NCBI GenBank assembly: GCA_001871685.1
Contig: MNVK01000096.1
Span: 1-40,409, forward strand
DNA from: Nitrospirae bacterium CG1_02_44_142
GTDB taxonomy: Bacteria > Nitrospirota > Thermodesulfovibrionia > Thermodesulfovibrionales > UBA1546
Direction of reading: 5' to 3'
Length of the DNA stretch: 40,409 bases
The notes under the pieces were generated by a model, which did no database searches, had not been told where the DNA came from, and saw only the letters and a list, made by a program, of their open reading frames with translations. This document shows, piece after piece, positions 1 to 40,409 of this stretch. Each line of letters starts with the position of its first letter. Position 1 is the first letter of the stretch. Both the position numbers and the translations under genes were made by a program.

Positions 1-142
1 TAGATGGAACAGCATTTAAATCCTCTAATAAATTAAGAACCCATGTTACCTTTTGTGCAACTTTACAAGGCAAAGAATCAAGAAAATCCTGTATAGGACA
101 TTTACCATCCGCTGTCTTATAAAAGATAATGGTTCTATGCAC
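1..142 (-). CDS. RelE/ParE-superfamily toxin, Gp49/HigB-like (partial; continues past the left window edge)
   Basis: Not in the ORF track because it is open at the window edge. Minus-strand translation from GTG at 142 gives (M)HRTIIFYKTADGKCPIQDFLDSLPCKVAQKVTWVLNLLEDLNAVPS. The 'FY..DG.CP...FL..L' N-terminus is typical of Gp49-like RelE toxins. A stop codon lies 2 codons upstream of the GTG. Confidence 0.5.
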   Translation of the reverse strand, partial: MHRTIIFYKTADGKCPIQDFLDSLPCKVAQKVTWVLNLLEDLNAVPS

Positions 143-265
143 AAATTATGTTAACATCCACGTTAACATGTGTCAAGAGGCTACGCCTTTTGATAAACTC
201 CAGAAAGTTACTCTCCCCGGCGAGTCATGGACTGAATTAGTAAGCGAGAACACGCAGGCAGATTT

Positions 266-655
266 TTACCATTTTTCAACTTTTAAGCCCGTAATTGCAT
301 CAAAATGGACGTCATCCGTTACCAGTGTAAGGGCATACTGTTGAGCGATAGCAGCAATCCAGATATCATTTTCAGGAATTGGCTGACCTTTTTCTTTCAG
401 TTGGTTTTTTATCTTTCCATAGCTCTTAGCGGTTTCTGTATTGCATGAAAGGATGGTATTGTTTAGTGCAAATTCATCTATGCGATCGGTGTTTTCATGG
501 ATTTTGACTGATTTGCAGGCGCCAAAATACAATTCTCCAAGGGCAATGCACGGAATAAATACTTCTACAGCATTGGCTATTCGGCTATGAATTCGAGGGT
601 CTTTAGCAAAGAGAGCAATTATTATATTTGTATCAAGCAGGTATTTACCATTCAC
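266..655 (-). CDS. vapC: PIN-domain ribonuclease toxin (VapC family)
   Basis: 129 aa. It has the N-terminal 'YLLDTNIII' acidic strand and the C-terminal 'LVTDDVHF' motif. It overlaps the upstream small antitoxin ORF by 11 nt. Confidence 0.85.
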   Translation of the reverse strand: MNGKYLLDTNIIIALFAKDPRIHSRIANAVEVFIPCIALGELYFGACKSVKIHENTDRIDEFALNNTILSCNTETAKSYGKIKNQLKEKGQPIPENDIWIAAIAQQYALTLVTDDVHFDAITGLKVEKW

Positions 656-866
656 CGAGATCTACCTTCTCACAGTTTTCCTCTATTGCTTTTGTCATCA
701 GATGTAAATCATCAGCAGGGATAATCCCTCCGAAGCGTAAAAGGCTTTTCCCTTCTACTCCCTTAGGAATCAAAGATTTTACAAAATCAAGCACACGCAG
801 TTGAAGGTTGAGAGGAAGCTTGTCAATTTGAGCGATAAAATTATCTTTTATAAATGTGGTTGTCAT
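645..866 (-). CDS. Type II antitoxin, DUF2281-like N-terminus (VapB-position partner of VapC)
   Basis: 73 aa. The motif 'IDKLPLNLQLRVLDFVKSL' resembles the antitoxin at 14290-14487. It overlaps the vapC start. Confidence 0.65.
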   Translation of the reverse strand: MTTTFIKDNFIAQIDKLPLNLQLRVLDFVKSLIPKGVEGKSLLRFGGIIPADDLHLMTKAIEENCEKVDLGEW

Positions 867-1115
867 AAGGACGCCTCCTTTTGTGCAATTTTAACATATT
901 TCAATATAGTAAATAAAATAAGAAAATACGATCGTTGTCCCTATCTTCGTATTGAAAGAGTTACCTAATTACTGAGCATTAACAGCTGTCCCTATTTATC
1001 TTCATTTTCTTCTTTTTTCGGTCTCCCTTTTGGCTTTATCACAGCCTCAACTTTATATTCTTTCTCCACTTCCTTTATAAAATCCTCACTTCTATACATC
1101 ACCCTTATCTATGAT

Positions 1116-2123
<1,008 letters not shown>

Positions 2124-2480
2124 CTACTTAACCCTAACAGCTCTGTTCTCTGAATCCAGAATGACTATCCTGGGCTTGAACTTTCTTATGTCCTTGTCTT
2201 CAAAGTATCCGTAGCAGAATATGATAACCCTGTCGCCGACAGCGCCCTTTCTTGCCGTAGGCCCGTTCAGGCATATCATGCCTGAATTTTTTCTGCCGGG
2301 TATCACGTAAGTTTCAAACCTCTCGCCGTTATTCAGGTTGCTTATCATGACCTGCTCATAGGGAAGGATTCCGGCCTTCTTGAGTATAACCTCATCTATG
2401 GTGATGCTGCCCTCATACTCAAGATTCGCCTCTGTCACCTTTGCCAGGTGTATCTTTGACATAAGCATACACCTTAACAT
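2124..2480 (-). CDS. panD: Aspartate 1-decarboxylase proenzyme
   Basis: 118 aa with 'MLMSKIHLAKVTEANLEYEGSITID', including the Gly-Ser self-cleavage site. Confidence 0.95.
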   Translation of the reverse strand: MLRCMLMSKIHLAKVTEANLEYEGSITIDEVILKKAGILPYEQVMISNLNNGERFETYVIPGRKNSGMICLNGPTARKGAVGDRVIIFCYGYFEDKDIRKFKPRIVILDSENRAVRVK

Positions 2481-2490
2481 ATTGTCTCCT

Positions 2491-2769
2491 TCATTCTATT
2501 ATCCTCGGCACCCTGTAAAATTTATCCGTATGGTCAGGGGCATTCGCAAGGGCGTCTTCCTTTGATAGTGAATCCCTCTGAATATCCTCGCGCAGGACAT
2601 TGCTTAATGAGACTGCATGGGAGGTAGGTTCAACGTCTTTTGTGTCAAGTTCATTTAGTTTTTCCATATAACTCAGGATGCCTTGAAGCTGCGCTCTGAA
2701 AGCCTCTGCTTCCTTTTCGGAAACCGACAACCTTGCAAGTTTTGCGATATGTTCAACGGATATCTTCAT
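2491..2769 (-). CDS. gatC: Asp-tRNA(Asn)/Glu-tRNA(Gln) amidotransferase subunit C
   Basis: 92 aa with 'VEHIAKLARLSVSEKEAEAF...L.YMEKLNELDT..VEPTSH', the typical GatC pattern. It overlaps the pcrA stop by 4 nt. Confidence 0.9.
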   Translation of the reverse strand: MKISVEHIAKLARLSVSEKEAEAFRAQLQGILSYMEKLNELDTKDVEPTSHAVSLSNVLREDIQRDSLSKEDALANAPDHTDKFYRVPRIIE

Positions 2770-4871
2770 ATCTTCTCAAGATTTGCGCATCTGAGAGCGA
2801 GCCTCTTTACTCCCACATCCGGAAAATTTACCATCACTTTCTGTTCGTCTCCATCTCCATAACATTCCCTTATAACGCCTACTCCCCATTTGGGATGCTT
2901 TACCCTGCAGCCGATAATATAGAGCAGCGGCTTTTTAAATTGAACAGCTCTCTTCACAGAAACTGTGTTCGGCTGAGGACTTGCCGATTTCTCTATGCGC
3001 TGGCAGCACTGCTGAGGTATATCGGCAAGAAATCTTGACGGCTCCTGCTCTTGTACCTTTGTATTATATAACCTTCTCTTTTTCGTGCCGGTAAGCCATA
3101 ACACATTTTTTGCCCGCGTCATGCCCACATAGAATAACCTCCGCTCCTCTGATATCTCATCTTCATTCTGAAGCGCCTTAAAATACGGCATGAGCCCGTC
3201 TTCAAGCCCGGCAACAAAAACAACGGGAAATTCAAGGCCTTTTGTGCTGTGCAGTGTCATAAGCGATACGGAATTCTCTGCATTAATATCATCCATAGCG
3301 GTCAAGAGCGCCGCCCTGTCGCTGAAATCACCTATATCTTTTCCCTCTGCAGATGCAATAAGTTCATATATATTATGAGTTTTATCTTCCTCCACAGAAT
3401 CCATATATCCTGTTTTTTCAATTATCGCCTTCAGCATATCCGCGGCTGACCTGTATTCGTCAGAGGCGATGTGTTCTATGAGCTTGACAAAGCCGCCGAG
3501 TTTTCCCCTGACAGACAGAGCAACGCTGTTTGCCTTTAATATCGCCTTAATCGCAGCAAAGAGACTTAACGATTTATTCTTTGCTTCATGCTCTATTTTT
3601 GAGAGCGTTGCAGCGCCTATCCCTCTCACAGGACAGTTTATTATCCGTCTGAGGCTCACATTGTCATCATGATTTACGGCAAGGCGCATATATGCGATAA
3701 TATCTTTTATTTCCTTCCGATGATAGAAACTTATTCCGCCCATAACCCGATACGGAATCCTCTCGTCTCTCAGCGCATCCTCTATCGCCCTGGCCTGAAA
3801 ATTTACCCGGTAAAGCACAGCAAAATCCTTATAGCGGCATTCTCCCTTCAGATAAAGTTCCTTTATCATGGCTGCTATATGTTTCGCCTCGTCTTCCTCT
3901 GTATTGAACCAGCAGTAATAGACCTTCTCGCCGCAGCCCCTCTCTGTCCATAACTTCTTCGGCTTCCTGTCAGAGTTGCCGGCTATTACAGCGCCGGCAA
4001 CATCAAGTATGTTCTGTGTTGAGCGATAGTTCTGCTCAAGTTTTATGACCTTGGCCCGTGGAAAATCCTTTTCAAAGTTAAGAATATTCCTGACGTCGGC
4101 GCCCCTGAATTTGTATATGCTCTGGTCGTCGTCGCCGACAACACAGATATTATCCCTTGCGGCCAGTAATTTTAACAGACGGTACTGAGCATAGTTTGTA
4201 TCCTGAAATTCGTCAACCAGAACATAATTGAATATAGTCCTGTATTTTTCAAGCAGTAACGGGTTCTCCTCAAAAAGCTTAACCGCAAGCATTATGAGGT
4301 CGTCAAAGTCCAACGCATTGGACCTCTTTAATTCATCTTGATACCTCACATAGACCTTTGCAAGTTTTTCATCAAATCCAAAACCGTCTGTTTTTGAAAG
4401 AAACTTGCTCGGGGTTACAAGTGAAGACTTCAAGGAACTTATCCTGGAAGCAACCCCCTTATACATCGCCTCGTATATCCTGAACTCCTTCAGTATGTGC
4501 CTTATAAGATTACAATGGTCGTCAGTATCGTATATTAAAAAATTATTATTGTAGCCGAGCGCCTTTATCTCTTTCCTGAGTATCCTGTTGCACTGCGAAT
4601 GGAAGGTGCCTATCCATGAACCGTCCATATCCTTTCCAATGAGCAGGGCTATTCTGCGCTTCATCTCATCGGAGGCCTTGTTTGTAAAGGTGACAGCAAA
4701 GATTGAATGCGGAGAAACCTTGTTTGACTTTGCAAAATATGCAAACTTATGAGTAATAACCCTGGTCTTGCCGCTGCCTGCGCCTGCAAGCACAAGAAGC
4801 GGACTTCCTTCATGGAGCACCGCCTCTTTTTGCATGGGATTCAGGCCCTTCAATAAAAGCTCTCTTGACAT
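2766..4871 (-). CDS. pcrA: ATP-dependent DNA helicase, UvrD/PcrA family (SF1)
   Basis: Walker A 'AGAGSGKT', 'DEFQDTN', 'VGDDDQSIYKFRGA', 'QNYRST' and 'TLHSTKGLEF' helicase motifs. Confidence 0.9.
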   Translation of the reverse strand: MSRELLLKGLNPMQKEAVLHEGSPLLVLAGAGSGKTRVITHKFAYFAKSNKVSPHSIFAVTFTNKASDEMKRRIALLIGKDMDGSWIGTFHSQCNRILRKEIKALGYNNNFLIYDTDDHCNLIRHILKEFRIYEAMYKGVASRISSLKSSLVTPSKFLSKTDGFGFDEKLAKVYVRYQDELKRSNALDFDDLIMLAVKLFEENPLLLEKYRTIFNYVLVDEFQDTNYAQYRLLKLLAARDNICVVGDDDQSIYKFRGADVRNILNFEKDFPRAKVIKLEQNYRSTQNILDVAGAVIAGNSDRKPKKLWTERGCGEKVYYCWFNTEEDEAKHIAAMIKELYLKGECRYKDFAVLYRVNFQARAIEDALRDERIPYRVMGGISFYHRKEIKDIIAYMRLAVNHDDNVSLRRIINCPVRGIGAATLSKIEHEAKNKSLSLFAAIKAILKANSVALSVRGKLGGFVKLIEHIASDEYRSAADMLKAIIEKTGYMDSVEEDKTHNIYELIASAEGKDIGDFSDRAALLTAMDDINAENSVSLMTLHSTKGLEFPVVFVAGLEDGLMPYFKALQNEDEISEERRLFYVGMTRAKNVLWLTGTKKRRLYNTKVQEQEPSRFLADIPQQCCQRIEKSASPQPNTVSVKRAVQFKKPLLYIIGCRVKHPKWGVGVIRECYGDGDEQKVMVNFPDVGVKRLALRCANLEKI

Positions 4872-4938
4872 TACAACTCCTTTTTTAAATTAACAAATAC
4901 ATTTTATGCGTGTCCATCTTGCATCACAAGAACGGCTC

Positions 4939-6765
4939 TCACTCTACGGTTACACTTTTAGCCAGATTCCTGGGCTGGTCAACATCGCATCCTCTCAGCA
5001 CTCCTATATGATACGCAAGAAGCTGCAGTGGTATTGCCATCAAAATTGCCGACAGAAAAGAATTAGTCTCAGGCACAAAGATGCAATAATCAGAACGGCT
5101 GCATACCTCTTTGTTGCCCTCGTCAGTTACTGCTATAATCCTGCCCCCCCTGCTTCTTACTTCTTCTATATTAGATAGAACCTTCGCATAAAGTCTACCC
5201 CTCGGCGCTAAAAATACAGACGGAAGAGCCTCGTCAACAAGCGCTATCGGGCCATGTTTCATCTCTCCGGCAGGATAACCCTCCGCATGAATGTAAGATA
5301 TTTCCTTGAGCTTAAGCGCGCCTTCAAGCGCAATAGGATAATTTATACCCCTCCCCATATACAGAAAATCATCAGCCTTAAACAATTCCCTTGCTATACG
5401 TTCAATTGCATTGTCTGCCGCAAGAACCTTCTCAACCAGCGTTGGCAGAAAAAGGAGAGCCCTGAGCAATTCCATAGCTGAATCGCCGCGGACAGTCCCC
5501 TTAAGCCTGCCGAGTCCTATTGCAAAGAGATAAAGCCCTACTATCTGGGTAGTGAAGGCCTTTGTTGATGCAACGCCTATCTCAGGGCCTGAATGCGTAT
5601 AGAACACGGCATCCGCCTCTCTTGATGCAGTGCTGCCCACAACATTGCATATGCTCAAGGTCTTTGCGCCGAGCCGCTTTGCCTCCCTCTGGGCAGCAAG
5701 CGTATCTGCCGTTTCCCCCGACTGCGTTATAGCTATCAGAAGGCTGTCCTGCCCCAGCACCGGGTTTCTGTATCTGAATTCTGATGCTATATCCACATCC
5801 ACCGGAACCCTTGCCAACTCTTCTATCATATATTTCCCGACCAGGGCGGCATGCCATGACGTGCCGCAGGCCACAATAAAAATTCTTTGCGCCTTTTTCA
5901 GGTCTTCCTCTTTTATGCCAAACTCATCCATATTCACTTGACCGCTTTCCGGATAAAACCTTCCCCTCAGAGTATCTGCTATTGCCCTGGGCTGTTCATA
6001 TATCTCTTTAAGCATAAAATGCTTGTAGCCGCCTTTTTCAGCCATGGCCGGGCTCCATGAAACTGACACAACTTCTTTCTGAACAGGCGCGCCGTCAAGG
6101 GTTGTCACAACCACGCCGTCGCCTGTCATAACAACCATCTCTCCATCATCAAGAAATATCACATCTCTTGAATAGCTGAGGAAGGCAGGCACATCAGACG
6201 CCAGGAAAAATTCTCCGCCGCCCAGGCCGACAACCAGAGGACTGTCTTTTTTCACGCCAACAATCTTGCCGCGTTCTTTTTCATTCATTACTGCAAGGGC
6301 GTATGCCCCCTTGACCTCCTTAAGCGCTTGTCTGACAGCATCTTCCAGAGGATAATCCGCGGCATATTTTTCTGTCAGATGGCATAGGACCTCTGTGTCG
6401 GTCTCTGATGTAAACTTATATCCCTCATCAATCAGTTTCTTTTTAAGCGGGAGATAATTTTCTATTATCCCGTTGTGCACAATTACTATCCCGTTTGACC
6501 TGTGAGGATGGGCATTTTCTTCTGACGGCCTTCCGTGAGTCGCCCATCTTGTGTGCCCTATGGCGGTAGAGCTGAAGGGTTTGTCAGAGTCTATAATCGC
6601 AGACAGGTTTTTAATCTTTCCTGTGCACTTCCTTATCTCTATGCCTTTTTCATTAAAAAATGCGATTCCCGCAGAATCATACCCCCTGTATTCAAGGCGC
6701 TTGAGCCCTTCAAGTATTATTGAAACCGCATTATTTTTGCCTGTATAACCTATTATTCCGCACAT
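4939..6765 (-). CDS. glmS: Glutamine--fructose-6-phosphate aminotransferase
   Basis: Start trimmed to 'MCGIIGY' because the N-terminal nucleophile Cys must follow the initiator Met. Two SIS domains are present, with the C-terminal 'DQPRNLAKSVTVE'. The 10 extra N-terminal codons in the track ORF are read out of a heptamer repeat. Confidence 0.95.
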   Translation of the reverse strand: MCGIIGYTGKNNAVSIILEGLKRLEYRGYDSAGIAFFNEKGIEIRKCTGKIKNLSAIIDSDKPFSSTAIGHTRWATHGRPSEENAHPHRSNGIVIVHNGIIENYLPLKKKLIDEGYKFTSETDTEVLCHLTEKYAADYPLEDAVRQALKEVKGAYALAVMNEKERGKIVGVKKDSPLVVGLGGGEFFLASDVPAFLSYSRDVIFLDDGEMVVMTGDGVVVTTLDGAPVQKEVVSVSWSPAMAEKGGYKHFMLKEIYEQPRAIADTLRGRFYPESGQVNMDEFGIKEEDLKKAQRIFIVACGTSWHAALVGKYMIEELARVPVDVDIASEFRYRNPVLGQDSLLIAITQSGETADTLAAQREAKRLGAKTLSICNVVGSTASREADAVFYTHSGPEIGVASTKAFTTQIVGLYLFAIGLGRLKGTVRGDSAMELLRALLFLPTLVEKVLAADNAIERIARELFKADDFLYMGRGINYPIALEGALKLKEISYIHAEGYPAGEMKHGPIALVDEALPSVFLAPRGRLYAKVLSNIEEVRSRGGRIIAVTDEGNKEVCSRSDYCIFVPETNSFLSAILMAIPLQLLAYHIGVLRGCDVDQPRNLAKSVTVE

Positions 6766-6772
6766 ATTAAAA

Positions 6773-6786
6773 CAGTGAACAGTGAA
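6773..6786. repeat. Heptamer word repeat CAGTGAA x2 (left flank of hairpin element copy A)
   Basis: CAGTGAACAGTGAA lies directly upstream of the glmS start. Related words are at 6843-6864 and 36099-36166. Confidence 0.6.
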
Positions 6787-6791
6787 GCGAA

Positions 6792-6838
6792 ACAACCCCT
6801 TTTATTCCCCCTTTGTTAAGGGGGATTGAGGGGGTTGT
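6792..6838. repeat. Nested C-run/G-run double-hairpin element, copy A (degenerate, intergenic glmU/glmS)
   Basis: ACAACCCC-TTTTATT-CCCCC-TTTGTTAA-GGGGG-ATTGA-GGGGGTTGT. The inner and outer C/G runs can both pair. Confidence 0.75.
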
Positions 6839-6842
6839 CCGG

Positions 6843-6864
6843 CAGTGAGTGAATAGTGAATAGT
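6843..6864. repeat. Heptamer word repeat (C)AGTGA(G/A)T x3 (right flank of copy A)
   Basis: CAGTGAGTGAATAGTGAATAGT. Confidence 0.6.
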
Positions 6865-6876
6865 TTAAATAAAACA

Positions 6877-8352
6877 CTATTTGTTTCCTTTCTTTTTAAC
6901 TTTGAATTTTGAACTTTGAATTTTGAATTTTTTTCGTGCCCATCCCTCTATGTTCTTTTGCTCTACCCTGCTCACTGAAAGCGACATGGCAGGAACGCAC
7001 TTGGTAATGGTAGAGCCTGCGCCTATGTATGCGCCTCTGCCAACTCTTACAGGCGCAATTAGCTGAGTGTCGCTGCCTATAAAAGCGCCGTCTTCTATTG
7101 TTGTCCTGCTCTTCTTTTTGCCGTCATAATTGCATGTTATTGTGCCTGCCCCGATATTGACGCCCTTTCCTATAGAGGCGTTACCGAGGTAACTGAGATG
7201 AGACGCCTTGGTCCCGCCGCCGAGCACAGATTTTTTGACTTCAACAAAATTCCCTATCTTTGCCTCGGAGCCGATATCGCATCCGGGCCTGATATGGGCA
7301 AAAGGCCCAACCACTGCTTTAGCCCGAATAACAGAACCCTCTATCACAGTAGAGTCCTTCACTACAACCCCATCCTTGATAACGCTGTCAACAATGCGCA
7401 CATTCGGATATATAGTGCATCCTCTGCCTATTTCGGTCCTGCCTTCAAGACAGACGTCAGGATAAATAGTTGTATTATTTCCTATAACAACGCTGTCTGA
7501 GATAAAGACTGAATCGTGGTCAAAAAATATAACACCCTTTTTAATCCAGGCGTCAGCCAGTCTCTCCCTGAATATTTTCCGCGCCTTCATCAGTTCAGGT
7601 ATTGTATTAACTCCCATCATCTCATCCTCAGAACCTATGCAGTAGGCATTTATTTTATAGCCCTTGTTTCCGGCGATGCCGATAATATCTGTAAGGTAAT
7701 ACTCACCCTTTGCAGCATTCAGGGGAATTTCTTTAAGCAGCGCTAAGGCTCCGGATTTTATAGCATATACTCCGCTGTTAACCTCATTGATTTTTCTCTG
7801 AGCCTCTGTTGCATCCTTATCCTCTACAATTGAGTTAATACGGCTGTTTCTGTCCCTTAATATTCTTCCGTATGAAGCAGGATTTGCCGCAGCAAATGAG
7901 ATAAGAGAAATATCATTCTTCCCTCTGAGGTGCAAACTGAGAAATTTCTTCAATGTCTCTGATGTAATGAGCGGGACGTCTCCGTTTAATACGAGTATCG
8001 TGCCTATGAAATCTTTCAGTCCGCCTAAGGCGGATTTTGCCCTTACAAGCGCATCGCCTGTCCCATTGGGTTTTTTCTGTATAACAAACGAAAGGCTGCT
8101 CTGTTTCCCTTTAGTAATCCCCTCTCGCCCCCCTTTAATAAAGGGGGGATGGGGAGATTTATTAATAGCATCTTTTATTTCCCCGTAATTCTTTCCAACT
8201 ACAATTACGATTTTTGACGGCTTAAGCCCTGATGCGGAATCAATTACACACTGCAGCATAGGTTTATCAAAAATTCCATGCAGAACCTTCGGCAAGGGAG
8301 AATTCATCCTCTCGCCCCGTCCTGCCGCCAGGATAACCACTGCAAGTTTCAT
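6877..8352 (-). CDS. glmU: Bifunctional UDP-N-acetylglucosamine pyrophosphorylase / glucosamine-1-phosphate N-acetyltransferase
   Basis: 'VILAAGRGERM', 'PKVLH' and 'NGTGDA' mark the nucleotidyltransferase domain, followed by long left-handed beta-helix hexapeptide repeats. The ORF carries an in-frame repeat insertion (8118-8155) and a repeat-encoded C-terminal tail (6900-6934). Confidence 0.9.
   Translation of the reverse strand: MKLAVVILAAGRGERMNSPLPKVLHGIFDKPMLQCVIDSASGLKPSKIVIVVGKNYGEIKDAINKSPHPPFIKGGREGITKGKQSSLSFVIQKKPNGTGDALVRAKSALGGLKDFIGTILVLNGDVPLITSETLKKFLSLHLRGKNDISLISFAAANPASYGRILRDRNSRINSIVEDKDATEAQRKINEVNSGVYAIKSGALALLKEIPLNAAKGEYYLTDIIGIAGNKGYKINAYCIGSEDEMMGVNTIPELMKARKIFRERLADAWIKKGVIFFDHDSVFISDSVVIGNNTTIYPDVCLEGRTEIGRGCTIYPNVRIVDSVIKDGVVVKDSTVIEGSVIRAKAVVGPFAHIRPGCDIGSEAKIGNFVEVKKSVLGGGTKASHLSYLGNASIGKGVNIGAGTITCNYDGKKKSRTTIEDGAFIGSDTQLIAPVRVGRGAYIGAGSTITKCVPAMSLSVSRVEQKNIEGWARKKFKIQSSKFKVKKKGNK
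6900..6934. repeat. Tandem TTGAAnT words (about 4.5 units) forming the 3' end of glmU
   Basis: CTTTGAATTTTGAACTTTGAATTTTGAATTTTTTT. Read on the minus strand it gives KKFKIQSSKFKV. A related word pair (TTCAAATTCAAAT) is at about 31786-31798. Confidence 0.6.
8118..8155. repeat. Nested C-run/G-run double-hairpin element, copy B (inside the glmU CDS, in-frame)
   Basis: TCCCC-TCTCG-CCCCCC-TTTAATAAA-GGGGGG-AT-GGGGA. It translates on the minus strand as SPHPPFIKGGREG. Confidence 0.8.
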
Positions 8353-8966
8353 TCTTTTGACTCCGATATGCGTGACGGCGCTGCAATGCCGCCTGAAAGT
8401 ATTATCTTTATGCCCTCCTCTATCGGAATGTCCGTATAGAAGACGTCGCCTTCGCCCAGCAGGACTATCTCGCCGAGATACAGATTATTCGTAGGTACAT
8501 ATACCGCCCTGAGGTATGATTCTTGGCCGTTTTTAGACGCCTTTACCGTACACTCTTTGGTCAGGAAGCCGAATGCATAGACTCCCTGTCTGGGGTATTC
8601 AACTATCACAAATTTCTTGAATGAACTTTTGTTTTCAGGCGAGAATGCGTCAACAAGCTGCTTTATTGCCGCATAAATGCCCTTGAACACAGGTATTCTG
8701 ACAACAGCCTTTTCAAAAAACTCTATTAACTTTTTACCGAAGACATTCGTTGATATTATGCCTATAAGAAATATCAGAATTACCGCAGATATGAATCCGA
8801 GGCCGGGGACCTGGTAGCCCAGCATCTTGTTGTAAAGGGGACCCAGTATGCCGTCAATAAACTCAAAAAACCATACGATAACTAAAACAGTAATTACCGC
8901 AGGAATTGAGACAATCAGTCCAGCAAGAAATTTTCTTTTAAGGACAGCGCGCATAGAAGTTGACAT
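8349..8966 (-). CDS. DUF502-family membrane protein
   Basis: It has two N-terminal TM helices followed by 'GKKLIEFFEKAVVRIPVFKGIYAAIKQL', which is DUF502-like. Start set at the ATG at 8966 (MSTSMRAVLKRK); the ATG at 8954 is an alternative. It overlaps the glmU start by 4 nt. Confidence 0.75.
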   Translation of the reverse strand: MSTSMRAVLKRKFLAGLIVSIPAVITVLVIVWFFEFIDGILGPLYNKMLGYQVPGLGFISAVILIFLIGIISTNVFGKKLIEFFEKAVVRIPVFKGIYAAIKQLVDAFSPENKSSFKKFVIVEYPRQGVYAFGFLTKECTVKASKNGQESYLRAVYVPTNNLYLGEIVLLGEGDVFYTDIPIEEGIKIILSGGIAAPSRISESKE

Positions 8967-9037
8967 ATTGTTATTTATAATAACGCCGCAGGCATTGATA
9001 TTGCAAGAGCCTACATGGTGCATAACACAGGATTCAA

Positions 9038-9080
9038 CCCCCCTCTATCCCCCCTTAGTAAGGGGGGAATTAAAGGGGGG
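9038..9080. repeat. Nested C6/G6 double-hairpin element, copy C (archetype, intergenic)
   Basis: CCCCCC-TCTAT-CCCCCC-TTAGTAA-GGGGGG-AATTAAA-GGGGGG. Confidence 0.85.
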
Positions 9081-9098
9081 TATCGTGCATCGTGCATC
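9081..9098. repeat. Heptamer word repeat ATCGTGC x2 abutting copy C
   Basis: TATCGTGCATCGTGCATC. The same word family occurs at 25497-25524 and 37314-37346. Confidence 0.6.
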
Positions 9099-9104
9099 CT
9101 TTCA

Positions 9105-9860
9105 TTATTTTACTGCCTTCTCAGCCGCTTCGTCAGGAATATCAAAATTTGCATAAACATTCTGGACGTCGTCATGGTCTTCAAGCGCATCCATAAGCCT
9201 TATCATCTGCTCTGCCGCCTTTCCGTCCAAGACTACATAGTTTTTGGGGAGCATGGTTATCTCAGCGGACTCAACAGGAATATTTGCCTTCTCAAGCGCA
9301 GCTTTAACATTATTGAAATCTTCAGGAGCAGTTATTATCTCAAAGTTTTCTTCTTCAGGGTCATTTTTCATATCCTCAGCCCCTGCATCAAGGGCAGCAG
9401 ACATTACAGAGTCTTCAGATACCTTAGATTTATTAACCAGGATATATCCTTTTTTATCAAAGAGCCACGAAACACAGCCTGTTTCTCCGAGGCTCCCGCC
9501 GTGTTTTGCCATTGCATGTCTTATCTCCGGGACAGTCCTGTTCTTGTTGTCAGTCAGCGTCTCTATCATCATTGCAACACCTGAAGGGCCGTACCCTTCA
9601 TACATGATTTCCTCATATGTAACTCCGGGAAGTTCGCCTGTGCCCTTCATAATCGCCCTTTTAATATTGTCGTGGGGCATATTGACCTCTTTTGCCTTTT
9701 CCATTGCAGTGCGCAATCTCGGATTGCCGTCAGGGTCGCCGCCTCCGAACCTGGCCGCAACCGCTATCTCCTTGACGAGTTTAGTAAATGCCCTGCCCCT
9801 TTTTGCGTCCGTGTTAGCCTTTTTATATTTTATCTGAGACCATTTTGAATGTCCTGACAT
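9105..9860 (-). CDS. yebC: YebC/PmpR-family DNA-binding transcriptional regulator
   Basis: '[37 protein letters not shown]' is the canonical YebC N-terminus. 251 aa. Confidence 0.9.
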
Positions 9861-9891
9861 TGCAACCCTCCGATTTATTTTTTAAAAGATT

Positions 9892-11259
9892 CTATTCTTC
9901 TATATGATATTCTTTTATCTTAGTTAAAAGCGTTTTATAACTTACCTGCAGGACTTCTGCCGCCCTGCTTTTATTTCCCTTTGTCTCTTTCAGCGCCTTT
10001 ATTATCCGCTGAGTCTCAGCAATCCTTAATGCCTCTCTCCGAGCTGCTCGGAGCGCTCCGTCCATCGGGAGATTCTTTATGTACGATTCAAAGGATAAAG
10101 GGCTCAGTGATATATCCTCGGGCATTATCACCTTCCCGTCGCATAATATTATGGCCCGTTCTATTGTATTTTCAAGCTCTCTGACATTCCCCTTCCACGG
10201 ATACTCAACCATCATTTCAAGGGCTTCGGCAGAGATAGTCTTTAAAGGCGTCTTGAGTTCGGCGCAGTATTTGTTAAGGAAAAACCCTGCAAGCATAGGA
10301 ATATCCTCAACCCTTTCTCTGAGCAGAGGAATCCTGACAGGGAATACGCTCAACCTGTAGTAAAGGTCTTCCCTGAATGTCTTTTCTGAAACAGCCTTTT
10401 CAATGTCCCGGTTACTTGCAGCGATAACCCTTACGTCTATCTTTATCGTTTTCAGGCCTCCGAGCCTTTCTATCTCCCCTTCCTGAAGCGCCCTTAGCAG
10501 CTTGGACTGAAGCGCAGTATCCATCTCGCCTATTTCATCAAGAAATATAGTGCCTTTATCAGCCAGTTCAAATTTGCCGAGTTTCTTATAATCAGCGCCT
10601 GTAAAAGCTCCCTTTTCATGCCCGAAAAGCTCTGACTCCAATAGTTCCCCCGGTATGGCAGCGCAGTTTATAGGGACAAACGGATATTCCTTTCTCGGGC
10701 TGAGGTAATGAATGGCCCTTGCGAACAATTCCTTGCCTGTGCCGCTTTCACCGAGAATCAGCACAGTTGTCTTGCTCGGCGCAACCTTCTGTATCTGCTG
10801 GGCCACTTCTGATATTTTTTCGCTTTTGCCTATTATCATCGGCAGTCCGAGCTGTGATGAAAACTCCTCTTTCATAAGCATATTCTCTGTCATCAGCCTT
10901 TGAGTCTCAAGCGCCCTCTTCATAAGCACCAGAAGATGGTCGGTATCAAAAGGCTTTGTAATAAAATCAAATGCGCCTTCTTTAATTGCAAGCACGGCAG
11001 TCTCAACAGAACCAAAGGCAGTCATTACAATTACCGGCATTAAAGGATTCTCTTCCTTCGCGGCCATTAATACATCTATGCCGTTTTTTCTGGGAAGTTT
11101 CAAATCAGTAAGGACCAGGTCAATCCTGTTTTCTTTTATTTTTTTTATACCTTCCGGCCCGTCTTTTGCCGTAATAGTCCTGTAGCCCTCAGTCCTGAGG
11201 GTCTCCTTAAGCATATCTGACATTGATTCTCTGTCTTCAACTATAAGAATGGTATCCAT
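9892..11259 (-). CDS. Sigma-54-dependent Fis-family response regulator (NtrC/AtoC-like)
   Basis: It has a receiver domain ('DLVLTDLKLP'), an AAA+ domain with 'GESGTGKE', the 'GAFTGA' sigma54-contact loop, and a C-terminal Fis-type HTH ('AAEVLQVSYKTLLTKIKEY'). No adjacent histidine kinase is present. Confidence 0.9.
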   Translation of the reverse strand: MDTILIVEDRESMSDMLKETLRTEGYRTITAKDGPEGIKKIKENRIDLVLTDLKLPRKNGIDVLMAAKEENPLMPVIVMTAFGSVETAVLAIKEGAFDFITKPFDTDHLLVLMKRALETQRLMTENMLMKEEFSSQLGLPMIIGKSEKISEVAQQIQKVAPSKTTVLILGESGTGKELFARAIHYLSPRKEYPFVPINCAAIPGELLESELFGHEKGAFTGADYKKLGKFELADKGTIFLDEIGEMDTALQSKLLRALQEGEIERLGGLKTIKIDVRVIAASNRDIEKAVSEKTFREDLYYRLSVFPVRIPLLRERVEDIPMLAGFFLNKYCAELKTPLKTISAEALEMMVEYPWKGNVRELENTIERAIILCDGKVIMPEDISLSPLSFESYIKNLPMDGALRAARREALRIAETQRIIKALKETKGNKSRAAEVLQVSYKTLLTKIKEYHIEE

Positions 11260-11294
11260 GTGAAAAGTTATTGCTCCTAACAGTTCTCTACGCT

Positions 11295-11366
11295 GTCATT
11301 GCGAGCCCCGAGCGGCTCGGGACGAAGCAATCTCACGACGAGATTCCTCGCTTCGCTCGGAATGAC
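11295..11366. repeat. Structured REP/MITE-like element with 12-nt terminal inverted repeats and two internal hairpins
   Basis: The ends are GTCATTGCGAGC and GCTCGGAATGAC (imperfect inverted repeat). Internal hairpins are CCCGAGC-G-GCTCGGG and CGAAGCAATCTC-ACGAC-GAGATT(CCTC)GCTTCG. It is intergenic between the NtrC-like start and the mtnP stop. Confidence 0.7.
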
Positions 11367-11383
11367 AAATTAGTAATATGTTA

Positions 11384-12163
11384 TCACATCTTTGCATTCG
11401 CAAGGGCGTCCTTGCATCCGCAGTTTCTTGTATGAGGGATGCCGGCAAAGGTCTTTTCTAAAAGAGCCTTCACCACTTCTGAGGATTCTGCCATGGTCCT
11501 TACAACCTCGGTTGTGGTAAGCCTGCTGCCTGAGATACCGGCAGCATAATTTGTGACAACACCTATTCCTGCAAAACATATCGCAAGCTCTCTTGCCAGA
11601 GACGCCTCCGGCATGCCTGTCATTCCAACCACATCAGCGCCCAGCAAAGAAAACGCCTTTATTTCCGCAGCAGTCTCGAGCCTCGGGCCGTTTACGCATA
11701 CATAGGTTGCATCCTCTTTAAGCGCAACTCCCGCCTTTTTACCTGCCGTGAGTAATGCTGTCCGCAGCTCAGGGCAATACGGCTCGGTAAAGTCCACATG
11801 CACGATTTCTTCTTCATCATAAAATGTTGACGCCCGGCCCTCTGTCATATCAATAATCTGATTAAGAATGACGATTGAACCCGGTTTAAGCTTAGGATTT
11901 ATTCCCCCAACCGCATTCACGGAGATAATCCTTTCTGCTCCGAGTTCTCTGAAACCCCGGATATTCGCCCTGTAGTTAACCTTATGCGGAGCAATATGGT
12001 GAGGAGAACCGTGCCTTGGAAGAAATGCAACCTCTACTCCTGCTATCTCGCCAATCCTGTAAGAATCGGAAGGAGCGCCAAAAGGAGTTGAGATTCTTTT
12101 CTCCTCCTTGATGACTACTCCATCAATCTCATAAACCCCGCTTCCACCTATAACGCCAAGCAT
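11384..12163 (-). CDS. mtnP: S-methyl-5'-thioadenosine phosphorylase (PNP/MTAP family)
   Basis: 'GVIGGSG', 'FLPRHG..H.I.PH.VNYRANI' and 'VGMT..PE..LARE' are typical of MTAP. Confidence 0.85.
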   Translation of the reverse strand: MLGVIGGSGVYEIDGVVIKEEKRISTPFGAPSDSYRIGEIAGVEVAFLPRHGSPHHIAPHKVNYRANIRGFRELGAERIISVNAVGGINPKLKPGSIVILNQIIDMTEGRASTFYDEEEIVHVDFTEPYCPELRTALLTAGKKAGVALKEDATYVCVNGPRLETAAEIKAFSLLGADVVGMTGMPEASLARELAICFAGIGVVTNYAAGISGSRLTTTEVVRTMAESSEVVKALLEKTFAGIPHTRNCGCKDALANAKM

Positions 12164-12261
12164 ATCTTCTCCTGAGACAGCTTTGAAATGCTAATGAAAT
12201 TTTAACATATAAGGACAATATCTATCGATAAGTAAACGGCATATAGGATTCGAGAGAATTA

Positions 12262-12357
12262 AGGCTTTTTGATTATGTCGTGGGTACCGACTTTGCGAAG
12301 GGCATAAAAATCATCTTCTACCTCAAAGGGAAATGAAGCCTGATTTCGTTCCGACAG
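12262..12357 (-). pseudogene. Possible remnant of the C-terminus of a RelE/ParE-family toxin
   Basis: There are 32 sense codons directly after, and in frame with, the TAA stop of the DUF2283 ORF: LSERNQASFPFEVEDDFYALRKVGTHDIIKKP*. This resembles the 'Y.I.DD...I..VGHR..IY' RelE C-terminus. No start codon is present. Confidence 0.25.
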
Positions 12358-12567
12358 TTATGCAAACTGGAGTTTCTTCTCCATTGGTTTAAGAACATTT
12401 TTAAACATATACGAGGCTTTAAACAGTTCAACGCCTATGAGTTTGCCTTTGCTGTCAAGTTCCATATTCACGCCCGGAGATATTTCTACAACTTCGGCTT
12501 CCTCACCTTCCTTTGTAAGGTAAAGAATATCCTCTTCTTCATCATAAAAGACCTTAAAATCTTCCAT
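12358..12567 (-). CDS. DUF2283-family small protein (putative antitoxin), copy 2
   Basis: 'MEDFKVFYDEEEDILYLTK...MELDSKGKLIGVELFKAS' fits the DUF2283 pattern (YD.e.D.lY...D..G.l.GiEi). The track ORF extends to a TTG at 12603. Confidence 0.6.
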   Translation of the reverse strand: MEDFKVFYDEEEDILYLTKEGEEAEVVEISPGVNMELDSKGKLIGVELFKASYMFKNVLKPMEKKLQFA

Positions 12568-12595
12568 TATATTTTCCCGAAGGGCTGCCGGTATT

Positions 12596-12808
12596 CTAAG
12601 CAACTACTAATTCGACAGGCAAAGGCCTGTCAATACCGACAGTTTTGCTTACATATAGCTTTTCAATCCCTATAGTCTTCCCATTTTTATCTTTTTTAAG
12701 GATAATGCCTTCTCCCGCCTCTTCACATACGACTTCATCCTCGGGATTGCCGAACCAAATATCCATTGTATCTGACTCATTGTTGTAATAAACTTTTACT
12801 TTGTCCAT
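12596..12808 (-). CDS. DUF2283-family small protein (putative antitoxin), copy 1
   Basis: 'VKVYYNNESDTMDIWF....GIILKKDKNGKTIGIEKL'. It overlaps the upstream ORF by 13 nt. Confidence 0.65.
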   Translation of the reverse strand: MDKVKVYYNNESDTMDIWFGNPEDEVVCEEAGEGIILKKDKNGKTIGIEKLYVSKTVGIDRPLPVELVVA

Positions 12809-13107
12809 ACAATTTCTCCTTCCTTTACCTTATCAACAGGATATGCAGTTATTAAAAAACCTTCCTTTCCTGTATGCTTGACAACCACGCAATATAGTTT
12901 ATCAGACTGCTTATAATAAAGAAAGACTTCTTTATCCATTTTGCTTTGTCTTATTTCATCAGGCATCTGCAAAACAAATTTTACAATGTCTTCCTTGTTT
13001 TTCATTATTGGATGTTTTAATGTAGTAAGGTATTCCCAATACTGAACGGTGGTTCTGACTTCAATACTTAGAGGCGTCTTTACAGAGAAATATATTTCAG
13101 ATTTCAT
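12796..13107 (-). CDS. Small toxin-like protein (DUF4258 / barnase-EndoU-RelE-like class that pairs with DUF2283); family not firmly recognised
   Basis: 103 aa. First gene of a 3-gene overlapping operon. It has 'YWEYL...HP' and a C-terminal 'GFLITAYPVDKVKEGEIVW' motif. RBS GGAGGGG lies upstream. Confidence 0.4.
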   Translation of the reverse strand: MKSEIYFSVKTPLSIEVRTTVQYWEYLTTLKHPIMKNKEDIVKFVLQMPDEIRQSKMDKEVFLYYKQSDKLYCVVVKHTGKEGFLITAYPVDKVKEGEIVWTK

Positions 13108-13195
13108 CTTTTCCCCTCCACAATCTCAATCTCCCTGCCCTCTGAATGAGGGATGATGTACAGGCTCTCCTTTTTTTGAAGAACACATGAAAGTA

Positions 13196-13579
13196 TTATT
13201 CTTCTAAATATTTTTGTGGCGTCAGTATCTTAAGGTCAAAAGGCAAATTCTTTATATCCAGAATATCTTTATCGCCGGTTATAAGAATCTTTGCTCTTGC
13301 TGTATGGCAACATTCAAGAAGCATATTATCGTCGGTATCTCTACAGAGTGATAATTTTACAGATGGATAGACAATTCTTGTGTTTGCAACAAAAGAGGCT
13401 ATTCCGGAAATTAACGCCTTTAACTGGATATGGCTTATCTTCCCCTCGGTTTCAAGTTCCAACGGGGTATCACGATACTCTTCAAGAAGGGCTGGGGATA
13501 CATATATGTCTGCCTCTTTAAATGCTTTTCTGACAGTTTTCTCAGGCACACCGCCAAAGGCAAAGGCAGAAACAAGCAC
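13196..13579 (-). CDS. PIN-domain toxin (TIGR00305-like PIN family)
   Basis: '..LVSAFAFGG.P' and 'ITGDKDIL' are characteristic. The GTG start at 13579 omits the in-frame upstream 'KIVIDTG' strand (see findings). Confidence 0.7.
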   Translation of the reverse strand: MLVSAFAFGGVPEKTVRKAFKEADIYVSPALLEEYRDTPLELETEGKISHIQLKALISGIASFVANTRIVYPSVKLSLCRDTDDNMLLECCHTARAKILITGDKDILDIKNLPFDLKILTPQKYLEE

Positions 13580-13598
13580 GCCTGTATCAATAACTATC

Positions 13599-13787
13599 TT
13601 ACTTCTTTTTTCCGTAGATTCTTCTCCTCACAGTTTTAGCTGCTTTATCAATGTCTTTCATTGTCAATGTGGTCTTTTTAAATGCCTCGCCTGCAACTTT
13701 GAAGGCAGCGTTAAGCCTGTCCTGAGGAGAAAGCGCAGAGAGGATAAAATCTTCAGGATTTATTTTTTTTGCTGTAGCAGTGCCCAT
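13599..13787 (-). CDS. Putative cognate antitoxin of the PIN toxin (family not recognised)
   Basis: 62-aa basic ORF immediately upstream of, and overlapping, the PIN reading frame. Strong RBS GAGGGGGTG. Confidence 0.4.
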   Translation of the reverse strand: MGTATAKKINPEDFILSALSPQDRLNAAFKVAGEAFKKTTLTMKDIDKAAKTVRRRIYGKKK

Positions 13788-13958
13788 TTAAACCACCCCC
13801 TCACTTTTATTTCTATATTCTATAATATCACAGTCTATGCTTTTTCTAATCTTCCAACCCAATCTCCGCCCTCTGCACTTCAGATAATCTGCCTGTTCCG
13901 CTTTTTGTGAGGTTTTGGTCAACGAGGCACACGGAGGGCTGTGGTATCATAAAATTAC

Positions 13959-14303
13959 TTACTGCAAGTCTAAAAATCTCTTCAATGCATTTTCCATAGA
14001 GAACAGATCATTAGAAGAAAGGCTGCCTAATTTTTTTAAGACCAGTTGTTGTTCAATAGTTGAAATGGCCGGTTTAATAGCCGATGGTTTTAACAGGCCG
14101 GCAACCTGCCAATCCATTATTAAACATTCTCCTATTCCAATAGTTTTATCTGTCCGACTTGTAATCGCCATAATGACAATATCAGAAGACACATTGTTGT
14201 AGAGATTGGAACTAACAATTACAGATGGACGTTTCTTAGTTGCGATTTGATTACTGAACGGAAATGGGACGAGAATAATATCCCCTCTTTTATAAGCTGT
14301 CAT
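13959..14303 (-). CDS. MazF/PemK-family endoribonuclease toxin
   Basis: Start trimmed to 'MTAYKRGDIILVPFPFS....KKRPSVIVS' (PemK signature). It overlaps the upstream antitoxin by 14 nt. Confidence 0.8.
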   Translation of the reverse strand: MTAYKRGDIILVPFPFSNQIATKKRPSVIVSSNLYNNVSSDIVIMAITSRTDKTIGIGECLIMDWQVAGLLKPSAIKPAISTIEQQLVLKKLGSLSSNDLFSMENALKRFLDLQ

Positions 14304-14487
14304 AGACAGCATCCTCTTTGTTGTCCCAAATCTTCTGGAATGATGCGGTGGACAGTTCTTGAGAGGCACTTACAAGCAGAGTTTTTTCCTTTTTATTTTC
14401 TAAAAATTGTATAAAGTCAAGAACCTCTGCAAGAAGATTTTCAGGAAGCCTATCTATTTCATTTCTAATTATTTCTTTAACTGACAT
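14290..14487 (-). CDS. DUF2281-like antitoxin (MazE-position partner)
   Basis: 65 aa with 'IDRLPENLLAEVLDFIQFLENK'. The same N-terminal motif occurs in the antitoxin at 645-866. Confidence 0.7.
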   Translation of the reverse strand: MSVKEIIRNEIDRLPENLLAEVLDFIQFLENKKEKTLLVSASQELSTASFQKIWDNKEDAVYDSL

Positions 14488-14631
14488 TCATTCCCTCCTC
14501 TCTGTCGGATACTTGTTAATAGTATAACAGAAAAATCTTACTTCTTTTCCCCTCCACTCTATGAGTCATAGACAATCTCAATCTACTCCGCCTACTTCCC
14601 CGATAGTCAAAGCGTAGCGCAGACTTGTTCT

Positions 14632-14664
14632 CCTCGGCGAATCCGCCTGAGTGCGGAGCCGAGG
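14632..14664. repeat. Compound hairpin sharing a 12-nt core with the hairpin after tldD
   Basis: CCTCGGC-GAA-TCCGC-CTGAGT-GCGGA-GCCGAGG. The core AATCCGCCTGAG recurs at 20958-20969. Confidence 0.6.
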
Positions 14665-14729
14665 CGAAAAGCCATATTTCCGTTCTCTAGTTATAATCCT
14701 TTCGGCTATCCATCTTCATAGCTGAGATA

Positions 14730-14810
14730 ATAGGGATGTGTCCCTGATTAATTACTATAGGGATGTGTCCCTGATTAATTATTAAATATGGGAAGTGTCC
14801 CTCTACTATC
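14730..14810 (+). repeat. Iteron-like direct repeats: 25-nt unit x2 (27-bp period) plus a third diverged unit
   Basis: ATAGGGATGTGTCCCTGATTAATTA occurs at 14730-14754 and 14757-14781. TGGGAAGTGTCCCTCTACTATC follows at 14789-14810. Each unit contains the small palindrome GGGA-nnnn-TCCC. Confidence 0.8.
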
Positions 14811-14854
14811 CCATTCTTAAAAGCCCCCTCACAATCCCATTTATCTCTTTTATC

Positions 14855-17800
14855 TCACGCAAACAACTCCCCCTGTAATTTCTGCAAAATTTTGTTCTGC
14901 AATTTCTGGCTGGTGATGGAGGAGATGTGGTCGGAGATTATTCTGTCTATTTTTTCTTTAAGGGCTTTGAGTTCTGGAAGGATTTTTGAGATGTATAATT
15001 CGTCTTTTGGTATCTTTATTTCCTCAAGCCCTGACTCAAGCCAAACCTTTAAAAACTCTGCTTCTGCTTCACTTGAGCAGTCTATGTGGTCTTTACCAGA
15101 AAAAATACGCCAGCCAAAGAGTTCGTTTTTGATTTCTACCCCCCTCTTTCCCCCCTTGCTAAGGGGGGATGTAAGGGGGGCCAGATGAAAGAGCTTAACG
15201 GTTTTAAGGTTTTTCTGATTAAGGATTTTTTCTCTGTAGAAATGTCCAAGAAGTTTATCTCCAAGCTTATCTTTAATTGTCTTTGTTAAAAGTTCAACAT
15301 CAACACCCTCCGTTGTCTTTCCTTTTTTATCAACGCTTCTTGCCTTTTCTATCCTTGATTTCACAAGGTCAACAACTGCACGATAGACCTCAAGCTGTTC
15401 GTCATCGGTTAAACCAAGAATATCGCCCATGATTATTTTGTCCAGTTCACGGCGGTCAGGCTTGACTTTATCGAGAGAAACTTCATCAGATGAATAAGCC
15501 TTTAAATCTTCAAATATGGATTTTATTTCAGGAGAGGGATATTTTATAGCTAGTTTTTTGAGTTTTAACCGCCCATCCTTAGAGAAATTTTTTATAACTG
15601 GAGTTTTTTCAAAATCTGTGCCTTTTATATCAATAGGCCCTGTCCCACCGCCATAGGTTCTGCTGTAAAATTCTTTAAATAACATGCTCACTGTAGAAAG
15701 TAAAAAACAAAGCAATGGCAGAACATCACGCTTTCTTTTTGGTTTTATCTCCATAAAACTGCAATCAGCCTGAAACATATACTTATTTGAAATCACTAAT
15801 TGTCTATCTGTGTGAACTCTTGGATAAAAGATCGGCCACGTTTCTCTATATTCAAGTTCATACCATCTATTACGAGATGAACATGTTGACCTGTTATGAA
15901 AACCCTTCCTCTCCCCTTGTTTGATATAAGAGAGAACCTTTTTGCTTTTTAGTTTCTCTTTGTCTTTGTTTATGAAAAGAACAATCTTTGATAAATCTTC
16001 AGGAGATACAACAACCTTTTTTGCTTCCCTCGGGCTTACAAGCACTCTATTCGGCGCCCATTCATCTTTGTCATTTTTATGCATCCAGAATTCTTTTTCA
16101 ATTCCTCTCTCTTTTATTTCTTCTTCTGTCAGATAGAAAAACTCATTTACACCTGTTGTAAATCCTCTCCTGATATCCGCTATCTTTTTTAATGGCGCAA
16201 GTTTATCCTTACCCTTTTCAAGAATCTTAAAAAATATCTCCGGAGCCCTCAGATACTTGCCCCATTTTGAGCCTGTATATTTTCTTTCTTCTGTGTCAAA
16301 ACCTTCTTCCCACAGCTCGCTCTGTTTTTTGGGATAAATTCTTAATTCATCGTTCTGGTAAAAGTCATTGTGATAGAGAATTGTTTTAATAAGGTTTCCA
16401 ATGGCGTCAAGCCTTTGTTTCTGTTTTTCCCACATGTCGTGGGCAGGCGGGATAAAATGTCTTAAGGGTTTTAAGAGATATGCAAATCTGACCAGATTTT
16501 CATCTCTTTCTTTCTGATATTTGCACTTCTCAAGGATTATTATGCAGGTATTGATGTCAGCATCTTCAAACCAGCGTTCAACTTTGGATTCAATGATTGC
16601 AATGATTTTATAGTTCTTGAGAAATAGTTCTTGAAGCCCTTTCCCGTAATCCACATCCATCCACGAATTTGAGACAATAAAGCCGAAACGGCCGCCATCT
16701 TTCAGAAACTTTGTCCCATGCACAAAGAAATAGGCATGAATGCCAGCCCTCTTTGAGATATCTGCAAGCTTCCGCCCGCCATAAATAAGAGCTTTCTCGA
16801 TAAGATTTTTCTTGTAACCGGCTTTTTCAGTAATTTCGGCTATTTCTTCCTGCCTTGTGTAAGGCGGATTGCCTACGATGCAGTCAAACCACCGCGGATG
16901 AGTTATCTCTTTTTGCTCCGTGCCTAATGTTTTAGCCTTTAGTTTTCTCCATCTTTCAGTCAGCTCAACACCACCATCAGGTTTCACCAATAGATTGAAA
17001 AAGTCTTCCCGTGCAATGTTCGGATAATTTTTAATAACACCCAAGTCATTGATTGCAAGGTTAATGGTTGCAAGGTGAGCAGGGAATTTTGCTATATCCA
17101 CACCCCACAGGCTTTCAAGAATTTCCTGATGTGCAAGCCTGTTATTCATAAGTTTCTTGTGCTGATATGCCCTGACGAGAAATGTGCCTGCACCGCATGA
17201 GGGATCTATAACCTTGTCGTCTTCATGTTTCAGGCAGAACTTTAAGATCAGGTCAACAACATCTGGGCTTGTGAAATATTGCCCCAAAATATGGCGCTCT
17301 TCCTGAGGGATCAGCTTTTCAAATATTCTTCCGATAATGTCAAAGCCGATTTTTGAAAAATCATATTCCTTTATGATAGCTACAAGTCCTTTAATCTCTT
17401 CAACAACTTCTCTGCTATCGGGGAATGCTATCTGGTCAATAAAATCAGTGCTGTAAATAGTTTCGTAGTCAATGTTATCCGTTATATAATTGAAATACGT
17501 TTGTTGCAAGATTTTCTGAAGCTGTCCCCCTGCAGTTAAATCATCAGGGATGAGCAGTGAGGCAAGGTTTGTATACTTTGTTTTTAGAGCCTGATAAAAA
17601 AGCAGCTTATTTATGAGCAAATACGCTGTCTGCCGTGCTACCTTGTCGAAATCTTCTTCCTGAGCTGCAAAGCTCCACTGTTGTTCAATAAACCAGATTT
17701 TGAGTTTCTTGGCAAAGTCAGAATCTTTATGAAAACTATCTCTTATAATATTTCTATAAAAACGAGATAAGCGCAGATTCTTCACATGAAGCTTTAATAT

Positions 17801-18364
17801 TAAAAGCTCGTCAATAGGTAAAAGATGTTCCGGTTTTTTGCCGGTATGGATATCAATGAGCTCAAACAGGAATTTCTCAAGACCCTTGATTATCGCACTC
17901 TTGAATCTTGGTTCTTCAATATTGTTCAAGTCCTCTATTGTAGAAAGGTCATATATCCCTGCAATCTGGATTGACTCATCGGACTGTTTGTTAACTTCTT
18001 CCGTTTTATACAAAATAAGCTTCTGGAAGTTTGAGCATCCAAAATATTTGGCTTTTCTTTGCACTGCCTTTTCCCATGCTGGCTTTTTGAGTTCCTTAAA
18101 ATCAAATGGGTCAAAATAAGGCGGCTTAAGCTCAATAACGCATAGGGCATCGGTACTTTGAGGTGATTTATAAATGATGATATCAGGCTGTTTTCTGTCT
18201 GCGCCTACGGTTTCCTGTTCTGAAAAACCGATTGGTAAGGATTGCTCTTTGATTATCTGATTTATCCATTCAACAGCTTTTTGATTGGCGGTGCGCTCGG
18301 TCTTATTGCTTGAAGTATCATAAGGCGAAGATAATTTTATAGGCTTTCCTCTAATCTTAGACAT
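14855..18364 (-). CDS. Type IIG-like restriction-modification enzyme (N-terminal PD-(D/E)xK nuclease + gamma-class N6-adenine DNA methyltransferase + target-recognition domain)
   Basis: 1169 aa. The N-terminus 'QPDIIIY...CVIELKPP...CSNFQKLILY' resembles the HSDR_N/PD-ExK motif. MTase motif I is 'VIDPSCGAGTFLV' and motif IV is 'VGNPPYTRQEE'. An Eco57I/TaqI-type TRD motif 'RRGFTTGVNEFFYL' is present. The gene is visibly more A+T-rich than its neighbours and carries an in-frame repeat insertion at 15139-15180. Confidence 0.8.
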   Translation of the reverse strand: MSKIRGKPIKLSSPYDTSSNKTERTANQKAVEWINQIIKEQSLPIGFSEQETVGADRKQPDIIIYKSPQSTDALCVIELKPPYFDPFDFKELKKPAWEKAVQRKAKYFGCSNFQKLILYKTEEVNKQSDESIQIAGIYDLSTIEDLNNIEEPRFKSAIIKGLEKFLFELIDIHTGKKPEHLLPIDELLILKLHVKNLRLSRFYRNIIRDSFHKDSDFAKKLKIWFIEQQWSFAAQEEDFDKVARQTAYLLINKLLFYQALKTKYTNLASLLIPDDLTAGGQLQKILQQTYFNYITDNIDYETIYSTDFIDQIAFPDSREVVEEIKGLVAIIKEYDFSKIGFDIIGRIFEKLIPQEERHILGQYFTSPDVVDLILKFCLKHEDDKVIDPSCGAGTFLVRAYQHKKLMNNRLAHQEILESLWGVDIAKFPAHLATINLAINDLGVIKNYPNIAREDFFNLLVKPDGGVELTERWRKLKAKTLGTEQKEITHPRWFDCIVGNPPYTRQEEIAEITEKAGYKKNLIEKALIYGGRKLADISKRAGIHAYFFVHGTKFLKDGGRFGFIVSNSWMDVDYGKGLQELFLKNYKIIAIIESKVERWFEDADINTCIIILEKCKYQKERDENLVRFAYLLKPLRHFIPPAHDMWEKQKQRLDAIGNLIKTILYHNDFYQNDELRIYPKKQSELWEEGFDTEERKYTGSKWGKYLRAPEIFFKILEKGKDKLAPLKKIADIRRGFTTGVNEFFYLTEEEIKERGIEKEFWMHKNDKDEWAPNRVLVSPREAKKVVVSPEDLSKIVLFINKDKEKLKSKKVLSYIKQGERKGFHNRSTCSSRNRWYELEYRETWPIFYPRVHTDRQLVISNKYMFQADCSFMEIKPKRKRDVLPLLCFLLSTVSMLFKEFYSRTYGGGTGPIDIKGTDFEKTPVIKNFSKDGRLKLKKLAIKYPSPEIKSIFEDLKAYSSDEVSLDKVKPDRRELDKIIMGDILGLTDDEQLEVYRAVVDLVKSRIEKARSVDKKGKTTEGVDVELLTKTIKDKLGDKLLGHFYREKILNQKNLKTVKLFHLAPLTSPLSKGGKRGVEIKNELFGWRIFSGKDHIDCSSEAEAEFLKVWLESGLEEIKIPKDELYISKILPELKALKEKIDRIISDHISSITSQKLQNKILQKLQGELFA
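15139..15180. repeat. Nested C6/G6 double-hairpin element, copy D (inside the Type IIG CDS, exactly 42 nt)
   Basis: CCCCCC-TCTTT-CCCCCC-TTGCTAA-GGGGGG-ATGTAA-GGGGGG. The minus-strand reading across and flanking the element is LAPLTSPLSKGGKRGV. Confidence 0.85.
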
Positions 18365-18653
18365 CTTCTTTATCTTTCAATACCTGATTAACAATTCTTC
18401 TTGCAATCTCAAAGGCTGCTGCAATCCTGATAATCTTTACATCACCAAGCCCTTTGAATTGGAGAAATTTTTCAAGAGGCTGGTTTGCCATGCCTTTGAA
18501 TGAGCCGAACTTATTGAGAATCTCTTCTGCAACTTCCTCTGCCGATTTTCCTTTTGTGCCTGTGGAAACGAGAATTGACAACAGTTCGGCGTCTGTCAAA
18601 GATTCAGCGCCGAGTTCTCTAAGCTTTCCGCCGGGATGTTCCCAAGTTTTCAT
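18357..18653 (-). CDS. RadC N-terminal (UPF0758_N, helix-hairpin-helix) domain protein lacking the JAB/MPN domain
   Basis: 98 aa. 'KLRELGAESLTDAELLSILVSTGTKGKSAEEVAEEIL.KFGS..G.......L...KGLGDVKIIRIAAAFEIARR' matches RadC N-termini. No HNHPSG-type JAB motif follows. The stop overlaps the Type IIG start in the 8-nt sequence ATGTCTAA. Confidence 0.7.
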   Translation of the reverse strand: MKTWEHPGGKLRELGAESLTDAELLSILVSTGTKGKSAEEVAEEILNKFGSFKGMANQPLEKFLQFKGLGDVKIIRIAAAFEIARRIVNQVLKDKEDV

Positions 18654-18843
18654 AATTTATTCTCTCTCTAATTTTCCCCCTCAATATTAATCTTTATAGC
18701 AAAGAAATTCAATAGCGCCATAGTTCCGCAGAGCCATAGCTCGGATGCGAGTAAGCGGGGAAGCAATAAAGTTTCAGAGTATCAAAGAGCAATATAGTAG
18801 AAGGGTAAAAGTCCCATAGTCCGCTGGCGTGAAAACCGCAAAT

Positions 18844-19395
18844 CTAACGCGCTCTCTTGCGCCCGGATGCCCCGTATCTCGCCGTGCTTTCCCTGACCTC
18901 AAATCCTATTTTCCTTTTCTTCGGTTCCGGCGGTGTCATGAGTTGGCGGATTGCATCAAACACGACCTTGAACTGAGTGTCATATTTCTTTTCAATATCA
19001 TCAAGCCTTCGGGCAAGGTCTTTATTTGCGGCTATCATTTCTCGCAGTTTTACGAATGCCCGCATTATGGCAATGTTGACCTGAACTGCTCGCTCACTGT
19101 TGAGAACGCTTGAAAGCATTGCCACGCCCTGCTCAGTGAAGGCATAAGGAAAAGAGCCGCCAAAATACTTCTTATGTGGTATCACATTTTGTGATACCAG
19201 CCATTCGGCCTCGGAATCTTTCAGTTGGAACATGAAATCTTCAGGGAATCTGTCGATATTCCTTTTTACAGCTTGGTTTAATGCTCTTGTTTCTACCCCA
19301 TATAATTCTGCTAAATGTATGCTTAATATAATCTTCTGCCCGCGTATCAGATAGATTTTCTTCTCAACCACATCTTCTGGAATTAATTCTTTCAT
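18844..19395 (-). CDS. ORF6N (KilA-N-like) DNA-binding domain protein
   Basis: '[45 protein letters not shown]' and '[37 protein letters not shown]' are the classic ORF6N signature. The protein has a coiled-coil and a basic C-terminal tail. Confidence 0.8.
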
Positions 19396-19564
19396 CGTGT
19401 TTCCCTCCCCAATTTCCCCTCAATCATACCCCTTCAAGCGCGGGAATTTCAAGAAAGAAAAGGGTGATGAAAGGGCGCCAGCATAATGGCAGTCTCTTAA
19501 ACTTTTTTTCTTAATGCTATAATAAACAAGATTGCCGCGCAATGACAGAAAAGGACAAAAATCT

Positions 19565-20959
19565 ATGTTAGATAACGAGCTTCTTCTTAAGATTCTCAAA
19601 AAGACTCTCTCTTCTGGAGGCGAGTATGCAGACGTGTTCGTTGAACACAGAAGGCCTACATCCATACAGCTTGAAGACAATAAGATAGAAAAGATATTCA
19701 CAGGCGTAGATTCAGGGGTTGGGATAAGGCTGATAGCAAATGGAAAAACTTATTACGCCTTCAGCAACGACATATCCGAAAAGGCATTGTTAGAGCTGGC
19801 CGGAAGTTTAAAGGCATTACATCTTGCAAGCGGGAAGTCAGAGGACAAAGACTTTACGCTGGACCTTAGAAAACAGAAACCTAATGTTGATTACACTATA
19901 AAACTTCTTCCTGAAAAGATACCCATAGACAAAAAAATAGAGCTCGTGAGGGCTGCAAACAAGACTGCAAGGGATTTTGATAAAAGGGTAAAACAGGCAT
20001 TAGTCGGATACCGCGACTTTGTGCAGAAAGTCCAGATAGCGGCGTCTGACGGTTTTACGGCAGAAGATGAGCGTATTCATACGCTTATGGTTATCCACAT
20101 AGTAGCCTCTGACAACGGCATAACCCAGACAGGATATGAACATGCAGGAGGCTCTATCGGCTTTGAGCTTTTTGAGAGTGTAAAGCCGGAAGATATAGCA
20201 TTAAAGGCTGTAAGGCGTTCTCTCATGATGCTTAATGCCGGAAGGGCGCCGGGCGGAAGAATGCCTGTCGTCATATCATCAGAGGCAGGCGGCACCATGA
20301 TACATGAAGCAATAGGACACGGGCTTGAGGCTGACCTGGCACAGCAGGGACTCTCAGTATATTCTAAAAAAATAGGTGAGATAGTTGCATCTCCTTTAGT
20401 CACGGTAATTGACGATGCAACACTTCCAAACAAAAGAGGCTCCTTCCGCTTTGACGACGAAGGCACGCCGGCGCAGAGAACAGCGCTTGTAAAAAATGGG
20501 GTGCTTACAGGGTATATGTACGACAGGTTGACAGCCATGCAGGACAACACAGGCTCAACCGGAAACGGACGCAGAGAGTCATATCGCAGCAGGCCGATTC
20601 CGCGAATGACAAACACCTTTATTGCCCCCGGGAAATCCAGGCCCGAAGACGTCCTGAAATCCGTTGCGAAAGGCATCTTCATCAGAAAGATGGGCGGCGG
20701 ACAGGTAAACACAGTAAACGGCGACTTTGTATTTGAGGTTCAGGAAGGCTATATAATTAAGAATGGCGTTATCGGAGAACCTGTAAGAGGCGCAACACTT
20801 ACAGGAAACGGGCCTGCAATCTTGAAATCTATTGACATGGTTGCTTCTGACCTCGGCTTTTCAATAGGGACCTGCGGAAAGGACAATCAGGGAGCTCCTG
20901 TGTCAGATGCAATGCCCACAATAAGAATACCTGAGATTGTAGTTGGCGGCGAGGCGTAA
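19565..20959 (+). CDS. tldD: TldD-family metalloprotease
   Basis: 'HEAIGHGLEAD' metal-binding motif and a TldD/PmbA fold pattern ('GGQVN..NGDFVFEV'). Start set at the ATG at 19565, which follows AAGGA. The track ORF starts at a TTG at 19532. Confidence 0.9.
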   Translation: MLDNELLLKILKKTLSSGGEYADVFVEHRRPTSIQLEDNKIEKIFTGVDSGVGIRLIANGKTYYAFSNDISEKALLELAGSLKALHLASGKSEDKDFTLDLRKQKPNVDYTIKLLPEKIPIDKKIELVRAANKTARDFDKRVKQALVGYRDFVQKVQIAASDGFTAEDERIHTLMVIHIVASDNGITQTGYEHAGGSIGFELFESVKPEDIALKAVRRSLMMLNAGRAPGGRMPVVISSEAGGTMIHEAIGHGLEADLAQQGLSVYSKKIGEIVASPLVTVIDDATLPNKRGSFRFDDEGTPAQRTALVKNGVLTGYMYDRLTAMQDNTGSTGNGRRESYRSRPIPRMTNTFIAPGKSRPEDVLKSVAKGIFIRKMGGGQVNTVNGDFVFEVQEGYIIKNGVIGEPVRGATLTGNGPAILKSIDMVASDLGFSIGTCGKDNQGAPVSDAMPTIRIPEIVVGGEA

Positions 20960-20975
20960 TCCGCCTGAGGCGGAT
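20959..20975. repeat. Hairpin ATCCGCC-TGA-GGCGGAT overlapping the last base of the tldD stop codon
   Basis: It shares AATCCGCCTGAG with 14640-14651. No U-run follows on either strand, so it is not a canonical intrinsic terminator. Confidence 0.55.
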
Positions 20976-21103
20976 AAAAATCATTATCTCATGTGTGTTA
21001 ATAACCATACATCTGATGAATATAAACAACATCCGCCCTGCAAAAACCTATTGATTTAAAAGACTTTTATCTTGGCATATTATTTGCGTTCCCTCCATCT
21101 GTT

Positions 21104-21994
21104 ATGCGTTTACAAAGAACTATAAAACAGGAAGTAAGTTTTGCAGGCATTGGGCTTCATACAGGAGCACATGTAAGTGTAAAACTAAAACCGGCGTCCA
21201 GAGATAGCGGCATTATTTTCCATAGAATAGATAAAAATGTAATGATAAGGGCGCATGTAGGCGAAGTTTCAGACACTGCCTTTGCAACAAGCCTGGGCCA
21301 TAACGGCGCCAGGATAAAAACCGTTGAACATTTCCTCGCTGCGGCATCAGGATTAGGGATAGATAACCTTATCATTGAACTTGACGGCCCTGAGATACCT
21401 ATACTTGATGGAAGTTCTACCGGACTGATTGACATAATCCTGAGAGGCGGAATTGCGAAACAGGGGAAGAGAAGGTCGTATCTGCGCATTACAAAACCTA
21501 TATTCTTTGAGGATGGACATTCGGAAATTGCCGCTTTCCCGCATAACGGCAGAAGATTGACATACAGAATTTACTTTAACCACCATCTATTAGGAGAGCA
21601 AAAATTAACCTTAGAACTGAACGAAGAAACATTTGCAAGAGAAGTTGCTCCGGCAAGGACCTTCGGGTTTGTGAAAGATGTAGAGTATCTCAGGGCCAAC
21701 GGGCTTGCAAAAGGCGGCTCTCTTGACAATGCTGTCATCCTTGGAGACGATGGTGTGCTGAATAAATCAGGCCTGAGATTTAAGGATGAATTCGTAAGAC
21801 ATAAAATGCTTGATTTTATTGGCGATATCTCCCTGATAGGATTCCCTATCTACGGACATCTTGTAGCGAGCAAGGCAGGTCATTCTACAAATATAAAATT
21901 CGTAAAAAATCTGCTTTCTGCAGCGGACTGCTGGGAAATTGTATCTGATACTGACATTGAATATGCCCGGGTTAATGCATTGGCATATTCATAA
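21104..21994 (+). CDS. lpxC: UDP-3-O-acyl-N-acetylglucosamine deacetylase
   Basis: 'QRTIKQEVSFAGIGLHTG', 'TVEHFLAA' and 'FVRHKMLDFIGDISL' are LpxC signatures. Confidence 0.95.
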   Translation: MRLQRTIKQEVSFAGIGLHTGAHVSVKLKPASRDSGIIFHRIDKNVMIRAHVGEVSDTAFATSLGHNGARIKTVEHFLAAASGLGIDNLIIELDGPEIPILDGSSTGLIDIILRGGIAKQGKRRSYLRITKPIFFEDGHSEIAAFPHNGRRLTYRIYFNHHLLGEQKLTLELNEETFAREVAPARTFGFVKDVEYLRANGLAKGGSLDNAVILGDDGVLNKSGLRFKDEFVRHKMLDFIGDISLIGFPIYGHLVASKAGHSTNIKFVKNLLSAADCWEIVSDTDIEYARVNALAYS

Positions 21995-22091
21995 AAAATC
22001 CATATATTTCAAGAAGTTATAAAAAACTACTTGATTTTTTCTCCGAAATCAGTATCTTATATAGTTACATCGTTTGTTTTCTAAATTGAAA

Positions 22092-22130
22092 AATAAAAAA
22101 AAGAGGGCTGGAGATTGCACTCCCCAGCCC
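22092..22130 (-). terminator. Rho-independent terminator after the lysine-rich micro-ORF
   Basis: Minus strand: GGGCTGGGGA-GTGCAA-TCTCCAGCCC, followed by TCTTTTTTTTATTTTT. Confidence 0.65.
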
Positions 22131-22151
22131 AAAAGACTCTGAAACACTTAC

Positions 22152-22193
22152 TTATTTCTTTTTCTTCTTTGCTGCTTTCTTCTTAGCTGCCAT
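22152..22193 (-). CDS. 13-codon lysine-rich micro-ORF (MAAKKKAAKKKKK)
   Basis: The ATG is preceded by GGGGGTGA, which has one mismatch to the extended SD GGAGGTGA, at 6-nt spacing. TAA is followed 21 nt later by a strong intrinsic terminator. It is below the ORF-track size cutoff. Confidence 0.35.
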   Translation of the reverse strand: MAAKKKAAKKKKK

Positions 22194-22254
22194 TCTAATT
22201 CACCCCCTCTCCAACCCTCTTTGAGTCATTAGACTCAAAGGGGAAAGTTTTAAT

Positions 22255-22851
22255 CTAAAGCCTGCCTATCAAGATAATCCTTCTGCCTGATAGCAGTTTT
22301 TCTAAATCTGCATCGGCATTTTCTTTCCTGTGTTTATATTCAGACTCATCAAGCGCAGTATAGTTAATCTTCTTGCCAAACTTATCTTCAAGCTCTTTTA
22401 ACCCTGCGCCTATGTCATTGGAAGCCGCCCCTATTATGAAAAGGTCAACACTGCCGACATCCTCACCCTCTGCGTAAGGGCCGTAAAGGAATGCCGCCTT
22501 TGCGCCAGCCATCCTCACCATTGTCTTAAGCGCTCCGGGGAGACCAAGGGATTTATCAATGAGGTTTTTAAGCTCCGGAAACAGCGGAGACGTCTTATTT
22601 GCCTGAAAGTATCTAAGATTAGCAACCCTATGGCTGAACAAAATCCCCATCTTCTCAAGGTTGTCAAGCTCTCTCTTTACCCCTGAAGGATTCTTTCTTA
22701 TAAGGTTGGCTATTTCCCTGACATAGAATTTTTCATCAGGGTTGTTAAGCAGAAGGGCAAGCACGTCAGCCCTTATTGCCGAGGAAAACAACATCTTCAA
22801 CGAGGTCTCGCCTGTCTGCTGCTTAACCGTTCCTGTCTGCTGTTTAACCAT
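22255..22851 (-). CDS. Winged-helix (ArsR-like) regulator fused to a minimal nucleotidyltransferase (MNT-like) domain
   Basis: The wHTH region is 'RADVLALLLNNPDEKFYVREIANLIRKNPSGVKRELDNLEKMGIL'. The NTase motif is 'LYGPYAEGEDVGSVDLFIIG' (G.....G....S.DL). The N-terminus has a tandem VKQQTG duplication. The alternative start is the ATG at 22794. Confidence 0.6.
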   Translation of the reverse strand: MVKQQTGTVKQQTGETSLKMLFSSAIRADVLALLLNNPDEKFYVREIANLIRKNPSGVKRELDNLEKMGILFSHRVANLRYFQANKTSPLFPELKNLIDKSLGLPGALKTMVRMAGAKAAFLYGPYAEGEDVGSVDLFIIGAASNDIGAGLKELEDKFGKKINYTALDESEYKHRKENADADLEKLLSGRRIILIGRL

Positions 22852-23194
22852 TCTGCATTAATTTATAACACAACAAAACATATTTGTCAACAAAAAAATT
22901 ACTTTTTTATACAAAAAATCATTTTTTATGATTATCCACATATAATTTTGATTCAATACATGTTTTTAGGTCAACAATTAATCGCTCTATTTACACAAAG
23001 CTATATTTAAAGTAAATCGGTGCAATCCTATTTATAAACAAAACATACGCCTAATGTATACAGAACAATAGAATTGTACACTTAACATTACAATCCATAG
23101 AACAATCGTTTATTTTTATAGCAAATCCTACATATTGTGGTATTCGGCTTAACAGGCACAAGTGAGAATGAGATTGGCAACCTTCTCCCATCGC

Positions 23195-23224
23195 TTGACA
23201 TAATCTATAAGCAACTCATAAAAT
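23195..23224 (+). promoter_or_regulatory. Sigma70-type promoter (TTGACA-18 nt-TAAAAT) placed for a leaderless transcript of the 23230 ORF
   Basis: TTGACA is at 23195-23200 and TAAAAT at 23219-23224. The ATG at 23230 lies 6 nt after the -10 element. No SD precedes it. Confidence 0.4.
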
Positions 23225-23229
23225 TAACC

Positions 23230-23664
23230 ATGTCAGCTGATGATAAAGTCGTCCTGAGATTCATTGACGGCAAACTACTTAGGGGATATTTGAAGGAATT
23301 CTCTCAGGAGTCTCCTGAGATTTTATTCAAAAAACTGGATGGGAAAAGGACCCAGGCCATCCCTATGCTAAAACTTAAGGCGATATTTTTTGTAAAGACG
23401 TTTGAAGGCGACAGCGGATATATAGAAAAAAAGATATACGGACTCAGACAGAGCGAAGGCAAAAAAATATTTGTTAAATTCAATGATGACGAATCAATGG
23501 TGGGTTATCTTCAGGGCGGCGTCCCCTGGAATAAAGGCTTTTTCCTCTCTAAACCCGATAATGGGAAAAAAGGCTTTTTTCTTGTGCCCGTGGATAAAGC
23601 CAGCAATAATATCAGGGTGTTTGTTGTAAGGTCAGCAGTTAAGGATATCACAGCTATTCCCTGA
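23230..23664 (+). CDS. Hypothetical protein with two tandem similar half-domains
   Basis: Start set at the ATG at 23230 (MSADDKVVLRF); the track begins at a GTG at 23137. The halves share V.[RK]F.D....GYL ... [IV].V[FV]V[KR]. No family was recognised. Confidence 0.45.
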   Translation: MSADDKVVLRFIDGKLLRGYLKEFSQESPEILFKKLDGKRTQAIPMLKLKAIFFVKTFEGDSGYIEKKIYGLRQSEGKKIFVKFNDDESMVGYLQGGVPWNKGFFLSKPDNGKKGFFLVPVDKASNNIRVFVVRSAVKDITAIP

Positions 23665-23757
23665 ATTCCTTCGCTCCGGCTAAGTATAATCTTGTAGAAT
23701 TATTTATGAGCCATAGGGTATACTTACACAACAGTTTCCGCATCTTAGGAGGAAGCA

Positions 23758-24714
23758 ATGACAAGGCTTAAGGCATTCATTTCTGTATTAATAATACTAA
23801 TCTCCTGCGGCGTTTCCAGCGCAGCAATACTCCTTGACAAGGTAATCGCAGTCGTGAATCAGGAAGTCATAACCTGGAGCGATTTGTATAAGGCGATGGA
23901 ATTTGAGGCAAGCGATAAAATGAAGGACATAAAAGAAGAGGAAAGAAGAAAAATATTCAAGGAGAATGAAGGCGCATTCCTTGAAGTTCTGATAGACATG
24001 AAATTGCAGATTCAGGCCGCAAAACAGAGAGGGATAGATGCAGCGGCAGAGGAGATAGCCGAGGCTATAAACGACATAAAGAAAAAATATTCAATGGATG
24101 AACAATCATTTATAGTTTCACTGAAAAAAGAAGGGTTTACATTAGATGAATACAAGAAAAAACTCTCAGAACAGATTATATTAAGCAGGGTAGTTTCTCA
24201 GGAGGTAAGAAATAAAATAGTCATTTCTGAGACTGAGATAGCGAAATACATGGGGAAAAATAAGGATGCGCTGATAGCTGATGAGGCTTACAGGATAAGG
24301 CAGATTTTCTTCAGGAAACCAAACAGCAATACTGACAGAAAAACGGTAGAAGAAAAGGCAGAAGCTCTTTACCTGCAGATAAAGGCTGGAGAAAATTTCG
24401 CTTCCCTCGCCCAGAAATATTCCGAAGACCCGTCAGGCAAGACAGGCGGAGACCTTGGTTTTATTAAAAAGGGCTACATGGCTAAAGAATTTACAGCTGC
24501 GCTGTCAAAAATGAAAAAGGGCGATGTCAGTCAGCCCTTCTGGACTGACATGGGACTGCATATCATTAAACTTGAAGAAAAAATAGAAAAACAGAACGAA
24601 GCTGCAATAAAAGAAGCCGCCAGAAATACATTAATGGAAAAGTATTTTTCCGAGAGATACAAACACTGGCTCAGAGAACTAAGAGAAACCGCCTATATTG
24701 AGATAAGGCTATAG
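23758..24714 (+). CDS. SurA-like periplasmic chaperone / parvulin-type peptidyl-prolyl isomerase
   Basis: It has a signal peptide, a SurA_N-like helical region and a parvulin domain 'GGDLGFIKKGYMAKEF......G.VS.PF.T..GLHIIKLEE'. Confidence 0.85.
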   Translation: MTRLKAFISVLIILISCGVSSAAILLDKVIAVVNQEVITWSDLYKAMEFEASDKMKDIKEEERRKIFKENEGAFLEVLIDMKLQIQAAKQRGIDAAAEEIAEAINDIKKKYSMDEQSFIVSLKKEGFTLDEYKKKLSEQIILSRVVSQEVRNKIVISETEIAKYMGKNKDALIADEAYRIRQIFFRKPNSNTDRKTVEEKAEALYLQIKAGENFASLAQKYSEDPSGKTGGDLGFIKKGYMAKEFTAALSKMKKGDVSQPFWTDMGLHIIKLEEKIEKQNEAAIKEAARNTLMEKYFSERYKHWLRELRETAYIEIRL

Positions 24715-24766
24715 TAATGGTGCAGAGGGTTCAGCAACAGAGTATGCTTGAGAGGAGGCATCTGCC

Positions 24767-25426
24767 ATGCTGAAGATAGGCGTCCTTGCATCGGGCCGCG
24801 GCTCTAACTTTCAGGCAATAATAGACGAGATAGAAAATAAAAATCTCAAAGCCTCAATAGAGATATTGATAACAGACAATCCATCCGCCTTTGCGATAGA
24901 ACGGGCTGAGAGGCATAACATAAACCACATGTTTATAAACCCCGAAGACTTCGCTGCAAAGGATGAATTCTTCAAAAAAATTGCAGACGAACTTAAATCA
25001 CGCGGCGTTGACCTCGTTATACTTGCAGGATTCATGAGAATTGTAAGAAAACCCCTGATAGACGCATTCCCCGATAGGATAATGAATATCCATCCCGCGC
25101 TGCTCCCTGCATTCCCGGGGATGCACGGACAGAGACAGGCGCTTGATTACGGCGTAAAGATTTCAGGATGCACAGTTCATTTTGTTGACGGGGGCATGGA
25201 TACAGGACCGGTTATCATTCAGGCGGCAGTCCCTGTGACGTCTGATGACACGGAAGACACGCTTTCCGAACGCATACTGAGTTTTGAGCACAAGATATAT
25301 CCTGAGGCAGTAAGGCTCTTTTCAGAGGGAAGGCTTGAGATAAAGGGCAGGAAGGTTGTGATAAAAAACCATTCCGCAGTCATATCAAATATTGTAAACC
25401 CGCCCATAGATGAAACAGATGCATGA
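24767..25426 (+). CDS. purN: Phosphoribosylglycinamide formyltransferase
   Basis: 'IGVLASGRGSNFQAII', 'NIHPALLPAF.G' and 'SGCTVHFVD.GMDTGPVI' are PurN signatures. Confidence 0.95.
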   Translation: MLKIGVLASGRGSNFQAIIDEIENKNLKASIEILITDNPSAFAIERAERHNINHMFINPEDFAAKDEFFKKIADELKSRGVDLVILAGFMRIVRKPLIDAFPDRIMNIHPALLPAFPGMHGQRQALDYGVKISGCTVHFVDGGMDTGPVIIQAAVPVTSDDTEDTLSERILSFEHKIYPEAVRLFSEGRLEIKGRKVVIKNHSAVISNIVNPPIDETDA

Positions 25427-25450
25427 TACAAGATGCAGGATGCAAGATTT
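25409..25450. repeat. Heptamer array GATGCAn x about 5 (left arm of the composite element around copy E)
   Basis: GATGCAT GATACAA GATGCAG GATGCAA GATTTAA. It contains the purN stop codon (25424-25426). Confidence 0.7.
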
Positions 25451-25452
25451 AA

Positions 25453-25495
25453 CCCCTCTCAGTCCCCCCTTATTAAGGGGGGAAGTAAAGGGGGG
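25453..25495. repeat. Nested C/G double-hairpin element, copy E (intergenic purN/rsmD)
   Basis: CCCC-TCTCAGT-CCCCCC-TTATTAA-GGGGGG-AAGTAAA-GGGGGG. Confidence 0.85.
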
Positions 25496-25496
25496 T

Positions 25497-25524
25497 ATCA
25501 TGTATCGTGCATCATGAATCATGA
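25497..25524. repeat. Heptamer array ATCnTGn x4 (right arm, inverted relative to the left arm)
   Basis: ATCATGT ATCGTGC ATCATGA ATCATGA. The reverse complement of the left arm reads ATCTTGC ATCCTGC ATCTTGT ATCATGC. It contains the rsmD start codon (25521). Confidence 0.7.
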
Positions 25525-26093
25525 AAATCTCCGCAGGCCATTTAAAAGGAAGAAAGATAAACTTCAGAAAAGCGCAGAAGGCTGCTAAAAAAGAGCATAC
25601 ATTAAGACCAACCTCATCCAAGGTGAGAGAATCCATTTTTAACATCATAGGCGCTTTAATCTCAGGCTCTCAATTCGCTGACCTCTATGCAGGCACAGGC
25701 GCGGTAGGGATAGAGGCAATGAGCAGAGGAGCTAAAAGGGTCTTCTTTGTAGAGGCTGACAGGAAAAGAGCAGAGATGATAAAGGATATGCTGAAAGACT
25801 GCGGCTGCATCCCAAGAGCCAATATCATAAAAGGAGAAGCATCCGCCTTTATAACTAAGGCGGTAAGAGAGGGTTTGAGATTTAATATAATATTCCTTGA
25901 CCCTCCTTATCATTCAGGAGCGCTTGAACATATACTTCCACTGCTGTCCGGCGGAGAACTGCTTCACGATGAAGGCATTATCATTGCAGAACACCTTTCA
26001 AAGAAAAAGCTGCCCGATGAAATCGGCAAACTCTTACAGAAGAAGGCTTACAAATACGGCGATACTATGCTAACATTATACAGAAAGGTTTAA
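25521..26093 (+). CDS. rsmD: 16S rRNA (guanine966-N2)-methyltransferase
   Basis: 'RPTSSKVRESIFNI', 'DLYAGTGAVGIEAMSRGA' and 'IIFLDPPY' are RsmD signatures. Confidence 0.9.
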   Translation: MKISAGHLKGRKINFRKAQKAAKKEHTLRPTSSKVRESIFNIIGALISGSQFADLYAGTGAVGIEAMSRGAKRVFFVEADRKRAEMIKDMLKDCGCIPRANIIKGEASAFITKAVREGLRFNIIFLDPPYHSGALEHILPLLSGGELLHDEGIIIAEHLSKKKLPDEIGKLLQKKAYKYGDTMLTLYRKV

Positions 26094-26147
26094 TGAAACA
26101 TTCATGCGAAGAGGCTGCTTCAGCCTCTCAGAGAAAGGTATTTTCAA

Positions 26148-26630
26148 ATGAAAAGAATAGCTATTTACCCGGGAACATTTGACCCCATAACAAACGGCCA
26201 TATAGACCTTGTGCAAAGAGGGCTTAGAATATTTGACAAGGTTATCATCGCTATAACAACAGCTCAGAAAAAACAGCCCCTTTTTACTGCTGATGAACGC
26301 ATTGACCTGATAAAAAACGCTCTAAAGGGATTTAAAAATGTCAGCGTTGATTCATTTAACGGGCTTCTGATTGAATATGCTAAGTCAAAGAACGGAACAG
26401 CAGTTATAAGAGGACTGCGCGCCGTGTCTGATTTTGAGTACGAATTTCAGATGGCGCTTATGAACAGGAGACTGGCAGTTGCAATAGAGACTGTCTTTAT
26501 GATGCCCTCCGAAGAATACTCATTCCTGACGTCCACAATTGTAAAAGAAGTCGCATCATTCGGCGGTTCTGTAAAAGGGCTTGTCCCTGAAGCAGTTGAA
26601 AAAGCATTAAGGAGAAAATTTCAAAAATGA
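26148..26630 (+). CDS. coaD: Pantetheine-phosphate adenylyltransferase
   Basis: 'IAIYPGTFDPITNGHIDL' and 'RGLRAVSDFEYE.QMA..N' are CoaD signatures. Confidence 0.95.
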   Translation: MKRIAIYPGTFDPITNGHIDLVQRGLRIFDKVIIAITTAQKKQPLFTADERIDLIKNALKGFKNVSVDSFNGLLIEYAKSKNGTAVIRGLRAVSDFEYEFQMALMNRRLAVAIETVFMMPSEEYSFLTSTIVKEVASFGGSVKGLVPEAVEKALRRKFQK

Positions 26631-26947
26631 TAACGATTGAAGACTTTGCAAAAGTAGAATTAAAAATCGGCAAAGTGCTTGAGGCGCAGAGGGTTGAAAA
26701 ATCAAACAAACTTATTGTCATGAAGATTGACACAGGCGAAGAGCGGCAGATAGTCGCAGGCGTCGGCAGGGCATACACGCCTGAAGAGCTTGTCGGCAAA
26801 AGCATCGTTGTTGTAACAAACCTCCAGCCTGCAAACCTCATGGGAGTGGAGTCTCATGGAATGCTCCTCGCGGCGTCGGATGACGAAGGGAACCTTTCAG
26901 TCATTACTCTGGAGAAAGAGATAAAAGCAGGGGCAAGGGTAAAGTAG
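26627..26947 (+). CDS. tRNA-binding domain protein (CsaA/Trbp111-like OB fold)
   Basis: 'DFAKVELKIGKVLEAQRVEKSNKLIVMKIDTGEE.RQIVAG......PEELVGK.IVVVTNL.PA.LMGVES.GMLLAA'. Its start overlaps the coaD stop in the 4-nt sequence ATGA. Confidence 0.85.
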   Translation: MITIEDFAKVELKIGKVLEAQRVEKSNKLIVMKIDTGEERQIVAGVGRAYTPEELVGKSIVVVTNLQPANLMGVESHGMLLAASDDEGNLSVITLEKEIKAGARVK

Positions 26948-27043
26948 CTCTCCAATCTCACAAGTTCCTAAGTACCATAGTTCTGAGGAACCAAAGTTTT
27001 ATATTTTTACCGTGCTATTGGCTGTGGCACTTTTGAAGAAATG

Positions 27044-27065
27044 TGGGAAGCGTCCCTCTACCATC
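27044..27065 (+). repeat. 22-mer near-identical to the third iteron-like unit at 14789-14810
   Basis: TGGGAAGCGTCCCTCTACCATC versus TGGGAAGTGTCCCTCTACTATC (20/22 identical, same orientation). It is intergenic, 3' of the coo operon. Confidence 0.7.
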
Positions 27066-27146
27066 TCCTGATCTCAGATAGCCCTACTGTATGTCAAGGT
27101 CAGAGAATTAATATCGATAGGCTGGGTATTACAGCCATTGAAGATT

Positions 27147-28361
27147 TTAAAATGATTTTAAAAACCTCAATGTAGAGCCATAATTAATGGGGGGATGAAT
27201 TTCGCTTAAAGGAACACCCCTCCTCATAAGGGATAGATATATGCCTCCTTTTAATACATCGCCTATCAGTTGAGCGCCTCTCAGAAGCCCGTCGCCTCCT
27301 GTGTAGACCTTTATCATTCCTTTCGGGGTATCCCTCTTGAATACCTTTTCTCCTTTCTGGACACCGATTGAGAGGACGGGCAATCCAAAAAAGGTTACTA
27401 CGTTCATGTCCTCAAGATGTGCGTCAAAATATCTTTCATTGTCAACCATGTTACACCCGGCAATCCATCCACTTTTCACGGCATTTATGTGTATCGGATT
27501 CACCTTCCTTATACCGCCGATTTCGATTTCAGCTATATCTCCTGCAGCATATATATTAGAGATATTTGTCCTCATCCTATCATCCACCAGAATCCCCTGG
27601 TTGGTCTTGATGGATCCGTTTTTCAACATCTCGAGGTTGGGTTTCACACCGACAGAGGCAATTACCATATCGCACGGGATGGTCTTACCGTCATTCAGCA
27701 TTACCCCTTTAACCTTATTCCCGAAGCCCCTCTTTACCAATACCACCTCTTTGGTTGTGAGTATTTTTATGCCGTTTTTTTCTATGTGTCTTTGAACGAT
27801 CTCTGCCATCTCACTATCCAGCATCCTTGGAAGTATCCTGTCCTCTCTCTCAACAACCGTAACCCTGCAACCCTTTATACATAATGCCTCAGCGATCTCG
27901 AGACCTATAAATCCGGCACCTATTACCACCACCTCTCTATATTTTTTAATCTTTGACAATATCCTGTCTGCATCCGATATGGTCTTAAAAGTAAAAACAC
28001 CATCGCCGTCAATTCCCTGTATCTTCGGGATAACAGGATTTGAGCCTGCTGCTATGAGAAGCCTGTTATACCCCAATCCCGTACCATTCGAGAGCCTGAC
28101 CCTGCTATCATCAGGTATGACCTCTGCAACCGCAGCACCAGAGATGATCTTTATCCTGTTTGCATCATAAAAATCATCCCCTCTTATATAAAGTCTCTTT
28201 TTTCCTATCTCCCCGGTCACATATCTATAAAGAAAGCACGGGGTATAGGCAGGCTCTCGTTCCTTTGATACGATCGTGATTTCGCAATCCCTATTTAGTT
28301 GTCGGATCGCCTCTACAGCGCTTATGGCAACAATCCCGTTACCTATGATTACAATTCCCAT
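27147..28361 (-). CDS. FAD-dependent pyridine nucleotide-disulfide-family oxidoreductase (CODH-associated NAD(P) oxidoreductase)
   Basis: Two dinucleotide folds are present ('IVIIGNGIVAISA' and 'VVVIGAGFIGLEIAEAL'), plus 'IYAAGD'. It lies 2 nt downstream of cooS. Confidence 0.85.
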   Translation of the reverse strand: MGIVIIGNGIVAISAVEAIRQLNRDCEITIVSKEREPAYTPCFLYRYVTGEIGKKRLYIRGDDFYDANRIKIISGAAVAEVIPDDSRVRLSNGTGLGYNRLLIAAGSNPVIPKIQGIDGDGVFTFKTISDADRILSKIKKYREVVVIGAGFIGLEIAEALCIKGCRVTVVEREDRILPRMLDSEMAEIVQRHIEKNGIKILTTKEVVLVKRGFGNKVKGVMLNDGKTIPCDMVIASVGVKPNLEMLKNGSIKTNQGILVDDRMRTNISNIYAAGDIAEIEIGGIRKVNPIHINAVKSGWIAGCNMVDNERYFDAHLEDMNVVTFFGLPVLSIGVQKGEKVFKRDTPKGMIKVYTGGDGLLRGAQLIGDVLKGGIYLSLMRRGVPLSEIHPPINYGSTLRFLKSF

Positions 28362-28363
28362 AG

Positions 28364-30274
28364 CTAAATCCCCAGCGCTGCTCTCTTCTGCGCGATGTGA
28401 TCCATCATCCCTGCTGCTGCCTTTATCGGATCAAGTTCCACATATGCCTTGCCACCTGTTAGCTTTTCAAGATCCTGTGTCAACACTTTTGTAGCCAGTG
28501 AACTGCCTAAAATCCTCGGCGAAGGGGCTATGTGAACAAGCAGTCCGAGGGCAAGCAGCCATGTGCCTATGGATATTGCTTTTTCCTGCACGAGTTCCGG
28601 CGCCGAACCAGCAACCGGAAGCTGACTTATCTTTACATCAAGCTTGTTTGCAAGGGCGCCGAGAAGTGTGGCAATCCTTGAATTATCCACACACGACCCC
28701 ATGTGCCACACAGGCGGCAGCGGCCCATCAAGCCCCGCAGCCTCACCAAGGGCCGTAAGAACTGATTTCAATCCATCGCCGCAGTATTTATTTGTGGCAG
28801 CAGTGTCCATAAAGCCTGCCTGGGCACAGATGTGGGCTGTGCATCCTGTGGTGACAATTAATACGTTGTTTTTCAGAAGCTCCTTTGTCATTATCTCTGT
28901 CATGGATGTGTCCCTTAACTTTATACTCGGACACCCTGCAAAACCTACTGCGCCATAGATATTACCGTTAACAATATTGTCAATAACAGGCTTCAGAGGA
29001 TCTGATGGGTTGACCTTTTTGAGCACATCGAGGATCGCCTCCACCGAAAAACCAATAAGTCCCACTGATTTTTCCTTGGGGATAGAGACTTCCTTCCCTT
29101 TCCTTGCCTTAAATGCCTCTACTGCCATCTTCACGACCTTTTTTGCCGCATCATCTGCATGCTCTGCTTCAAAGGCGATATGTGTTGCGCCCGGCATCTT
29201 AACAAAGGACTCTGTGGTAATAATCTTTGTATCAAAACACTCCGCGATCTTTGTGGTAGACGGCCAGATGCACTGCATATCCACAACCATGGCATCCACA
29301 GCGCCTGTAAGGAGTATCAATTCTGACTGGAGATTATGGCCTGCCATCGGGACTCCACGCCTCATGGTAAGCTCATTTCCTGTGCAGCATACACCAACCA
29401 CATTTATACCCTTCGCTCCCGCCTCTTTTGCCTCATTCTCGAGCTTACCTGCCCATTCGAGTATCTTCTCTGAAAGAACAGGGTTGTGTCCGTGCATTGC
29501 TATATTTACCTTGTCTTTCTCGAGGACGCCCATATTTGCCTCTATCATCCTTGGCTTAGGTGTTCCGAACATAATGTCTTGAAAGTCCGTTGCCATATGC
29601 AGCCCTGCATAACCGTCTACGAGTCCTATCCTTAAACATGCGAGGAGTAAGTTTGTCGGGTCAGCGTCATTGCCCATGGATGTCCTGTGCATCCCCTCTT
29701 CAATCTCATTATGGGCGTTAGATACAAGGATTCCGAGTTCACGCCACATATCTATCTCTTTTTTCGGGGCCCTCAGTTTGATCCAGTTCATGGGTTCATC
29801 GTCCTGTCTTGAGAGGTCTTCCAGCGCTTTATCCACGACCTCTGAGGCAATCTCTTTATCAGATTTTCCGTCTGCCTTGATACCAAGTCCGTCGGCAACT
29901 TCCATGAGCTTATCCCTGTCGGTGATCTTATATCCAGAAGCCTTACCTTCGAGCATCTTCTTAAATGAAAGAACCACATGCCTTGCATGACCGACATGGG
30001 AGGATGCACCTCCGATCTCTTCTCTCAAAAGGTTTCTGCATACAATGGTATCCACAGAGGCGCCACATACCCCTGTTGTTGCTCCTTCACCAAAAGGGTC
30101 TATCCGGCATGGCCCCATATAACACATCCTGCAGCAGCTTCCCAGCTGTCCGAACCCACACTGGGGCATCTGGGCCTCGAGTCTATCAAGGCCTATACTT
30201 ATGCCCATCTCCTCTGCCCTGTTTACTAAAAACTGAGAAGCCTTATCAAGTGTTTTCGTTGCCATCTTAAACAC
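28364..30274 (-). CDS. cooS: Anaerobic Ni-Fe carbon monoxide dehydrogenase catalytic subunit
   Basis: 636 aa. It has the N-terminal Cys cluster 'CGFGQLGSCCRMCYMGPCRI' and the typical CooS/prismane-fold motifs 'VGVCCTGNE' and 'GSCVDNSR'. Confidence 0.95.
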   Translation of the reverse strand: MFKMATKTLDKASQFLVNRAEEMGISIGLDRLEAQMPQCGFGQLGSCCRMCYMGPCRIDPFGEGATTGVCGASVDTIVCRNLLREEIGGASSHVGHARHVVLSFKKMLEGKASGYKITDRDKLMEVADGLGIKADGKSDKEIASEVVDKALEDLSRQDDEPMNWIKLRAPKKEIDMWRELGILVSNAHNEIEEGMHRTSMGNDADPTNLLLACLRIGLVDGYAGLHMATDFQDIMFGTPKPRMIEANMGVLEKDKVNIAMHGHNPVLSEKILEWAGKLENEAKEAGAKGINVVGVCCTGNELTMRRGVPMAGHNLQSELILLTGAVDAMVVDMQCIWPSTTKIAECFDTKIITTESFVKMPGATHIAFEAEHADDAAKKVVKMAVEAFKARKGKEVSIPKEKSVGLIGFSVEAILDVLKKVNPSDPLKPVIDNIVNGNIYGAVGFAGCPSIKLRDTSMTEIMTKELLKNNVLIVTTGCTAHICAQAGFMDTAATNKYCGDGLKSVLTALGEAAGLDGPLPPVWHMGSCVDNSRIATLLGALANKLDVKISQLPVAGSAPELVQEKAISIGTWLLALGLLVHIAPSPRILGSSLATKVLTQDLEKLTGGKAYVELDPIKAAAGMMDHIAQKRAALGI

Positions 30275-30845
30275 CTCCCATTTTTCTTAAAAGTTCTAAT
30301 GGTATTACTTTTGATTTTTCCTCTTTTATCCTGCCCACTGCCATGGCGACCGTTTGTGCAGTAATCAACCTCTTTTCCTTTGAAAGATCTTCTGCCTCAC
30401 CAAAGGTCATGGCATTGGTAGGACAAGCCTCCACACAGGCAGGCTCCTTTCCTTCCTTCAATCGCGATTTGCAAAAATCACATTTCACAGATACACCTCT
30501 TTCGGTACCCATAGATATTGCTCCAAAAGGGCAGACCATGGCACACATCCAGCATCCCATACATCTGTCTTCATTGACCATGACACTGTCCATTTCCTCA
30601 TCCCTGTGCATTGCACCAGTAGGACATGCCGTAATACACACAGCGTCAGCGCAATGCATACACTTCGATGGATACGAGAAGGAATAAGCCTTTTCCACAT
30701 GCACCCTCTTTCTCGGCACAGGTTTTTCAAAGATGGCTGCATATATATCTTTTGAGGACGAATGCTCTACTGCACAGGCAATCTCACAGGACTTACAGGC
30801 AGTACATCTCTCGATATTGATAAACACCTCTTTCACTCCCATCAC
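30267..30845 (-). CDS. cooF: CODH iron-sulfur electron-transfer protein (4Fe-4S ferredoxin, CooF-like)
   Basis: It has four Cys motifs: 'CTACKSCEIAC', 'CMHCADAVCITACP', 'CMGCWMCAMVCP' and 'CDFC....EPACVEACP'. It overlaps cooS by 8 nt. Confidence 0.85.
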   Translation of the reverse strand: MMGVKEVFINIERCTACKSCEIACAVEHSSSKDIYAAIFEKPVPRKRVHVEKAYSFSYPSKCMHCADAVCITACPTGAMHRDEEMDSVMVNEDRCMGCWMCAMVCPFGAISMGTERGVSVKCDFCKSRLKEGKEPACVEACPTNAMTFGEAEDLSKEKRLITAQTVAMAVGRIKEEKSKVIPLELLRKMGGV

Positions 30846-30928
30846 CTCCCTTTTTCATAATTTATGGCAGGCGCTCATTCAGAAGCAAGAAATTTTTGAT
30901 GAACGGTCAGGATGAATTGATAAAAGGT

Positions 30929-31642
30929 TTAGATAAGAGCTAACGCCTTTTTGAGATCTTTAAGCCTTCTTCTCGCCACAGGGACAGCAGGGATCTCTTC
31001 TCTATCGAAAATGATCTGGGTCTGTCCCTTGTCATCGCGTTGTATTTTATGGATATGGTTTAAGTTAGCAACAAAACTCTTATGGACCCTGAAAAATTTT
31101 TGTCCGGTATGCCGCCTAAGAATATTCTTTAAAGTGAGGTGGAGATAATAAGAACTCCTTTCTGTAAAAACCCTGCAATAATTCTCCTCAGATTTGATAA
31201 AGTAGATAGAAGATACCTCCAGAAACAGAAATGCACCCTTATCACATACAGGAAATTTATTCAACTCTATCATTCCTGTGTTAGGGTTAACTTCAGCACC
31301 TGTCTGTTCTGTTACATCTATAAAGGTCATGGCAAAGAGTGGCTTTTTCAAAGATTCTTCTATTTCGATTCTGCATACATTAATCACCAGTACCTTGTTT
31401 AAAACATCAATGATCATGGCGACAGGCACCTCGGAATCGCAGACACCGGCCTCCTGTAAAATGGCCTCTATTTTTGGATGGCTTTTTCTCGGATGATATT
31501 GAAAAACGGTTTTTCCCATATCTGATATTGCAGGGCCTAAAATTTTACGGGCATAGGCATTCATTCCAATAACCCTATAATCTGGCGAGAGTAGAACCAG
31601 ACCGATGTCCAAACAGGACTTGGAACTCTGCAGTGTGTCCAT
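30929..31642 (-). CDS. PAS-like sensor domain + LytTR DNA-binding domain regulator (RcoM-like architecture)
   Basis: The N-terminal ~120 aa are PAS-like ('IGLVLLSPDYRVIGMNAYARKIL'). The C-terminal LytTR domain has 'IYFIKSEENYCRVFT....Y.LHLTLKNIL.......FFRVHKSFVANLNHI' and 'IPVARRR'. It lies directly upstream of cooF and is co-oriented with it. Confidence 0.65.
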   Translation of the reverse strand: MDTLQSSKSCLDIGLVLLSPDYRVIGMNAYARKILGPAISDMGKTVFQYHPRKSHPKIEAILQEAGVCDSEVPVAMIIDVLNKVLVINVCRIEIEESLKKPLFAMTFIDVTEQTGAEVNPNTGMIELNKFPVCDKGAFLFLEVSSIYFIKSEENYCRVFTERSSYYLHLTLKNILRRHTGQKFFRVHKSFVANLNHIHKIQRDDKGQTQIIFDREEIPAVPVARRRLKDLKKALALI

Positions 31643-31854
31643 TTCAGATAAAGTATATCATAATATGGTTCATCTCCAAAGAGTTGGTATAATTATGCTC
31701 CTGCGGGAGATCAAAAATATATAATGTAAGCGGGATATTTTACGTTAAAATAGCCATCGGGCGGGTAAGTGAGCGAGAATTTTTAATTTCAAATTCAAAT
31801 TGCTTCTCCTCTGACCGTCTTTTTTCAAAGACACTAAAGCCTTTCGCATGAATG

Positions 31855-33243
31855 TTATAACTTTAACTCATACTCCTCCCCTTTATTCGGCACATGCGCA
31901 ACAAACCCGTATCTCTCTTTTATCAACTCTGAGAATTGCAAGGATGTTTCTTCTTCTCCGTGAACTACAAAGACCTGCGGGCTGTCTTTGAATGATGAAA
32001 GCCATTCAAGAAGTTCTTTCCGGTCAGCATGAGCAGAGAATCCGCCGAGCGTATATATCCCTGCCTTCACTGCTATATCTTCTCCAAAAATACGAACTGT
32101 TTTTGCTCCGTCAACAATCTTCCTGCCGAGCGTGCCTCTTGCCTGAAATCCTGAAAATATAATGCTGCACTCATGCCTCCACAGGTTATGTTTCAGATGA
32201 TGTCTTATTCTTCCGCCCTCGCACATACCGCTTCCGGCAATGATTATCGCATGGGATTTAATCTTATTCAGCGCAATGGATTCATCAACAGAATTGGTAA
32301 ACCTGAGCCTTATGCTGTCTGCCACCGAGCCGGCTGTGAGAATCCTTTGTGCCTCCTCATCAAAACACTCCGGGTGCGCAAGATATGTCTTTGTCGCTTT
32401 TTCAGCCAAGGGGCTGTCTATATATATATTGATATTGTAAAGCCTTCCCTCGCGCACAAGCCTGTTAAGCACATACAGAATATCCTGCGTCCTTCCAATT
32501 GCAAAGGCAGGGATAATAACATTTCCGCCTTTTTTGAATGTCCCTTTTATAACCTCCGCAAGTTCGTCAATAGTCTCCGGCATGCCTTTGTGCAGTCTGT
32601 TGCCATAAGTTGATTCCATAACAACATACTCAGCCTCCGCTGCAAGCGACGGGTCCTTTAATATCGGGTTCCCTTTCTTTCCGATGTCTCCTGAGAATAC
32701 TATCTTTTTTTCTTGGCGCCCGTCCTGAAACCATACCTCCAGAGTGCCTGAACCGAGGATGTGCCCTGCATCCAGGAATCTGAACTTTATCCCCTTCCCT
32801 GTGTGCTCAATCTTCCCATAAGAAACTTTCTTGAAAAATGGTATTGAAGCCTTAACGTCATCCACTGTGTAGAGTGGAAACACAGGTTCTTTACCTGCCC
32901 TCACCGCCCTTTTTGTATGCCATTCAGAATCCGTTTTCTGAATATGCGCTGAATCATAAAGCATAAGTTCTGACAGGTCTGCAGTCGCAGAGGTTGTGAC
33001 TATCTTCCCCCTGAAACCGTCTTTGACGAGCCTCGGGATAAGCCCGCTGTGGTCAATATGGGCGTGCGTAAGGAACAGATAATCTATCTCTGAAGGATTA
33101 AACAAAAAAGGCGCTCTGTTAATGTCATAGGAATCTTCTCCCTGAAACATGCCGCAGTCGACAAGCGCCTTGATTTCCGATGTCCTGATATAAAAACATG
33201 AGCCTGTAACAGTCCTTGCGCCGCCAAGGAATTGTATTTTCAA
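31855..33243 (-). CDS. MBL-fold metallo-hydrolase, beta-CASP ribonuclease family
   Basis: 'FLGGARTVTGSC', 'LTHAHIDHSG', a beta-CASP region and a C-terminal 'GFSAHAD' motif. Confidence 0.85.
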   Translation of the reverse strand: MKIQFLGGARTVTGSCFYIRTSEIKALVDCGMFQGEDSYDINRAPFLFNPSEIDYLFLTHAHIDHSGLIPRLVKDGFRGKIVTTSATADLSELMLYDSAHIQKTDSEWHTKRAVRAGKEPVFPLYTVDDVKASIPFFKKVSYGKIEHTGKGIKFRFLDAGHILGSGTLEVWFQDGRQEKKIVFSGDIGKKGNPILKDPSLAAEAEYVVMESTYGNRLHKGMPETIDELAEVIKGTFKKGGNVIIPAFAIGRTQDILYVLNRLVREGRLYNINIYIDSPLAEKATKTYLAHPECFDEEAQRILTAGSVADSIRLRFTNSVDESIALNKIKSHAIIIAGSGMCEGGRIRHHLKHNLWRHECSIIFSGFQARGTLGRKIVDGAKTVRIFGEDIAVKAGIYTLGGFSAHADRKELLEWLSSFKDSPQVFVVHGEEETSLQFSELIKERYGFVAHVPNKGEEYELKL

Positions 33244-33383
33244 CTCATCACCTCACTTGTTTAAGTTTAACCCAGCGGCATCCAAAAAACAACAGACTCA
33301 TGCCAATTACACTTAAAAACAGATATAATACAGACAGCCTTCTGGAAATGCAGTCTTATAAATTAAACAGGAGTGTTTCATTG

Positions 33384-34280
33384 ATGAATAACAGGTTATT
33401 CCTAACAGCAATTCTCTGTTTTAACTTTTTGATATTCTGGATAGCGCCGTCTGCTAATTCTGCGTCTTATATATACACAAAGAATAATACAGTGGTCGGT
33501 TCCCTCAAAGACTACACTGTCAAAAATGATGAGTCTTTAATTGAGATAGCGCGAAGGTTTAAACTCGGCTACAATGAAATTGCTGACGCAAATCCTGATA
33601 TTGACCCATTTGTCCCGGGAGATGGGACCTCAGTCATCATATCTTCTTCTTGGATACTGCCGGATGTGAAATCATACGAAGGCATTGTTATAAATCTCTC
33701 CGAGATGAGGCTCTATTATTTTTTCAAGCGCCGCAGTTCAAAACTTGTGGCGACTTTCCCTGTAGGAATAGGCAGCGAAGGAAATGACACCCCTGCAGGA
33801 GAGTTCAAGATTGTAGAAAAAATAGTAAAACCAAGTTGGCATGTGCCTGAATCCCTCAGAAAGGAAAAACCAAACCTGCCCAAAGTAGTGCCCCCGGGAC
33901 CGGACAACCCTCTCGGCTCTCATGCGCTAAGGCTTTCATTAGGAAGCTATCTTATTCACGGGACAAACAGGCCGTGGGGGGTCGGCAGAAGGGTAAGTCA
34001 TGGATGTATAAGGCTGTACCCGGAAGACATTCCAAGACTTTTCAAATTAGCTCCGAACGGCGTCAGGGTGACTATCGTCAAACAGCCTATAAAAGTAGGC
34101 GTTAAAAACAATAAAATATTTATTGAAGTTCACAATGACAATTACCACAAAAAGGCAGCGTATTCTAATATGGCGGTAAAACTGCTCAAAGGTAAAAACT
34201 TGCTTAAAGGCATTAGCACAGAGAAACTATATTCAGCAATAAAAGAGAAAAAGGGCATTCCTGTTGAGATATCTGAATGA
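33384..34280 (+). CDS. L,D-transpeptidase (YkuD) with LysM domain
   Basis: Start trimmed to the ATG at 33384, which follows AGGAG (signal peptide MNNRLFLTAILCF...ANSAS). It has a LysM-like 'YTVKNDESLIEIARRF' and the catalytic 'HGTNRPWGVGRRVSHGCIRL'. Confidence 0.85.
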   Translation: MNNRLFLTAILCFNFLIFWIAPSANSASYIYTKNNTVVGSLKDYTVKNDESLIEIARRFKLGYNEIADANPDIDPFVPGDGTSVIISSSWILPDVKSYEGIVINLSEMRLYYFFKRRSSKLVATFPVGIGSEGNDTPAGEFKIVEKIVKPSWHVPESLRKEKPNLPKVVPPGPDNPLGSHALRLSLGSYLIHGTNRPWGVGRRVSHGCIRLYPEDIPRLFKLAPNGVRVTIVKQPIKVGVKNNKIFIEVHNDNYHKKAAYSNMAVKLLKGKNLLKGISTEKLYSAIKEKKGIPVEISE

Positions 34281-34282
34281 AC

Positions 34283-34330
34283 AAAAAATAAGGGTTCAGT
34301 AATTATCTCCCGTGAAATCACTGAACCCTT
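34283..34330 (-). terminator. Hairpin terminator between the convergent ldt and lipoprotein genes
   Basis: It has an 11-bp stem AAGGGTTCAGT/ACTGAACCCTT with a 19-nt loop. On the minus strand it is followed by ATTTTTTGT. Confidence 0.5.
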
Positions 34331-34344
34331 ATCACAATTACAAA

Positions 34345-34737
34345 CTATTTTTTCTGCTGTAATTCAAATGCCTTCTTTGCCTTCTTTGCAGAAGTCGCTG
34401 TTTTTTCTGATGCAGCTGCTGCTTTATGAGCAGCCATCTCTGCCTTTTCTGCGGCAGCCTCAGCCTTCTTTACGGCATTATCAGCCTTGTCTGAAGAGTC
34501 CTTTGCAACCTTCATTGCATCCTCAGCCAGCATCTTGGCATTCGCCGCCTCTTTCTTGGCGTCAGCCACCTCAGCGCTCATCTTTCCTTGCTGAGATTCA
34601 ATGTCTGCAATCTTTGCCTCCAGCTTGCTAATCCTGTCTGCGAGAGGGTCTACCTGCTCTTTTACATATTCTTTTGTAGCGCAGCCGAAGGAAAACAGAA
34701 GCACTCCCGTGAAAACTAAAAATAACGCTTTTTTCAT
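34345..34737 (-). CDS. Lpp/OprI-like alanine-zipper lipoprotein
   Basis: Start trimmed to the ATG at 34737, which follows AGGAGGAGGTG. It has a lipobox 'LLFSFGC' and a mature part that is an Ala/Lys/Glu-rich coiled coil. Confidence 0.7.
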   Translation of the reverse strand: MKKALFLVFTGVLLFSFGCATKEYVKEQVDPLADRISKLEAKIADIESQQGKMSAEVADAKKEAANAKMLAEDAMKVAKDSSDKADNAVKKAEAAAEKAEMAAHKAAAASEKTATSAKKAKKAFELQQKK

Positions 34738-34833
34738 TTTTACACCTCCTCCTTTGCAAAAAATAGATTCATTCTTAAAAAGAATACATCTATTCAAAAA
34801 AAAATGCAACTTTTTTTTAAAAAGCAGCTCCCT

Positions 34834-36096
34834 CTAAAGCTTGGCAATCTTAATCCTGGATACTTTCCTGTCTTCCATCTCCAGGATGAGAAACCTGAGA
34901 TTGTGATACCTGACCTGCTCGCCGACCCTTGGAAGCCTTCTGAAAAGCCCGAACACAAAGCCGCCGATTGTATGAAAGTCTTCGCTTGCAAGTTCAACTC
35001 CGACAAGCTCATTAATCTCATCAATTCCTGTCTGTCCGGTTACTATGAATGTCCTTTCATCAATAATCTCAACTTCTTTTTCCGCCCCCATAGCCTCAAA
35101 TTCGTCCTGAAGGCCTCCGACTATCTCCTCAATTATATCCTCAAGCGTGATAAGGCCCGCGGTGCCTCCGTATTCATCCATAACTATGGCTATCTGGAAT
35201 TTGTTCTTCTGCATCTCGTCAAGAAGTTCCGTCACCATCTTATTTTCAGGGACATAATAAGCCTCCCGCACAAGCTCTGTTATCGGCGTATAGTTCTGTG
35301 TCTTGCCCTGCGCCATCTGTATCATTATGTCCTTCACATAAAGGATTCCGGTAATGTTATCTATACTATCTTCTATAACAGGATAGCGCGAATAGCCCTC
35401 TTCCAACACCAGTTTCAGGGCATCCCCGACGGTGGACTCTTCAGGTATGGATATTATCTCTGTACGCGGCACCATCGCCTCTGTTACAACCTTATCTCCG
35501 AATTCAAAGACCTTATGGAGCATCTCTTTTTCTTCTTCTTCAAGCGTCCCTTCTTCCTCGCCTATATTTATCATCGTCTTTATCTCCTCCTCTGTCACAA
35601 AAGGGGATACGGACTTCTTCTCGCCTCCAAACATCCTGATGATGAAATTAGACGTGATTGTAAATATCCACACAAGCGGCGAAATCAGCCTGACATAAAA
35701 CGCAATAGGCCTTGCAAGCAGTAAAGAAACCTTTTCTGAATAAGCAACCGCAAAGGTCTTCGGCGCAAGCTCTCCAAATACAACGGTGAGAAAGGTCATG
35801 ACAATTGTGGCTATTATTATCCCGTCTTCACCGAAATAGCGCAGTGCGAGAGCTGTTCCTATTGATGTTGCAAGGATTGTAAATAGATTGCCTGAGAGTA
35901 TTACTGCGCTGAAGAGTTTATCATGTTCATCCAGCAGCTTCTGCACAGCCTGGGCCCTGACGTCGCCCTTCTCCATAAGGCTTCTTATCCTTATCTTGCT
36001 TACAGCAATAAAGGACGACTCCGAACCTGAAAGGATGGCAATGGCGATGAGGGACAGAGCAATAACGATTATTGAAAATATACTGTGCGGCTCCAT
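34834..36096 (-). CDS. CNNM/TlyC/CorC-family transporter (DUF21 + CBS pair + CorC_HlyC)
   Basis: It has an N-terminal 4-TM DUF21 region ('GELAPKT'), a CBS pair and the C-terminal 'TIGGFVFGLFRRLPRVGE'. Confidence 0.9.
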   Translation of the reverse strand: MEPHSIFSIIVIALSLIAIAILSGSESSFIAVSKIRIRSLMEKGDVRAQAVQKLLDEHDKLFSAVILSGNLFTILATSIGTALALRYFGEDGIIIATIVMTFLTVVFGELAPKTFAVAYSEKVSLLLARPIAFYVRLISPLVWIFTITSNFIIRMFGGEKKSVSPFVTEEEIKTMINIGEEEGTLEEEEKEMLHKVFEFGDKVVTEAMVPRTEIISIPEESTVGDALKLVLEEGYSRYPVIEDSIDNITGILYVKDIMIQMAQGKTQNYTPITELVREAYYVPENKMVTELLDEMQKNKFQIAIVMDEYGGTAGLITLEDIIEEIVGGLQDEFEAMGAEKEVEIIDERTFIVTGQTGIDEINELVGVELASEDFHTIGGFVFGLFRRLPRVGEQVRYHNLRFLILEMEDRKVSRIKIAKL

Positions 36097-36098
36097 AA

Positions 36099-36166
36099 TC
36101 AGTGCTCAGTGCTCAGTGCCAGCGCTCAGTGTTTCTTTGCTGACACTGTCACTATTCACTGACACT
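36099..36166. repeat. Inverted heptamer arrays: TCAGTGC x4, spacer, then ..CACTG/TCACT.. words, with no G/C core
   Basis: TCAGTGC TCAGTGC TCAGTGC CAGCGC TCAGTGT - ttctttgc - TGACACTGTCACTATTCACTGACACT. It contains the icd stop codon and about the last 20 codons of icd. Confidence 0.7.
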
Positions 36167-37239
36167 TTTAGTTTTTCTATGACCGCATCAGCCGCCTCGG
36201 ATGTGCCGGCAGCAGTTGGGTCATCGGGCTTTGGTTTCATGTCATAGGTTACATGCCTGCCCTCTTCTATAACAGCGGCAATTGCAGCCTCAAGTCTTTG
36301 CGCGGCGTTACTTTCGCCAAGATGCCTCAACATCATCACTCCGGAAAGCATCATAGCAAATGGATTCATCTTATTCAAACCCTTATATTTTGGAGCGCTT
36401 CCGTGCGTCGGCTCAAATACTGCCATTTCCTCCCCGATATTTGCTCCGGGCGCAAGCCCCAGCCCTCCTATAAGCCCGGCGGCCAGGTCGGAAACAATAT
36501 CTCCGTAGAGATTCGGAAGCACAATAACATCATACTTCTCAGGTTTCTGCACAAGCTGCATGCACATATTGTCAATAATCCTGTCTTCAAACTCTATATC
36601 GGTGTAATTGGAAGCCACGCTTCTTGCGGCTTCAAGAAAGAGTCCGTCAGAATATTTCATTATGTTTGCCTTATGGACTGCGGTAACTTTTTTTCTTTTA
36701 TTCTTTCTCGCATATTCAAATGCAAACCTTACTATTCTCTCGCTGCCGTAAACAGAAATCGGTTTTATGCTTATGCCGGAGTCCTGCCTTATGTCCTTCC
36801 CCGTAGATGCTTTCACAAAGTCAATTAACCGTTTTGTATCTTCCCGGCCCTTCTGAAACTCTATGCCTGCATACAGGTCTTCGGTGTTTTCCCTCACAAT
36901 AACCAGGTCAATATTGTCATATCTTGTTCTTGCGCCTTTAAAGCTCCTGCAGGGCCTTAGGCAGCTGTAAAGGTCCAGCGCCAACCTCAATGTAACATTA
37001 ACGCTCCTGAAGCCGGAGCCGATGGGCGTTGTTACAGGGCCTTTAATTGCGATTTTGTTTTTCTTGATAGAATCAATCACCCTTTGAGGAAGCGGGCGGC
37101 CCTCTTTCTTATAAACATCCTCTCCTGCATCCTGCGCTTCCCATGTAATCGGAACGCCTGTTGCCTCAATCACACGCCTTGTCGCTTCGGCTATTTCCGG
37201 CCCGATACCATCGCCCGGGATTAAAGTTATTGTGTACAT
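36106..37239 (-). CDS. icd: Isocitrate dehydrogenase (isocitrate/isopropylmalate dehydrogenase family)
   Basis: 'ITLIPGDGIGPE', 'VIVRENTEDLYAG', 'NLYGDIVSDLAAGL.GGLG.APGAN' and 'FEPTHGSAP'. The C-terminal tail is repeat-encoded. Confidence 0.85.
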   Translation of the reverse strand: MYTITLIPGDGIGPEIAEATRRVIEATGVPITWEAQDAGEDVYKKEGRPLPQRVIDSIKKNKIAIKGPVTTPIGSGFRSVNVTLRLALDLYSCLRPCRSFKGARTRYDNIDLVIVRENTEDLYAGIEFQKGREDTKRLIDFVKASTGKDIRQDSGISIKPISVYGSERIVRFAFEYARKNKRKKVTAVHKANIMKYSDGLFLEAARSVASNYTDIEFEDRIIDNMCMQLVQKPEKYDVIVLPNLYGDIVSDLAAGLIGGLGLAPGANIGEEMAVFEPTHGSAPKYKGLNKMNPFAMMLSGVMMLRHLGESNAAQRLEAAIAAVIEEGRHVTYDMKPKPDDPTAAGTSEAADAVIEKLKVSVNSDSVSKETLSAGTEH

Positions 37240-37264
37240 GAGATTACCCCGCTTAATATGTTTT

Positions 37265-37346
37265 CATGAATTTGATGCATGTTACACGATGCATGACTCA
37301 CAAAATATTTGACTTGCATCGTGAATCTTGCATCGTGCATCATGAT
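37265..37346. repeat. Inverted heptamer arrays (nTGnATC words) without a G/C core, intergenic icd / synthase gene
   Basis: The right arm is TTGCATC GTGAATC TTGCATC GTGCATC ATGATTT. The reverse complement of the left arm is GTGAGTC ATGCATC GTGTAAC ATGCATC. The central spacer is ACAAAATATTTGAC. Confidence 0.7.
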
Positions 37347-38582
37347 TTATGGATTCAACGTCAATATTTTTCTTGCAATGTCAGGATAATGCGCTATAAA
37401 TCTCAGCTCATCGTCAGTCATCGGCTTCTGCGTATGCAGGTTAGCATACTGGACCAGTTCCAGGACATTTCTCGCCTCACTGTCATCATGGAAGTGGATT
37501 CCAAGTTTGTCATAGACATGCCTGAAACCCTTAACCCCGCCGTATTCGCCTGTTGTTATAATCCTTCCTGTCTCAAGAAGTTCAGGTTCGCCCCTGCCGA
37601 CATCCTCAGGGTCATAAAGCTCGTAATTTCTCCTGTCTTTTAAGGCCCCATCTGCATGAATGCCTGACTCGTGTGCAAACGCATTTGAGCCCACTCCCGG
37701 TTGATTTATAGGTATTGGAAGATTAAAGGCATAGGATGCGTATTTTGCAATTTTCCAGGCATTTTTCAGGTCCACATGTTCGTCAAGATAAACCTTTCGG
37801 CTTAAACCGTGTGAAAATTTAAGGGCAAGGATGGTGGATACAAGGTCGCAGTTTCCGCAGCGCTCGCCATAACCGTTTATTGTTGTGTTTATATAGGCGT
37901 CAATACCGCTCTCTATAGAACCCTGCGCTCCAGCCACCGATACCGCCTCTGCCATGCCCAGGTCATTGTGGCAGTGCATCTCTATCGGGAACTTTGTTGC
38001 CAGCGCAAGCGCCTTTATCCTCTCATAGATTGTTATTGGGTCATCACAGCCGAGCGTATCGCAGTATCTGAACCTGTCTGCGCCTGCCTCCTTCCCTGCA
38101 ATCACAAACTCTATCAGCTTGTTAATCTCTGTCCTTGATGCATCTTCGGCATTGAGCCCTACAGTCTCCGCTCCTGATTCCTTTGCAAGCCTTACAGCCT
38201 CAATCGCTGTTTGCAGGATGTCCTTAAATGCCTTTCTGCCCTGGAATTTCCCCTGTATCATTATCTCCGATGTTGACATAGAGATGTTCAGATGTTTTAT
38301 CTCCGGACAGTTCTTAAATGTAAGCCTTATGTCTTCCGGGATTGCCCTGCACCAGCCCTCAAGATGAATCCGTTTAATCGCTCCTGCCTTAACAAGTTCA
38401 AGATTCCCGTTTATATAACTTACTTCATGTTTGAGCGTAGGGAAGCCTATCTCGCTCTGATACACTCCCATCTCATCAAGATAGATATTGAGCATCGTCT
38501 TGGAAAGTTTCGGCAGAAGTATCCTGGACGTCTGAACACCGTCTCTGTTTGTAACGTCAATAAGATAAACTTTATTTTTCAT
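37347..38582 (-). CDS. DRE-TIM (HMGL-like) homocitrate/2-isopropylmalate synthase-family enzyme; candidate Re-citrate synthase
   Basis: 'LIDVTNRDGVQT' is a variant of TLRDGEQ. 'HCHNDLGMA' and 'NGYGERCGN' are metal/substrate motifs. It lacks a LeuA regulatory domain and lies directly upstream of icd. Confidence 0.75.
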   Translation of the reverse strand: MKNKVYLIDVTNRDGVQTSRILLPKLSKTMLNIYLDEMGVYQSEIGFPTLKHEVSYINGNLELVKAGAIKRIHLEGWCRAIPEDIRLTFKNCPEIKHLNISMSTSEIMIQGKFQGRKAFKDILQTAIEAVRLAKESGAETVGLNAEDASRTEINKLIEFVIAGKEAGADRFRYCDTLGCDDPITIYERIKALALATKFPIEMHCHNDLGMAEAVSVAGAQGSIESGIDAYINTTINGYGERCGNCDLVSTILALKFSHGLSRKVYLDEHVDLKNAWKIAKYASYAFNLPIPINQPGVGSNAFAHESGIHADGALKDRRNYELYDPEDVGRGEPELLETGRIITTGEYGGVKGFRHVYDKLGIHFHDDSEARNVLELVQYANLHTQKPMTDDELRFIAHYPDIARKILTLNP

Positions 38583-38713
38583 ATTGCAAACCTCGTCGCC
38601 AATTAAGTTTTGAAATTCCTACAGTTATATAGTATAACGAAACCGGAGTTAACATTACAAATAGATAAAACGGTTACTGAAAAGTTTTATGCCGCTATCT
38701 TCCGCTGCACAGC

Positions 38714-39379
38714 TCAGGATATCAGGCTGGTATTAACTTTAATCTTTATCTGCTTCTTTATGCCTTCCACATAGGATTTCACTGCCTTTTGTCTCTTGTC
38801 AAATAAAAGCGCCTGCCTGAAGGCCTTTGCGGTCTGCTCCTCTCCGCTTATCTGCCTGCTCTCATCCTCTGTGAGGTCAAAGGCCTCGCCTATAAGCCTC
38901 TTCATTTTGAGGAGCATTAATTCATATCTCTTTTCATTTTCAAAATATTCAGGCGTGATTCTATTAATCTGTAATATCCTCATATATATCTCCCTGTCAA
39001 AGACGCCGTTCCTTGTAAATCCGGGCTCATTCCTTATTGCCTCTTCAAGCTCTTCATCGCTCACAGTCATGCCGATATTCCCGGCTGCAATCAGCAAGAC
39101 TCTCTCATCTATCAGGGAATCAAGCACCGCTTCTCTGAGTTTAAGCTTTTTTGCCAGTTCATCATCAAATTTTTCCTTATATCTCTCTCTGTAAAAGTCC
39201 ACAGTCCTGTCATATGCGCGTCCGTATTCATCAAGCGTTATCTTTTCCTTCCCTATCTCAGCAACCGGAACCGCTGTCTGCTTGTCAACAGTCCCGACTC
39301 CCCAGAATATAAACGAAAGGATTATAATAAAAAAGAATACATAGAAAAATTTTGCATGTTTGCGCATCGCCTTAAGCAT
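38714..39379 (-). CDS. PpiD-like periplasmic chaperone fragment (SurA N-terminal domain protein, no parvulin domain)
   Basis: It has an N-terminal TM anchor ('FFYVFFFIIILSFIFWG') followed by a SurA_N-like helical domain. Confidence 0.7.
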   Translation of the reverse strand: MLKAMRKHAKFFYVFFFIIILSFIFWGVGTVDKQTAVPVAEIGKEKITLDEYGRAYDRTVDFYRERYKEKFDDELAKKLKLREAVLDSLIDERVLLIAAGNIGMTVSDEELEEAIRNEPGFTRNGVFDREIYMRILQINRITPEYFENEKRYELMLLKMKRLIGEAFDLTEDESRQISGEEQTAKAFRQALLFDKRQKAVKSYVEGIKKQIKIKVNTSLIS

Positions 39380-39424
39380 ATCAGCGCCTCCTTCTAAAAT
39401 AGTCGTTAAGCGTCTTCCTGCATC

Positions 39425-39682
39425 TCATTTCTCATCCTCAAACCTCAAGTCAATATCCATTTCAGGCGCCACCGTTGATATAGCATGTTTGTATATCATC
39501 TGCTGTGCGGCTTCCTTAAGAATTACGATAAAACTGTCAAACCCCTTTATCACTCCCCTTAATCTTACGCCATTGGTAAGATAGATAGTTACAGGAATCT
39601 TGTTTTTTCTAAGATAGTTCAGATAGAGGTCCTGAAGGTTCCGGGTTTTGCCTGAATTAGCCGAGATATTTTCCCTTTGCAT
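39425..39682 (-). CDS. hfq: RNA chaperone Hfq
   Basis: Sm1 motif '[38 protein letters not shown]' and Sm2 motif 'MIYKHAIST'. Confidence 0.9.
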
Positions 39683-39787
39683 GTATCTACCTTATAAGAT
39701 TTTCTCTAATAATTCAAGCCCGCAGCATGACAGTGTAATTTTAATGATGGGATATGATAGTATAAATAAATTTCCATTAATAAAGTC

Positions 39788-40409
39788 ATGAACTTCAGCG
39801 GCATAAAAAAAATTCTTGTCATAAAACTCCGTCATATCGGCGATGTCCTCTTAAGCGTGCCTGTATTCAGGGCGTTAAGAGAAAATTTCCCGGAGGCGCA
39901 TATTGCCGCCCTCGTGAATTCGGGCACGGAAGAGGTCTTAGAGGCAAGCCCGTTTATTAATGAGATAATAGCCTTTGACCGAGGCATTAAGAAAATGAAT
40001 CCTGTACAGAGATACAGAAAAGAACTAGCATTCCTAAGAATGCTGCGGAAGAAAGGTTCTGATATGACAGTTGACCTCACAGGCGGCGACAGGGCTGCAA
40101 TAATATCCTTTGTCTCAGGCGCATCATACAGGCTCGGCCCTGACGTCAAAGAGGGTTTTTTAGGGAAAAGATATTTATATACTCACCTTGCAGTAAGAAA
40201 TAATAATCAGCGCACTAATCAACATATAGTCCTGCAAAACCTTGATATCATAAGCCGGTTCGGCGTCAAAACAGACAATCTCTCCGTGGATATATCTATC
40301 CCTGAAGACGCAAGGGTATTTGTTAAAAAGGTCTTTGAAAAAAACGGGATAAATAAAATAAAGACTACCCCCCTATGTCCCCCCTTAATAAGGGGGGAAT
40401 TTAAGGGGG
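39788..40409 (+). CDS. Glycosyltransferase family 9 (LPS heptosyltransferase-like), partial; runs off the right window edge
   Basis: Not in the ORF track because it is open-ended. The translation is MNFSGIKKILVIKLRHIGDVLLSVPVFRALRENFPEAHIAALVNSGTEEVL...; 'ILVI.L..IGDVLL..P..RAL...FP.A.I' is the GT9 N-terminus. The antisense track ORF at 39832-40149 is its shadow. The last 42 nt are repeat copy F, read in-frame. Confidence 0.8.
   Translation, partial: MNFSGIKKILVIKLRHIGDVLLSVPVFRALRENFPEAHIAALVNSGTEEVLEASPFINEIIAFDRGIKKMNPVQRYRKELAFLRMLRKKGSDMTVDLTGGDRAAIISFVSGASYRLGPDVKEGFLGKRYLYTHLAVRNNNQRTNQHIVLQNLDIISRFGVKTDNLSVDISIPEDARVFVKKVFEKNGINKIKTTPLCPPLIRGEFKG
40368..40409. repeat. Nested C6/G6 double-hairpin element, copy F (inside the GT9 CDS; truncated by the window end)
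   Basis: CCCCCC-TATGT-CCCCCC-TTAATAA-GGGGGG-AATTTAA-GGGGG. The plus-strand reading is (T)PLCPPLIRGEFKG. Confidence 0.85.

Follow-up and report, generated by a model that had tools for sequence, protein, structure and literature searches.

A dispersed hairpin-forming repeat, probably inserted in frame in a permissive loop of GlmU in an uncultured Nitrospirota bacterium

We analysed a stretch of 40,409 nucleotides (the window) from Nitrospirae bacterium CG1_02_44_142, in which glmU is found within the gene order sigma54-RR / yebC / DUF502 / glmU / glmS / uvrD, common to the window and its orthologues. GlmU, the bifunctional GlcNAc-1-P uridyltransferase / GlcN-1-P acetyltransferase, is a normally essential cell-wall enzyme and an antibacterial target. 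Pfam assigned an NTP_transferase domain (residues 5-233) and Hexapep repeats to the 491-aa open reading frame (ORF), a phmmer search against GlmU chains in the PDB gave E = 1e-99 over residues 5-473, and the top 37 Foldseek matches were all GlmU. The N-terminal nucleotidyltransferase domain, the C-terminal left-handed beta-helix hexapeptide domain and the full-length likeness to known structures mark the product as GlmU. In a 47-sequence alignment with the window protein as first row, the motif LAAGxGxRM, K22, Q92, the motif GTGDA, D125, N192, N249, R355, K373, H385, Y388, N408 and K414 are all retained, in columns that are invariant or nearly so (nearly invariant for G11, G13 and R15 of the first motif). 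We take the catalytic and substrate-binding roles of these residues to be those established in structural work on the E. coli and S. pneumoniae enzymes, with Q92 presumably the uracil-binding Gln.

The window protein carries an insert. In the phmmer alignment, the PDB chains are gapped by 18-20 residues opposite query residues ~64-85. DNA alignment with the syntenic orthologue L002/L003 reveals a clean extra segment of 57 nt at window positions ~8108-8164, which encodes NKSPHPPFIKGGREGITKG; its ends are uncertain by a few nucleotides, because the flanks of the insert are much diverged from the empty site. Within the segment lies an element that reads AAATCT-CCCC-AT-CCCCCC-TTTATTAAA-GGGGGG-CGAGA-GGGG-ATTAC on the gene strand. 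On the plus strand its core (8119-8154) reads CCCC-TCTCG-CCCCCC-TTTAATAAA-GGGGGG-AT-GGGG, with a fold energy of -24.3 kcal/mol on the gene strand (z = -2.4) and -26.2 kcal/mol on the plus strand. The core is translated as SPHPPFIKGGREG, in the context ...EIKDAINKSPHPPFIKGGREGITKGKQSSLSFVIQKKPNGTGDA... of the product, and accounts for 12 codons, or ~16 if the AAAT/ATTAC flanks are included. An earlier reading made from the sequence alone had estimated a loop of about 23 residues instead of about 6, 13 of them from the repeat, which comes close to the values measured here.

Repeat grouping gave six copies of the element in the window, four intergenic and two in frame within genes (Table 1). The core pattern has 12 matches, at six loci and on both strands, where shuffles predict 0.02 (a 600-fold enrichment); chance does not account for the repeat family. 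An element is ~45-50 nt long and consists of two C-runs and two G-runs, which form a nested hairpin. The copy in glmU belongs to a separate subfamily, type 2 (AAAT-C6-AT-C6-TTTATTAAA-G6-CGA-G6-ATTAC), with a 9-nt loop and an AT spacer, distinct from the four intergenic type-1 copies of the window. The sequence-only reading had described the glmU segment as one more copy of a dispersed hairpin repeat, lying in frame in the uridyltransferase domain; family and position stand. Four of the six reading frames of the type-2 element lack a stop codon (three of six for type 1) and the added length is divisible by three, so the element in glmU is translated as a loop.

Table 1. Features of the window that bear on the repeat and its copy in glmU
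Feature	Position	Strand	Evidence or description
glmU coding sequence, 491 aa	6877..8352	-	ORF list, Pfam, PDB, Foldseek, synteny, dN/dS 0.20-0.22
Divergent mosaic patch around the insert, aa 40-95	8068..8235	-	Segment-wise identities, DNA alignment
Segment without counterpart in the nearest insert-free orthologues, 57 nt = 19 codons	8108..8164	-	DNA and protein alignments
Type-2 element with flanking A/T inverted repeat	8114..8160	-	Comparison with free-standing copies
Nested hairpin core	8119..8154	.	Outer 4-bp and inner 6-bp (up to 9-bp) C:G stems
Type-1-like copy, glmU-glmS intergenic spacer	6796..6834	+	Fold -35 kcal/mol, z = -5.3
Type-1 copy between yebC and the DUF502 gene	9038..9080	+	Fold -35.6 kcal/mol, z = -4.8
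In-frame copy in the 1169-aa N6-adenine methyltransferase ORF 14855..18364 (-)	15139..15180	-	
Type-1 copy between a formyltransferase gene and an rsmD-like gene	25453..25495	+	
Type-1 copy cut by the window end	40368..40409	+	

The hairpin does not correspond to any known RNA family, as neither Rfam (at the gathering threshold) nor ARAGORN had a match in the window. A comparison of the free-standing copies defined no target-site duplication or terminal inverted repeat (TIR) beyond AAAT/ATTT, and mobility is therefore deduced from the distribution only. A 9-nt near-repeat (ATTAATAAA / ATTACTAAA) flanks the glmU copy and is absent around free-standing copies. Three other kinds of element were considered for the glmU insert and rejected: an intein or other self-splicing element, as the insert has only 19 residues and no domain; an intrinsic terminator, given its mid-gene position and the lack of a T-run; and CRISPR, as the window contains no regular repeat-spacer array.

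The insert is located between helix 56-65 and strand 87-91 of the uridyltransferase domain. In an AlphaFold model, proposed as a check in the sequence-only reading, residues 68-83 are coil with pLDDT <50 while the flanks are near 90; the inserted peptide is probably a Pro/Gly/Lys-rich, disordered surface loop. It ends ~6-8 residues before Q92, which is at the far end of that strand, and we infer that the insert is distant from the active site and that the peptide is neutral. With dN/dS at 0.20 between the two insert-bearing genes compared, the window glmU looks functional and under purifying selection, in line with the earlier suggestions that the catalytic residues are intact in an open frame and that the insertion is tolerated. 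P0001, identical to the window protein, represents 41 member sequences in ENA, and the same insert is borne by another metagenome-assembled genome (MAG; P0002/L004); the insert is therefore not an assembly artefact.

Free-standing type-2 copies are present in L011 (4509-4547), L033 (702-740), L105 (7551-7589) and L170, all flanked by AAAT ... ATT(T/A). The reverse complement of the L011 copy, CCCCCC-AT-CCCCCC-TTTATTAAA-GGGGGGG-CGA-GGGGGG-ATTACT, is nearly identical to the copy in glmU. Type-2 elements also occur in two viral contigs, and the type-2 core was found at 40 places in IMG/VR. A scan of the viral sequences with the full type-1 pattern, right arm included, gave no match; only the core patterns matched, and in many viral copies the outer run is missing from one of the two sides. 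For these high-GC contigs, the number of copies that fall in long open frames is uninformative and was left out of account. Related copies are present in a Deltaproteobacteria MAG as well as in viral contigs, one of which (L203) has clustered arrays in which the element alternates with a second hairpin. No specific account of repeats of this kind in Nitrospirota or Thermodesulfovibrio emerged from a literature search.

The second in-frame copy of the window is translated as APLTSPLSKGGKRGVE in the methyltransferase. This insert is present in six orthologue clusters and absent from ~40, and is as patchy as that in glmU. Together with the stop-free frames, this indicates that in-frame insertion is a general property of the repeat family.

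The GlmU loop was compared among orthologues, using an alignment of 60 homologues for presence or absence at the protein level. The DNA was mostly collected protein by protein, and contig scans with GlmU yielded, among the matches listed, ~10 Nitrospirota loci. The insert-free proteins P0003-P0010 (77-82% identical, the nearest at 82%, with the same synteny) lack exactly the 19 codons, so that without the repeat the longer loop is missing too; P0092, P0119 and P0089 are further insert-free relatives. In a distant Thermodesulfovibrionia clade (clade B) an element occupies the same loop in the same orientation, read in another frame (phase 2, NPPIPPLLKGG, against phase 0, KSPHPPFIKGG, in the window and L004), and has the hairpin loop TTTGCTAAA and the spacer TAAA. 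Some alleles are compound. L167 has a type-1 element sitting within the loop of its type-2 element. The nested type-1 copy of L085 has the lineage-specific spacer TCTATAT and loop TTACCAA of a local intergenic copy, and a second, truncated local copy has the loop TTACCAA too. In L086/L009, a 22-nt GC palindrome is nested in the left arm of the element; this palindrome is also free-standing at L005:1565, inside a C/G-run element.

An equally long loop encoded by unrelated DNA had been named in advance as evidence against an insertion. Such loops were found in part: P0012, P0055 and P0054 have a longer loop at the same site from unrelated DNA. Where the DNA was read (P0012 and P0055), these inserts are also hairpin-forming, which reinforces the insertion reading and indicates that the loop is generally permissive. 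Among the retrieved GlmU homologue clusters, all in-frame copies are in this loop, with the exception of P0046, where the copy is at the N-terminus. Comparison of these alleles suggests that the same GlmU loop has been struck more than once by elements.

The type-2 insert is old, since it is common to the window and L004 at dS 0.35, and it is retained over dS = 0.35 to 0.9. The surrounding sequence is mosaic. Window GlmU and its close relatives are 42-62% identical in aa 40-63 and 29-57% in aa 86-92, compared with 74-100% elsewhere. P0002 and P0004 are 93-97% identical except in aa 40-95 (58-60%). P0041 shares 97-100% of residues with P0119 in aa 96-470 and only 55-82% in aa 1-95, a region in which it is 96-100% identical to P0033. 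The mosaic alleles with and without the insert point to exchange by homologous recombination.

REP-type elements carry a 5' GT(A/G)G motif, which is absent from the present element. Like REPs and BIMEs, the element is a short imperfect palindrome in multiple copies, mostly between co-directional genes and without obvious target-site duplications, and the alternating arrays of the viral contig L203 resemble BIMEs. In contrast, two of the six copies in the 40-kb window are not extragenic and lie in frame in genes, whereas REPs, 14-40 nt long in E. coli, seldom overlap coding regions (PMC12306157). The window also encodes no transposase and no RAYT (IS200/IS605-like TnpA). Bacterial MITEs (Correia/NEMIS, ERIC, BOX, Anabaena MITEs) are small and non-autonomous, and their integration can produce in-frame fusions (PMC10969869); the element shares both properties. 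However, MITEs are usually longer and are defined by TIRs and target-site duplications derived from a parent IS, while the copies described here have in common only the 4-nt AAAT/ATTT inverted flank, with no consistent duplication around the free-standing ones.

By analogy, we regard the element as a new family of the kind known from the Rickettsia palindromic elements (RPEs), of which RPE-1 to RPE-10 have been described (Ogata et al., 2000 Science; 2002 Genome Res; as summarised in PMC10969869 and PMC1779305). Both are dispersed palindromes that occur between genes (four copies in the window) and in frame in unrelated housekeeping genes (two copies, with orthologues lacking the inserts), are translated and compatible with the protein fold, and include old inserts common to whole clades, as in the case of a 63-84-bp RPE-7-like insert in PheT of all Rickettsia (PMC1779305). 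RPEs have been reported in Wolbachia too. They differ in that RPEs are 100-150 bp long and reside in obligate intracellular Rickettsiales (PMC1779305), whereas the present element is ~45-50 nt (~47 nt in glmU, within the 57-nt insert), contains homopolymer C/G runs and is hosted by a free-living anaerobic Nitrospirota. Sequence kinship with RPEs is not expected; the likeness is one of kind, by description. The repeated strikes on one loop, the two reading frames and the nesting are observations on the present element.

We consider it probable that the glmU segment is a copy of a REP/MITE-like selfish repeat that was inserted in a permissive loop, was tolerated and spread by recombination. A copy of the short dispersed repeat would have landed in the DNA for the loop between helix 56-65 and strand 87-91 and, being in frame, would be translated as a Pro/Gly/Lys-rich, probably disordered loop that GlmU can tolerate. 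The insert, which has no demonstrated function for the enzyme, would persist because the loop is permissive and, once present, would be kept by the purifying selection that holds glmU open. Homologous recombination in the glmU sequence on either side may then carry insert-bearing alleles from one related lineage to another. We speculate that mobility depends on a trans-acting enzyme, or on template switching or gene conversion between copies.

Recurrent insertion at a hot spot would not be required if the element had entered glmU once, in an ancestor of the Thermodesulfovibrionia, with vertical descent, loss, slippage and recombination accounting for everything else. The two clades agree in site, orientation and architecture (AT spacer, 9-nt loop, ATTACT flank), alleles have demonstrably been exchanged by recombination, the glmU copy is the sole one in 12-17 kb in L004 and L007, and L168 has the right flank ACTAAA..GGACAGAG in common with the window. 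We nevertheless find a single insertion unlikely. The reading frames differ between the clades, a difference that could in principle arise from compensating slippage in the homopolymer runs; the window copy, with its TTTATTAAA loop and CGA spacer, is nearer to free-standing copies than to the clade-B copy (TTTGCTAAA, TAAA); the nested type-1 copies bear lineage-specific features of local intergenic copies; and the extra unrelated inserts at the site need further events under any history.

Less likely still is a domesticated insert, in which selection acts on an mRNA hairpin, as a pause or processing site in the yebC-DUF502-glmU-glmS operon, or on the peptide loop, as a surface for interaction or regulation, and the allele spreads for that reason. 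The insert is more conserved than the gene: between L007 and L087 it is identical at 51 of 52 nt (98%), compared with 77.6% over the whole gene (binomial P = 3e-5), and within clade B it is 89.5% identical in amino acids, compared with 77.6% for the rest of the protein. Such conservation could reflect constraint on the hairpin or the peptide instead of neutrality; gene conversion against other genomic copies can yield it as well, at the nucleotide level. The insert is kept in 23 of the 117 homologue clusters, across two clades, and there are nearly identical backgrounds in which an insert-bearing segment has taken the place of an insert-free one; on the other hand, close relatives do without it (P0003-P0010, P0092, P0119, P0089). 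Similar hairpins at two further junctions of the same operon in the window would fit a role in the mRNA, yet these are absent from L004, which has kept the glmU copy alone. As for the peptide, the two clades read the element in different frames, so no single peptide is conserved; the model shows a disordered coil, and the loop also takes nested copies and unrelated inserts, hairpin-forming where their DNA was read.

We give similarly little credence to a broader version, according to which the hairpins are an undescribed ultra-short mobile family that crosses phyla and homes into the loops and arms of its own members as well as a small number of permissive loops in proteins, with the GlmU insert being advantageous, as RNA or DNA hairpin or as Pro/Gly/Lys loop, domesticated and spread by recombination.

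It is very improbable that the window glmU is a decaying or redundant copy for which the insertion was a first step of pseudogenisation. The gene was viewed within the 40-kb window, so that a second, insert-free glmU may exist elsewhere, and its dN/dS exceeds that of the neighbouring glmS (0.07-0.10). However, dN/dS is much the same (0.22-0.26) in comparisons involving the insert-free L002, the ORF is full-length with all invariant residues kept, the gene has its conserved syntenic place next to glmS, and the insert has been retained over the range of dS given above. The loop length at this site does vary among GlmU homologues (P0028, P0031, P0054), but an ordinary lineage-specific extension that is repeat-like by chance, or an assembly artefact, is effectively refuted by the nearly base-for-base match to free-standing copies elsewhere, flanks included, by the enrichment of the pattern over shuffles and by the same insert in independent assemblies.

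Translated in-frame palindromic repeats have hitherto been considered mostly peculiar to Rickettsia and Wolbachia. The insertion of a REP/MITE-like repeat in glmU would place the same phenomenon in a free-living uncultured Nitrospirota, with a much smaller element and in an enzyme that is normally essential and serves as an antibacterial target. At this one loop, alleles that are empty, filled in two frames, nested, or occupied by other inserts (palindromic in some cases) form a natural series, which identifies a permissive site in GlmU and may serve as a test case for how selfish DNA makes new protein loops; the series also indicates that allelic recombination can spread inserts of this kind. 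For annotation, a PPxxKGGxxG peptide signature in proteins from MAGs should be read as repeat-derived.

The open reading frame that contains the hairpin core (see table) encodes GlmU. Pfam assigns an NTP_transferase domain (residues 5-233) and hexapeptide repeats to the product, and GlmU of S. pneumoniae, E. coli and M. tuberculosis match it with E = 1e-99 in a phmmer search of PDB sequences. In these alignments, query residues about 64-85 face a gap of 18-20 residues in the PDB GlmU chains. The sequence-only reading had placed a hairpin repeat in frame inside GlmU, which is confirmed by the location of the core within the reading frame and its membership of a repeat family. The gene-strand fold energy of the glmU copy is -24.3 kcal/mol (z = -2.4); the intergenic copies are more stable, at -30 to -36 kcal/mol and with z as low as -5.3.

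A database search returned 41 member sequences with a protein identical to the window GlmU (cluster P0001), a homologue cluster at 86% identity with the same insert (P0002), and eight clusters at 76-82% identity without it (P0003-P0010). The contigs of P0004 and P0002 share the gene order of the window (sigma54 response regulator, yebC, DUF502, glmU, glmS, uvrD), and both proteins are therefore orthologues of the window GlmU. At the DNA level, glmU of the window and of L004, the P0002 locus from a different MAG, have 57 nt (19 codons) more than the nearest syntenic orthologue, on L002 and L003. The glmU copy is the sole C/G-run element in 17 kb of L004, and no such element is present in L001-L003 over 18-21 kb. 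In P0003-P0010 the loop is missing together with the repeat, and the hairpin segment is best regarded as an insertion, as had been claimed.

The insert-bearing gene appears to be alive. Every invariant column of a 47-sequence alignment is preserved in window GlmU, and these columns cover most of its classic catalytic residues, bearing out the earlier statement that reading frame and catalytic residues are intact. Between the two insert-bearing genes (window and L004), dN/dS is 0.20. Comparisons involving the insert-free L002 give 0.22-0.26, and the neighbouring glmS 0.07-0.10. In an AlphaFold2 model built from the same alignment (mean pLDDT 77), insert residues 68-83 form a low-confidence coil (pLDDT < 50, ~90 on either side) between helix 56-65 and strand 87-91; the top Foldseek matches in the PDB are GlmU structures only. 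Judged from the order of secondary-structure elements and from established GlmU structures, the loop and Q92 would lie at opposite ends of the same strand; Q92 is the residue that we take from those structures to be the uracil-binding Gln. At 8020-8034, the window gene has 9 nt (3 codons) more than L004 and L002; they belong to a small palindrome, TCCGCCTAAGGCGGA (protein ...KSALGGLKD...), and could represent a further in-frame gain of a small hairpin.

The repeat search found six copies in the window, starting at 6796, 8119, 9038, 15139, 25453 and 40368, and the core pattern has 12 matches on both strands, versus 0.02 expected from shuffles. No Rfam family and no tRNA matched in the 40-kb window. 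We distinguish two subfamilies of the C-run/G-run hairpin. Type 1, A-C6-TCTAT-C6-TTAGTAA-G6-AATTAAA-G6, accounts for the four intergenic copies. Type 2 has a loop of 9 nt, AAAT...ATTAC flanks and, on one side, a spacer of 2 nt; it is represented by the glmU copy, which is of a distinct, older subfamily than the intergenic ones. Near base-for-base free-standing counterparts of the glmU copy occur on three loci (table) and two IMG/VR contigs. In IMG/VR, relaxed core patterns match at 40 places for type 2 and at 42 for type 1; many of the viral-contig copies lack the outer run on one side.

Repeat copies and associated features, with coordinates in the window where applicable
Feature	Coordinates	Strand	Context or sequence
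Hairpin core, from sequence	8119-8154	+	CCCC-TCTCG-CCCCCC-TTTAATAAA-GGGGGG-AT-GGGG
glmU ORF, 491 aa	6877..8352	-	contains hairpin; product includes ...EIKDAINKSPHPPFIKGGREGITKGKQSSLSFVIQKKPNGTGDA...
Intergenic type-1 copies			glmU/glmS, yebC/DUF502, formyltransferase/rsmD-like, window end
Second in-frame copy, type 1	15139-15180		in 1169-aa N6-adenine DNA methyltransferase ORF 14855..18364 (-); read as APLTSPLSKGGKRGVE
Heptamer-like repeat arms	9012-9037 / 9083-9098; 25419-25449 / 25497-25523		
L011			Thermodesulfovibrionia MAG; reverse complement AAAT-CCCCCC-AT-CCCCCC-TTTATTAAA-GGGGGGG-CGA-GGGGGG-ATTACT
L033			Deltaproteobacteria MAG; free-standing type-2 copy
L105			metagenome contig; free-standing type-2 copy

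All six window copies share the + strand orientation, as seen from their asymmetric spacers, and neighbouring genes run both ways; this hints at a tie to replication, not transcription (two-sided chance ~0.03). GATGCA / TGCATC(G/A) heptamer-like repeats form inverted arms around two type-1 copies, giving 87 nt of similarity between the 9-kb and 25-kb loci, and also stand alone near 37.3 kb (37304-37354). They may belong to a bigger composite element or form a repeat family of their own.

The methyltransferase insert is present at the same site in six orthologue clusters, in one of them degenerate, and absent from about forty at 62-81% identity. Since four of the six reading frames are stop-free in type 2 and three of six in type 1, an open frame after insertion is not improbable. 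Directly 3' of the methyltransferase stop lies a 27-nt tandem direct repeat (ATAGGGATGTGTCCCTGATTAATTACT; 14730-14783, two copies 96% identical). PIN-domain, PemK/MazF toxin and ORF6N-domain genes flank the methyltransferase (13196-14369, 18844-19395). This suggests a small defence or toxin-antitoxin island, with the PNP_UDP gene on one side and pmbA/tldD-lpxC on the other.

Among known systems, Rickettsia palindromic elements (RPEs) come closest; these repeats of 100-150 bp are abundant both between and within genes, often in frame (PMC1779305; review PMC10969869); PheT of all Rickettsia carries an old RPE-7-like insert (PMC1779305). In behaviour the present element is RPE-like, but it falls short of the 100-150-bp range and has a different host. 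It is best seen as a new family of the RPE kind, not an RPE, set apart by length and host. Small, palindromic and lying mainly between genes (four of the six window copies), with no consistent duplication seen around its free-standing copies, it also resembles REPs and BIMEs (REP-containing mosaics); however, REPs rarely overlap genes (PMC12306157), whereas this element also sits in frame within them. No gene for a RAYT (REP-associated transposase) is encoded within the 40-kb window. BIME-like organisation is seen in IMG/VR contig 3300035670_001258 (L203; ~54% G+C), where arrays of type-2-like cores, AAAT-C6-NN(N)-C6-TTTnnTAAA-G6/7, at 2240-2480 and 6080-6248 have a start-to-start spacing of 39-51 nt, some alternating with a second hairpin, GGCGGCGAAGCCGCC. 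Our literature search found no description of such repeats in Nitrospirota.

The GlmU loop is a permissive site that is used recurrently. With all variants counted, element-type inserts occupy it in 23 of 117 full-length homologue clusters, and among the retrieved clusters all in-frame GlmU copies lie in this loop save one, at the N-terminus of P0046 (568 aa; MAG locus L167). The ~40-residue extension of that protein, MKQIHNKETKRTKKIIPPNPPTPPFGKGGLRGILKGGRGDFQ (L167:6569-6700), holds one or two further C/G-run elements besides a nested pair in the loop, in which a type-1 element lies within the loop of a type-2 element (...PPLTPLYPPLVRGELKGGKEG...). On L085, the left half of the insert is replaced by a type-1 copy with a lineage-specific spacer, TCTATAT, and a loop, TTACCAA, both common to one intergenic copy on the same contig; a second, truncated intergenic copy shares the loop. 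Within glmU at L086:7458 and L009:1595, the left arm of the element contains a nested 22-nt GC palindrome, GCCCGACGGACGGCAGGCGGGC, which recurs free-standing in another genome (L005:1565), again within a C/G-run element. This points either to spread of the composite as a unit or to targeting of C/G-run elements by the palindrome. Two inserts at the loop site (GlmU residues about 60-85) are unrelated to the element and also hairpin-forming: a perfect 30-nt palindrome, AGTAGGGGCGTATTGCAATACGCCCCTACT, at L168:10180-10215, which occurs once in 20 kb, and a ~54-nt segment on L251.

In clade B, a distant Thermodesulfovibrionia clade (56-61% identity), NPPIPPLLKGGKGGLLR occupies the same GlmU position. 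The DNA of L007 and L087, AAT-CCCCCC-AT-CCCCCC-TTTGCTAAA-GGGGGG-TAAA-GGGGG-ATTACTCAG, has type-2 architecture in the orientation of the window copy. The reading phase is shifted by one nucleotide between clade B and the window copy (codon phase at the start of the inner G-run: 0 in window and L004, 2 in clade B), and the window copy is closer to free-standing copies, with their loop TTTATTAAA and CGA spacer, than to clade B. Because of this phase difference and the better match to free-standing copies, at least two independent insertions are the probable history; a single ancient insert, the alternative, would involve compensating slippage in its homopolymer runs. That the insert is functional and kept by selection is improbable; the main argument for such domestication is that the insert is more conserved than its surroundings (1 of 52 positions differs between L007 and L087, versus 22% gene-wide, binomial P = 3e-5; 89.5% identity among 11 canonical clade-B proteins, versus 77.6% for the rest), which may reflect hairpin constraint, homogenisation with other genomic copies or recent transfer.

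When the loop is masked, insert-free proteins in a neighbour-joining tree fall inside insert-bearing groups and vice versa. Much of this patchiness stems from mosaic alleles, since identities differ by segment: P0002 and P0004 are 93-97% identical except over aa 40-95 (58-60%), and P0041 matches P0119 at 97-100% over aa 96-470 and 55-82% over aa 1-95, where it is 96-100% identical to P0033. In several lineages (window 8068-8235, GlmU aa 40-95; P0041, P0119, P0033), the 50-95 residues surrounding the insert differ in ancestry from the rest of glmU. The dS grouping is (window,(L004,L002)), yet the insert is common to window and L004. The mosaics indicate homologous recombination between Thermodesulfovibrionia. 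The initial interpretation holds, refined in three respects: the subfamily, the recurrently used loop and allele exchange. From tree patchiness, segment identities and dS grouping, we infer that homologous recombination carries the insert-bearing segment from one related lineage to another; no new insertion or excision need be assumed to explain whether a particular genome has it.

What the first reader, a model, noticed from the sequence alone, without database searches (positions are those of the whole stretch)
9038..9098. Dispersed ~42-nt nested C6/G6 double-hairpin element: six copies in 40 kb
Six copies share one architecture: C(4-6) - about 5-7 nt - C(5-6) - TTnnnAA-type loop - G(5-6) - about 2-7 nt - G(4-6). 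They lie at 6792-6838, 8118-8155, 9038-9080, 15139-15180, 25453-25495 and 40368-40409.

Both the inner and outer C/G runs are self-complementary, so each copy can fold as a long interrupted hairpin or cruciform. Copies B-F have the C-runs first on the plus strand and a 5-7-nt left spacer starting T(C/A)T. Copy A has the reversed spacer asymmetry (7 nt then 5 nt) and may be inverted.

Three copies are intergenic. Three are inside unrelated coding genes and are always read through without a stop. This is about one copy per 7 kb, far above chance for a 40-nt pattern. No transposase is present in the window.

The behaviour resembles REP/MITE families and especially Rickettsia palindromic elements, which are known to insert in-frame into protein genes. 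Several spurious track ORFs are just read-through of these copies (for example 9015-9584, 8848-9156 and 25385-25648, with 'PLSKGGIKGG', 'PPLVRGELKGG' and 'SPLNKGGLRG').
Basis: seen in the sequence. Interest (0 to 1): 0.8.

Follow-up and report, generated by a model that had tools for sequence, protein, structure and literature searches.

The report
Tiny nested-hairpin mobile DNA repeat
The window carries six copies of a 42-48-base self-folding DNA repeat that has recently been added between genes and, in frame, inside essential genes of a Nitrospirota bacterium; nearly the same repeat also occurs in cyanobacteria, planctomycetes and other phyla, and nothing yet shows what moves it.

Summary
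Exactly six copies of an A-C6-(5 nt)-C6-TTNNNAA-G6-(6-7 nt)-G6-T nested hairpin lie at the stated coordinates. The pattern gave 9 matches against 0.05 in shuffles. A covariance model run with filters off finds only these six.

For each copy, at least one related genome or protein lacks it at the same position. A, C and E are intergenic and sit in heptamer tandem arrays. B (GlmU), D (N6-methyltransferase gene) and F (GT9 heptosyltransferase) are in-frame inserts of about 12-21 codons. Relatives show independent and nested insertions at the same protein loops.

There is no transposase in the window, no target-site duplication, no terminator tail and no orientation bias relative to genes. It is not a REP or RPE member, and MITE criteria are largely unmet. 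It behaves most like Elhai's cyanobacterial small dispersed repeats.

I read it as a non-autonomous palindromic mobile element moved in trans by an unidentified enzyme. That mechanism is inferred, not shown.

The parts
6792..6838 (-). Copy A. Subtype with 5-nt runs, an 8-nt loop and an ACAA...TTGT outer extension. Intergenic between glmU (stop at 6877) and glmS (start at 6766). Inverted relative to C-F.
   Evidence: 45.4 bits on minus, 38.1 on plus. A roughly 60-nt gap at this position in the orthologous spacers of L002 and L004. The same subtype occurs as L210 11130-11176.
8116..8158 (.). Copy B. Degenerate subtype with a 2-nt spacer and a 9-nt loop. Lies inside glmU and is read in frame as KSPHPPFIKGGREGI. 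It is a 57-nt (19-codon) insertion in a loop of the N-terminal uridyltransferase domain.
   Evidence: Absent from orthologues P0003-P0009 at 78-85% identity. Absent from the best-matching solved structure, S. pneumoniae GlmU 4aaw, where the alignment has an 18-residue gap at this exact place.
9035..9082 (+). Copy C, the best match to the family model. Intergenic between yebC-like (stop at 9105) and DUF502 (start at 9023), both on the minus strand.
   Evidence: 69.5 bits. L002 and L004 have no element in this spacer.
15136..15183 (+). Copy D. Lies inside the 1169-aa N6-methyltransferase/Eco57I-type gene (14855-18364, minus strand) and is read as APLTSPLSKGGKRGV. It is a 12-codon insertion.
   Evidence: Present only in the window and in P0256; absent from the other 42 homologues that cover the site.
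25450..25497 (+). Copy E. Intergenic between purN-like (24767-25426) and rsmD-like (25521-26093), both on the plus strand.
   Evidence: A clean empty site in L213, whose flanks are nearly identical; the window has about 61 extra nt, made of the element plus two or three heptamer units.
40365..40409 (+). Copy F, cut by the window end. Lies inside the GT9 heptosyltransferase gene that starts at 39788 and is read as TTPLCPPLIRGEFKGG.
   Evidence: Complete in L210 (99.9% identical) and L118. Absent from orthologues P0125, P0126 and P0133-P0146.
6771..6864 (.). Heptamer tandem arrays (AACAGTG and AGTGAAT) on both sides of copy A.
9082..9098 (.). Heptamer tandem array (ATCGTGC) directly next to copy C. 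This falls within the coordinates given in the finding.
   Evidence: L002 carries related heptamers in the same spacer.
25417..25525 (.). Heptamer tandem arrays (AGATGCA on the left, ATCATGA on the right) enclosing copy E.
6877..8352 (-). glmU, the host gene of copy B.
14855..18364 (-). N6-methyltransferase (restriction-modification type) gene, the host gene of copy D.
   Evidence: PF02384, PF07669 and PF22837 in homologues.
39788..40409 (+). GT9 heptosyltransferase gene, which runs off the window; host gene of copy F. In L210 it also holds two further C6/G6 copies and one unrelated hairpin insert.

Best explanation
The six sequences are copies of a very small, non-autonomous palindromic mobile element. 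Its oriented consensus is A-C6-T(C/A)T(G/A)T-C6-TTNNNAA-G6-A(A/T)(T/G)(T/A)AA(A)-G6-T, about 42-48 nt. It folds into two 6-8-bp G:C stems separated by an asymmetric internal loop.

Shown:
- Copies have been added to the genome after the divergence of close relatives.
- They land in heptamer tandem arrays in short operon spacers.
- They land in loops of protein-coding genes, where only in-frame, stop-free events survive. There they add 12-21 residues rich in Pro, Leu, Lys and Gly.
- They also land inside older copies of themselves.
- After insertion, copies decay by point mutation.

Inferred:
- The element encodes nothing, so it must be moved in trans by a function encoded elsewhere in the genome.
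- My favoured candidate is an enzyme that recognises the folded single strand. A HUH/Y1-type transposase such as a RAYT or an IS200-family TnpA would fit. This suits the hairpin with a conserved unpaired internal loop, the lack of a target-site duplication and the lack of terminal inverted repeats distinct from the hairpin.
- In the window the copies are passengers. Their side effects are strong hairpins in polycistronic mRNAs and extra surface loops in GlmU, the methyltransferase and the heptosyltransferase.
- The near-identity of the element across phyla, unpaired spacers included, implies a shared recognition machinery or horizontal spread.
For: Real and enriched.

Insertion polymorphism at all six sites:
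- A, B and C.
- D.
- E.
- F.

Load differs sharply between close relatives: 6 copies in 40 kb here, against 0 in 21 kb of L002, 0 in 21 kb of L213 and 1 in 17 kb of L004.

Repeated and nested insertion:
- A GlmU clade at about 60% identity carries an insert at the same loop.
- L202 has a second complete double hairpin inside the loop of the first (+33 nt, with one G-run lost).
- GT9 orthologues carry inserts at four sites, and some are nested.

Other supporting results:
- The intergenic copies lie in heptamer arrays.
- In long ORFs there is no orientation bias relative to the coding strand: 32 against 24, p = 0.35. In the window, copies lie in both orientations relative to transcription.
- None is terminator-like.
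- There are no Rfam matches.
- Orthologous F copies decay: 0, 0, 2 and 4 changes in 45 nt, and in L211 the changes break the runs.

Cross-phylum family:
- More than 117 loci in Cyanobacteria, Nitrospirota, Planctomycetota and others, including complete isolate genomes.
- The unconstrained spacer positions are conserved. ATGAAA is found in 10 of 10 copies of the (5,6) spacer class in cyanobacteria and planctomycetes.
- Copies from other phyla score as high as the window's own.
- The element is also inside an intact CDS on a Nostoc punctiforme plasmid.
Against: - No mobilising enzyme was found. There is none in the window.
- No gene family is enriched next to the element in 121 loci. The four TnpB genes near copies are themselves interrupted by the element, so they are targets, not parents.
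- No movement was observed directly. The insertions are inferred from comparing relatives that are only about 80-87% identical.
- Insert lengths relative to empty sites (33, 36, 57, about 61 nt) are not a fixed unit. The nested case has lost a G-run. Both observations fit recombination or template switching at the C/G runs as well as they fit transposition.
- All stems are invariant C/G runs, so there is no covariation evidence for structure as opposed to sequence.
- The six window copies all differ from one another, so there is no sign of a very recent burst.
Confidence: 0.6

Rival explanations
1. The copies spread without a dedicated enzyme. Illegitimate recombination, gene conversion or replication template switching between hairpins uses the C6/G6 runs and the heptamer arrays as microhomology. 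Selection then keeps only in-frame outcomes in genes.
For: - Net insert sizes vary: 33, 36, 57 and about 61 nt.
- In L202 the new copy shares a G-run with the old one, and 11 nt of the old copy are missing.
- Copy E arrived together with extra heptamer units.
- No transposase association was found.
- There is no target-site duplication beyond a self-complementary AT in the cyanobacterial subtype.
Against: - It does not explain how a first copy reaches sites that have no C or G runs, such as the GlmU, methyltransferase and GT9 loops and the heptamer arrays. The empty sites show no such runs.
- It does not explain why the unpaired spacer sequences are conserved across phyla.
Confidence: 0.15
2. 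The element moves through an RNA intermediate: transcription, then reverse transcription and insertion. As I recall it, Elhai and colleagues suggested this for cyanobacterial small dispersed repeats.
For: - The behaviour resembles those repeats: copies embedded in heptamer arrays and nested in themselves.
- The G:U-tolerant variant CCCCTC paired with GGGGGG recurs in several copies, which works as RNA but is a mismatch as DNA.
- The host phyla are, from my own knowledge, rich in reverse transcriptases.
Against: - Copies occur in both orientations relative to transcription, which is not decisive.
- No reverse transcriptase was seen near copies.
- There are no poly-A or priming features.
- The Elhai paper could not be read here.
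Confidence: 0.1
3. The hairpins are host regulatory sites kept for function, for example mRNA stabilisers, processing sites, attenuators or protein-binding sites in operon spacers. They would not be selfish mobile DNA.
For: - A, C and E sit in 80-110-nt spacers between co-directional genes and would form RNA hairpins of -28 to -36 kcal/mol.
- The sequence is conserved across phyla.
Against: - Half the copies are inside coding sequences.
- The spacers of close relatives lack them.
- Orientation relative to transcription is mixed.
- There is no U-tail.
- Orthologous copies decay.
- Exaptation of individual copies is not excluded.
Confidence: 0.07
4. The pattern is a chance low-complexity coincidence or an assembly artefact.
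For: None beyond the homopolymer content.
Against: - Shuffles give 0.05 against 9 matches.
- Identical copies appear in an independent assembly, L210 at 99.9% identity.
- The element is present in finished isolate genomes and plasmids.
- Reading frames are intact across copies.
Confidence: 0.01

Closest known systems
Small dispersed repeats (SDR1-8) of Nostoc punctiforme and relatives (Elhai et al. 2008, Genome Res 18:1484). Cited in PMC5861425, PMC3116915 and PMC4390886; the paper itself is not held, so the details are from my memory of its abstract.
   Same: - Very small hairpin-forming dispersed repeats with no coding capacity.
- Embedded in tandem heptamer arrays.
- Nested inside copies of themselves.
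- Evidence of recent mobility without a known enzyme.
- The C6/G6 element occurs in N. punctiforme itself and in other Nostocales.
   Different: - The SDRs are 21-27 nt (SDR5 is 21 nt; bioRxiv 10.64898/2026.06.24.733823). They were reported as confined to one cyanobacterial subgroup (PMC5861425).
- This element is 42-48 nt and is found in Nitrospirota, Planctomycetota and other phyla.
- Whether its inner 19-21-nt hairpin equals one of the SDR sequences could not be checked.
REP / REPIN elements mobilised by RAYT (TnpA-REP) transposases.
   Same: - Imperfect palindromes of 20-40 nt.
- Dispersed at high density.
- Non-coding and moved in trans.
- Form hairpins in operon spacers.
- No target-site duplication.
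   Different: - No GTAG or CGTC head (5 of 147 copies).
- Copies are single, not inverted pairs.
- About 43% lie inside long ORFs, whereas REPs are extragenic.
- No RAYT gene was seen.
- The sequence is shared across phyla, whereas REP sequences are lineage-specific.
Rickettsia palindromic elements (RPE).
   Same: Palindromic repeats that insert in frame into unrelated, often essential, genes and add a peptide segment that the protein tolerates (PMC10969869).
   Different: - RPEs are about 100-150 bp and restricted to Rickettsia.
- Their sequence is unrelated, and they encode a longer conserved peptide.
- This element is 42-48 nt and adds 12-21 residues.
Bacterial MITEs (for example Nezha and Chunjie).
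   Same: Non-autonomous, dispersed, inverted-repeat architecture, and can sit in operons or genes without disrupting them.
   Different: - MITEs are usually 100-400 bp. They have terminal inverted repeats matching a parent IS and a target-site duplication.
- No parent IS was found, and there is no duplication in the window copies.

Membership tests
REP/REPIN-RAYT | Conserved GTAG or CGTC tetranucleotide at one end of the palindrome (PMC3733652). | tested here: not met
   Only 5 of 147 copies have GTAG or CGTC within 8 nt of an end, and none of the window copies do.
REP/REPIN-RAYT | Extragenic location. | tested here: not met
   3 of the 6 window copies are in CDS. 62 of 143 copies lie in stop-free spans with at least 60 codons on each side.
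REP/REPIN-RAYT | A RAYT (Y1 transposase) gene in the same genome, typically flanked by REPs. | not testable with these tools
   Only about 41.5 kb of this genome is available, and it holds none. None was found in the 121 loci clustered, but only a few clusters were Pfam-scanned.
REP/REPIN-RAYT | Arrangement as inverted doublets (REPINs). | tested here: not met
   All window copies are singletons 1-15 kb apart.
Rickettsia palindromic elements | About 100-150-bp element, Rickettsia lineage, conserved RPE sequence families. | tested here: not met
   The element is 42-48 nt and the host is Nitrospirota. The RPE description is from PMC10969869.
Rickettsia palindromic elements | In-frame insertion into unrelated protein genes with a tolerated peptide. 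| tested here: met
   GlmU, the N6-methyltransferase gene and the GT9 gene each carry an in-frame insert that orthologues lack.
MITE | Target-site duplication. | tested here: not met
   None in the window copies. The only excess is a self-complementary AT...AT in the cyanobacterial subtype, which cannot be told apart from an extension of the palindrome.
MITE | A parent insertion sequence with the same termini. | tested here: inconclusive
   No recurrent transposase lies next to copies in 121 loci. TnpB genes are interrupted by the element rather than bounded by it. Whole genomes were not searched.
Small dispersed repeats (Elhai 2008) | Embedded in tandem heptamer repeats. | tested here: met
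   All three intergenic copies are flanked by heptamer arrays.
Small dispersed repeats (Elhai 2008) | Nested insertion into copies of itself. | tested here: met
   L202 against L122 in glmU. GT9 proteins P0152, P0158 and P0131. Not seen in the window itself.
Small dispersed repeats (Elhai 2008) | Length of 21-27 nt and sequence identity to SDR1-8. | not testable with these tools
   The paper is not held. The unit here is 42-48 nt. Single 19-21-nt hairpins are rare: 5 of about 195 inner hairpins.
Small dispersed repeats (Elhai 2008) | Confined to a subgroup of cyanobacteria. | tested here: not met
   Found in Nitrospirota, Planctomycetota, Calditrichota, Chloroflexia, Deinococcota and others.
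Intrinsic terminator | GC-rich hairpin followed by a U-tract, oriented with transcription. | tested here: not met
   None of the copies is called terminator-like. Orientation relative to transcription is mixed.
Any Rfam RNA family | Score at or above the gathering threshold. | tested here: not met
   0 matches in the window.

The most novel reading that the evidence does not exclude
The C6/G6 nested hairpin is one cross-phylum superfamily of the smallest known mobile DNA. Its conserved asymmetric internal loop would be the recognition site of a single mobilising enzyme, not yet identified, that has spread horizontally among Cyanobacteria, Planctomycetota, Nitrospirota and others. Its repeated in-frame landing in the same surface loops would then be a general, ongoing source of loop insertions in essential bacterial enzymes.
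Probability: 0.3. Interest if true: 0.8.

Novelty: new variant of a known kind. Interest (0 to 1): 0.62.

Why it matters
- **Annotation.** These copies create spurious ORFs such as 8848-9156 and 9015-9584. They also lengthen real proteins by 12-60 residues. The GT9 enzyme of this organism carries three copies plus another hairpin insert.
- **Protein evolution.** Together with at least three other tiny hairpin families seen in relatives, this gives a second clear case outside Rickettsia of palindromic DNA remodelling essential enzymes in frame.
- **Mobile-element biology.** A 42-nt element conserved to its unpaired bases across phyla, with no known mobiliser, gives a concrete handle on the open question of how REP/SDR-sized repeats move. 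Phylogenetic profiling of element presence against gene content could name the enzyme.

Tried and rejected
- **Rfam**: nothing.
- **tRNA/tmRNA**: nothing.
- **Metagenome scan for close glmU loci**: it returned only relatives at 61% identity or less. These were useless for orthologous empty sites but served as a background, with 3 copies in 800 kb.
- **Viral contigs**: only 4 of 2.9 million contigs, so a phage vector is not indicated.
- **Neighbour-gene clustering for a mobilising enzyme**. The big cluster is made of signalling and TPR proteins that often contain the element. The others scanned are aminotransferases, UvrA-like and ferredoxin or redox proteins. The TnpB cluster turned out to be genes interrupted by the element.
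- **Target-site duplication test**: negative apart from the ambiguous AT.
- **Element conserved more than its flanks?** For copy F the immediate flanks are equally conserved, so there is no evidence of constraint.
- **Double hairpin as a 21-nt unit nested in itself with a 2-nt duplication.** This fits the TCTGT/ATGAAA class but not the others, so I dropped it.
- **Integron attC, K-turn and Shine-Dalgarno/start readings of the spacers.** The consensus does not fit any of them (by inspection).
- **Literature searches by sequence and by peptide**: no description found.
- **Elhai 2008**: could not be read.

Full report
**1. The observation**

Reading the six stated positions shows one architecture.
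- A: aaCAACCCC-ttttatt-CCCCC-TTTGTTAA-GGGGG-attga-GGGGGTTG
- B: CCCC-tctcg-CCCCCC-TTTAATAAA-GGGGGG-at-GGGG
- C: CCCCCC-tctat-CCCCCC-TTAGTAA-GGGGGG-aattaaa-GGGGGG
- D: CCCCCC-tcttt-CCCCCC-TTGCTAA-GGGGGG-atgtaa-GGGGGG
- E: CCCC-tctcagt-CCCCCC-TTATTAA-GGGGGG-aagtaaa-GGGGGG
- F: CCCCCC-tatgt-CCCCCC-TTAATAA-GGGGGG-aatttaa-GGGGG (window end)

A simple core pattern gives 9 matches, against 0.05 expected from shuffles. No other C-run/loop/G-run hairpin exists in the window.

I built a covariance model from 39 oriented copies, three from the window and 36 from other loci. Run with all filters off, it returns exactly these six, with E from 5e-16 to 8e-5. The next hit has 15 bits.

The model also gives each copy a polarity. 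C, D, E and F score 10-14 bits better on the plus strand. A scores better on the minus strand. B is ambiguous.

All copies fold as two stems separated by an asymmetric internal loop. As DNA the energies are -12.6 to -18.5 kcal/mol. As RNA they are -24 to -36 kcal/mol.

**2. Context**

The organism is a Nitrospirota (Thermodesulfovibrionia-like) MAG, judged from the names on the closest proteins.

The window holds housekeeping genes, toxin-antitoxin genes and a restriction-modification-type methyltransferase. It holds no transposase.
- A lies between glmU and glmS.
- C lies between a yebC-like gene and a DUF502 gene.
- E lies between purN-like and rsmD-like genes.

Each of these sits in an 80-110-nt spacer between co-directional genes. 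Each is embedded in tandem heptamer repeats.
- B is inside glmU.
- D is inside a 1169-aa N6-methyltransferase gene.
- F is inside a GT9 heptosyltransferase gene.

All three are read through in frame.

**3. Are they insertions?**

Yes, at all six sites.

Sites A, B and C:
- Syntenic loci from two related genomes were fetched.
- L002 (GlmU 85% identical) has none of A, B or C. L004 (87%) has only B.
- GlmU orthologues at 78-85% identity lack the 19-codon segment.
- The best-matching solved structure, S. pneumoniae GlmU 4aaw, lacks it as well; the alignment has an 18-residue gap exactly there.

Sites D, E and F:
- D is a 12-codon insert present only in the window and one 82%-identical fragment. 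The other 42 homologues that cover the site lack it.
- E has a clean empty site in L213, whose flanks are almost identical. The window has about 61 extra bases, made of the element plus two or three heptamer units.
- F is shared with several relatives but absent from orthologues at 83% identity and below.

Load differs between close relatives. The model finds 0 copies in 21 kb of L002 and 0 in 21 kb of L213, against 6 in 40 kb here.

L210 is a 99.9%-identical assembly that extends 1.16 kb past the window. It shows two further copies in the same GT9 gene.

**4. Behaviour in relatives**

A GlmU clade at about 60% identity carries a C6/G6 insert in the same loop. Some of its members carry secondary inserts inside the first one.

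At the DNA level, L202 compared with L122 shows a second complete double hairpin placed in the loop of the first. The net gain is 33 nt, and one G-run plus five loop bases of the old copy are lost. L204 has a different 24-nt hairpin inserted within a C-run.

GT9 orthologues carry C6/G6 inserts at four different sites, some of them nested. They also carry two other tiny hairpin families.

Orthologous F copies differ by 0, 0, 2 and 4 bases in 45. In L211 the changes break the runs. So after insertion the copies drift at about the rate of their flanks.

**5. What it is not**
- It matches no Rfam family.
- It is not terminator-like.
- It has no GTAG or CGTC head.
- It has no target-site duplication in the window copies. 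The only excess anywhere is a self-complementary AT...AT in a cyanobacterial subtype.
- It shows no orientation preference relative to the coding strand: 32 against 24.
- I found no neighbouring transposase family. The one transposase-type cluster (TnpB, four cyanobacterial loci) consists of genes interrupted by the element.

A typical copy has 4 of 6 frames open. 43% of copies lie in long stop-free spans, against 62% of random windows by the same crude test. Read-through is therefore the expected survivor outcome, with moderate depletion from genes.

**6. The unexpected part**

A scan of one genome per species for the full double-hairpin pattern has a chance expectation of well under a few hits. 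By my hand tally of the locus list they break down as follows:
- about 50 Cyanobacteria, including finished genomes of Scytonema, Calothrix and Capilliphycus;
- about 26 Nitrospirota;
- about 18 Planctomycetota;
- plus Calditrichota, Latescibacterota, Chloroflexia, Nitrospinota, Patescibacteria, Cloacimonadales and Calidithermus.

Two hits on very short contigs in odd bins look mis-binned: L118 in a 'Methanobacteriota' bin and L068 in a 'Burkholderiaceae' bin. The large chromosomes are not in doubt.

After orientation, the positions my pattern did not constrain are still conserved:
- a flanking A...T pair;
- a left spacer T-N-T-N-T;
- right spacers ATGAAA (10 of 10 copies in the (5,6) spacer class of cyanobacteria and planctomycetes) or AATTAAA (mostly Nitrospirota).

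Window copy D and a Phycisphaerales copy (L081) differ at 3 of 42 positions. Copies from other phyla score as high against the model as the window's own.

By contrast, 800 kb of unselected bacterial glmU loci contain 3 copies. 2.9 million viral contigs contain 4.

The element is also present in frame in a CHAT-domain gene on a Nostoc punctiforme plasmid. It also lies under annotated methylase and restriction-enzyme genes on Planktothrix plasmids; frame was not checked there.

**7. Mechanism**

Shown:
- lineage-specific gain at many sites;
- preference or tolerance for heptamer arrays, protein surface loops and older copies;
- no coding capacity;
- both orientations;
- decay after insertion.

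Inferred: movement in trans by a function encoded elsewhere. I favour an enzyme that recognises the folded single strand, of the HUH/Y1 type used by REPs and IS200/IS605. Three things point that way:
- the conserved feature is a hairpin with a conserved unpaired internal loop;
- there is no target duplication;
- there are no separate terminal repeats.

This is a resemblance, not a result. The variable net insert sizes and the lost G-run in the nested case fit template switching or recombination at the runs equally well. An RNA intermediate, which as I recall was proposed for cyanobacterial small dispersed repeats, is not excluded either.

My confidence that this is selfish, insertion-polymorphic repeat DNA is about 0.85. 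My confidence in the single-strand transposase route is about 0.35. The overall 0.6 reflects both.

**8. Comparison with what is known**

The closest match in behaviour is Elhai's small dispersed repeats. Those are very small hairpins embedded in heptamer arrays and nested in themselves. This comes from my memory of the abstract. Their existence, the 21-nt size of SDR5 and its insertion into HIP1 are confirmed by PMC5861425, PMC4390886 and a 2026 preprint.

This element differs in three ways. It is twice as long. It reaches far beyond the cyanobacterial subgroup those repeats were said to be confined to. I could not compare the sequences.

It works like Rickettsia palindromic elements with respect to in-frame insertion (PMC10969869), but it is three times shorter and unrelated. 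It fails the REP tests (head, extragenic location, doublets) and the MITE tests (duplication, parent IS).

I found no paper containing the sequence or its typical peptides.

**9. Verdict**

It is a new variant of a known kind. The cross-phylum conservation and the missing mobiliser make it more interesting than a routine REP-like family.

Noticed in passing
window 6771-6786, 6848-6864, 6893-6931, 9082-9098, 25417-25448, 25497-25525, 36099-36131, 37315-37341; L210 about 11060-11090: Short tandem heptamer arrays fill many intergenic spacers, with different heptamers at each site. One array, (GGGGTCA)x4, lies inside the GT9 coding sequence just past the window end. They resemble the STRR heptamers of heterocystous cyanobacteria, and they differ between close relatives.
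   Followed up: partly
L210 11100-11210; GT9 orthologues P0121-P0165; GlmU P0012, P0041, P0051; L204 about 3200-3260: At least three or four other families of tiny hairpin inserts occupy the same protein loops in relatives. One is read as GDCPRFTD...GTVPVGQ, with GGGGACTGTCCC arms. Others are read as SPVNLGQS and GVLQYAPT. One is a 24-nt insert read as CPTDGRRA inside a C-run.
   Followed up: partly
window 14728-14802: Three tandem 27-nt units, each containing the small hairpin GGGATGTGTCCC, lie just downstream of the methyltransferase gene. They could be another repeat family or an operator-like site.
   Followed up: no
L118 (JBDROC010000055.1) and L068 (CAZFET010000516.1): L118 is a 5-kb contig binned in a 'Methanobacteriota archaeon' MAG, yet it is 85-87% identical to this Nitrospirota window and carries copy F. 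L068 is a 1.9-kb 'Burkholderiaceae' contig carrying a Nitrospirota-type copy. Both look mis-binned.
   Followed up: partly
L210 (ENA ERZ27293382 k141_125062) 10001-11401: In the same organism as the window, the GT9 heptosyltransferase is 466 aa, against 380-410 aa in relatives. It carries three C6/G6 copies, one other hairpin insert and a heptamer array, all in frame.
   Followed up: yes
L215 and hits H2-H7 (Planktothrix agardhii plasmids); window 14855-18364: On Planktothrix plasmids the element, with tandem partial copies, lies under annotated N-6 DNA methylase or restriction genes. Window copy D also lies in an N6-methyltransferase gene. I did not test whether these are homologous genes or a coincidence.
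   Followed up: no
window 6877-6940 (3' end of glmU): The C-terminal tail of GlmU (KKFKIQSSKFKVKKKGNK) is encoded by the TTTTGAA/TTCAAAG heptamer array. It varies in length and sequence among orthologues, so heptamer arrays also contribute coding sequence.
   Followed up: no
L202 3001-3130: In MAG138 the annotated GlmU has an N-terminal extension, read as PPNPPTPPFGKGGLRGILKGGRGDF. It comes from one or two further element copies at the DUF502/glmU junction, and the annotated start codon is probably wrong.
   Followed up: no

Follow-up and report, generated by a model that had tools for sequence, protein, structure and literature searches.

A small stand-alone RadC N-terminal (RadC-N) gene overlaps the start of a gene for a single-chain Type IIG restriction-modification enzyme in the window, the whole 40,409-nt stretch of contig MNVK01000096.1 of Nitrospirae bacterium CG1_02_44_142 that was analysed. 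The reading we favour, at somewhat better than even, is a two-gene restriction-modification module consisting of a BpuSI-like Type IIG enzyme and an (HhH)2 DNA-binding accessory subunit. As RadC-N is almost always directly upstream of the enzyme gene and usually overlaps it, a supposedly solitary Type IIG enzyme probably works here as a two-protein unit. To our knowledge, characterised Type IIG enzymes (e.g. BpuSI, MmeI and DrdV) function without an accessory protein, and no description of a two-protein unit of Type IIG and RadC-N was found in the literature searched.

The genes and domains concerned are as follows.

18844-19395, minus strand: ORF6N gene, 183 aa (PF10543, 2.5e-32; PDC-S05, 1.4e-55)
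18654-18843, minus strand: 190-nt spacer 5' of RadC-N, read from the sequence
18357-18653, minus strand: stand-alone RadC-N (UPF0758_N) gene, 98 aa (PF20582, 5.9e-19)
18357-18364, minus strand: 8-nt RadC-N/Type IIG overlap ATGTCTAA, with the RadC-N stop and Type IIG start codons, read from the sequence
14855-18364, minus strand: single-chain Type IIG restriction-modification gene (BpuSI/Eco57I-like), 1169 aa, by Pfam, PADLOC and Foldseek
17825-18274, minus strand: N-terminal PD-(D/E)xK nuclease domain, about aa 31-180, catalytic residues D61, E78 and K80
16505-17344, minus strand: gamma-class N6-adenine methyltransferase domain, about aa 341-620 (Eco57I and N6_Mtase matches)
15575-16504, minus strand: target-recognition region, about aa 621-930 (M_Eco57I_C match, residues 725-908)
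14858-15574, minus strand: conserved C-terminal extension, about aa 931-1169, without a Pfam match and with many conserved columns
12358-14487, minus strand: toxin-antitoxin array downstream of and co-oriented with the Type IIG gene (DUF2283 twice, PIN_3, PemK/MazF, DUF2281)

The first-pass annotation had described three co-oriented genes, a Type IIG start codon embedded in the RadC-N stop region and an ORF6N gene 190 nt upstream of RadC-N, and all of this holds. ORF6N, RadC-N and the enzyme gene lie on the minus strand, the ORF6N stop is 190 nt from the RadC-N start, and the junction reads ...GAA GAT GTC TAA in one frame and ATG TCT AAG in the other. The A+T-richer block said to lie between toxin-antitoxin cassettes and tldD is also present, with a G+C content of 0.36-0.42 over approximately 12-19 kb versus 0.44-0.49 in the flanking core genes, although equally A+T-rich stretches occur elsewhere in the window. 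The flanking genes include those for DUF2283 (twice), PIN, PemK/MazF and DUF2281 proteins, as well as TldD, LpxC and a PNP_UDP_1-family phosphorylase, which is probably an MTA phosphorylase. The toxin-antitoxin array is island context and is outside the RadC-N/Type IIG module.

The 1169-aa protein is an intact Type IIG enzyme. Pfam matches are to Eco57I (3.6e-22), N6_Mtase (1.4e-21) and MmeI_Mtase, with M_Eco57I_C at 26.7 bits, just below the 27-bit cut-off; the PADLOC model REase_MTase_IIG matches residues 57-926 (9.1e-52), and the top Foldseek match is BpuSI (3S1S; E 9.5e-18, 1094 columns). Might it be an orphan methyltransferase with a degenerate nuclease? Among 59 homologues the nuclease residues D61, E78, K80 and P82 are invariant, as are D387, P388, G391, G393, T394, F395 and L396 of motif I (DPSCGAGTFL) and N499, P500 and P501 of motif IV (NPPY); C390 and Y502 are at least 90% conserved. 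Every part of a single-chain enzyme that had been proposed is in place. The nuclease-domain model has a confident helix-strand-strand-helix-strand-strand core (pLDDT 80-93), while for the protein as a whole confidence is no more than moderate (pLDDT 70.5, pTM 0.44), with residues 1-17 predicted to be disordered. The extreme N-terminus and the target-recognition region rank with the least conserved stretches; in the latter, mean pairwise identity is 0.51 versus 0.72 for the methyltransferase domain. For the C-terminal extension the partial mirror-tree correlation with RadC-N is higher than for any other region (0.44 with methyltransferase identity controlled, a crude measure), and this extension is a candidate contact region for the small protein.

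The 98-aa protein covers only residues 3-89 of the 212-residue NCBIfam RadC model and is 40-48% identical to full-length RadC across approximately 90 residues. Is it a relic of a split radC gene? No JAB remnant was found in the window, which rules out a split gene, and a truncated relic is at odds with the family as a whole: the small open reading frame is 95-113 aa long nearly everywhere, and its dN/dS of 0.076 signifies strong purifying selection. Stand-alone RadC-N proteins constitute a tight clade of their own, 90-130 aa in length, with the signature W-x-HPGGKLRE. We infer from this conservation that RadC-N is expressed. The AlphaFold model is all-helical (pLDDT 93.4) and its closest folds are HhH modules of XPF/ERCC1, UvrC, MutY and Topo V, with weak E-values of at least 0.3; a (HhH)2 DNA-binding fold is thus predicted, and the hairpin glycines G32 and G68 are conserved together with K67/K73. 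Tandem double RadC-N proteins were also found (e.g. P0243 and P0247), a hint of a dimer.

Does the pairing recur across taxa? In genomic loci seeded with the large protein and independently fetched, RadC-N is immediately upstream on the same strand in 75 of 80, so that the adjacency goes beyond chance and is not fortuitous. Three of the five remaining loci end at a contig edge; hence, where upstream sequence is available, RadC-N is missing from only two of 77 loci. The pair is spread over more than 20 phyla, with Nitrospirota, Desulfobacterota, Chloroflexota, Planctomycetota, Bacteroidota, CPR phyla and archaea among the hosts, and its flanking contexts are unrelated between loci. Metagenome-assembled contigs supplied nearly all of the data, and Dissulfurispira thermophila, whose genome is complete, also carries the pair. 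Pairwise identities of RadC-N and of the large protein are correlated (r = 0.69). In approximately 140 loci no further conserved partner gene was found around the pair.

With start codons chosen heuristically, 102 of 133 pairs have overlapping reading frames, most of them sharing 8-20 nt, and the 8-nt overlap in the window is probably where translation of the two genes is coupled. Such coupling is not indispensable, however. The first-pass annotation had proposed an obligate partner, coupled translation and fixed stoichiometry; the frequent overlaps agree with coupled translation, but the gap between the genes exceeds 200 nt in 22 of the 133 pairs, and this enzyme family is missing behind nine RadC-N genes for which sufficient downstream sequence is available. 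An inserted cassette, usually of toxin-antitoxin genes, was present in all 18 of the wide-gap pairs examined, and toxin-antitoxin families of the array downstream in the window recur between RadC-N and the enzyme gene in related loci. Of the nine genes, two are accompanied by another restriction-modification enzyme and seven by none, as judged over 1.5 kb or more of sequence behind RadC-N. At loci without the Type IIG gene, what comes after RadC-N is HicAB, PIN, PHD-like, AbiEi-like, Fic or MNT genes, or core genes. RadC-N dN/dS at the nine loci is 0.044 (10 comparisons only, with dS near saturation), and this apparent purifying selection suggests a role independent of this Type IIG enzyme.

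Such loci bring up an alternative we consider unlikely, that RadC-N stands on its own, carries a strong promoter and marks a hotspot for defence and toxin-antitoxin genes, the Type IIG enzyme being cargo that uses this promoter and not a partner. The varied genes behind intact, enzyme-less RadC-N point this way, as do the co-oriented cassettes (ParE, HicAB, PIN, PBECR2/DUF2283 and DUF3800 among them) directly after RadC-N in many loci, and the consensus-like promoter in approximately 30% of loci. A further pointer is locus L081, where homology with the window consists of RadC-N (95% identical) and only the first ~17 codons of the downstream gene, like a cargo-swap junction. What a hotspot leaves unexplained is the presence of RadC-N at 75 of 77 enzyme loci amid unrelated flanks in more than 20 phyla, the correlated divergence of the two proteins and the link of RadC-N to other methyltransferases. 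This link consists of natural fusions of RadC-N to N6_N4_Mtase (P0331, which adjoins an MjaV-type endonuclease fragment, and P0358) and of stand-alone RadC-N proteins, only 40-48% identical, that precede other methyltransferase-bearing proteins (L167, L169 and L165). It also includes L081, whose RadC-N is followed, with the same 8-nt overlap as in the window, by a different methyltransferase-bearing enzyme. The hotspot and partner readings are compatible, as a strong-promoter operon can also gather toxin-antitoxin cassettes.

Could the small protein be an antitoxin-like inhibitor or chaperone that restrains the nuclease until the host is methylated, the enzyme being toxic alone? We regard this as improbable, the least so favoured of the roles weighed here. 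The layout is toxin-antitoxin-like, with a small gene 5' of and overlapping a potentially toxic nuclease gene, and the asymmetry is as predicted: the enzyme is without an intact RadC-N at three of 77 loci (two absent, one truncated), whereas RadC-N alone is not rare. Antitoxins usually evolve fast, but RadC-N is as conserved as the methyltransferase domain (mean pairwise identity 0.70 compared with 0.72), and conservation of both DNA-binding hairpins fits a DNA-directed role. Moreover, simple methyltransferases in which no Pfam nuclease domain was detectable also have RadC-N, as a fusion or as a separate partner (P0331, P0358 and L169), although the longer L167 protein possibly has a nuclease part, since it matches NmeDI_C. 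Toxin-antitoxin cassettes between the two genes would also upset the ratio of inhibitor to enzyme.

The region upstream of RadC-N bears on a third alternative, quite unlikely in our estimate, whereby RadC-N is a transcriptional controller, an analogue of C proteins, that sets the level or timing of the enzyme on entry to a new host. In the window the spacer has a purine-rich ribosome-binding region and a putative weak promoter (TTGAAT-17-TAATAT, 18712-18684) that scores 8/12, no better than shuffled sequence. Of 150 related loci, 45 have an element close to the promoter consensus (10/12 or better) 60-74 nt upstream, versus 11 of 150 shuffles; the well-conserved form, in approximately 30% of loci, is TTGACC-N17-TATAAAAT followed by TAGGC, and a regulator could bind there. 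Gene order is that of classical C-R operons, and the fusions are compatible with a controller, since some methyltransferases have fused N-terminal autoregulatory DNA-binding regions. Against this, the predicted (HhH)2 fold is unlike the helix-turn-helix of C proteins, and (HhH)2 typically touches the DNA backbone without sequence specificity. No obvious palindromic operator was seen by 7-mer enrichment in 130 non-redundant upstream regions and by eye in 25, a scan without a dedicated inverted-repeat search that gave only promoter-like A+T-rich words; upstream sequences differ even where RadC-N is 95% identical, as between the window and L081. C proteins serve to delay the nuclease relative to the methylase, and such a delay is impossible in a Type IIG enzyme because both activities are in one polypeptide.

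The ORF6N gene was initially included in a three-gene defence module. Of that module the RadC-N/Type IIG pair recurs, but ORF6N is near the pair in only approximately six of 140 loci and matches the stand-alone PDC-S05 family of PADLOC; it was therefore rejected as a third member. It stands as a single-gene defence candidate in its own right and shares the island with the pair. One PDC-S05 member has been reported to protect E. coli on its own against T7, T5 and T4, with T7 and T5 plating lowered approximately 1000-fold.

How might the accessory-subunit module work? The Type IIG enzyme would protect host sites by methylation and cleave foreign DNA that lacks this mark. RadC-N and the enzyme would be co-expressed from a single operon, in most cases through coupled translation. 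RadC-N, probably as a dimer, would contact the DNA backbone without sequence specificity and thereby load or hold the enzyme on DNA; alternatively, it might hold a pair of enzyme molecules side by side, allowing cleavage of both strands. We infer physical contact between the two proteins, as well as DNA binding and dimerisation by RadC-N and an effect on cleavage or methylation.

Several known systems share parts of this arrangement. Closest for the large protein are BpuSI/Eco57I-type enzymes (3S1S), with the same chain order of PD-(D/E)xK nuclease, gamma N6 methyltransferase (DPxCGxGxFL, NPPY) and C-terminal recognition; identity to BpuSI, however, is only 13%, the 1169-aa protein has approximately 240 more conserved C-terminal residues, and its family nearly always has a 98-aa (HhH)2 gene upstream, whereas the Type IIG enzymes so far characterised are said to act alone. 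RadC/UPF0758 proteins (E. coli YicR-type, ~225 aa) have an N-terminal HhH domain homologous to the 98-aa protein, but their defining JAB domain is absent from it, and the partner is a methyltransferase or restriction enzyme gene instead of a fused JAB. The likeness to PDC-S05 (ORF6N/RhuM-type) applies only to the ORF6N neighbour and not to the pair. C-protein operons (C.PvuII-PvuIIR) likewise have a small DNA-binding gene 5' of and overlapping an endonuclease gene; C proteins, however, are helix-turn-helix dimers on palindromic C-boxes, in contrast to the (HhH)2 protein, the lack of an obvious palindrome by k-mer scan and the single-chain enzyme here. Lastly, XPF/ERCC1-Mus81 nucleases and the C-terminal half of UvrC likewise combine a nuclease with non-specific DNA-binding (HhH)2, and the XPF/ERCC1 module dimerises. 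There the (HhH)2 is fused into structure-recognising repair nucleases, whereas here it is a separate chain beside a sequence-specific restriction-modification enzyme. By analogy, RadC-N may act in a manner akin to the (HhH)2 modules of XPF/ERCC1-type and UvrC nucleases, a likeness in possible mode of action and not in family membership.

The three genes that the first-pass annotation joined into a single defence module are indeed co-oriented, all lying on the minus strand:

18844-19395, minus strand: ORF6N gene (Pfam ORF6N, 2.5e-32)
18357-18653, minus strand: 98-aa ORF, here called RadC-N (Pfam UPF0758_N, the N-terminal domain of RadC, 5.9e-19)
14855-18364, minus strand: 1169-aa ORF, here called IIG (Pfam Eco57I, N6_Mtase, MmeI_Mtase and M_Eco57I_C)

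The start codon of the enzyme gene is embedded in the stop region of the small gene, as had been claimed. Read directly from the window sequence, the junction is GAA GAT GTC TAA in one frame and ATG TCT AAG in the other, an overlap of 8 nt. The ORF6N gene lies upstream, its stop codon 190 nt from the small gene. The block is also A+T-richer as described, with a G+C of 0.36-0.42 over 12-19 kb versus 0.44-0.49 in the adjoining core genes, and the module is flanked by toxin-antitoxin genes on one side and by tldD and lpxC on the other. Scans of the whole window for tRNA and Rfam families gave no matches. Among the flanking genes, a PemK/MazF-type toxin ORF, listed at 13959-14369, shares 80 nt with a DUF2281 antitoxin-like ORF, listed at 14290-14487; the real start of the toxin ORF is probably further downstream. 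The observation is thus confirmed and its interpretation partly supported: the two-gene module is real, ORF6N is an unrelated neighbour, and the coupling is common but not obligatory.

Does the ORF6N gene belong with the other two? Neighbourhood clustering finds it near the pair in only about 6 of 140 loci; across these 140 the pair has no other conserved neighbour. The ORF6N protein matches PADLOC PDC-S05 as a stand-alone gene (PDLC04856, 1.4e-55, residues 2-163). PDC-S05 is a single-gene defence candidate, one member of which was reported in a preprint to be protective alone in E. coli, about 1000-fold against T7 and T5. A three-gene module is therefore rejected, as ORF6N has no consistent linkage to the pair.

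The large protein, judged from its sequence, is an intact Type IIG enzyme with endonuclease and methyltransferase in one chain, and the parts attributed to it at first reading are present. Residues D61, E78 and K80 of the N-terminal PD-(D/E)xK nuclease are invariant in 59 homologues, which argues against a methyltransferase-only orphan. In the same 59 homologues motif I, DPSCGAGTFL (387-396), is mostly invariant, and in NPPY (499-502) N499, P500 and P501 never vary, with Y502 kept in at least 90%. The methyltransferase is of the gamma class, N6-adenine type (Eco57I, 3.6e-22; N6_Mtase, 1.4e-21), and the PADLOC model REase_MTase_IIG matches residues 57-926 (9.1e-52). The predicted structure is of moderate confidence overall (pLDDT 70.5), with the nuclease domain modelled well; its best fold match is BpuSI (E 9.5e-18 over nearly the full length), followed by CamA, M.BseCI, DrdV and PglX. 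The assignment of an Eco57I-type target-recognition domain is tentative: M_Eco57I_C scores 26.7 bits, just below the cut-off of 27, and this region of the model aligns with the BpuSI, CamA and M.BseCI folds. Of the 120 best homologues listed, nearly all carry a precomputed PF22837 assignment. A C-terminal extension of about 240 residues (aa 931-1169, window 14858-15574) continues past the length of BpuSI; it is conserved, has no Pfam match, and is the part of the enzyme with the highest partial co-variation with RadC-N (0.44).

Is the adjacency of the two genes fortuitous? To survey the pair, 80 genomic loci were fetched by alignment of the large protein, from a set with 226 further IIG relatives, and 80 metagenomic loci by the small one, and all three proteins were placed by tblastn; nearly all of the loci are metagenome-assembled. 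In 75 of the 80 enzyme-seeded loci RadC-N directly precedes the enzyme gene, in the same orientation, a co-occurrence that holds for enzyme relatives down to about 48% identity and that bears out the proposed pairing across taxa. Three of the five loci lacking RadC-N begin at a contig end, and the two true misses (L072 and L080) carry the most distant enzyme relatives, at about 48% identity, one with a truncated enzyme N-terminus. At another locus (L001) it is RadC-N itself that is truncated. The enzyme-seeded loci come from Nitrospirota, Desulfobacterota, Chloroflexota, Planctomycetota, Elusimicrobia, Ignavibacteria, Bacteroidota, Firmicutes, Caldisericum, Spirochaetota, several CPR phyla and two archaea, and the genes flanking the pair are unrelated from locus to locus. 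With start codons chosen heuristically, the frames overlap in 102 of the 133 loci having both genes, and nearly every small ORF has a length of 95-113 aa. The pairwise identities of one protein track those of the other (r = 0.69). Recurrence across taxa, overlap and correlation together show that RadC-N and IIG are inherited and transferred as one unit.

The pair is also present in the complete genome of a cultured organism, Dissulfurispira thermophila, with a 4-nt overlap; there an IS21 element, consisting of rve and IstB, breaks the enzyme gene. At this locus (AP022873.1, 694142-714441) the pair is set among housekeeping genes (argB-like kinase, hslUV-like, ileS, lspA), and a second, Type ISP-like methylase gene is found about 10 kb upstream. 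A phage or plasmid origin of the pair is not evident: viral contigs gave one weak match, and plasmids carry enzyme relatives at 25-34% only and no short RadC-N.

The small protein matches PF20582 (5.9e-19) over profile positions 7-77 of 77. NCBIfam RadC models align with it over the first 90 or so residues only, at 78.5 and 64.8 bits versus cut-offs of 180 and 133.85, and the RadC-type JAB domain (PF04002) is absent, the protein ending at residue 98. Could the ORF be the front half of a radC gene split by insertion of the enzyme gene? No JAB remnant is found anywhere in the window, where eight full-length RadC queries match 18360-18653 only, and in an exhaustive profile search the closest relatives are short proteins of 90-130 aa, with canonical RadC (about 225 aa) appearing only at 42-45% identity; this search yielded 340 RadC-N clusters at E 1e-10 or lower. 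The short form is thus a conserved family of its own and the split-gene explanation is rejected; nor is the ORF a truncated relic, as its dN/dS is 0.076. Mean pairwise identity is 0.70 for RadC-N and 0.72 for the methyltransferase catalytic domain, compared with 0.55 for the nuclease and 0.51 for the recognition region. The AlphaFold model is all-helical (pLDDT 93.4), and its best fold matches are the (HhH)2 modules of XPF/ERCC1, UvrC, MutY/EndoIII and Topo V, with weak E-values, as is usual for so small a domain. The glycines of the hairpins are conserved, as are the lysines beside them. In a sequence search of solved structures the matches were limited to Topo V HhH repeats and to methyltransferase cores, Type I HsdM-like or of M.BseCI.

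The best-supported reading of these comparisons is a two-gene restriction-modification (R-M) module in which RadC-N would be an (HhH)2 DNA-binding accessory subunit. It might help the enzyme load on DNA, or join two protomers for double-strand cleavage; we infer such a mechanism by comparison with nucleases that contain (HhH)2 modules. Might RadC-N instead be a controller resembling a C-protein? This alternative remains, as the geometry is right, but the fold is wrong, being (HhH)2 rather than helix-turn-helix with no Pfam HTH match, and the k-mer scan did not find an operator. That scan covered 130 non-redundant upstream regions, from which it returned promoter-like A+T-rich words only; no obvious palindromic operator (C-box) was seen in these, 25 of which were also read by eye, a search in which a degenerate operator could be missed. 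What does recur 60-74 nt upstream of RadC-N is a consensus-like promoter, TTGACC-N17-TATAAAAT, then TAGGC, present in 45 of 150 loci (about 30%) versus 11 of 150 shuffles (L004, L005, L009, L086, L091-L093, L097, L099, L100 and L107 among others). The window has a weak candidate only, TTGAAT-17-TAATAT at 18684-18712.

The coupling of the two genes that had been proposed is common but not obligatory: in 22 of 133 pairs a gap of more than 200 nt separates them. All 18 of the 18 such pairs examined hold a co-oriented cassette exactly between RadC-N and IIG, comprising ParE, HicAB, HicA-HicB with a weak SecB-like ORF, PIN, PBECR2/DUF4258 with DUF2283, or DUF3800 (insertions are seen in L001, L004, L008, L021, L037, L077, L084, L088, L095, L099 and L104-L106). 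An integron-like cassette array was considered, but the spacers between inserted toxin-antitoxin cassettes are too short for attC sites. The same cassette families are found in the window downstream of the enzyme gene (12358-14487).

IIG is missing from nine RadC-N loci in which the downstream sequence is long enough to judge. Two (L081 and L082) have an alternative R-M enzyme. The other seven (L091, L094, L102, L114, L140, L141 and L155) have an intact RadC-N and, in the stretch examined downstream, no gene for an R-M enzyme; next come HicAB, PIN, PHD-like, AbiEi-like or Fic genes, un-annotated ORFs or the core genes rpe-fmt-def. At a shorter locus, L147, an MNT-type nucleotidyltransferase gene is directly 3' of RadC-N. 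In the nine loci the dN/dS of RadC-N is 0.044, a value from few comparisons with dS near saturation, which suggests that orphan RadC-N is under purifying selection and thus has a role apart from IIG, or a partner elsewhere in the genome. RadC-N may therefore have a role beyond IIG. Taken together, the cassette insertions, the orphans and the promoter indicate that RadC-N stands at the front of a promoter-proximal site at which genes of the island collect. A reading in which RadC-N is the anchor of such a hotspot and the enzyme mere cargo stays in contention because it accounts for the insertions; it leaves unexplained the near-universal co-occurrence and the fusions of RadC-N with methyltransferases.

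What other partners does RadC-N have? In L081 and L082, RadC-N is 95% identical to that of the window and has the same 8-nt overlap, but is followed by a different, 768-aa enzyme (L081:389-2695) with N6_N4_Mtase and an HSDR_N_2 nuclease domain, the latter weak and below the Pfam cut-off. The peptide MSKI.GK.IK.SSPYD is common to IIG and this enzyme and was considered as a shared N-terminal docking peptide. Nucleotide alignment of the window with L081 shows homology that covers RadC-N and stops about 17 codons into the next gene, which suggests a recent recombination junction instead, and the other RadC-N partners lack the peptide; a docking role is a lesser possibility. In three further loci a stand-alone RadC-N, only 40-48% identical, directly precedes other methyltransferase-bearing proteins:

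L167:5308-7887: 859-aa N6_N4_Mtase/NmeDI_C protein
L169:590-1636: another N6_N4_Mtase protein
L165:1199-2323: distant gamma-type enzyme

RadC-N is also found naturally fused to a beta-class DNA methyltransferase, in proteins P0331 (L173:5001-6551), P0358 and P0300; P0331 adjoins a 62-aa MjaV-type restriction endonuclease fragment. These partners bear on a third alternative, that RadC-N is an antitoxin-like inhibitor of the enzyme. The layout, which resembles that of type II toxin-antitoxin genes, and the asymmetric occurrence fit an inhibitor, and the alternative is retained; against it, RadC-N evolves very slowly and is also paired with methyltransferases having no nuclease domain detectable by Pfam. 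For the accessory-subunit reading, four proteins of about 190-215 aa with two tandem RadC-N domains (P0243, P0247, P0254 and P0268) hint that the working unit is a dimer.

Two other architectures were noted. P0288 (711 aa) joins RadC-N to apparently hydrophobic, possibly membrane-spanning segments, as judged by eye, and a long TPR array, an unrelated arrangement of the domain. P0252 (L170:6001-6639, 212 aa; at least four contigs) has RadC-N in frame with a segment like IIG residues 955-1040. Considered at first as a Rosetta-stone fusion linking RadC-N to the IIG C-terminal region, it has no enzyme gene nearby and is thus an in-frame deletion relic of the pair.

A broader proposal is that stand-alone RadC-N proteins constitute a general, unrecognized class of (HhH)2 DNA-loading or dimerizing subunits for single-chain R-M enzymes and DNA methyltransferases, whereby the enzymes would need the small subunit for efficient restriction and the RadC N-terminal domain would be a portable DNA-targeting module, attached to JAB or to R-M enzymes. 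The architectures concerned are the gamma-class Type IIG, HSDR_N with a beta-class methyltransferase, and the beta class with an NmeDI-type C-terminus. We hold this generalization tentatively, as an idea with somewhat less than even prospects. RadC is among the most widely distributed bacterial proteins whose function is not known, and if the proposal is true it would give the first clue to what the N-terminal domain of this enigmatic family does. A dependence of the IIG family on RadC-N would likewise place that domain in a concrete context.

A search of the accessible literature for RadC or UPF0758 together with Type IIG, Eco57I or helix-hairpin-helix found no description of the pairing, and the small protein is not covered by any PADLOC model. 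If the IIG family depends on an (HhH)2 partner, the large gene expressed heterologously alone may fail or mislead, defence-finder models lack a component, and R-M enzymes can be tested for a new way of assisting target search or double-strand cleavage. The RadC-N/IIG junction, as a recurrent landing site of toxin-antitoxin genes, also offers a tractable case of defence-island growth. Type IIG enzymes count as self-contained single proteins, both in annotation pipelines and defence-system finders and in their use as biotechnology reagents. In contrast to the usual description of a lone protein without accessory subunits, the enzyme family described here has a partner gene in 75 of 80 loci, overlapping it in 102 of 133 pairs.
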